From Paramoeba atlantica (lineage: Eukaryota; Protista; Discosea): 64,000 nucleotides of DNA. Position numbers and translations under genes: made by a program. Location of the stretch: positions 248,001 through 312,000 of the forward strand of contig CDRNVI010000177.1 in assembly GCA_977017575.1 (NCBI GenBank), in the 5' to 3' direction. The notes beneath the pieces were generated by a model that saw only the letters and a program-made list of their open reading frames with translations, did no database searches and was not told the DNA's origin. Positions 1 to 64,000 of this stretch are shown here, piece after piece; the stretch's first letter is position 1, and each line of letters opens with the position of its first letter.

Positions 1-439
1 AAAAAGAGAGGTAGGAATTTTTGCTCAAGAGTGAAGATGGTCAATACCTATCTAACTCCATGTATGGAATACTTAGTGAGATTCAAGTTGATCCTAAAAT
101 CTGTTACCTCTTTGATGTGGAAATCCATCTGCTTAGCCCTGGGTGCCATGCCAACACTAAAACCTCTGTTCTTACTTTATGCTATCCCCTTTGGACTCAA
201 ATCCTCAACTACACCACTCCATTGTTTTTAATTGGGCTCTTTTCACCTCTTGTCCACCAATAAGGAGTGACTATCAGAGTCCTCTCTCCATTGGAGCTAT
301 GCAGAAGGATGCTTTCATTACAGCCCAAAGCCTTTCTTCCAAAGTTGTGTTTGGCCAGACCACTTGTGTTGTATATACCAATATGTCTCAAATGATTCCA
401 ATTGAAATCAAAGACTTGTATGTGGGGGAAGGAAGAGCT

Positions 440-1260
440 GAGTGTGTGGTGTACAACTTGACTCATGCAATTAGACCTCAGCTCAAGAGGAATTTACTTA
501 AATTTCTAATAAAAGAGCTATCTACAAGAAACAAGTTGTCTCACTTCTCAAACTAAGATTCAAGTTGTTGCTTAACTGCCACTGAGAAAAGAAGTTATGA
601 TTTCATCTACTGGAAAAATGCTCTGTGGTTGAGGGTCTTCTTCAAGCAAGGGGAAGGAAATGTATTTTGCTGAAAGTACTCAACTGGTAAGAAACTAAGA
701 GTGTGTGGCCTTGTCTCAAAGTATCTTACCAGGCAAGAAACCTCTGTGGTGAGTGCTGCCCTGCTGAGTTTGTAGCTCACAGTGTGTGCAAAAGGAACTA
801 AATCAGCCTAATATACTAAAAAAATTTTCAAAAAAATCCTGAGAAAGAATAAAATCCTCCCTTGGCCTCTAAGGACTCAAACCAAAAAAGAATTTAAAGA
901 GAAAAAAAGTTTTAAATTCAAAGGCTTTTAAATGTTTTATAATGGTTCAGGACATACAAACCCTCATTTAGAGGGTGTAGATTTTGCAGTTTTCAGGAAA
1001 GAAAGAGAGATATGTGGTGGGTTTGAAACTATTTCTTTTGGCTTTAACAATATTGGTGAATTTACAGGCTGTTTGAGAGGGATACAAAGTGTTAAATCAA
1101 TGATAAAAGAGATTATGATTGTTGGAGATTGTATAATTCTTACCAAGGTAATGTTTAAAACTCATACTAGAAAAAATTATACTTTAAATGAATTACTTTG
1201 TGAAATTACAAGTTAAGGCTTGAAGGTTTGTAATACTATAAGCAAAACAACTATTTAAGA
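440..1260 (+). mobile_element. Decayed 3' part of an L1-like non-LTR retrotransposon (zf-RVT-like region followed by RNase H/RVT_3-like domain)
   Basis: Frame +2 reads IRPQLKRNLLKFLIKELSTRNKL...SSCCL, and a shifted frame gives HLLEKCSVV (zf-RVT-like). 932-1216 reads FYNGSGHTNP...FNNIGEF...IKEIMIVGDC, matching RNase H DG-x-NP, NN-x-x-E and GD motifs, with the first Asp changed to Asn. Stops, frameshifts and almost no CpG. Confidence 0.55.
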
Positions 1261-1614
1261 TAAGAAAAGCTTTGGTATTATCTTTGAACTCTAAAAATTA
1301 ACATCTTATAATCACTTTTAGAATAAAAATTTTATTAATTTAATAAGAAAATAACTTATTATTGATATTTGGTGATGAAAATGATATTACATAACACCAC
1401 TCATTCATTGAGAGATTATACATTACCTCTAAGTTTGAAACAAAGGATATTGTTTTGATAATTGTAAAAATTGAAAGATTCCATCTAATAATACCAACTA
1501 TGAGCATTAAAGTGATATAGAATTCATTTCAAAAGGAACAATATATATGAGAGCAATTATGTATTAAAACAACCTTGAGTTTTTTAGTATCTTTTTTGTA
1601 ATTAAAATCAGTTT

Positions 1615-2000
1615 CATTAATATTCATGATCAATTGAGAGTGAGCAGCATCAATCTTTTCTTGCAATTCTTTTGCATTTTGTTTCAGCTTTTCTTCAAAC
1701 AAACTGCACCTCTCTGCCTCAAGTGGCTCTAAATCAATAAGAAAAAGTTGTTTTTCACTCTAAACAAAGGAATAAATCCAAGTGAAAAAGATTGCTTTTA
1801 AGAAAGTGATATTAATTCAATCTTTGAGGGTGGTTTGGATCAATGAAACTTGGTTTTCATTACATTTTTACATATATTTAACAATTTTATCAATTTGAAA
1901 AGGTTCAATCTTTGTAAAGTGTTTTCACATCTTTGATTTCACTCTAAAAAGCAGGTTACCCCAGGTCTTGGAAAGTTTTCTGTTTTGTTGTTAGTCAATT
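1615..2000 (-). pseudogene. Decayed ORF of unknown function
   Basis: Minus frame RKLSKTWGNLLFRVKSKM*KHFTKIEPFQIDKIVKYM*KCNENQVSLIQTTLKD*INITFLKAIFFTWIYSFV*SEKQLFLIDLEPLEAERCSLFEEKLKQNAKELQEKIDAAHSQL reads like protein, with isolated TGA/TAA/TAG stops. Confidence 0.35.
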
Positions 2001-2454
2001 TGAAAAAAACAACTTACATTTGTAAAAGTTATTATTCATTCTTTTTCATTTGGACTATTAAGAAGTAATTTTTTATAAAAACAATAATATTACTTTATTA
2101 AAGTTTAACAAAAAGTTAACTTTTCTTATTCAAAGGTTTTAGAAAAAAAAATGTATTCATGAACTAGAAGTTTTAAATTTTACAATGAAATTACTTCAAC
2201 AAGAAGGGCAAAAGATTTTTTTTTTTTTTATGAAAGAAGATAATAGATTCTTGAAAATGAGTTTAGATGAAATGAAGCAATTAAACAAAAACCAACAAAA
2301 ATAAACAAAAAACTAAAATCAATTTCAGAGACAAAACTAATTTTCTTTATTTGACTAAAAAAAAAACATTTTTCTCAATTTGATTTTTATATTTTTTAAA
2401 AAAAATAAGATTTTAAATATTCAAAAAAGAGAAAAAAATTTTTGATAAAAAAAG

Positions 2455-3420
2455 AAAATAAAAAATAAATCAAATACATCAATTCAAAACAATTAAGAAA
2501 TTTGATTGAACCAACTTAAAAAATATCATAGATCTGAAAAATAAATTCTAAAAATATCAGAGAATCAGAAAATAAATTAAGGAATTGCATTCAATATGGA
2601 GACATAATTAAGAAATTGAAATTACAAAAAAATAATATGAAAAAAATGAAATAAAAAATAAATCAAATACATCAACCAAAAACAATTAAGAAATTTTATT
2701 GAACCAACTTAAAAAATATCACAGATCTGAAATATAAGTTCTAAAAATATCAGAGAATCAGAAAATAAATTAAGAAATTACATTCAATATGGAGACATAA
2801 TTAAGAAATTGAAATTACAAAAAATTAATGTGAAAAAAAGAAAATAAAAAATAAATCAAATATATCAATTCAAAACAATTAAGAAATTTGATTGAACCAA
2901 CTTAAAAAATATCATAGATCTGAAAAATAAGTTCTAAAAATATCAAAGAATCAGAAAATAAATTAAAGAATTGCATTCAATATGGAGACATAATTAAGAA
3001 ATTGAAATTACAAAAAAATAATATGAAAAAAATGAAATAAAAAATAAATCAAATACATCAACCAAAAATAATTAAGAAATTTTATTGAACCAACTTAAAA
3101 AATATCACAGATCTGAAAAATAAGTTCTAAAAATATCAGAGAATCAGAAAATAAATTAAGAAATTATATTTAATATGGAGACATAATTAAGAAATTGAAA
3201 TTACAAAAAATTAATGTAAAAAAAAGAAAATAAAAAATAAATCAAATACATCAATTCAAAACAATTAAGAAATTTGATTGAACCAACTTAAAAAATATTT
3301 TTAAAATGAAAAATAAATTTAAAACATATCATAAAATTAAAAAATAAATTAAAACATTCTATTCAATATGGAAACATAATTAAGAAATTGAAATTATAAG
3401 AAAATTAATATAAAAAAAAT
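2455..3420. repeat. Tandem array of five ~193-bp AT-rich units alternating between two subtypes (386-bp dimer)
   Basis: The AATCAAATA anchor recurs at 2468, 2661, 2854, 3047 and 3240 (period 193). Units 1, 3 and 5 carry CATCAATTCAAAAC/TTTGATTG (unit 3 TATC-); units 2 and 4 carry CATCAACCAAAAA/TTTTATTG. Confidence 0.95.
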
Positions 3421-3459
3421 CACTTTTAATAATTTCTTATTCATTCTTTATTTCAAATG

Positions 3460-5192
3460 TTCAAGTGGAAGAAGGCAAACAACTCTCCACAAATATTTCC
3501 TAATAGTGTAAATCTTGATAACAAGTCAAACTATTGTATGAATAAACTAAAAACTGATTTGAGTGGAGAGGTGTGAGTTGGTGGTGGATAAGATTATATT
3601 GTGCTGTTCAAACCTGAAATTTTTCAGAATCCCCATACTTGTTTAATAAAGTCAGTGCAAATTTTCCAAGTTGATATAAAAAGTGTGAAAAAGAGTGAAT
3701 ATTTTTCACTCTTGTTGGAGCCTTCATCAATAAGTCAGATCCACCACCACAATCAAAACTATCATCATCAATAACCTGTTCAACTCAAGAAGACAGGTTT
3801 TTGATTAGAGCCTTTCAAAAAGCTTCTTCAACAAAATCACATTTATGAGCATGGCAACCAAGAATCTGAAGGATTTTTCCAGCCATTTGACTCAATTCTC
3901 CAACTGCTGCTGGGTTTGAAGGAGTATGATCCCCCATCACAGATTCAAAAGAAGAGAGGCTCAAAGAATCTAAAAAGGACTAAATTTTAGAGAATTTCTT
4001 TGTTAGATTTTGGAGACCATTTAAAAGAGAAAAAATATCCTTTACAATTGACAGGGCATCATGATCAACTGTTTCTCAAATACCTAAATTAACATGCCTA
4101 CCTTTGTCCTGGATCCCAACAGAAAGAAGATTTTGTCTTTGTGATAAACTTCCATCATGAGAGAGAGTTGAGGATTTTCATTCTTGGACTCATAGTAGTG
4201 CTTTTAATTTTGATTGGATGCTGCCTTCACAACAAATCTATTGGATTGTGGTTGGTGATGGAAGAGTAGGGTTTTTTTTCAAAAAAATTCAGAAAAATTC
4301 TCAAATTGCAGGAGAAATATTTCTCTGGGCCATATCAAGGGAAGAAAGAGAATTGCAATCTACCAGCACCAAGTTCAAGAGTTCTTACCTGCTCCTCCTC
4401 TTCTTCTTTTCCTTTTTCATCATTCTCCTCATCCTCCTCAGTCTTCTTTGCAAGCAAGGAGGTCATGAAATGAAATTTCCTCAGGAAGATCAATCAAATG
4501 ATGAACTTTTATCAACAAAAAGATCAAGGTCATCCAACACTTTGATGTGTGGTGGGCGGTGAATAAAATAACCACAAGCAGGTTGGCTTTCCTTGTTTCA
4601 ATCATGACCACTTCATAAACCACCAGAAAATTCCCCACCACTTCCACAAAAGCAGATTGCCCAACTTTATCAAAGAATTTGGGGGCCAATAAAGAAAAAC
4701 AACCATTTTCATCCAAAACAAAATGTTCAACAACAATTTACAATTTTTGGTGTTTCAATCACTGGTTCTAGGAGGTCAGTCCTTCTCTAATAATTTTTCA
4801 GTCTAAAGCCTTTTCTAATTGTCTTCATCATTTCTCCTCAAACAAGGAAGGAACAGCAATGAATGGTCCAGCATAAGTCATTGCTTTGTGGTCTGGTCCT
4901 TGACAATATTCACACTCAACCTGCACTACTTTCAAGAATCACTTCTTTATGGGTTTCATGAGCCTTTTTTTCAAAAAAAAAAAGATCAGTTTCAAGAAGA
5001 GGGTCTTTGAATTCAAAATCCAAAAGAATTTTGGGGATTGAAAGAAATATCTGCCTTAATCAGAGTTGTACAACAATTTTTTTGAGCAATTTCAAGGGCC
5101 AGGATGATTCAACTCCAAAACAAAAGAACAAAAAAAGAAAAAAGTCTTTGTCATGGCACTACCTGCACAACTTTGGGCATGTTTGCACTCTA
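3460..5192 (-). mobile_element. Pseudogenised DDE transposase with CxxH motif (hAT-like), copy 1
   Basis: Minus-strand segments SSFCWDPG, ETVDHDALSIVKDIFSLL, ESVMGDHTPSNPAAV...LGCHAHKCDFVEEAF*KAL and LLMKAPTRVKNIHSFSHFLYQLGK; homologous to the element at 26600-28669. Possible 5' end TAGAGTGCAAAC at 5192; no partner TIR found. Confidence 0.65.
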
Positions 5193-5432
5193 GAAAGAGA
5201 GAAAGAGTGGTGGTGAGAAAGGGAGAAAGGAGAGACAAAAGAAAAACAAAGAATTCAAAAATCCCAAAAGAGAGAAGAAGAATGAAAGAAAAAGAAAAGA
5301 AAAACAAAAACAAAGTGAAAAAGACAAAAAGACAAAAAAAAAAAAAGGAGGGAGGGGAGGAAAGGAAAAAAAAAAGAGATTTCAAAAGAAAAAGAAAAGA
5401 AAAAAAGAGAAAAAAAAAAGACTTTTTCCCCC

Positions 5433-8400
5433 TTGAAAAACAACAAACAACAAACCACAAACCAACCACACCACCAATCACTTCCCACTTCATCCGAATC
5501 AATACCCACTCTCCCCTCTTCCTCTCAAACCCCACCTTCAAAAGCTCTGCTCCCCACCCCTGATGTAACAAAAGATTTTCGAGATTGCCACAGCCATGCC
5601 TCTCGATCCTGGGCACCCTCAAACCAGATAGCACAGAAAACTTTTGGTTCCCAAAACTTCACTTGGAAAAGAGTTGCAGCCAAGAAGGAGAGCAAGAGAA
5701 AGAAAAAGAAGGAAAAAAAGAAGAGGTCAGAGAAAGAGAAAAGGAAGGAAAAAGACAAAGAGAACCCCAAAAAAGTGAGAGAGCAGGAGCAGAAACAACG
5801 AAGAAAGAGAGAAAAGAAAGGAAGAGAATGAAAAGAAAAAGAAAATAGAGGAGGAAAAAAAACAGGAAGGAAAAAGAATGGAAAAAAAGAGGAAGAAAGA
5901 GAAAAATCAGAAAAAGAAAAGAATGAAAGAAACAGAAAAGAAAGAGAAAAAGAACTAAATCGAATGGACAATCCTCAGGCCCAGAAGACAACTTCACATC
6001 CTCCAAAATTCCTTGGCAATTGCTCGTACTGAAGATGCAGAGGCCAACACCAAAAAGTAATAGTCTCCCGATGCGAGAAGTGCCTCCTTACATTCTGCTC
6101 CTTTTCCCACCACAGGAAGTCACAAACTCTCTGTCACCCTCTTCCTCCCCCCCCCCCCCCCAACCTCTCCCATCCCTAACCTCCCCTCCCTGCTCTCCCT
6201 CCAATCCCCCCTCCCACCCTCCCTCCCCAATTCCCTCCCACCCTCCCTCCCCACTTCCCTCCCCCCCTCCCTCCCCACTCCCCTCCCCCACTCCCTATCC
6301 CTCTCTGCATCTCAATCTTAATCCTGATCTCGATCCCTCCGGCACCCCTCCCCCTTCATGTAACAACCCTGAATGCAATGGTAAAGCAGAAGTTGGCTCC
6401 CACATCTCCTGTAACCACTGTCAAATGCATTATTGTTCAACACAATGCCACAACAGCACAGAAAACCATCCCATCACCCCTTTTCCTCCTCCCCCATCTC
6501 ACCCCTCACCTCACACACCTCTCCACCCTCCTTCCCATCCACCTCATTTGCCCCCCCCCCAAGCCCACCTCACCACCTCCCTTCCCACACCCCCTCTCAC
6601 TCCCCTCTCGCTCCCCCTCCCCAACTTTCCCACTGCCCTTCTTCTCATGGCCCACCTTCTTTTCAACAAACTCCTCCCTCCCTCTCCCTTATCCTTGAAC
6701 TCTTTGAAAATGGCTCCTTTGAAGATATAGTCTTAACTGTCCCCCGCTTCAGAAACTTGGATCGCGCAAGAACAAGCTCCCTCCAAACATGCAGAGCTCG
6801 TGACCTCCTTGGACTTGGAATCAACCACTTCTTTGGTGGCCAACAGAAAAACTAAGACCTTACTCCCATTCTCTCCTCAGATTTCAAAAATGCTCAACAA
6901 ACAAAGCAAGATGAGATATCGTCCCCCTTCTCTCAAATCACAAGTAGCACGGGGAGAATAGCCTTTCTCCTCCAGTTCTGGCAACACTGGAAACCTGCAC
7001 CACAGCCTCCCGAAATCTCGCTCACAAATGTCAAAGACAACTTCTTTTTCATCTGTGGGGATGGATCTGTTGCTACCAACCCAAAATGGATGGTGTGTTG
7101 GAAGCTCATCACTCTGTGTCGTTTGTGAGAATAAGGAAATTGTCCACTCTCTCATCCATTCTCCCAAGCCCTGAAAACCATATTAACTGGAGAAACCGCG
7201 AGAACAACTCTTTGGCAGATAGGATCACAAGTTTAGCAGTACACAGAGGATGCCCTGACAACACCTGGAGAATCACACCCATCCTCGACCCAGACCCACA
7301 ACACATCCAACAACTCTTCTTCAATCATGGGCGCTCTACAACCCTTCCTCATGGAAGCAAAGAAGAGACTACAATGAACTTCATCCTCTCTCTTGAAGGA
7401 GACTCCTTCTCAAAACACATCCCCCTCTGCTGCATGGACTCAGTACCACACTCTGCCTTCGTGATACAGTCATCAAAACTTTTTGTGCTGTATGACACCT
7501 CTTTCATAAGATACCCCAACTCCTGATCCTCCTCCCAAAATGGATCTTTGGCTGCCTTAGAAGGGGTACTTGAGGAATGAAAGAAGTGAAATCTCGATGC
7601 ACCATGGTGCGAAATTTTGAGTGGAAGAGACTCCACAAAAAACTTGAGGGCAAGCTCAGCAAACTCAAGCAAAAGAGGAGGCAGAAGTCCACCAAGAAAA
7701 CCAAGGCAGACCAGATTATTGAAGAGGTCAGAAAAGGACATCTCTCCAAAGCTGCAAGGAAGCTTCAATCCAAGAGTGGATTCAGGGATCTCTCAGTCTC
7801 AGAAAATCATGAAACTGTGAAGAACCTCTACCCAAGATCTGAGCAGGCGTGGACTCCACCAGATCGAGCCGAAATTCCTGACTGGAAACCAGCAATCCTT
7901 GAACAAGATGAGTTTCAGTCCTTTGACTCACTTGATCTGGCCCTTCGGAGACTTCCAAAAGGCCGCACACCAGGGCTCTCAGGAATGTCTTATGAGTTTG
8001 TCACACTCCTATGCACAGACCAAGAACTCCACTCAACCCTCAAAGAATTGACTGTCTTAATCACCAACCAAAAACTCAATGAAACCATACACAACATCAT
8101 GGCAACCTCTCTCTTCATTCCTCTGGCAAAAGGGGACAAAGGGATCCGTCCAATTGGTGTTGCTGAAGTTCTCAAGAGGTGGGCAGCGATTGCACTTGTT
8201 CTTGAAGTCCAACACGAGGGAATTCCTGAGAAATTGTCCCATCAGTATGGTGTATGCTTGCCAAGTGGTGCAGAAATGGTCCACAAAGCAATATCACAGC
8301 CTATCTCCACCTCCACCCACAACATTATGCCGCGAAACTGGACATTGTTAATGCCTTCAATTCCATCTCAAGAAAAACCATCTTTGAGAGCACAGTCCAG

Positions 8401-10620
8401 CTGGCCCCTGTATTACTTCCATACCTCTACACCTTCTATTCTTCGGCAACACCCCTCACTCTCTCATGACCGGAACCACACCCTCACCATGGAGGAGGGT
8501 GTCCAGCAAGGAGATCCCCTCGGGACAATTTTCTTTTGTCTGGGATTTCATGGAATCCTCAATCCAATCTTTCAGAAGGTTGATGCTCCACTGAATGCAC
8601 TTCTTCTTCTCCTCTTTGTCGATGATATATTTGTTTGTGGGAGCCTGGTTGCCATTGCAGAAATCACCACTCAGATCCAGAGTGTCCTCCCAAATGCCAA
8701 CCTCAAACTTGGCACAGAAAGGGGCAAAATGGTCTGTTTCTCTCCCGAAGCGGCCAGGAGCAATGACCTCAAAAATCTTGGCATTGGGAAGGCGGAAGTA
8801 ATCACAGTTCTAGGGTCACCCATCGGGCTGAACACTCAAATTTCCAAGTGGCTTCACACCCTTGCTCAAGAATACCAACAAGCATCACAAGACCACTGTT
8901 TAATAATGTTCTCCAACCCCCATGAAAGTCTCGAGCTTTTTGTCAAAACCATCACACCCAAACTAACATACATCTGTTGCACAACACCTCTCTCTTTAAC
9001 CCCTTTCCAAGACTTCATCAAGCAAACCACTACAACAAACATCAATTACCTCCTCAACCCCCTCCAAGTCCCCCACCTGCATCCAAACAAAGAACTCCAT
9101 CTCTCTCAAGTAGAAGCTGCAGGCCTTCCAAAGTCAAAAGGTGGTGGTGGCTTGAGCTACTCTCAGAACACCCACCAAGCAGCCTTCCTTGGCTCCTGGA
9201 TCTCAGTCTACTGATCCTGCTCTGAGTTCAAACCTGAACTTATCAACCTCTTTGAAGACTTCTGGAAGAGTGACTCACCCCAGCGCCAGGCTCTCCACCA
9301 AGCATATATGACCATTTTGAAAGCTTCATCTTGAGCGAGTGGAAACTGCCAAGTGGTACCTCTGTCCATGAGCTCCTAACTCGATTGACAGAGCCACCAT
9401 CTGACTCAATGGGCACTGGAGAAAACTACAAACCACAGAAAGAAGAAGTTCACCTCCTGTGAACTTCAGGATGTCAAAAAGAAGATCATGGACCCAACAC
9501 AAGACAAAAACCTCTGCCGTGCAATCCGTGAGAATGAGGTTGGCCCCACCACCCACTTGTGGATGACAGCCTACCCTGACAAGGACACCTCTGGGCCAAA
9601 GCCATATTGAGCCTTAAATGCTGAAGATTTTCGCTCAGCCTACCGATGTAGGCTTGACATAGTTGACCCACACCTTGGGGCTCTCTGCAAACTTGGGACT
9701 GTCAAGTGTGGATTCTGTGAAAAAGAACTCTGTGCTGCATCCTCCCTCCACCTCTCAGATTGCACCAGTCGTGGAAGAGGAACCACACAAGAAGACACCA
9801 TGCTCTCCGTGATGAACTCAAGAACATTGCCAGCTGGGTGGGAAAAACAACAATCCGAGATGGAGCCTACCAGCCAATCAGGAAGTCACACAAGCAACCT
9901 GATCTTACAATCCGCGAGTGGCAAGGCGACCAGGATCTGTGTATTGATGTTCGAGTTGTGTCAACCCACAAAACCCCCCACTTTCGCTGTGTGATCCAAA
10001 CACCCACCAAAACCCACTCTGACCCCCCATACTCGACACCCTCTCACCTGCTGCACACCATGCCAGGATCATGAAATGCAGAGAATATGTGGACAGATGT
10101 CTGACTGAAACAGACTTTAATGCAGGAAGGGGCAGAGACACCCCTGAGGAGAAACGGACCCTTAAACAAATAACTCTTTCCGTTTCTCCAAGGTGAAGTC
10201 ATCTTCCTTCCAGCATCTTCATCCTCAGGTGGTGGAATATCCCCTGACATTAGTGCACTCCTACAATCCCTCGCCTCAATTGCCCTCCAAAACGACCAGG
10301 TCCTGGATGCCAACCCCCTCCCCCTCTTCTTAAGAACAGCAAAGAAGAAGATTTCAGCTGCACTAATGAAAGCAATGGCAAACCACATGATGAGCATACA
10401 GGAAAATCTAAAACCCAGCAACCCCCTTTTGACCCATCACTCTCTGTGCTTCTCATCATCTCTCAATCCAAATGACATTTCCATTCCCCCCTCTTCTTTC
10501 CACATGTACTACCCCCTTTTTCTGCAGTTCCTCCTCTCACTGGGTGAGAACCATTCCCTTCTCTTACAACCATCTATTTCGAATAAAAATCTCTTTCATT
10601 GAAAAAAAAAAAAAAAAGAG
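5433..10620 (+). mobile_element. CRE-clade (REL endonuclease) non-LTR retrotransposon, degenerate, near full length, with poly(A) tail
   Basis: Pro-rich region with Cys/His finger (6357-6467); RNase H-like motifs (7030-7250); RT 7577-9214; CCHC knuckle CGFCEKELCAASSLHLSDC, RRHHALRDEL and PDL...IDVRVV REL motifs (9710-9965); A-run from 10602. The 5' boundary is uncertain. Confidence 0.9.
7577..9214 (+). pseudogene. Reverse transcriptase of the CRE-like element (FVDD variant of YxDD), with a +2/-2 compensating frameshift pair and a premature TGA
   Basis: Motifs GHLSKAARKL, PGLSGMSYE, IPLAKGDKGIRPIGVAEV, QYGVCLPSGAE, GVQQGDPLG and LFVDD. The DIVNAFNSISR motif lies in the shifted frame (ORF 8254-8469). 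Confidence 0.93.
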
Positions 10621-10673
10621 AGAAAAAAAAAAAAAGAGAGAAAAAAAAAGAGAGAAAAAAAAAGAAAAGAGAA

Positions 10674-10792
10674 GGTCTTCAGCACTCGGGATTCGAATGT
10701 GGTCACCCACCATTCTACTAACCGAGCCCACAGCTGCTTAACTTCCGAGTTCTGATGGGATCGGGTGCTTTCAACTGGGTATGACCGAAGAC
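10674..10792 (-). rRNA. 5S: 5S rRNA (119 nt)
   Basis: GTCTTCGGTCATACCCAG...CCGATCCCATCAGAACTCGGAAGTTAAG...GCTGAAGACC followed by a T-rich terminator; identical to 19484-19602. Confidence 0.97.
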
Positions 10793-10815
10793 ACTTTCTC
10801 TTCTTTTTTTTCTTC

Positions 10816-10823
10816 TTTTAATA
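10816..10823 (-). promoter_or_regulatory. TATA-like element at about -31..-24 of the 5S gene
   Basis: TATTAAAA at the same offset as TATAAAA upstream of the second 5S gene; both are followed by AAAAAAAGAAGAGAAA. Confidence 0.55.
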
Positions 10824-11416
10824 TCAATCCAAATTAATAAAAAGAAAAGAGAAAGAGAAAGAGAAAGATGAGAGAAAAGAAAGAAGAAAAGAGAAAAAAG
10901 AGAAAAGAGAAAAAACCTCAATGGAAAGAGAGAAAAAGTGGTGGAATTTCAAAAAAAAGAAAGAAAAAAATAAAGAAAAAACAAAGAAAGAGAAGGAAAA
11001 AAAATTAACAACCTACAAAAAGAAAGATAAGAAAAGACAGAAGAAAAGAGAAAGAGGAAAAAGAAAGACTGAGGAAAACCAAAAAAAAACAAACGAACAA
11101 AAAAACAAAAACAAAAAAAGAAAAACGGACCTCTATTTTGGGTCCGAATATGATGGACCTCTATTTCAGGTCCTATCAGCCCTTTTTTTCTTTTTTTTTT
11201 CTGTGTGTGTTTTTGGTTGTTCTTTCAGTGATTTTTTTTTGTTTTTTTTTGTTCAATTTTGATTGGTGTTCCTTCTCGCCACACCCCCCCCCCTCTCATT
11301 CCCTCGTGAATGACAACAAACACAATCAACCACACCCTCAGGTTTTGTTTTTAATTCAAAACATTTCTTTTTCTGGATAACTTGAAACAGAAAAAACAAC
11401 AACAATCAATCAAAAT

Positions 11417-12400
11417 ATGGTGATGAGAATTCAGTTGATGTCGATTGTCGAAAGAGAAGAAGAGTGGTGGGAAGTCCAAAACACTGAGAATGGAAGAGTG
11501 TGTTCTGTTCAAGCTCAAGACTTTCGAAGTCTCCGAAGGAAGATCCAGGATGTGTACGGAACTTCAACTGCAGTTCGAGTGTTCTATCTTGATGATGAGT
11601 GTGATGTTGTCTTTGTGAAACGTGATCAAGACTTGGAAGACGCTTTGTTTGTTCTCCCAAAAAAGAACAAGACAACAAAAGCAGTGGAGAGTCAAGTCGA
11701 AGAAGAAACCGAAAAGGAGATCCAAGAGGTCGAAAATTGAGTGGGTGGTGATGGAGAGAAGAAGGTTGAGAAAGTGGGGGATGAAGTTTCTGAGAACCCT
11801 CAGAAAAGACTCAAGGAACAACAGAAGAGAGAGAAGGAGATTGAAATTCTCAGTAAACGTGACAAGAAACTGGCAGATCAGATTGATGTTCTTGAAGAAA
11901 AGATCGTGGCTCTCCAACAAAGAAAGGAACGGTTGACTGAAAACAAAACCCAAGTTCGAGAGAATCTTGTTGATTTGAAAAGTCAAAAGGACATTGTTGG
12001 AAACAAACAAGAGGAAGAGGAGATTGAAGAAATCCAATCCTCTAAGGAAGAAGAGGAAGAAGAGGAAGAAGAGGAAGAAGAGGAAGAGGAAGATTGTGGT
12101 AAACCAAGATCATTTGGGCAATCAAGAAAGCTTCAAAACCAACGACGAAACATCGAAAGAAGACTTTGTAATCTTGAAGCAAAAGAAAAGAAGTCAAAAA
12201 AGATGATGGAAACAGAAATTATTCTCAAGAAACATTTGGAAGAAATCACAGAGAGGTTGGCGACTGAACCAAAAGAAGAAGAAGAGAAAGACAAAATGTT
12301 TATGAAGAAGAGAAAAGGAACTCGATGTTCTTCTTCCCCACCACATGGTTCAAAAAAGAAGTTTTTCAATTCTCCTCCAAAGGAGAGAAGACGAAAATAA
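11417..12400 (+). pseudogene. PB1-domain (acidic OPCA motif) plus Glu/Lys-rich coiled-coil protein with an in-frame TGA at 11738-11740
   Basis: VFYLDDECDVVFVKRDQDLEDAL matches the PB1 OPCA motif. ORFs 11417-11740 and 11741-12400 are in the same frame and separated only by TGA. Confidence 0.75.
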
Positions 12401-12659
12401 ATAACAAAATCTCTTCTTTTGTGCTCTTTTTTCTTTTTTCTTTTTTCTTTTTTCTTTTTTCTTTATTCACTCCTCTTCTTTTCTCTGTTGGTGATCTCAT
12501 TGTAATTTTTCTCCTTTCTTTTTTCGTCAAAAAGAATGTGTCAGATAGATAGTTAGGGTAGAGATCTTGATACTCTCTGGGTGCTAATTTGTGAAAATCC
12601 GGACCCAGAGAATACATCATCTTTCCCAAATAAAAACATCTCTTTTGTCTTTTCTTTTT

Positions 12660-14476
12660 TTTTGAAGATTCACTTATCTGTAAGACCATCTCATTTTTTC
12701 AAAAAAGAAAAAGGAAAAGAAAGGGAAGGGGGGAAAGAGAGAGAAGAGAAAGAGAAAATAGAAAGAAGAAGAAAGAGAAAAACGAGAAACTGTGAAGAAG
12801 AAATCAAAAACAAAAGGAAAAAAATCAACAAAAAGAAAAGAAAAGAAGAGAAAAAGAAAAAAGGGGGGAAAAAAGAAAAGAGAGAACCCTATCAAAAAAG
12901 GGAAGAAAGGGGAACGAGAAAAAGGGGAACAAGAAAAAGAGAAACAAAAAAGAGAAAAAGTGAAAAAGTGAAAAAAGAGAAGAGATAAAAGTGAAAAAGA
13001 GAAGAAAAAAACAGAAAAGTAAAGAAATAAAAGAAGTAAAAGAGAGAACCCATCCAGTCCCATTCATAAAGGGCGAAAAAGTTTGAGAAAGAGAAAGAAA
13101 AAGAAGGAATAAAAAGAGAAAAGAGAAAAAGAAAAGAGAAAAAGAAAAAAGAAAAGAGAGAAGAGAGAAGAGAGAGAAAGAAGAGAAGAGAGAAAGAAGA
13201 GAAGAGAGAAAGAAGAGAGAAGAGAAAGAAGAGAAGAGAGAAGAGAGAAAAAGAGAAGAGAAGAGAAGAAAAGGCAAAACAAAAAAAAAACCAACAAAAA
13301 TTATGAACCCTAAATCTTTTTTTTTGTGCTAAAATAAATATTTCCAAGAGAGAAAGAGACCGGAAAGAGAGGAAAGAGAGGAAAGAGGAAAGAGAGGAAA
13401 GAGCGAAAGGAGAGGGAAGAAAAGAGGAAAAAGAAAAAAAAAAGAAAAAAGAAAGAAAAAAGAAAAAAGAGAAATTAAAAAAAAAATTAAAAGGAAAGAG
13501 GAAGGAGAGAAGGGAGGAGGGAAAGAGGAGGGAAGAAAGAGGGAAGGAAGAGGGAAGGAGGGAAGGAAGAGGGAGGAGGTGATGAGGAGGAAGGAGGGAA
13601 GGAAGAGGGAAAGAAGAGGGAAGGAAGAGGGAAGGAAGAGGGAAGGAAGAGGGAAGGAGGGAAGAGAGAAGGAGGGAAGAGAGAAGGAGGTGATGAGCAA
13701 GGAGTAGGAAGGAGGTGCTGGGCAAGGAGGTGATGAGCAAGGAGGTGATGAGCAAGGAGTAGGAAAAGGGGTGAAGTAAAATTGTTTTCTCTTTTTTCTT
13801 GTGGTTCTTTTTCTTTCTTTCTTTTTTTTCTTTTTTCTTTTTCTTTTTTTTTTTTTTTTCTTTTTTCTTTTTTCTTTTTTCTTTTTTCTTTTTTCCTTTT
13901 TCTTTTTCTTTTTTCTTTTTTCTTTTTTTTTCTTCTTTATCTTTTCCTCTTTATCTTTTCCTCTTTATCTTTTCCTCTTTATCTTTTCCTCTTTATCTTT
14001 CCTCTTTTCAATCTTTTCCCCTCTCTTCCCTTCTCTTCTCTTTTTCTCCCCTTTTTCCTTCTCTTTCTCTTTCTTTTCTCCTTAACACAGGAAAGTTGTT
14101 TAATCAAAGAGAGTGTAATTTACGTATCAAAAATGGTCCTTTTTTCTTTATTGGTTTTTTTCTTTGTTTTTTCTTTGTTTTTTCTTTGTTTTTTCTTTGT
14201 TTTTTCTTTTTCTTTTTTTTCTTTTTTTCTCTTTTTTTTTCTCTTTTTTTTTCTCTTTTTTTCTTTTTTTTTCTTTTATCTTTTGTTTTTTTGTCTTCTT
14301 TATCTTTTATCTTTCCTCTTTTTAATCTTCTCCCCTCTTTCCCCTCTTTCTCCTTCTCTTTTCTTTTCTTTCCTTCTCTTTCTTTCCTTTTAAAACAGTG
14401 AAGTTGTTGAATTAGAAAAGAGTGAAATCACGCATCAAAAAAGATCCTTTTTCTTCACAGTTTTTTTCTTTTCTTT

Positions 14477-14520
<44 letters not shown>

Positions 14521-15430
14521 TTCTTTCTTTTCTTTTTTCTTTTCTTTTTCTTTTCTGTCTTTGTTTTTCTTTTTTTCTTTTTTTTTCTTTTTTTCTTTTT
14601 TTTCTTTCTTTTCTGTCTTTGCTTTTCTTTTTTTCTTTTCTTTCTTTTCTTTTTCTTTTTTCCTTTTCCTTTTTTTTCTTTTTTTTTCCTTTTTTTTCTG
14701 TCTTTGTTTTTTCTTTTTTCTTTTCTTTCTTTTTTTCTTTTTTCCTTTTCCTTTTTTTCCTTTTTTTTCCTTTTTTTTCCTTTTTTTTCCTTTTTTTTGT
14801 TTTTGTTTGTTTTTGTTTGTTTTTGTTTATTGTTCTTTTCTTTTCTTTTCTTTTCTTTGTTTTTTTTTTGTTTTTTTGTTTTTTTTATTTTATTTTTTTC
14901 CCTTGTTTTCTTTTCTTTTTTTTGTTTTTTGTTTTTTTTTTGTTTTTTTTTGTTTTTTTTCCTTTTCCTCCTCTTTCTCCTTTCTTTTCTTGACAAAGCG
15001 AAAATAAAAAGAAAATTGTTGGTTTTCTTTTTTCTCTTTCTCTTTTCCCCTTCCTTTCCTTTTTTTTTCTTTTCCTTTTTTCTTTTTCTTTTTTCTTTTT
15101 TCTTTCTTTTTTTCTTTGATCTTCTCTTTTTTTCTCTTTTTTTTCTTTTTCTTTCTTTTTTCTTTTTTTTTTTTTTTCTTTTTTTTCTTTTGTTTTTATT
15201 AGTTTTTTTGTTTATTTTTCTCTTTTTTTTTTCCTTTTCCCTTTCCTTTCCCTTTTCTTTTTTTTTTCTTTTGACCCTTTCTTTTCTCTTTCCCTCTTCT
15301 TTTTTCCTTTTTTTTTCCTTTTCCTTTTTTCTTCTTTTTCTTTTTTGTTTTTTTTCTTTTTTCTTTTTGTTTTTTTCTTTTTTTTTTTGTTTTTGTTTTT
15401 TCTTTTTTTTCCTCCTCTCTTACTTTTTTT
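12660..15430. repeat. Low-complexity polypurine tract (12660-13770) switching to a polypyrimidine tract (13780-15430), including GGAAGAGGGAAGGA-type minisatellites
   Basis: Direct inspection of base composition; the ORFs here are F/S/L or K/E/R homopolymeric artefacts. Confidence 0.9.
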
Positions 15431-15965
15431 CCCCCCTTTCCCTGAGGAGTAGTGTGTGTGTAACATGTACCTTTAATCTTTTTATTGAAGCCAAAAAGAC
15501 TATAATATTTGTGTACAAAACAAATATTGCAGCCTCTTTGGGGATTTTCAAGCACGTATGCAGCAGCGAGAGTGTGGTGGGGGGAAATTCAAAAAGAGGA
15601 GGTGTGTTTTTAACTGAAAAAGAGGGGCAGGACAAAAAGAGATCGCCAGATTGATCTGATTTCCCTATTTTTAAGGAGATGGTTCTCAAGGAGAGAAAAA
15701 ACAACAAAAAGAAAGAGAAAAGATGTTGATATGAAGTGGACAAGAGAAAAAAAAGGTAGTTGGGGTGGGGATTATTGGAGTGTTTGTGTGTGAGAGATCT
15801 CCTCTCCTTTTGTTGAGATTGTTGTGTTGTTCCAAGTGAACTGTGAGAGTTCCAAGTGAACTGTGAGAGTTCCAAAAGAGAGAGAAAAAAAAAATCATTT
15901 TAATAATAAATATTTTTCAACCAATAATTTATTTATTTTGTACAAAAGGAAAGTTCAACAAAATT

Positions 15966-18545
15966 TTAATCAACTTCCTCAATCTTGGGTTCAGCAGAAG
16001 AACCAGATCCTCCTCCTGCATTTCCACCAGAACCAGAGAAACCTCCAGAACCAGAACCACCACCACCAGGGAATCCACCAGCTCCACCAGGGAATCCCCC
16101 AGCACCACCAGGGAATCCACCAGGCATACCTCCTCCTGGCATACCACCAGGCACACCACTGGGCATACCACCAGGCACACCACCCTCACCACCAGCTCCT
16201 TGGTAGATCTTGGAGAAGATTGGCATCACCTTCTCTTCCAATTCCTTCCTCCTGTGTTCAAACTCATCAACCTCAGCAAGTTGGTTTGTCTCCAACCACG
16301 AAATAGCCTCATCGACATGCTTGTTCACAGTCTGCTTGTCTTCCTCAGAGATAACAGCAGAAATTTTCTCATCACGAAGAGTTGATCACAAAGAGTAAGC
16401 ATAGTTCTCAAGTCCATTCTTCGCTTCAACCTTCTTCCGAGCTTCCTCATCTTCATCCTTTTTTTTTTTTTTTTTTTGAGGCAGACTTTATTCAATTAGT
16501 AGTTCTTAATCTAAGCCATTTGAATTATTTTTTTTTTTTTTTTGAGGCAGACTTTATTCAATTAGTAGTTCTTAATCTAAGCCATTTGAATTACATTAAA
16601 TTATGTTTGTTTTTAACCTCTAACAAGAGGTGAAGTTTTAAACTTCAGCTTAGTTCAGTCGGTCTTTATGCTGAACTTTAGAACTTCTGCAAGTTCAGGC
16701 TGGAGGATGCACATCAGAAGGGAGAATAATCCAAAGCTCCTTCCAAGGGAATTTATCCTCAACTTTTTAGCAGACAGGGCTGAGATGTAACCTGTTCCGA
16801 TTTTCACACTTCTTCAAGAGCTCCTCACTCCAATCAAATCACTCTACAGCACCAGAAAAATTTTCTATAATATCGAAAAACTGGGATTTGAACTCGCCCC
16901 CCGGGGTTGGACATAGTCGAATTTACGACTAAACTACGGGCACCAACCCTCCTCATCTTCATCCTTAAACTGTTCAGCATCCTTCACCATTCGATCAATA
17001 TCAGCTTGAGACAGTCGACCCTTATCATTTGTGATGGTAATTTGGTTCTGTTTTCCAGTAGACTTGTCCTTTGCAGAGACATTCAAAATACCATTCGCAT
17101 CAATATCAAAGGTAACCTCAATTTGAGGAACACCACGAGGAGCAGGGGGAATTCCAGTCAAATCAAATTTTCCAAGCAAGTTGTTGTCCTTGGTGAACTT
17201 TCTCTCACCCTCATAAACTTGGATGGTCACAGCAGGTTGGTTGTCAGAATAAGTGGTAAAACTGTTGGAAGCCTTCGTTGGAATGGTGGTGTTTCGATTA
17301 ATCAAGTTTGTCATCAAACCTCCAGCAGTCTCAATACCAAGAGAAAGTGGAGCAACATCCAACAAAAGTAAATCAGAAAGTCCTCCTTCAGTCACACCAG
17401 CTAAAATCGCAGCTTGAACAGCAGCTCCATAAGCAACAGCTTCGTCAGGATTGATGCTTTTGCACAACTCCTTTCCATTGAAGAACTCTTGCAAAAGAGA
17501 TTGGATCTTAGGAATATGAGTGGATCCTCCAACTAACACAACGTCGTGAATTTGTCCTTTGTCCATCTTTGAGTCACGCAACACCTTCTCAACTGGATCT
17601 AAAGTTCCACGGAATAAGTCTTGGTTCAATTCTTCAAATCGAGCACGAGTGATGGAAGTGTAGAAGTCAATTCCTTCAAAGAGAGAGTCTACTTCAATGG
17701 AAGCTTGAGCTTGAGAAGACAAAGTTCGCTTTGCACATTCACAAGCAGTTCTCAATTGTCTCATGGAGCGAGCATTGGAAGTCATATCCTTCTTCTGCTT
17801 CCTCTTGAACTCATTGGTAAAGTGGTTCACCATTTGATTGTCAAAATCTTCTCCTCCCAAGTGAGTATCACCAGCAGTTGCTTTCACTTCAAAAATCCCA
17901 TCTTCAATCGTCAAAAGAGACACATCAAAAGTACCACCTCCCAAATCAAAAATCAATACATTTCTCTCCGCTCCTTTCTTGTCCAAACCATAAGCAATCG
18001 CAGCAGCAGTGGGTTCGTTGATAATACGTCGAACAATTAAGCCAGCAATAACACCTGCATCTTTTGTAGCTTGCTGTTGAGAATCGTTAAAATAAGCAGG
18101 CACTGTAATCACCGCTTCTTTGACTTCCTTTCCAATGAAAGCTTCTGAAATCTCTTTCATCTTGATCAAAACCATCGAAGAAATCTCCTCAGGAGAAAAA
18201 GTCTTTTGTTCCGCTTTGTACTCAACTTGGATCATGGGTTTACTGGATTGGTTCACCACCTTGAATGGCCAATGCTTCATGTCAGATTGGGCAGCTGGGT
18301 CATCAAATCGTCGACCAATCGTTTCGCGTCGAAAATGGTGTTGTATGGATTCATAGCAACTTGGTTCTTGGCAGCATCTCCAATCAATCGTTCAGTGTCA
18401 GTAAACGTGACATAGGAAGGTGTTGTTCGATTTCCTTGATCGTTTGCGATAATTTCAACACGGTCATTCACCCAATAACCAACGCAGAGGAATATGTCGT
18501 TCCCAAATCGATCCCAACAATTGGACCATCAGTCGAGTTACTCAT
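15966..18545 (-). pseudogene. HSP70: Cytosolic Hsp70 pseudogene (EEVD C-terminus), disrupted by two frameshifts, a TGA and a SINE insertion
   Basis: ATG at 18545 ([19 protein letters not shown]), [24 protein letters not shown] and a GGMP-rich tail ending EEVD*. +2 slip near 18490, -4 slip near 18338, TGA at 16386-16388, SINE at 16459-16949. Confidence 0.97.
16459..16949 (-). mobile_element. tRNA-derived SINE copy 1 (with duplicated 3' 50 nt and two poly(A) tracts) inserted in Hsp70
   Basis: Head has A-box TAGTTTAGTCG and B-box GAGTTCAAATCC. 3' end AATAAAGTCTGCCTC-poly(A). TSD TCCTCATCTTCATCC at 16444-16458 and 16950-16964. Confidence 0.95.
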
Positions 18546-19453
18546 CTTTTTGTTTTTGTTTTTGTTTCTTGAAAAAATGAAAATGAAAAATTGTTGTGTG
18601 GCTCCCACCTCTCTCTCGAACACACACCACCATCATCACCATCACCAGCATCTCGCAAATTCGGGGAAAACCAAAAAAAAGAAGACCATGTGTTGCTGAA
18701 ATCTCGGATTCTGAGAATCAGAAAAGAATTGACACGTCATCTTCTTGCACGTAAAAGGAAAATATTAAGGGACACCTCCTTTTTGGGGACACCTCCCTTG
18801 TTTTATTTCCCTGAAACCGCCGTTCTCTCCCGTTCTCTCTTCTTTCTTCTTTCTTCTCTCTTCTTCTCTCTTCTCTCCTCTCCTCTTCTCTCCTCTCCTC
18901 TCCTCTTCTCTTTGTTTGTCTCCCCCCAAGGGAACATCGTGTTTTTTTTGTTATTATTATCACACACCCTGATCCTGTGTTAGGTTCTATTCTCTTTCTC
19001 TCTTTTTTTTCTCTTCTTTTTTCTCTTTTTTCTTTCATCACCCATTCTTATTTTTACTTTTCAGAGCGCAAAGGATTGATAAATTGTTCTTCTCTCAAAG
19101 GACTGGACTTCTCTCAAAGGACTGGACTTGGAGAGAAGAGGAGGAAGGGAAAAAGTTCGAAAACCCTGACCGCTCGCTGTCCGTCCACAAGAGAAGAGGA
19201 GAGAGAGAGAGAGAGAGAGAGAAAAAAATGTGTGGTGTATGTGTGGCATGTTTGATCTTCACCCCCACCACCCCCACCCCACCCCCCCAAAAAAAAACAA
19301 AAAAAAGGTGGATCTTTGTATCAAGGTTAATTTTTTTGGTTTTTTTTTCTCCCTCCCTTTCTTGTTTTTTTTTGGTGATTTTTCTCTCCTCCATGGGAGG
19401 GAGGAGCTTCTCTTTCTCTTTTCTTTTTCTCTCTTTTGAACTAATCAGAGAAT

Positions 19454-19460
19454 TATAAAA
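19454..19460 (+). promoter_or_regulatory. TATA box at -30..-24 of the 5S gene
   Basis: TATAAAA, positionally conserved with the other 5S copy. Confidence 0.6.
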
Positions 19461-19483
19461 GGAGAAAAAAAAGAAGAGAAAAT

Positions 19484-19602
19484 GTCTTCGGTCATACCCA
19501 GTTGAAAGCACCCGATCCCATCAGAACTCGGAAGTTAAGCAGCTGTGGGCTCGGTTAGTAGAATGGTGGGTGACCACATTCGAATCCCGAGTGCTGAAGA
19601 CC
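19484..19602 (+). rRNA. 5S: 5S rRNA (119 nt)
   Basis: Identical to the reverse complement of 10674-10792; followed by T-runs (Pol III terminator). Confidence 0.97.
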
Positions 19603-20495
19603 TTCTTTTTTTCTTCTTCTTTTTTTTCTCTTTTTTTCTTTCTTTTTTTCTCTTTTTTTCTCTTTTTTCTCTTTTTTTCTTTTTTTTTTCCTTTTTGTTT
19701 TCTTTTTTTTTTCAGTTTTTTTTTGTTCAAAAGATTCGAAAAATCGCAAACGAAAAAGAGAGAAGTTGCCACACAATCAAAGTTGGATAAGGAGGGCAAA
19801 GAGAAGAGAGACCAAACAAACAAAAGAGGACTATTTCGTGATAGTTTTCATACTCTCTGGGTCTGATTTTTCGAATTAGTACCCCAGAGAGAATGAAGAA
19901 TCCACAAAAAAAAAAAAAAAAGATCCACCGGTCAGTCGGGGGGATAGGGGTGTTGTGTGTGTGTTGTTTTGGTGTTAAAAAGAAATATTCACGTTTTTTT
20001 TTGAAACAAAATATCTTTGGTGGTGTGTCTTTCTTGGATTCTAAAAATTGTTCATCATTGGTTTTTTTTTACTTTTTTTCTTTCTTTTTTTCTTTCTTTT
20101 TTTCTTTTTCTTCTTTTTCTGGCACTGTTTTTCAGGGTTTGGGTCCAACATAGTAGTCTGTGGTTTTATATTAATATTGTCGTCTCAATAAAACACCACC
20201 TCCCTCCCAATATCTTTTTCTTAATTATGTGTGTGGGTCCTTCTTAAAATCTCAATGTCCAACAGAATAACTGATTGTGTTGGGAAGAAGAAAAAAAAAA
20301 GTATCTTTCACCCCCCCAACCACACACACTGGATAAAGAAAGGGAGTGTATTGTGTGGGTGTCATTCTTCCGCTGCCATTCCAGAAAAAGAAAAAAAAAT
20401 TATGAAAAGAAAAATGACTCTTTGGTGAATGTCTCAAAAAGAAAGAAGATTTTTGTTAAAGTTTCAATTTATATTTTTTTATACAAGCTTTTTTT

Positions 20496-21347
<852 letters not shown>

Positions 21348-22939
21348 CTATCCCCCTTTAATTTAGATCTCCAAAAAAAATCTCGTTCTTTTTTTTTGCG
21401 TTTTGTTGTTTTTTGTGGTGGGAGAGAAGAGAAGAGAAGAGAGCGCTCTCTTCTTTCTGTTTGTTTTTGTTTGTTTGTTTTTGTTTTGTTTGTTTTTGTT
21501 TTGTTTTGTGTTATTTGTTTTGTTTGTTTTGCCAATCTCACCAACCACCATCGCGCAGTTTTGTGGTGGTGTGTGTTTTGTGTTTTTTGTGTTGTGTGAG
21601 GGTTTGTTCTTCTCCTCACACCCCCTCCGCCCCCTTCTCTCTCTCTCACCTCATCTTTTAACACACAGAGGAGAGAGGAGAAGGGAAAATGAACCTCTCT
21701 CTCTCTCTTTGATGAAGGGAGATGAAAAGCAAAGAATGCGAAAAGAGGTGGTTTGTGTCTCTCTCTCTTCCTCTCCTTTTTTTTCAAACACACTTCTCTT
21801 CTCTCACGCTCCTGACCGTTTTTTCCCCTTTCTCTCTCTCTCTCTCTCCCTCTTTCTTTCCCCTCTTTCTTTTCTCTCTTCCCTTTCCTTCACACAGTTT
21901 TCAGGGAACAAAACATAAAAGTGGGGGAAAAAGGGTGGTGTTTTGTTTCACCCACATAAAAGAGCAAATATTCGGGAACACAACAATCGAAAGTAGAGGG
22001 GCAGTGGGTGAAAAGGGGGAGAGAAGATCACCAGAGAGACACCCAAGAGAGAGAGTGATGTTTATGGTGGATGATCTCTCTTCTCTTTTTGGCCCTCTTG
22101 AGATGACGATCTTGTGTGTGTGTTCTGAGGAGAGGCCTTTTTTCGAGCGTGTTTCGAGCGTGTTTTGGCGATGATGGTGTAATGTTTGGTGGATACTTCT
22201 CTTTTGAAAATGTTGGTTATTCACAAAGAACTTTACCACTGATTATATGTTTCTGCTCTCTCTCTCTCTCCTTTCCCAAAAAAATCCATGTTTGGTGTTG
22301 TTGGTGTGTGTGATTAGACCCTCTCTCCTCCCTCCTCTCTCTCTCTCCCCACTCTCGCTGCTGCGCCCTATTCCTCTGTTTCTTATCATTTTTTTGAGGA
22401 GTAAAAGCTCTTTCTTCTTAGCTTTCTTCTTTTGGAGGGTTCCTTGACCTTCTTTGTCTCTTGAAATATTTGTTTCTTGGATTGGTGACAGTGATATTAG
22501 ATCGGATCTCTCTCCTCTTCTTTAAGTGGTATGTCCTATCATACTGAAATCAAATGTCTTCTTTCTCGAAAAAAATGTGACTTTCTCGACAAAAGGTATA
22601 CCACGTATCGGACCCTGTATGTATCGTTATACTACACACACACAACACACAACACACAAGAAGATTTTTTGCAACACACTGAGAAGGTTACTTTTTTGCA
22701 TGGATTATTTTTTCTGTCTGTGTTTGGTGTGTTTTGTTGTTTACTTTTTTTGTATTTGTCTCTTTGTGTTTTAAAAATGGGGTGTGTGTGTGTGTTAATG
22801 TTGTTTTTGTGTTTTTGTTTTGTTTTGTTTTTTGAGAAGAGGAAGGGAAGGAAGGAAGGGAAGGAAGGAAGGAAGGGGTGTGTGAAAAATTTATTAATTT
22901 GTACAAAAAACAGTTTGTTGTCTCTCAAAGCCAATTTCC

Positions 22940-25070
22940 CAAATTGAAAAAAAAAGACACGAATCCCCAGATTCCACTCCAAAAGTTCATCAAGAAGAAA
23001 ACAGACGAAAAGAATGAAAAGAATTTAGATCACCAAGATTGGTGTATTAATTGAAAGAAGTGTCCCGTCCATTTTGAGGGGAATACGAAATCGTTGTAAA
23101 TGATTGATGTCCATTTTAAAAGAAGGTTTTGTGTTCTTGTTAATTTGTTCTTGTTGAACTTGTTTTTTTATTATTTGTTTTATTTTTTGCTTTTGGTATT
23201 TTTGGTATTTGTTTTTTTGTTCTTTTCTTTTTTGTGGTGATTGGTTTGGTTTGGTTTGGTTGGTTTGTCTGTTATTATTGGAAAGAGTGTTTTTGTTTTT
23301 GTATTAGTTATTAGTATTTAATTAATTAAAATTCTCTGATATCTGATTCTTCCTCCTCCCCCTTCTCTTAACTAGTGCGAGGACATCTTTTTTGTTTCCT
23401 TTGTTACAAAGACCTCCTTCCAATCACAAGCCTTTTTGAAAATATGAGTGGCACAGGTTTCCCTTTATTTTGTGTTTTGTTGTTTCAGTGTTTTGTGTTT
23501 GGTTTGTTAGTTATTTTGATTGTGTGGATTTGTTTATCTTTTTTAGTATGATGTGATTATTCTGTTGGTTGGTTTGTTGTTGGTTTATTGTTGGTTTGTT
23601 GTTGGTTTATTGTTGGTTTGTTGTTGGTTTGTTGGTTTGTTGGTTTGTTGGTTTGTTGGTTTGTTGGTTTGTTGGTTTGTTGGTTTGTTGGTTTGTTTGT
23701 CGTTTTGTTTGTTGTTGTTGTGTCATTTTAGTGTTACTTTTGTTTTGTTTGTTGTGATTGTGATTGTTGTGATTGTAGTTAAGTTATAGTTGTTGTTGGC
23801 TGTTGTTTATGATTGTGATTGTTTTTCTTGTTGTTTGTTGTTTATTGTTTGTTGTTTGTTGTTGTTTGTTGTTATTGTTGTTATTATGATTGTTGGTTTG
23901 TTATTGTGATTTTTTTTTGCAATTGTTATGTTGTTGTTACTATTTTTTTATAATCAATTATTGTTATTATTGTATTGTTATGATTGTTGTTGTTATTTGA
24001 TTGTTATTGCTTTTATTATCATTGTTAATTGTTAAATTGTTAATAATAGAATGGGGACATTTTTGTTTCTTTGTTAGAAGACTCCCTCCAGGCCTTTTTT
24101 TATATTACTCTGTTCCCAACAATCCCGACTATTGTGCCACCACCAGGTTTTCTCTTTTTTCCTTCTTTTATTTTGTGCTTGTTTTTGTTTTTGTTAGTGG
24201 TATTGCTGTTGTGGTGGTGATGATATTTTGATTGTGTTGTTATTTGTTGTTATTTGTTATTTGTTATTGGTATTCTTCTTGTTGTTCTTGTTGTTGTTAT
24301 TATAGTTGTTATTATTGTTTTATTGTTATTTGTTATTGTTGTTATTTGTTATTTGTATTATTCGTATTGTTATTTGTTCTTATTGTTCTTGTTGTTATTA
24401 TTGTTGTTATTATTGTTGTTATTTGTTGTTATTTGTTGTTATTATTGTTGTTATTTGTTGTTATTTGTTGTTATTTGTTGTTATTTGTTGTTATTTGTTG
24501 TTATTTGTTCTTTGTTATTGATATTTGTTGTTGATATTTGTTGTTGATATTTGTTATTGTAATTGTTATTGTTGTTGTTGATTTTGTTTTTTTGTGTTGT
24601 GGTTATGTTGTGTTTGTAATTTTAACCAATTTTTCACAGAAAAACACAAAAAAAGAGAGAGTGTGTGGAATCAAGATGTGGGTTGGGGATTTCTGGAGGG
24701 AGCGAGCCACATATAATGGTTGGTTGGTTCTTTTTGTTCTTTTGTAATATTTATATTTCCGTTTTGTTGTAATATTTTTTTAGTTGGTTAATTTATCTTC
24801 TGTTTTTTGTTTGGAGGGGTGATGTGTATTTAATTAGTGTTGTTTTGTTTTGTTTGTTTGGTTTGTTTGGTTTTGTTGGAGTTAAATATTATTATTGTTA
24901 ATTGTTTTTGGTCACTTTGTTGGTAGTTGGTACATCAGTGTTTTTGTGTATTGGTTGAGCATTGGTTGTGTGTGTAAGTTGGTTGTGTGTTGTCTTGTGT
25001 ACACACATTTTTCAAGGTTTATTGTTTGTTTGAACCAAACAATCAAAAATGACAATAAGGTTTTTTTTTT
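22940..25070 (+). other. Probable multi-exon gene remnant with long G/T-rich low-complexity introns; product unknown
   Basis: Short complex-sequence islands bounded by AG/GT (about 22940-23125, 23355-23457, 24078-24147, 24639-24720) within TTG/TTA-rich tracts. One island has in-frame stops. Confidence 0.3.
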
Positions 25071-25930
25071 TTTTTTGTCTTTCTTTTGTTTCGTCCTTTT
25101 TGTTCTTTTTTTTTTTGTTCTTTTTGTTCTTTTTTTTGTTCTTTCTCCCTTTTTGTTCTTTTTCTTTTTTTTTTACTCTGTTCTATAATTTTTTTGATGT
25201 TGGTGTTGGTCTTGTGTGGAATGTGCTTTTTTGTGGGGTTGGTGTTTTTCTAGAAGAGGTTAATTGATGTGCAGGTTTTTCTTTTGATTTTTCTTTTGAT
25301 TTTTCTTTTGATTTTTTTTTTTTTTTTTTTGATTTTTTGGTTTCTCTTTTTTTTTAAGATCCAAAAAGTTTCCACAGACACACTATGGTTTTTCTCTTTC
25401 TGTTTTTTGTTAATATAAGTGAGGTTTGCTTTGTGGGGACGGTTTGGGTTTTCCTTTTCGATAAAATGGTGAATGTAGGTGTTTTTGTGGGAATTGTGTA
25501 CCTTTTTCTGTGGTGGCGCACCTTGTTTTTTTTTTTTGGAGGGGGGGGGTCTTTAATTGGGAGGGGGTTTGTTCAAGTTTTTAGAAAGGAATAACACACT
25601 GTTTTGTTGAGATTTAATAAGACTAAAAAGGTTATAATATTTGTTCACATAAACAAATGTTGCAGCCTCTTTGGGAATTTTCCAGAATGGACATGAAGAT
25701 TGGGTTTTGACTCGCACACCACCTCCATAAATACTTTGTGATGGGTAAATTAGCCACAGTAGCACCAATTTTGTTGGGGGGGTGGGGACATATTGCCAAA
25801 ATACATAATTTCCACAATTATTTTTCATTTGGTTGGTGACTTGAAGGAAGGGGGGGGGAGGTTTTTGTGGTGGTGTCGTATCTCCCCCAATCCTTTTTAA
25901 ACCCATTTTTTTTCCGATTTTTATCAAATT

Positions 25931-26003
25931 GCCTCCGTAGCTCAGTCGGTAGAGCGCTAGACTCTTAATCTAGTGGCCGCGGGTTCGAGCCCCGCCGGGG
26001 GCT
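25931..26003 (+). tRNA. trnK-CTT: tRNA-Lys (CTT)
   Basis: GCCTCCG/CGGGGGC acceptor stem, CTAGA-CTCTTAA-TCTAG anticodon arm, GGTTCGAGC T-loop, T-run terminator. Confidence 0.95.
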
Positions 26004-26149
26004 GTTTTTTTTTTTCTTCCTTTTTTTCTTTTTTTCTTTTTTTCTTTTTCCTTTTTTTCTTTTTTTCTTTTTCCTTTTTTCCTTTTTTTCTTTTTCCTTC
26101 TTTCTTTTCTTTTTTCTTTTCTTTTTCCTTCTTTCTTTTCTTTTTTTCT

Positions 26150-29100
26150 TTCAAAGGTGGTTTTTTCTCTTCTTTTTCTCTCTCTTTTTCTCTTCTCTTT
26201 TTTTTATTTTTTTTTTATGAACTTGGTCTGAACTGAACTGCTTCTTTGTTGCTCAAAGGTTTTTCTCTCTTTCTTTCTCTTTTCTTTTTTTCCTTTTTTT
26301 TCTTTTTTTTTCTTTTTTTTTTCTTTTTCTTTTTTCTTTTTTCTTTTTCTTTTTCTTTTCTATTTCTTTTTTTTTGAGCTTGGTCTCGCTCTTTTTTTCT
26401 CTTTTTTCCCCTTTTTTTCCTTTTTTTTTCCTTTTTTTTCCTTTCCTTTTTTCTTTCTTTTTTTCTCTTTTTCTTTTCTTTTCTTTTTCTTTTTCTTTTT
26501 TTCTTTTTTCTTCCTTTCCTTTTTCTTTTTCTTTTTCTTTTTTTTTTTAGAGCGAGCGACTTCGTCAATTTGCCCTTTCAAAGGTTTTTTCTCTTCTTTT
26601 AGCCTGGGCTCGTAGCAAGATTGCACACCAGCCTTTTTGAGGGTGCGAAAAGAAGAGGTCTTTTTGACCCTTGGATTTACCTCTTCTTTTTGGATTTGTG
26701 TTTGGGATTGGTCAAAATCAGTGAAAGTGCACTCGCAATTGGGTCCAGGTGTGGGGACGTAATAAAGTCGCCAGAGCAATGGTTGTCACTTGGTTCATTT
26801 TTCTGTTTCCATTCTTTTGGAATTTTTTCGAAAAAAATGGCCTCTGTTGAAGGAAGCGATATTTCTCTGCAACAAAAAGCATTATCAATTCGTTTTTCAG
26901 TTTTGTGAGTTTTGTCGCACTTCTAATAATCTTGCTCAAAAAGCATGAAGGTTTCTTCGTCAACATCCCTGGGAAGTTTGCACCTACCTCACGCTCACGG
27001 ATTGAGTCGAGTATTAATCGTAAGATTCGTGGTTGAGGTCTGGAACTCTGGCAGAAGAGGTGTGACTGGCGAACTCTTCGGGTCATGGGGGACCACACCA
27101 ATGTAAATCGGAGTGTGGTGGCAGGAATTATCGAAAGAGATTGAAAGTCCCCCCCTTGTGCAGCTGGGTTGTTTTGCCCACAAATGTGATTTGGTTGAAG
27201 AATCTTTTTTGAAGGCTTTGCGGAAAAAATCAAAAGAATGACTCTCTGCCCTCTCCCTCTTCTTCCTCTTGTGTTCCTCTTTCTCACCCCCTTCAACCAG
27301 TGCTCTCAGCGCTTCAAGTTTCCCCTGCTTTGGTTACCACCACAAGAGCCCTGTATCCTCACTTCAGATGAAGAAGGTGATGAGCCCTGGGAGGATGATA
27401 TTGAGCATATTTGTGTGGAGAAAGGACCTGAGCTTGGCTTCCCTCCAAAGACTGATGAACCTGAATATGGAATGAAGGCTCCTGGAAAAGACGATGACTT
27501 GAATACACACTCTGCAACTCAGTTTCTCTATCGAATCACAAAGGCATTATCGTTGACCTCAAAGGCAGGAAATCGCTATGGTCACTCTGAGACCTTTTCC
27601 CAGTGGTGCATAGTGAAAGGGTTTCAGTGTCATTTAACCCCCCCCCCTTCATTCAAATCGATTCTTGGTGTATTCTTAGAACGCATATGCCATCTACAAT
27701 GATCTGCATGTGGATCGGAATTTTCTTCAAGAATGTTTGGAGGACACTTGGACTCGCCAATTTCTCCTTGCCTCACTCTCATCTCCATTGATGTGCCACG
27801 AACTCTGATTGTTGGGGTTGTTTCATTATTTCTTTGGTTTTTTTTTTCATTTTCATTTTCATTTTCATTTTCATTTTCATTTTTAATTTCATTTTTATTT
27901 TTATTTTTATTTTTATTTTTATTTTTATTTTTATTTTTCTTTTTCTTTTTCTTTTTCTTTTTATTAATTTTTCTTTGAAATTCTTCACAGGCCCTCCTCT
28001 GACCTTTACCCTTTCGGTTCTTACAATTGAAGAGAGTGCTGCTCTTTGGAAAGAAGTTGAACAACATTTCATTGTTTTTACCACCGCCTCACTCACCCAT
28101 CCGCAACCTTCAACAACTTATCTTTTTCACAAATTGTGGGATTATGTTGGTTTTTTATTTGAGAAAAAAAATCCTCCCATTCAGGTCGCAAGTGATGGCT
28201 GAAAAAGAGAAAGTTTGGGAACGCTTGGAAGGGGGAATTTTGCTGAACTGGAGACACACAGAGATAACAAGGTCTTTCATTTGTGTTTGATCTCAGCACT
28301 GAAGGAAGTTCAAAAGGTAAGATTTCCTTTTTTTTTTCTCTTTTCTTCTTTCTTTTCTTTTACTAATTTTTAATTTTTTTGTTTCAGATTGGCAAAGAGA
28401 ACTTGGGGAATGGATCTCTTTCAAGTGTCCCTTCTTCCCTCTCTTCCCTCCCAGCTGATAATCTGGAACTGGAACTGGAACGTGTGTGTTTGCGAAAGTC
28501 AAGGAGAAGGATACCCATGTGAATCACTCTCTTGGTTGTTCTCCCACAATAAAATTCATTTCTTTTGACTCATTCTCTTTCCTTCTCCCAAAACTCCACA
28601 CAAAACCAGCGCCCTTCCAAAAAAAGTGGTGCGCAAAGTCAAAAAGACCCTTACTACTGGCCCAGGCTACCTCTTTTTTCTTTTTTCTTCTTTTCTTCTT
28701 TTTTCTTCTTTTTTCTTCTTTTTCTTTTCTTTTTCTTTTCTTTCTTTTTTCTTTCTTTTTTTTAAAACCTGATTATATTGAACTACCTTCTTGTCGATTG
28801 ACTCTTTCAAAAGTTTTTCTCTTTTCTTTTTCTCTTTTCTTTCTCTTTTCTTTCTTTCTTTCTTTTTCTTTTTCTTTCTTTCTTTCTCTTCTTTCCTTTT
28901 TCTTTTTTTTCTTTTCTTTTTCTTTTTCTTTTTCTTTTTTCTTTTCTTTTTTCTTTTTCTTTTTTCTTTTTTTTAAACCGGTGTGTGTCAAACTACTTCT
29001 CATCAATCTTTCAAAGGGTTTTTTCTTCCTCTTCCTCTTCTCTCTCTTCTCTCTTTTCTATTTCTCTTTTCTTTTTAAAACTTGGTTTGGGTCTTTATCA

Positions 29101-30503
29101 ATTTGCTCTTTCAGAAGTTTTTCTTTCTTCTTTTTTTTCTTTTCTTTTTCTTTTTCTTTTTCTTTTTCTTTTTTTCTTTTTTCTTTCTTTTCGTTTCTTC
29201 CTTTTTTCTTTTCTTTTCTTCTTTTTTTCTTTTCGTTCTTTTTCGTTCTTTTTCGTTCTTTTTCGTTCTTTTTCATTCTTTTTTCTTCTTTTTCCACCGC
29301 ATCCGATTTTTGAGAAAACGCGAATTTTAAAAATAAAGTTCAGGCCCATTTTTTTTTGGTAGCAATCCGGTGTTTAAAGGTGTCGTAAGCAACTTTTTGA
29401 TGGTTGTTAAGGTGGTAATTTTTTTTTTTTTTTTCAGATATTGGATTCACAAATCCAGCACCCATAATTCGAAATCCATTTTCATTTTTCAAAAACATAT
29501 GATAATATGTCGCTGCTCGAATACCAGCAACAGAGCCAGGACTGTGTTTCCAAATGTAACCCAACTTGGTAAGTCCAAAACTAGGTGTATTTTCCCATCC
29601 AAATCCTAAATAAAAGAGAAGAGAAAGCCCAATGTCTTTTTTGTCATGATGAAGAACTGTCCCATGAGCAATTGAGAGCCAGAATTCTTCAATCAAGCGG
29701 AAAATCTTTGTTGAAAGAGTCATTTGCTGTCCGGTTGCATCAAACTTTTTGTGAATGTCTTCATTGCATTCTCTCTGTTTATCAAATATTGGTGGGGGTG
29801 GGGAAGATGAAGATGTCTCTTTGATTGTTGAAGAAACCCATTTTTCGAAACGTAACTCAAAGATCGCATATCCTCCGAAAAGAGATTCCACAAATGGAAC
29901 AATCATATCATTCGTTTGGCCTGCTTGAACATATTCCCGAATCGGATTCACTTGCTTTGCATGAATTCCCATCGTTAACAAACACCATCCTCGACAATTT
30001 CTCTTTGTTTGATTAAATATAAAACATTGGAGGATTGAGAGCTCGTATACCTCCTCAGGAGATCCAACCGATTCCAACCGAAACATATCCTTCAAGCCAC
30101 TCTCCGATTTAAAATAAACATTTCCGGTCAATTCCTTCAATAAATTCTCATCTTTCAAAAGGTCTTGTTGGGTATTACAACCACCTGGATTCGCCAATTT
30201 TTGATAAAAATCTTCAGTGGCACCAGGAAAATGGGCCTTCCAGCTCGAATCTGAGAGGCGATCTAATGGGATCCTGTTCACATCATCAAAGAGAATTGTT
30301 GTTGTTTGAGAATTTTGTTTTGGAACTTCAAAAGATTTAAAAAGAACTGGAACTGGCTCTGCTGGTTTGATTTCAAAATAAGTTCTCATCAACGATAGTG
30401 CTTTTTCCCTGGTTTCCTTGTCAGAATAATGTGGTCATCCTGGTTTTGAATAATCCATCAGTTTTGGGAGTCCATGTGAACCACTTGCTTTCTTTCGACT
30501 CAT
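26150..30503 (-). pseudogene. Unknown protein (ATG 30503; TGA at 30435 and 29340) continuing into a Lys/Glu-rich tail with repeated EKxLKxQID-like motifs, interrupted by the hAT-like element
   Basis: MSRKKASG...SKPG*PHYS...LMRTYFE is in frame with the 350-aa ORF 29340-30392, and ORF 29058-29297 is in frame after the second TGA. The motif recurs on both sides of 26600-28669. Confidence 0.5.
26600..28669 (+). mobile_element. hAT-like DNA transposon (2070 bp) with 20-bp TIRs and an intron-containing, degenerate CxxH DDE transposase (copy 2)
   Basis: Left TAGCCTGGGCTCGTAGCAAG vs reverse complement of right TAGCCTGGGCCAGTAGTAAG (17/20). Shared subterminal GGTCTTTTTGAC. Protein VMGDHTNVN...LGCFAHKCDLVEESFLKAL...MKAP...NTHSATQFLY. 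TSD unclear in the T-rich flanks. Confidence 0.85.
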
Positions 30504-31276
30504 TCTTCCAACAATTTCAGAAACCTGGATATTGTGTGTGGAGTGGATTCAAAAAAAGATATTTATAAAAAATGAGAATAATAATAATAAAAAAAAGAGG
30601 AAGGAAAAAAAAGAGGAAGGAGAAAAAAGGAGAAAAAAAGAGAGAAAAAAAAGGAAGAAAAAAAAGGGAGAAAAAAGGGAGAAAAAAGAAAGAAAAAAAA
30701 AGAAAGAAAAAAAGGAAAGCAAGATGATCAAACGGAAACACAACCTTCTTTTCAAGCACTTCCCAAGACACTAAACTCTTATTTGTTTTTACAAGTTCTC
30801 TTACAGTCCAAAAACGAAAACGATCAAATAATAAAGGTGAAGGAGGAGAGTAGAAACTATCCTCATATGATGGCTCTGAAAGACGAACAGGAGGTAGCAA
30901 TAACATCGAGAGAGGAAAAGGGTTTTTTGGGGATAATGTCCACGAAGAAGAAGAGAAAGAATCATGGGTAATTGATTGACAGAGCAAAACATCCATTTCT
31001 AATCTCCTTCTTTTCTTTCTTTCTGATCGAATTTGTTTTTTTCTTTTGAGATTGAATTTGGTGAGCATTTTGAAAAAAAGAATCAAAAATTTGAAAGAAA
31101 GGAAAGAAAGTAGCAATTTTCGTATTGGATTCTTTTCAGATTACTTTTTTTCTTTTTTTTTATTAGAAAAATACAGCCAAAACGATTTTGTTCAAGCACT
31201 TTGTTTTTTTTTTGTTTTTTTTTTGCTTTTTGTTTTTTGTTTTTGTTTTTTGTTTTTTGTTTTTTGTTTTTCTCAA

Positions 31277-31885
31277 ATGTCTGAACAAACTGCTCACTCT
31301 GTTCGGACCCGAACTCCTTCTCGAAAACTCCTTGAGGCAGATGAATCTTTCTTTAAAAGAGGAAACTCTGTTCCATATTGCTACATCTCTCTTGAACCCT
31401 CATCACATCAAAGCGTAAACAAACCAAAAACTACAAACCAAAAGAAAAACCAAAAAGAAAAGTGTCCTCCTTGTGCTCTTTCTCTTTTGGAGAGCGATAT
31501 TGCAAGCAAGTTTTCATGTGATACAATTGTTGATTCTGTTGTTATTGAGCTTGATCGGATTGCCCATGATCTTTTTTCAAAAATTCCCTTGACTACTTGT
31601 AGTATGCGAATCTATCGAACAAAGGTCAATGCAGTTCTGTTTGAACTCCTCATCATCCCTCATCTTTTGAGAAGTGGTGGCGAACTTTCTCCTCACAAGA
31701 AGTCACTCTTCAACCCAATGACGAAAAAATTCAAAAATGGTCAAAAGATGTGGATTGTCACTCATAAAAAGTATCTGGTTGTATGGAGATTTTCTGCAAA
31801 TCTTGGAACTCTTGCAGTTCATTTTTTTGTTCAAGGATGGACAAAAGGAGGACTTCCAATCAACGATCTTTATATCTCAAATTAA
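31277..31885 (+). CDS. Hypothetical protein (202 aa), convergent with the RAG1-like gene
   Basis: Uninterrupted ORF of normal complexity (MSEQTAHSV...DLYISN*); ends 27 bp from the stop of the opposite gene. Confidence 0.65.
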   Translation: MSEQTAHSVRTRTPSRKLLEADESFFKRGNSVPYCYISLEPSSHQSVNKPKTTNQKKNQKEKCPPCALSLLESDIASKFSCDTIVDSVVIELDRIAHDLFSKIPLTTCSMRIYRTKVNAVLFELLIIPHLLRSGGELSPHKKSLFNPMTKKFKNGQKMWIVTHKKYLVVWRFSANLGTLAVHFFVQGWTKGGLPINDLYISN

Positions 31886-31912
31886 TAAATTTATTATTTC
31901 TTAAGATTGTGA

Positions 31913-34760
31913 TCAAAAACGTAATCTTTGTGGTTTTGCTTTTGTTTTTTCCTCTTCTTCCTCTTCTTCCTCCTCCTCTTCTTCCTCCTCCTCTTCTTCC
32001 TCCTCCTCTTCTTCCTCCTCCTCTTCTTCCTCCTCCTCTTCTTCTCCCTCTTCTTCATCATCAAAAGAAAATTCATCCTCTTCCTCTTCTTCTTCCTCTT
32101 CCTCTTCCTCCAACAAGAATTCATCTACCTCCTCATCCTCAAAGATCTCCTGTTCTAACTTCTCCATAGACTCTCCTGTCTCTTCCTCAGGTGGAACTAC
32201 ATAATTCTTTAAAATGAGTTCCCTTGTTGTTTGTGGAACTCCATTTTCACAAAAATCAATCATTTTCTTTTCAATTGCTTGACAACTTGGACATACTTTG
32301 TTTTCTTCCCCAACATCTTTCACAACACAAAAACAACATTTTCCCTTCTCAACAAACGATACACAATCCTTGATATTGTGCCCCCGAACAGATAGTTTCA
32401 CTGGACAAAGGAGGTGAGCCAAAAATCGAAAATCGTCGTATTTTGCGGCTGTCTCATACTTCATTGCGCCATAGCCACATTTTTTCACAAGTCGCTTTTG
32501 AATTAAATTTCGTAACTCTCCGCTTTGGCAACTACTGACAGCTGGTCCAACTCCTATTTGAAAAAGAATGAATGAAAGGAGATAATCAATAAAAAAAAAA
32601 AAGCAGAGGGGGGGAAAGAAAAGAAAGGAAAGCAAACCATAATTTTCATAGACTTTTTTGTAAAAATAAGGGCAGTCAAAACAAAGAGTATAAAACCATG
32701 GGATAATATTCGAGCTTGGAAATATTAATTTCATAATCTGAATAATTTGCTTTCCTGTTCTCGTCATTTCATCTAAAAGGTGTTGAACCTCACTTGGTTC
32801 CAAATCTTCCCCCTCATCATCAGTGAATTTCAAACATTCCCAAAAAGAGCTCATAAATTTAATTCACTGACAAATAAACGAAAAAGCTTGTAACTTCAAA
32901 TCGAACAAGGGTGGCAACTGGTGGCGAGGAAAACAGGAATAAATCGCTTCAACAACCAACTTGTGATAATTTTGCAATAGCCTTGTTGCTTGCTCTCCAA
33001 TCAACTGAAATTTCAGCTTCTTTCCTTCCTCAGTCTCAAGAATGTACTTCCATTCAATCGTCTTTGCAAAAGAGAGCAATCCAGAAACTCTTTTCATCCG
33101 CTCCACCATCTCTTGTAACATCTTTTTCCCAAATTCCTTATTGGAATTTGCAAACTCAACAATAGTAAGAAATAAGGCCAAAGTTGCAGAGCACTTGCCA
33201 TGAAGAGGACCATCTGGAGTAAAACGCTCACAAATTGCTAACAAAGGGGCTCCTTTTTGGCTATAATTCTCTTCCTGAATAAACTGTTGAAGGATCGCAT
33301 CTCTTGCATTTTCATCTATCGACTTATCTGAAATGATTTCTTGCCATTTCACTCGAACTTTTTCCCCCATTTCTTTCATTTTTGCCAATGTTCGCCTTCG
33401 TAACTTGTCTCGAGGAATGTCAGCATTGTTACGAGTTACATCAAGCCAATAAACAGAGAAATAAGTTGCAGAACAACCTTGATGACCAGCCACTTTACTT
33501 TGGTAAGAAAGGTCACCAATTGGAAGAAAATGGCAATGGTACAGATTTGTTTTGGTATTATCGATTTCACATGGAATTGAAACACCATTCTTTTCCAATG
33601 CTGCAATTCCAGGGTTTAAAACATTCTCACAAAGCCATTTGCTCACTTCATCATCTTCTTTGAAATTCCCACCACAGATCCAAGGCATCAATGTTGGTGA
33701 ACTTCCAACTCCAACAAAGTTCACAAATCGCAAATATGTATTTGTCATACCCATCTGAAAAATAGATTTTCAATTAAATCTTGTTTTGTCTCTTTTCCTC
33801 TATGCTCCCCCTCAAAAAAAAAGAAAATAATTTTTCTACTTACTTGTTTACTCTCCGGGGCACCATCAGTGAACATATTCACTAAAATTTGATATTTGCC
33901 TTCTTAAAAAAGGTGAGAGATTGTTGAACTTGGAGCATTGCTTTCAGTCTTTTCTCAACAACTTCTTCCAACTTTCAATAACCACCTTTAACCCCATACT
34001 CAGAAGGGAGTTCATGAAACCTATATGTTTATCTTTTGAGCAAATTGTTTTCATTGAGGAGGAGAAAAGAAGCTTATTACAAAAAAAAAAATAAATTTTT
34101 ACTTTGCTTCAAGCTCCAATGCGGACAACATTTTCTCCCTAAAATCCATCGCAGGCTTCGGAGCAGGAAGTTTTGGAAATGGAATTTCAAACTCTGGTGT
34201 TTTCAACTGAATTAGCTCCCCAGACAAAGGATCTAAGCCTCGCTGAAATATCAATTGCATAATTTGGATTTTTCGGTAACCCATGTCATTCATCATCATG
34301 TTCACAAACTGTGCTTGTTTCAAATTGTCAGATTTCTCAAGGTTTTGAAAGTCTATTTATTAAATTTTTAAGAAATCAGAATCCTTCAAAAACACACACA
34401 CAAAAAAAAAAATTAACCTTTTTGAACAGCTTTCTTCACAACTTGCTTCCCAACGGGCAGACAAATGACTTCTTCAATCAGTCTTTTTTGAAACCTTGGA
34501 CTTGAACTTTTCAAAAGTTCTGAGAATACTTTTTCGAAAGGTTTATCCTCTTTAATCCTCGTTTCTTCATCATCTTCATTACAAAGAACCTTTGAAGAGA
34601 TAAACCACTTTAAACTTTGTAATCTCTTCTGTTTTGCTCTTGATTTGAGATGAAAAAAAGCTCTCCTTTGCCTTTGCCGTTTTTTTTCACAAATAGCAGA
34701 AGTGTTGATGATTGGAAGTTGTTCTATTTTTGTTTGTAAGAAAAATTGAAAAATTGTCAT
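31913..34760 (-). mobile_element. RAG1-core/Transib-like DDE transposase gene with four apparent GT-AG introns, pseudogenised by in-frame stops
   Basis: Collinear motifs: MFTDG (D at 33865), SSPTLMPWICGGNFKEDD..LNP, IGDLSYQSKVAG (D at 33512), PDGPLHG, LIGEQATRLL and IIPWFYTLCFDCP...YGVGPAVSSCQSGELRN (E at 32516), paralleling RAG1 DGMG, PNSELCCKPLCL..DESD, YDEKLVREVEG, IDALH, MNGNFARKLM and TNYFHKTLAHVP...GAWASEGNESGN. Confidence 0.75.
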
Positions 34761-35045
34761 TTTAAAAGAAAGTTAAACCAGGTTGGTTTGGTCCTTTTGA
34801 CTTTTTTGATCTTTTTGATCTCTTTCCAAAAATCTTTCTGGTGAGTCTGTGAGATTTGGGTGTGCCGATTTTCAAAAAATTGCCCGATCTATTTGCTCTT
34901 AGACTTTAGAATATGGAGAAAAAAGTAAAACCAAAATGGAAAAGGACATCTTCTCTTTAAAGGGGAGATATTGGCTTGGCAGTTTGACCAACACTTTTTT
35001 AACACTTTTCAACATCTCTCCCACAAAAGTTGTTTTTTTGGTTCT

Positions 35046-36650
35046 TCAAAAATACATTGTTTCAAAGAACATCAAAAAACGAATCAAAATCAAAAAAACA
35101 AACCTTGAAAAGACTTCAAACAAAGACCAAAAAAGTGGACGGCAGAAACGAAGAGAAGCGCGAAAGAAAAACACGAGAAAACACAAGAACGCAAATGCCA
35201 TCCAAAATAGGGACTCAAAAAAAGTGCGCGATTTTTGAAAAATCAAATGTGGTGAAAGGAGGTTCTTTTGACCCATCAAAGACAACCGCACTTTTTTGTG
35301 CCAATCTGGCCCGCTTATCAAAAGATTTCCTGCTGCTGATTGGTGAACTTTCTTTGCATTGACAACCAACAACAACATTGTAACCTCCCATAACTTTTCT
35401 GTTGCTGTCCAGTCATATTTTCTGTGGGTTGAGAGAGCTCCCATTGTATGCTGATCTGCAACATCCACAAAATCCATCACCTCACTCTTTGTGGTTCGAG
35501 CAAGGGGGCGCATTTCTTCAAGCTTTTGATAAGTCGCTTGGGTTTCCAATGTATCATCATCCAACCAACATTTCAACTTCTTTTTCAACTTGTGTGGTAG
35601 AGTAACAAGTTGAGAGTGTACAGAGTTTTCGATTTTTCGATTGAAAGACATTTGCAAGAAAAGGAACCTGTCACATGGGACCTGTCACATTTAGAAAAAA
35701 AAAAAGAAAAAAAAAAAAGAAAAAAAGAAGAAAATAAACCTTCTCATTTTCTTTCAGACCATCAACTTCACCATAAAGAGTTTGACAATCACCATGTCGG
35801 GTGATTCGGCTACAAAGGTCATTTTTAAAGAACATCGAGGGTCTGCTCTGGTTGCAAGAGAAAAGACTGTGCTTCCCTTGTTTTGCCAACCCTTCCGTCG
35901 CCACGGACACTCCCAAAATAGGAATCAACAACAACAAGAGCTCCTTCAGGAAGTTGATTCAACATACAAAGAAGGGTTTCATGCGTTGGTTCGGACACCC
36001 CATCTCAATGATACTGAGAGAAAGCAACAAAATAGCCAGAAAAATCAACAAGAGACCAATTTTTAATGCCATGTGGATGAGGGTTCCTCATTATGAACAC
36101 ATGATGAGGATTCTTTCTTCCTTTGTGAGGAACAAGGGTTTCATCCACAACACCTGTATTTGCTGGGATCCAGATCGCACCCATAATTTTAGCGACAAAA
36201 GAACCACCCTCACTCTCAAATGTTTCTTCTGGTTGTTTATCTCTGCCAACCTTTTCTTCTCTGTTCCCAATTTTCAATAAATAAAAACTGGAATCAAAAG
36301 AAAACAAAATGACCTGACTCGGTTGATGATGTTCGGAAGTTTTTGGAGATAATCAGGGGGGAGGGCTGTTTCGATCGCACCTTCCACCACTTTGCATTTT
36401 TCTTGAAGGTCAATGTGCAGACGACCAGGCTTAATTGTTGGCATGTGGAGCTCTTTCTTCTGTGATGTGATCTTGAGCCGAATTTGTTCTTGCACAGCGG
36501 AAAAAACAGTGCTGAATTTGACCAGACCCTATTGTGGACAACTTTTCTTTCCTTTTTTTTTCGTGTGGTTTTCCTGCTTTCTTCGCCACAGAATTCCTTG
36601 TTTTCCGTTGGAAGGTTTTCGTGTTCGATTTTTGCCCTTTTAGTGCTCAA
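35046..36650 (-). mobile_element. piggyBac-family (DDE_Tnp_1_7-like) transposase pseudogene
   Basis: VVDETLVPHKGR...PHGIKNWSLVDFSGYF, VVVDSYFGSV, KLCTLST and MDFVDVADQH...W motifs; TGA at 36005, frameshifts and one probable intron. TIR/TTAA ends not located. Confidence 0.85.
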
Positions 36651-53800: not shown

Positions 53801-55477
53801 ATGTATTCATTCTCCCTCCTCCACTTCAAATATGATTTTTTGGGGGGTCACCAAAATACATTCAAAAAGAGGAAAAATTTAAAAACAGCAGTTTGAAAAG
53901 TTTGAAATGACAAAAAAAGAAAGAAAACCTCAGAACAATCTTTGGAAGGTTGAGACAAAAATCCAAAAAGACAAAAAAAAAAAGGAAAGGAAAGAAAGAA
54001 AAACAAAAGAAACAAAAGAAACAAAAGAAACAAAAGAAACAAACCATGAAAAGTCAAAAAAAAACCAAAGGAAAAAGAGGAGATCCCTTGAATTCAACAA
54101 CCCAAACACAAACTTTTACCGAACAAAGTCTCTCTCTCTTTCTTTCTCTCTCTCTTTTCTCTCTTCTCTCTTCCTCCTTTTCCCCAAACAAAAAAAAAGC
54201 GTTGAGCCGCTGATTTAGATCCCTTAATTTTTCGGGAAAGAGAAAGGGCAAAAAGATGCTCTTTATCAGCTTGATAATTGGTTTTTTTTTTTCGTTTTTG
54301 CTTCACTTTTCTTCTCTCCTCTTCACCCTCTTCAGTTTTCTTCTTCCGACCTCTTCAGTTCCCCCTTCCTCTCTTTTTTTCCTTTCTTTCATTCTCTTTT
54401 CCACTCAATATGACCTCCATTGAGGGAGCTTCCAAACTGACTTGAACAACTGCCTTTTTCTGTGGGGTGGGTGATGGGGGGAGAGGGAGGAAAAGGAGGA
54501 GAGGGGGGGGTTAAAAGGGATGGTGGTAGAATCAACCACAAATATCATGATGATAATTTTTTGAGGAGGGGTGGGGGGTGGGGGGGGATGTTTCGTGGGA
54601 GGGGGAGGGGAGAGGGGCATTCTGGCTGATCAAGAAAAGAGGTTTTTTCCTCCTTCTCTTCTCTTTTTCCTTTTTCTCCCTTTTTTTGTTTTTTTGAGTT
54701 TTCCTTTTTTTTCTTTTCTTGGGTTTTCTTTTTTTCTTTTTTCTCCATCTGTTTTTTTTCTCCTTTTTTCTTTTCTTTCTTTTGTCTTTCCCTTTTTTTT
54801 TCTTGTTTTTTTTTTCTTTTTTTTCTCACTGCTGTTTTCCCCCTTTGTCTTTTCTCTCTCTTGAGGGTAATTCTTTTTTTTAGTTCCTCTCTTTTTCCCT
54901 TTTGTTTGTGAGATTGGAAGATTTCATCTGGGAGGACAATGTTTTTGTGTTTTTTTCATTTGGATTTTTCATACTCTCTGGATGTGAATCTGAAAATTTG
55001 AACCCAGAGAGTATGAAAAAAAATTACAAATACCCACAATCACAATGGAAAACAAAAAATGGAAGAGCAAGAGGGGGGGGTTCTTGGGGGGGGGGAGAGA
55101 GAATGGGAGAGGAGGGTGAGCAACACACAACCTCTGTTTTTTTGCTTCTCTTCTTCTTCTTCTCTCTCTTTCTCATTCTCTCCTTCTCTCCTCTCTCTCT
55201 CCTCTCCTCTTCTCTTTCTCTTTCTCTTCTGCTTTTTCTTTCTCTCTCTCTTCTCTCTTCTCTCTTTCTCTTCTCTCTTTCTATTATTTGTTAAAAAAGG
55301 CTTTTGGCAAACAACTATCTCCTTTCTTCTCTTGTTTTATTTGTTTCTTTTTCTTTTTTTTTTTTTCTTTTTTCTTTTTCTTTTTCTTTTTTTTCTTTTT
55401 CTTTTAACTTTTTCATTCTTCTCTCTCTTTCTCTCTCCCCTTTTCTCTCCCTCTCTCTTCTCTCTCTTCTCTTTCTA

Positions 55478-55620
55478 GTGATCTTTCTGACAATACTTTG
55501 AGAGGGCTGTTCCATTAGAAATTGAAAATCTTCATGTCCAAATCATGTTTTTTTTTTTTATTTTTTATTTTTTTATTTTGTTTTATTTTTATTTTTATTT
55601 TATTTTTATTTTTATTTTCA

Positions 55621-55651
<31 letters not shown>

Positions 55652-56320
55652 TTATTATTTTATTATTTTATTATTTTTTTTTTTCTTTCTTTTATTATTC
55701 TTTTAATAATTTTATCATATTTAATTCTTCTCTCTCTTTCTCCTTCTCTCCTTCTCTCCTTCTCTCCTTCTCTCCTTCTCTCCTCTCTCTCTCTTCTCCT
55801 CTTCTCTTTCTCTTTCTCTTCCGCTTTTTCTTTCTCTCTCTCTTCTCTCTTCTCTCTTCTCTCTATTATTTGTTAAAAAAGGCTTTTGGCGGACAACTAG
55901 CTCAGTGGGCAATGCCTGTTGAATTAATTTTGCACGACCCTCTGATCTTCTTCAAATGTTTTTCTTTTCTTTTTCTTTCTTTTTTTTCTTTTTTTTCTTC
56001 TGATTATTTTTTGGATAAATTATACTGTTCTGATGATTATTTTTCTTTTCTTTCTTTCTCTCTCTCTTTTCTCTCTCACTTTTCTCTCTCTCTCTCTTTT
56101 TCTTCTCTCCCTCTCCTCTCCTCTCTCTCTCTCTCTCTCTTCTCTCTCCCTTTCATAATATTTTTTTTTTTTATTTCTTTTCTTTCCCTCTTCTTTCTTT
56201 CTTTCTTTCTTTCCCTCTTCTTTCTTTCTTTTTTCTTTCTTTCTTCTTTCTTTCTTTTCTCTTTGTAGGTATTTCAGTAAGAATTCATTCACATGACCAC
56301 TCAACTCACGAATCTTGTTC
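55478..56320 (+). pseudogene. Leucine-rich-repeat gene remnant (short exons); paralogous fragment at 63525-63589
   Basis: DLSDNTLRG(T)VPLEIENLHV matches the LxxNxLxGxIP LRR pattern; a further exon reads FSKNSFT*PLN. Confidence 0.5.
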
Positions 56321-57148
56321 AAATGTATTTTTTTCTTTTTTTCTTTTTCTTTTTCTTTCTTTTTTCGTTCTCTTTTTCTTAAGATCAAAAACCTTTATTT
56401 TGTTGGGTGTTTTGTGATGTGTTTTTTTTCTTTTCTTTGTTTTTCTTTGTTTTTTTTTAATTGGAAAACTAATTTTTCTTTCTTTTCTTTTTTATTTTTC
56501 TGTTAGATGACAATATAACCAAAAAACAAGAAAGACAGAACAATTGAAGGGATTTTGTGGTGATGTTTTGGAGTTTTATGAACAAATTAAAAAGTCCTTT
56601 TGATTTGTTCAAACAACTCTTTTTTCTTCTTTGACATTTTTCAGCGATTTGGGACCCTCAAAGAATTGGAATGTCCCAGAAGATGATTCAATTCTTGGTA
56701 AGAGAGAGAAAGAGAGAGAGAGAGAGGAGCTGAGGAGTTAGGGAGTCAGGGAGACTTGAGATCCCACCAAATGAGGTTCTTTTTTTTCTTTTTTTTTCTT
56801 CTTTTTTCTTGTTTTTTTTCTTTCTTTTTTTTCTTCTCTTTTTTCTTTGTTTTTTCTCTTTTTTTTTTCTTTCTTTTTTTTTCTTCCTTCCTTTTCTTTT
56901 GTTTAATCTTTTATTTTAGAACAGAGACAAAAGTGTTCCACATTTTCCAATTCTTATCAGAAAAGAGTGGAATTACATTGAAAAGGGTTCTTTTCTTTGA
57001 TTGATCTGCTTTCAATCAGAGGTTTTTTCTTCTTTTCTTCCTGTTTCTTCCTTATCTTTCCCCTTTTTCTCCCTTTTTTACCTTTTTTCTTCTTATCTCT
57101 TTTGTTTTTCCCCCTCTTTTCCTCCTTTTTCTTTTTTTTAAAACAAGT

Positions 57149-57188
57149 GGTTCCATAGCTGGCAGAGCACCACCTTAGTAAGGTGGAG
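57149..57188 (+). pseudogene. Truncated tRNA-Thr pseudogene
   Basis: Copy of 50296-50340 with a 5-bp D-arm deletion, a CG->CA change and no T arm. Confidence 0.85.
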
Positions 57189-57699
57189 AATCTGAAAGTC
57201 AAACTTGCTCCTCTTTATACCTGCAATTTGGAAAAGGGACTTTGAAGTGCTCTGGTGGGAAAACACAAAAACTTTTGGTTGGGGAATCAAACAATATGAA
57301 GATGACACTGCTGTTGATAGGAAGGGGCCAACTTTTTTGTCAAACTTCCAAAGTTCCAAACTTTTCTATTGTAGAGCATTGCATGGGTTGGTTGTGCTCA
57401 GGGATGGCATTTTGTAATGGTTTCCCCTTGCTAAGTCAGTATCTTGTTGCTGGATCTTGAAAAATTACAGCTCCATTTCTCTACTAAAGATTATGGCTCA
57501 AAAGGTGGTTTACAGTCCTGTCATCATCAGGCAAAACCACTTCAGGAATTGTTCAAGCAATTTGAGAATGTTGAGGAGCATTTTATTTCAAGAGCCTGTG
57601 TTTAAAAGCACATAAGTTATCATAGAAACCAGTGATGATATGATGGCTTTTCTGAGTTTGATGACTTCACAAAAAAACAGAGTTTGAACATGGACATTG

Positions 57700-57772
57700 G
57701 CTTCCGTGGCTCAGTCAGTAGAGCGTCAGTCTCATAATCTGAAGGTTGTGAGTTCAATCCTCACCAGGAGCA
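57700..57772 (+). pseudogene. tRNA-Met (CAT) duplicate with four CpG transitions
   Basis: Differs from 50791-50863 only at TCGG->TCAG, GTCG->GTTG, TTCG->TTCA and CCGG->CCAG. Confidence 0.9.
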
Positions 57773-58789
57773 CTTTTTTTTTGTCTTTTGATTTTTTTTT
57801 TGAATCAGGGTGGAGTTTATTGACTTGTTTTCGATTTTTGACATTGAGAAAAGTTATGAAATTCATCAGGTTCAGTGAAAAGTACAAGTCAATGAAAACA
57901 CAGCAACACAATCTTCATCCACTTTCTTTTTTCAATTTTTACAGGTTTGAAATCATGTAATGGTGGAACTCAGAGCAGAGAAGATATGATCTCACCCAGA
58001 TACCCCATCTTCAACAAAAACAATTGGCAGCCCAGGATGCAACACTCAAGGAACACATCAGACTACAATTGAAGGTTTAAAGACTCAAATTTCAAAAACT
58101 GATGAGCCAAAGCAGAATATCACTCTGTTTGACAACAAGACAAGGGAGCTCTACAAACCAGTTTCTTGGCTGATTCATGATGATGTGACACCAGCAGGAA
58201 TGATCAAAGAACTTGATGAATAACAGGTGGAAATTTGTGTGAGGTTGCTTTCATGCATGAGGATATTCAAGAGCAGTTGAAAACCTGGCAAAAATCCCTG
58301 GGGAAATGGTGTCCAAAATCCCAACAGACATCTGGCAGTACATACAGAAGGATGGTGAACTGAAGGCTGGGAGCAGTTGCGACTGAGGAGCATCTTCAGG
58401 CAATGTCCAACATCCTACATATCATGAGAGCCATCCCAGGTGCCAAGGAAGATAAGACTCAATCTGACCAATTGCTTAAAACATTGATTGCACTTATAAC
58501 AATGTATTCCTTGAGGATGTGTGTGTTGTAATTACACAACTGTTGTCAGGAGAGAGGAGATAGCAAGAGCTCAATTGAGGAAGAAGTCTACAAGAGGAGT
58601 CAGAGAAGAGGATTGTGTGAAAGTGATGGGGCAGTCTGTTGCAACCACTTTGAAGCAAAGCCACCATTCAAGAAAAGAAGGTTTGCACACCAAACTGCTA
58701 CCTTTGTTGATTGTGGAAATTCCAAAGGGAGACAGTCCCCTTTTTTTAGGGGTCTAAAATAAATGACTTGTACTCTCTGAAGTGGAGAG

Positions 58790-60230
58790 TCAGAAAAGTC
58801 ACTTTTTCAGTGATTGACTTGGGCAATCAAAAATAACTGGAGAGGGACAATAAGAATTAACTAATTTTTTATAACAAGCCAGAGCAAAGTTGATCAAACA
58901 ATTATGTTGGTCTTTATCTTCATAGAAGGGGTGAGAGAGAGCAGCAAAAGTCTGTTTACACCAACCATACAGTGACTCAACTTTTCCTCTTACAAATGCA
59001 ATTGCTTCATTTTTCTCTTGATCCTCAGCACTCAATGAATGGGGAACTCTCTTTCCATGGATTATTCAAGGCCTTCCAGCGTTTGACTTGTTTGTGACCA
59101 ACACCAACTTATCGAAAAATTTTGTTGCTGCTCAAAAGTGGTTGTCTTTTTTTTTTTGAGACAGACTTTATTCAATTAGTAGTTCTTAATCTAAGCCATT
59201 TGAATTACATTAAATTATGTTTGTTTTTAACCTCTAACGAGAGGTGAAGTTTAACTTAGTTCAGTTGGTCTTTATGCTGAACTTTAGAACTTCTGCAAGT
59301 TCAGGCTGGAGAATGCACATCAGAAGGGAGAATAATCCAAAGCTCCTTCCAAGGGAATTTATCCTCAACTTTTTAGCAGACAGGGCTGAGATGTAACCTG
59401 TTCTGATTTTCACACTTCTTCAAGAGCTCCTCACTCCAATCAAATCACTCTACAGCACCAGAAAAATTTTCTATAATATTGAAAAACTGGGATTTGAACT
59501 CACCCCCCTGAGGTTGGACATAGTCGAATTTATGGCTAAACTATGGGCACCAACCCACTCGAAAGTGGTTGTCTGCAATGATGTGTGGTCCTAGAAAAGA
59601 GGTCATCAAGTCAATTCGCATAAAAAATAGTGATATCTCCATCAGATTCTTTTGGTGAATGGATCCCACTAACCCATTCAGCCCCACCTTTTGCATTGTG
59701 AAGTGTCACCCACCACCAACCAGGAGCTTTAAGTTTGTGTGAGTACCATTTTGCCCTCCACTTCTTGCAAACTGTTTGTTGGGCCCTTTAATTTTAAAAT
59801 CAGATGAATCCATCCATAAACAGTCAGATTGGCATGGTGGTGGTCATTCAGTTCTTTGGGCCATTCTCTGCAAATGAGAAAGGGTGCTTGGGACCAAGAT
59901 TGTTTTTGTCCACTTTAGCAACTCAAAGCAAACAACTTGAACTGTTGTGTTGGATTGCTTTTTGGCCCATTGGGAGCCAATTGTGCACCTTTTTTCAGAG
60001 TTTGCCCATCCCAACCGCAAATAGATCCTTGTACATTACAAGATGATACACAGACACAGCAAAACCAGAAGGTCTCTGTTCACTCCAAAGCTTTGGTTTT
60101 TGAGATTCCAAAAAATTTAGAATCTCCTTCAAAGTCTCTTCTCCCAGCTTCTCTTTCACAGCAAATATGATATCTTTCTTTCTCAACCCTTCAACCCCCA
60201 CCATTGGTGAAAGAGTACAATTCATTTTAT
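58790..60230 (-). mobile_element. ISL2EU/PIF-Harbinger-like (DDE_Tnp_4/IS5-type) transposase pseudogene interrupted by SINE copy 2
   Basis: CLWMDSSDFKIKG, WYSHKLKAPG, HSPKESDG, IIADNHF and VRGKVESLYGWCKQTFAAL, across frameshifts and stops. Confidence 0.75.
59147..59557 (-). mobile_element. tRNA-derived SINE copy 2 (CpG-eroded)
   Basis: Homologous to 16528-16949; TSD CTC(A/G)AAAGTGGTTGTCT at 59131-59147 and 59558-59574. Confidence 0.95.
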
Positions 60231-62013
60231 TTAGCTCTCTAAATTAAGGAATTATCTCCCAAAGAAAATTGTCAATTATTTCATTACAGTGAACAAAGCA
60301 TCTATTCTGTGGTCTCTCAAATAATCCTCAAAGAGTGTGTGGCTGTGTACAACAAAATTCCTCAATCTGGTTTTTTGACATCCTTGCACAGGACAATTTG
60401 GAGAGCAATAAAGGTGCAGAGTGTTTTGGAAACCCTGACCCCCCCCCAAACAGTCTGTGTCTGGTTGGTGTTTTACATTGTGTCAATCCCAAACTTGTTT
60501 CCTTTGAATTTTGGTATCAGAAAAGAGGTCTCATATATCCATGGAAAAGGAAAGGAGGAAGCTCCAAGCTTTGAAGAACTTCAGAGTGATTACCAACACT
60601 TTGAGTGGAGAGTTATTGGCCATAAAGAGGCAGATCTCTCAAATATCAACCTGTTGTCTTAAAGCACCCCATGTCCCACTTCAGTCTACAACAAGTCGCA
60701 GAAAGAGAGCCTTAAAAAGCTGGTGAAGGATTACAACTTTGCTGCTCTGAAAGAAGTATCTTCAATTCTGTCAAGAAGTGAAAGATAAGTTGGACCCAGA
60801 AGATTGAGTCAAATGTGAAGGAACTTGGAGATAATCTAAAGCTCCATATTCCCTTGCTGGATTCAATTAGTTGGGAGATGGTGACTGAGGCACTGTGGAC
60901 CCCCTCTTTATCTTAGATGGTCTTCAACAAGCACTTGGGGCAACTTGAAGAGGAGGAAGATGTTTTGGATGGCATGAGGTATTCGAAATTTGATACAAAG
61001 CGAAATTTTTGGATTTGGGGAAATGTGGTGGGAATTGGTCCCTTGTGATTTCCAACTTCCTTCTGGAATCCTGTTTTACCAATAATGTGACTTGTCCACA
61101 AAGCGCCAAGAATCCCCAATCAAGTTTACCAAGCCTGTGTGAGAAGGCTAAGGCTTTGAACTGATACAGGCTCTCAATACAATGTTCAATGTGGCTGAAG
61201 TGCTCAATAACTCTGAAGAAGACAAGGAGAAACACAACAAGCCTTTGAATTTGAGTGTGTTCTTTGTGCCACTCTGTGGGGTCACAAATAAAATTTTCAT
61301 TCTTATTTCTCTCAACAAAACAATTTGATTTTAAACAACAAAAAAAGAGGAGTGAGGGGGGGTGGGAACATCACCCACTCACTTGCTCTTTAAAATAATA
61401 AATTGATTTTTATTGAATCTAACAATTACTTTTTGAAAAGGCAACAATTTTTTTTTTTTTCCCCACCTCTCTCTCTCTTTTCTTTCTTGTCTTCACTTCA
61501 AATATGATTTTTTGGGGGGTCACCAAAATACATTCAAAAGAAAAAAAAATTAAAAACAGCAGTTTGAAAAGTTTGAAATGACAAAAAAAGAAAGAAAACC
61601 TCAGAACAATCTTTGGAAGGTTGAGACAAAAATCCAAAAAGACAAAAAAAAAAAGGAAAGGAGAAAGAAAAAAAAACAAAAAAAACAAAAGAAACAAAAG
61701 AAACAAACCATGAAAGGTCAAAAAAAAAACCAAAGGAAAAAGAGGAGATCCCTTGAATTCAACAACCCAAACACAAACTTTTATTGAACAAAGTCTCTCT
61801 CTCTTTCTTTCTTCTCTCTTTCTTTTCTCTCTTCTCTTCCTCCTTTTTCACAAAACAAAAAAAAAAGCGGTTGAGCCACTGATTTAGATTCCTTAATTTT
61901 TCAGAAAAGAGAAAGGCGAAAAGATGCTCTTTGTCCAGCTTGATAATTGGTTTTTTTTTTTTTGTTTTTTCCTCTTCAGTTTTCTTCTTCTGACCTCTTC
62001 AGTTCCCCCTTCC

Positions 62014-62439
62014 TTTTTTTTTTTTTTTTTTGAGGCAGACTTTATTCAATTAGTAGTTCTTAATCTAAGCCATTTGAATTACATTAAATTATGTTTGTTT
62101 TTAACCTCTAACAAGAGGTGAAGTTTTAAACTTCAGCTTAGTTCAGTTGGTCTTTATGCTGAACTTTAGAACTTCTGCAAGTTCAGGCTGGAGGATGCAC
62201 ATCAGAAGGGAGAATAATCCAAAGCTCCTTCCAAGGGAATTTATCCTCAACTTTTTAGCAGACAGGGCTGAGATGTAACCTGTTCTGATTTTCACACTTC
62301 TTCAAAAGCTCCTCACTCCAATCAAATCACTCTACAGCACCAGAAAAATTTTCTATAATATCGAAAAACTGGGATTTGAACTCGCCCCCCCGAGGTTGGA
62401 CAGAGTCGAATTTACGACTAAACTACGGGCACCAACCCA
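62014..62439 (-). mobile_element. tRNA-derived SINE copy 3
   Basis: TSD TCAGTTCCCCCTTCC at 61999-62013 and 62440-62454; the empty site is visible in the paralog near 54355-54369. Confidence 0.96.
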
Positions 62440-63639
62440 TCAGTTCCCCCTTCCTTTCTTTTTTCCTTTTTTTCATTCTCTTTTCCACTCAACGTGACCT
62501 CAGTTGAGGGAACTGACTTGAACAACTGCCTTTTTCTGTTCACACATTGGTGGGGTGTGGTGATGGGGGGAGAGGGGGTAAAAGGGGGGAATGCAAAGGG
62601 AGAAGGAAGGGGGAGGGAGGGGGGAGGGAGGGGGGAGGTTAAAAGGATGGTGGTAGTGTTCTGGCTGATCAAAAAGAGAGGTTTTTTCCTCCTTCTCCTT
62701 CTCTTTTCCTTTGCCTCCTTTTTTTGTTTTTTGTTTTTTTGAGTTTTCCTTTTTGTTTTTTGTTTTTAAGTTTTTCTTTTTTTTTCTTTCTTTTCTTGGG
62801 TTTCCTTTTTCTCCTTTTTTCTTTTCTTTCTTTTGTCTTTTCTTTTTTTTTTTCTTATTTTTTTTTTCTTTTTTTTCTCACTGCTGTTTTCCCCCTTTGT
62901 CTTTTCTCTCTTGAGGGTAATTCTTTTTTTGGTTCCTCTCTTTTCTTTCCTTTTTGTTCGTGAGATTGGAAGATTTCATCTGGAAAGACAATGTTTTTCT
63001 ATTTTTTTCATTTGGATTTTTCATACTTTCTGGATGTGAATCTGAAAATTTGAACCCAGAGAGTATGAAACAAAATTACAAATACCCACAATCACAATGG
63101 AAAACAAAAAATGGAAGAGCAAGAGGGGGGTTCTTAGGGGGGGAGAAAATGGGAGAGGAGGGTGAGCAACACACAACCTCTGTTTTTTTTGCTTTTCTTC
63201 TTCTTCTTCTCTTTCTTTTTCATTCTCTCCTTTTCTCCTCTCTCTCTCCTCTCTCTTTCTCTTCTGCTTTTTCTTTCTCTCTCTCTTCTCTCTTCTCTCT
63301 TTCTCTTCTTTCTTTCTATTATTTGTTAAAAAAGGCTTTTGGCAAACAATTATCTCCTTTCTTCTCTTGTTTTATTTGTTTCTTTTTCTTTCTTTTTTTT
63401 CTTTTTTCTTTTTCTTTTTCTTTTTTTTTTTTTCTTTTTCTTTTAACTTTTTCATTCTTCTCTCTCTTTCTCTCTCCCCTTTTCTCTCCCTCTCTCCATC
63501 TTTCTTCTCTCTCTTCTCTTTCTAGAGATCTTTCTGACAATACTTTGAGAGGGACTGTTCCATTAGAAATTGAAAATCTTCATGTCTAAATCATGTTTTT
63601 TTTTATTTTTTATTTTTTATTTTTTATTTTTTATTTTTT

Positions 63640-63672
<33 letters not shown>

Positions 63673-64000
63673 TTATTTTATTTTATTTTATTTTATTTTA
63701 TTTTTATTTTTATTTTATTTTATTATTTTATATTTTATTATTTTATTTTTTTTCTTTCTTTTATTATTCTTTTAATAATTTTATCATTTTCTTTCTTTTC
63801 TTTCTTTTCTTTCTTTTCTTTTCCTTTTTTTTCTTTTCCTTTCTTTTCTTCTTCTCTTCTCTTCTCTTTTCTTCTCTTCTCTTCTCTTCTCTTCTCTTCT
63901 CTTTTCTTCTCTTTTCTTTTCTTTTCTTTTCTTTTCTTTCTTTTCTAAAAGGTTTTTAGAAGCCAATCGACTGAAGGGAGAAAAAATTCTTGGATAAAAT

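Follow-up and report, generated by a model that had tools for sequence, protein, structure and literature searches.

A dead transposon copy of Paramoeba atlantica with a putative DDE transposase of predicted RAG1-like fold

The DNA of Paramoeba atlantica analysed in this study, a stretch of 64,000 nucleotides hereafter called the window, contains a transposase pseudogene that is accompanied by two further genes and enclosed by inverted repeats. We consider it likely that this unit is a dead copy of a cut-and-paste transposon of about 6 kb, which belongs to an unnamed and rare lineage of the CACTA/EnSpm-Mirage-Chapaev-Transib (CMCT) assemblage and is not a bona fide Transib element. Its main gene would, from six coding exons, give rise to a DDE transposase of about 850 residues with an RNase H-like core, predicted to be interrupted between the second aspartate and the glutamate by a large helical insertion whose fold resembles that of RAG1, RAGL and Transib. 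The assignment of the protein as a DDE transposase with these three as its nearest known folds is supported by the comparison of predicted structures described below.

The boundaries of the element were identified only via comparison with copies retrieved through the open reading frame of its TET-like gene, as neither a matching inverted repeat nor a second copy was found within the window alone. Beyond its two ends (Table 1), the flanks of the copies L003, L005, L007 and L012 are unrelated, and the ends and inverted repeats were delimited from five independent flank sets. The inverted ends comprise about 24 nt (CACCGCAT...ATGCGGTG), with 20 of 24 positions of the 5' repeat matching the reverse complement of the 3' end when less mutated copies are used. 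Both repeats start with 5'-CAC, reading CACCGCATTCGATTTTT... at the 5' end and, as reverse complement, CACCGCATCCGATTTTT... at the 3' end, as was anticipated in an earlier note on this DNA, which had also expected target duplications of 5 bp. This second expectation was not borne out: a duplication of 3 bp is observed in two of four independent insertions (AGT/AGT in L005 and AAA/AAA in L007), the flanks of the other two show none (ATG/TGT in L012 and TTT/GAA in the window-type locus) and a 5-bp duplication is present in none of the four. Empty target sites were not found among the retrieved loci. The element family is abundant, with about 1,900 contig pieces of 85-100% identity in the DNA runs.

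Table 1. Features of the transposon copy, with positions counted in the window.
Feature	Position	Strand	Basis and remarks
Whole transposon copy	29295..35254	-	5,960 bp; homology with copies L003, L005, L007 and L012 stops exactly at both ends
5' terminal inverted repeat	35231..35254	-	Begins CACCAC; CACCGC in less mutated copies
5' leader exon, 3' end	35104..35139	-	842-nt X6 contig joins 35104 to 34888, GT..AG gap
Coding exon 1	34779..34888	-	Spliced in X6 contig; frame and Met from sister copies
Coding exon 2, basic N-terminal region	34418..34723	-	Joint 34779/34723 in X6 contig; homologous to L001 exon 1
Coding exon 3	34103..34352	-	AG acceptor 34354-34353, GT donor 34102-34101; frame kept in L005
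Coding exon 4, first catalytic Asp (33867-33865)	33844..34020	-	tblastn to P0018
Coding exon 5	32638..33754	-	527-column tblastn alignment to P0003, E 1.4e-90; contains second Asp, SVYW in place of CxxC, helical insertion domain and one TGA
Coding exon 6, catalytic Glu (32518-32516)	31913..32553	-	Includes acidic tract and conserved basic C-terminus
Convergent partner gene	31277..31885	+	Tail-to-tail after the transposase gene, also in L004, L002 and L001
Probable TET/JBP-like dioxygenase gene	29340..30503	-	Language-model search: Tet_JBP clusters 0.97, 48/60 matches
3' terminal inverted repeat	29295..29318	-	Ends ...GATGCGGTG

A multi-exon coding frame on the minus strand, as described in the earlier note, does exist and comprises six coding exons (34888-31913) preceded by a 5' leader exon. 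The GT-AG joints of the 5' exons are spliced in an 842-nt contig of run X6, which is probably RNA, the RNA label of this run being a guess. An intron removed in the same contig (34778-34724) contains the ATG at 34760 from which the gene had been thought to extend, and coding continues upstream through the exon 34888-34779. Translation probably begins at a codon that is ATG in L005 and L012 but reads ATC in the window (34869-34867). Applied to copy L005, the exon model yields a single reading frame of 855 codons. With respect to the two introns proposed previously, the one with a CAA/GTAAGT junction is real and covers 33843-33755 (89 nt, CAA/GTAAGT ... CAG/ATG), with the relatives L001 and L002 reading straight across this position. 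The other, placed at about 32557-32637, is equally real and of the GT..AG type, but its bounds were corrected to 32637-32554 (84 nt); it is missing in P0003, P0016 and P0009.

In the window copy, this gene is a pseudogene, which agrees with the earlier view of a dead copy. Its start codon is lost, two CGA codons are changed to TGA, at 33977-33975 in exon 4 (CGA in L005, L006, L010, L011 and L012) and at 32866-32864 in exon 5 (CGA, coding for Arg, in L010 and L012), and the exon 34020-33844 carries a frameshift, with 177 nt compared to 184 nt in other copies. Of the in-frame TGA and TAA stops reported before, the two TGA are thus retained, and no TAA is located in the true frame. The neighbouring genes are also damaged, with a premature TGA at 30437-30435 in the TET-like gene and 76 nt missing from the partner gene at 31704/31705 when compared to L003 and L005. 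In every copy, nearly all private changes are of the C>T or G>A type. Inactivation of the window copy would have proceeded mainly by C-to-T mutation, as the probable source of both transposase stops and of the one that truncates the TET-like gene, with loss of the start codon, the frameshift and the deletion in the partner gene as further damage. In copy L012, the inferred frame is disrupted by one 2-nt indel and free of stops both before and after it.

The putative catalytic residues D, D and E (GAT 33867-33865, GAC 33514-33512 and GAG 32518-32516) were found at the positions originally proposed and are conserved throughout the family except in decayed copies. E510 of the relative P0003 is aligned to E962 of RAG1 at the end of the VIA-align alignment, and its D220, which lies beyond the aligned range, extrapolates to residues 707/708 of RAG1 and is thus placed within one residue of D708. 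The first aspartate is located in a part of the protein for which no usable model was obtained and where a RAG1_RNase_H match was returned by the language model. The assignment of both aspartates rests on their conservation and spacing, on the extrapolation from the aligned range and on this language-model match. The zinc ligands are altered as had been described, with SVYW replacing CxxC across the window family and C....Y at the position of HxxxxH, where the canonical ligands are likewise absent; P0003 is the only member to keep three of the four. A conserved set of H/C/C/C residues nearby (GHQGC ... TLC.DC) might act as a substitute for the zinc site. The CxxC...CxxC pair encoded in exon 6 (32338-32282) is conserved. 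The C...GHNxxxC motif, previously compared to the tail finger of ProtoRAG, was rejected as not conserved: its last cysteine is due to a change from CGT to TGT that is private to the window copy, with L005, L010 and L012 encoding Arg at this position, and P0003 and P0016 lack the motif.

Searches at the level of sequence returned 17 relatives of the transposase among 1.84 billion proteins, and the family is found in unrelated metagenome contigs at 31-51% identity, where it includes the uninterrupted 657-residue open reading frame of P0003. No transposase family of Pfam was detected with all pieces of the window, five relatives and the 592-residue open reading frame of L010. The RAG1 models of Pfam did not match any member up to an E-value of 10, and no match was obtained for PF02992 (Transposase_21), Plavaka or the other CACTA models. 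In a sequence search of the PDB, P0003 and the family profile showed chance matches only, with no RAG1 or Transib chain among them, and a word-seeded homology search with the family alignment recovered P0003 itself only. A scan of metagenome loci with A2 was blank. KDZ and Plavaka families were considered as candidates, with profile support for neither.

A resemblance to RAG1 becomes apparent in predicted structures. For a model of the best relative, the top Foldseek matches were all RAG1 (E 0.012, probability 1.0) and the alignment to RAG1 chain 6xnz_C with VIA-align gave a Z of 13.0; the tool itself cautions that chance matches between helical bundles can reach this level. When 48,161 chains were scanned without bias, the six best were all members of the RAG family (BbRAGL 12.4, HzTransib 10.5 and RAG1 about 10) and the next unrelated fold followed at Z 8.3, the fold match covering only residues ~233-525 of P0003 with 150-230 aligned residues, in a whole-protein model of pLDDT 53 that is poor outside residues 270-500. 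The AlphaFold model of the N-terminal (RNase H) half is unusable (pLDDT 43). Whether queried with the whole protein or with just residues 95-262, the language model returned clusters of RAG1_RNase_H, ZnC2 and ZnH2 as neighbours (0.92-0.95); clusters of Transposase_21 rank lower for the N-terminal half, with 0.93 and 149 shared features compared to 177 for RAG1. Foldseek, VIA-align and the language-model searches thus all rank the RAG family first, in accordance with the resemblance to the RAG1 core noticed at the outset, and the best match is neither to CACTA or Plavaka nor to a non-transposase fold, the outcomes that the earlier note had named as contrary to its reading. We infer the cleavage chemistry from the RAG1, RAGL and Transib enzymes, by analogy to which a functional transposase would bind to the element at its inverted ends, nick it and excise it via a D-D-E metal site, with reinsertion apparently proceeding by a 3-bp staggered cut.

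Two further genes are found within the inverted repeats. The convergent partner gene shares 49% identity with its counterpart in L004, 33% in L002 and 35% in L001, with a conserved part of the protein of only ~150 residues. It showed no homologues in Pfam, the PDB or wider searches and no sequence similarity to RAG2. The gene at 30503-29340 probably encodes a TET/JBP-like dioxygenase, as suggested by one language-model search and a short motif, the HxD...H pattern that forms the iron site of the double-stranded beta-helix in TET/JBP enzymes and reads LHRD...YH in the intact copy P0032; neither Pfam (PF12851) nor the PDB provided a sequence match. A 324-residue downstream gene in L002 is not TET-like. 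We infer roles for both the partner and the TET-like protein, latter of which would plausibly counter silencing by cytosine methylation.

The elements of the CMCT assemblage are defined by CA..TG termini, a duplication of 2-5 bp and a DDE transposase with remote resemblance to RAG1 or EnSpm (Kojima 2025, PMC12730594), and the window family shows such termini, such a duplication length and such a remote similarity. At the aligned positions, the family has neither the C(2)C nor the H(3-4)H motif, both of which the same study reports for all CMCT lineages (PMC12730594). Membership in the Transib/RAG lineage, as proposed in the earlier note, with the family either a sister group of Transib or nested within it, would require that it has secondarily switched to a 3-bp duplication and lost its zinc site, which we regard as unlikely. 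It would be in line with the closest structural and language-model neighbours being RAG1, RAGL and HzTransib rather than CACTA-type clusters, with element ends that begin with CAC and with a convergent second gene whose tail-to-tail arrangement resembles that of RAG2L in ProtoRAG. However, no copy carries a 5-bp duplication, the canonical C2/H2 ligands are missing and a profile match to RAG1 or Transib was not obtained, with the RAG1 models of Pfam remaining silent even at an E-value of 10. The ranking of neighbours would also be the same for any CMCT enzyme, since RAG1 and Transib are, to our knowledge, the only CMCT structures solved. A precedent is provided by ESTA of fungi, a separate CMCT lineage, for which HHpred also returns RAG1 (PMC12730594).

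The 5'-CAC..GTG-3' termini and 3-bp duplications, by which TET-carrying families of rust fungi were classed as EnSpm (PMC12730594), are both observed in the window family and, together with the TET-like cargo gene and the Transposase_21 clusters among the neighbours of the N-terminal half, they would be compatible with a very divergent element of the EnSpm/CACTA type, a possibility that we find conceivable but doubtful. It is at odds with the lack of any match to Transposase_21, Plavaka or other CACTA models in Pfam, with RAG1 clusters that outrank Transposase_21 and share more features with the protein, with termini that read CACCG rather than CACTA and with a 3-bp duplication that is seen in just two copies. 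Finally, it appears highly improbable that the gene does not encode a transposase at all and instead is a repeated gene of the host, or an orphan gene, with an accidental likeness of its helical domain to RAG1. Such coincidence could be envisaged in light of the absent sequence homology to transposases and of a model that is confident in its helical part only, where even a Z near 13 may arise fortuitously. Against it, the inverted-repeat unit that encloses the gene recurs at several unrelated loci, where it is flanked by repeats of 3 bp, the D, D and E positions show conservation, the first six rows of the structural scan are all of the RAG family and the non-helical N-terminal half independently returns the RNase H domain of RAG1 in the language-model search. 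We thus favour an unnamed CMCT lineage outside Transib as the most fitting description of the element.

The properties of this lineage can be placed in relation to known systems. With RAG1, amphioxus RAGL and HzTransib of Helicoverpa (6xnz, 6b40, 6pqn and other structures) it shares the predicted fold from just past the second aspartate to the glutamate (Z 10-13), the order of the putative catalytic residues (D...D...E), interrupted by a long insertion of helices, and element ends starting with CAC. In contrast to these proteins, to which sequence similarity is undetectable, the window family has no zinc ligands at the canonical positions and a duplication that is 3 bp or absent and never 5 bp; its protein is longer in the N-terminal region and has a CxxC...CxxC pair towards the C-terminus, and the element harbours extra genes. 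ProtoRAG consists of RAG1L and RAG2L lying tail-to-tail between inverted repeats, and a second gene is found here in the same tail-to-tail arrangement, and likewise inside inverted repeats, beside a transposase gene of predicted RAG1-like fold, but this partner bears no sequence similarity to RAG2 and a tail finger as in ProtoRAG is not conserved. TET/JBP-carrying CMCT transposons have been described in fungi among EnSpm, ESTA and Plavaka (Kojima 2025, PMC12730594). The window family has in common with them termini of the CA..TG type, a short duplication, a transposase that is RAG1-like by remote homology, a cargo gene of probable TET/JBP type and a genome in which repeats show C-to-T mutation, whereas it differs in a transposase that lacks C(2)C and H(3-4)H, in its conserved convergent partner gene and in a TET-like protein that is too divergent for Pfam.

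The origin of RAG1 has been traced to Transib-like transposons, which are known mainly from animals. Any transposase with a RAG1 fold in a eukaryote far removed from animals is of use for dating this fold and indicates which of the associated features, such as the zinc site, a partner subunit and the length of the duplication, are ancestral. In this respect, the value lies in the family, since the window copy itself is dead: it is a family without the zinc ligands that are said to unite the whole clade and it is always accompanied by an orphan partner gene. Its TET-like gene would extend the theme of a transposon with an anti-methylation enzyme beyond fungi, the sole published hosts in the searchable literature. 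With low probability, the family might even represent an independent ancient lineage of the RAG1 fold, which has no canonical zinc site, needs its dedicated tail-to-tail partner protein and is still active, the latter being considered because L012 is a single 2-nt indel away from an open frame. If this were true, the partnership between a RAG1-type enzyme and an accessory subunit would predate the animal RAG lineage and extend more widely than it, and the family would offer a living non-animal system in which such pairing could be tested.

A Pfam search with the transposase gave no match, nor did a sequence search of the PDB, including one with the family profile, and when 1.84 billion representatives were scanned exhaustively with HMMER, only 17 relatives, mostly fragments, were retrieved. 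The best of these, P0003, is an uninterrupted ORF of 657 residues on the metagenome contig L001, with a first exon upstream. Its AlphaFold model was calculated with a shallow alignment of the family and is of poor quality as a whole (pLDDT 53), but residues 270-500 are modelled confidently. When searched against the PDB with Foldseek, this model placed RAG1 chains at positions 1-14 (E 0.012, probability 1.0), with HzTransib and amphioxus RAG-like protein (RAGL) lower in the list, in line with the RAG1-like core proposed in an earlier note from sequence alone. Alignment of the Foldseek list with VIA-align gave a Z-score of 13.0 to RAG1 (model 319-511, chain 790-963), the first 31 rows being RAG1, RAGL or Transib and the next fold reaching 8.3. 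In an unbiased comparison with 48,161 representative chains, amphioxus BbRAGL ranked at the top (12.4), together with HzTransib (10.5) and four RAG1 entries (9.3-10.3), while unrelated helical proteins and the P element transposase scored 8.3 and below. Since the aligned ranges stop at model residue 510/511 and RAG1 residue 962/963, the Glu of the family (E510 in P0003; 32518-32516 in the window) falls on RAG1 E962, and their start at 233 versus 720 would, by extrapolation, position D220 at RAG1 residue 707/708. The RNase H half did not yield a usable model (pLDDT 43). As independent evidence, a language-model search with the whole protein returned RAG1_RNase_H/ZnC2/ZnH2 clusters (0.92-0.95), which were found again with residues 95-262 alone (0.95, 177 shared features), where CACTA-type Transposase_21 ranked lower (0.93, 149 features). 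We conclude that a RAG1-type fold is well supported in the catalytic C-terminal half of the protein and that the N-terminal half probably shares it.

The spliced minus-strand frame described previously is evident in long open pieces between 34760 and 31913, and the two introns noted in it are confirmed by reading of the sequence and by alignment of relatives, with P0003, P0016, P0009 and the gene on L002, a distant relative of the element, uninterrupted at both points. The three acidic codons are located exactly at the proposed positions (33867-33865, 33514-33512 and 32518-32516) and are kept across the family, obviously decayed copies excepted. The real gene is longer than proposed. The presumed start at ATG 34760 falls within an intron defined by the joint 34778/34724 of an 842-nt contig, which was found by comparing public sequencing runs with the window stretch and originates from a run (X6) guessed to be RNA. 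This contig contains a second minus-strand GT-AG joint at 35103/34889 and a third near 34417/34353. Applied to sister copies, the resulting exon model keeps one frame over 855 codons in L005, with six stops. In L012, stop codons are absent from the inferred frame both before and after a single 2-nt indel of exon 5: the spliced exons can be read through as far as the indel, and from just past it an ORF of 480 residues extends to the end. This strongly supports all five splice pairs. In one exon, the X6 contig shows about 90% identity to the window before it runs into unlike sequence and it therefore derives from another copy or subfamily, so that it does not demonstrate expression of the window copy; some transcripts with such a 5' end would therefore belong to a different subfamily or be differently spliced. 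Past position 34126, towards lower window positions, 164 letters of the contig are without match to the window.

Features of the transposon and its surroundings (window positions)
Feature	Position	Strand	Remarks
Coding exons of transposase	34888-34779, 34723-34418, 34352-34103, 34020-33844, 33754-32638, 32553-31913	minus	
Intron	33843-33755	minus	89 nt, CAA/GTAAGT...CAG/ATG
Intron	32637-32554	minus	84 nt, GT..AG, in frame
Partner gene	31277-31885	plus	tail-to-tail with transposase gene
TET-like ORF	30503-29340	minus	transposase strand, downstream; Tet_JBP-like by language-model features
rDNA unit	SSU 40304-42406, 5.8S, LSU 43092-47135		complete
5S genes (2)	10674-10792, 19484-19602		

The surrounding DNA is eukaryotic, with a G+C content of about 35%. 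It combines the rDNA unit, with a long SSU gene (2,103 nt), both 5S genes and six tRNA genes with dense transposon debris, all within 64 kb. A repeat partner sought within the window alone was not found. Close paralogues were reached via the downstream TET-like ORF in one ENA assembly, and a comparison of their contigs defined the transposon as a unit of 5,960 bp (35254-29295) with the inverted ends CACCGCATTCGATTTTTCAAAAAT and, in reverse complement, CACCGCATCCGATTTTTGAGAAAA. On at least three further contigs of the ENA assembly ERZ24900291, the element recurs together with more than 10 kb of surrounding DNA, at 93-97% identity and with the same flanks. The flank pair TTT/GAA is common to the window, L006, L010 and L011, which represent a single insertion within a larger duplicated block (window 26008-36492; L006 2361-14043; also L010 and L011). 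On the 5' side, the element abuts a piggyBac-type pseudogene on the minus strand (35255-36492, for example 36008-36307; PF13843, E 7e-5), into which it seems to have inserted. The 3' flank consists of a GAAAAA-type simple repeat and not of the remainder of the piggyBac gene, and the insertion was probably followed by a rearrangement of the site. The independent insertions are flanked by AGT/AGT (L005), AAA/AAA (L007) and ATG/TGT (L012). None of the copies examined shows a 5-bp target duplication, whereas a 3-bp duplication is likely, though not proven, because two matches at four sites would be expected by chance in less than about 1% of cases by a rough estimate. The copy on L003 is interrupted (7552-8793) by insertions of a short repeat also present at window positions 16459-16949, 59147-59564 and 62014-62437, which suggests that this repeat moved after the L003 transposon copy arose. 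L002 carries a perfect 136-nt inverted repeat with units of about 42 nt, its arms (1-136 and 3476-3611) located at the contig start and just past the partner gene; these are long subterminal repeats or else the product of a fold-back in the assembly.

The window locus is a dead copy of the element. Its probable start codon (34869-34867) reads ATC where ATG is expected, exon 4 is frameshifted (177 versus 184 nt), and in-frame TGA stops, as noted earlier, are present at 33977-33975 and 32866-32864, both CGA in L010 and L012. DNA runs of the organism contain about 1,900 contig pieces with 85-100% identity to the window stretch and the family is thus high-copy. Between the window and L003, 198 differences are C>T or G>A, 13 are in the reverse direction and 7 are transversions. 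CpG sites are changed in 53% of cases compared to 15-23% in other contexts, and although CpG is affected about three times as often, most changes fall outside of it. Private changes range from 12 to 328 per copy among the window, L003, L005, L006, L007, L011 and L012 and are almost exclusively C>T or G>A (L007, 318 of 328; window, 36 of 49), with L012 containing only 12 in total. Such a pattern would fit RIP-like or deaminase-like mutation acting on top of methyl-CpG decay.

L001, L002 and L004 have the same tail-to-tail partner, at 33-49% identity, after their transposase genes; searches for Pfam, PDB or wider relatives of it found none, and the window version lacks 76 nt at 31704/31705. The TET-like ORF has no profile match. 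Its language-model matches are to Tet_JBP clusters in 48 of 60 cases (score 0.97), it contains an HxD...H pattern, and a CGA-to-TGA stop is located at 30437-30435.

DNA transposons carrying TET/JBP genes have been described in fungi, including three lineages of the CACTA/EnSpm-Mirage-Chapaev-Transib (CMCT) clade (Kojima, 2025; PMC12730594). In that work, rust-fungus families were classed as EnSpm by their CAC..GTG termini and 3-bp duplications, HHpred similarity to RAG1 was reported for the separate ESTA lineage, and C(2)C and H(3-4)H motifs were stated to be common to all CMCT lineages. The Paramoeba element resembles these fungal elements in its termini, its probable 3-bp duplication, its remote likeness to RAG1 and its TET-like cargo, but differs from the described lineages in the absence of the zinc motifs at the aligned positions, where SVYW and C....Y are found instead. 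The change of CxxC to SVYW had been recognized beforehand; P0003 retains three of the four ligands. Full-text literature, at incomplete coverage, contained no paper linking TET/JBP with Transib-type elements outside fungi. The earlier observation was largely right, as was the fold, whereas the kinship to Transib and the ProtoRAG-like finger are wrong or at least unproven. Since the 5-bp duplication, the zinc ligands and the profile match that define Transib all fail, and with the CACTA profile test failing as well, we do not file the family under Transib but as an unnamed lineage of the CMCT clade, to which RAG1, RAGL and Transib come closest among the folds solved so far.
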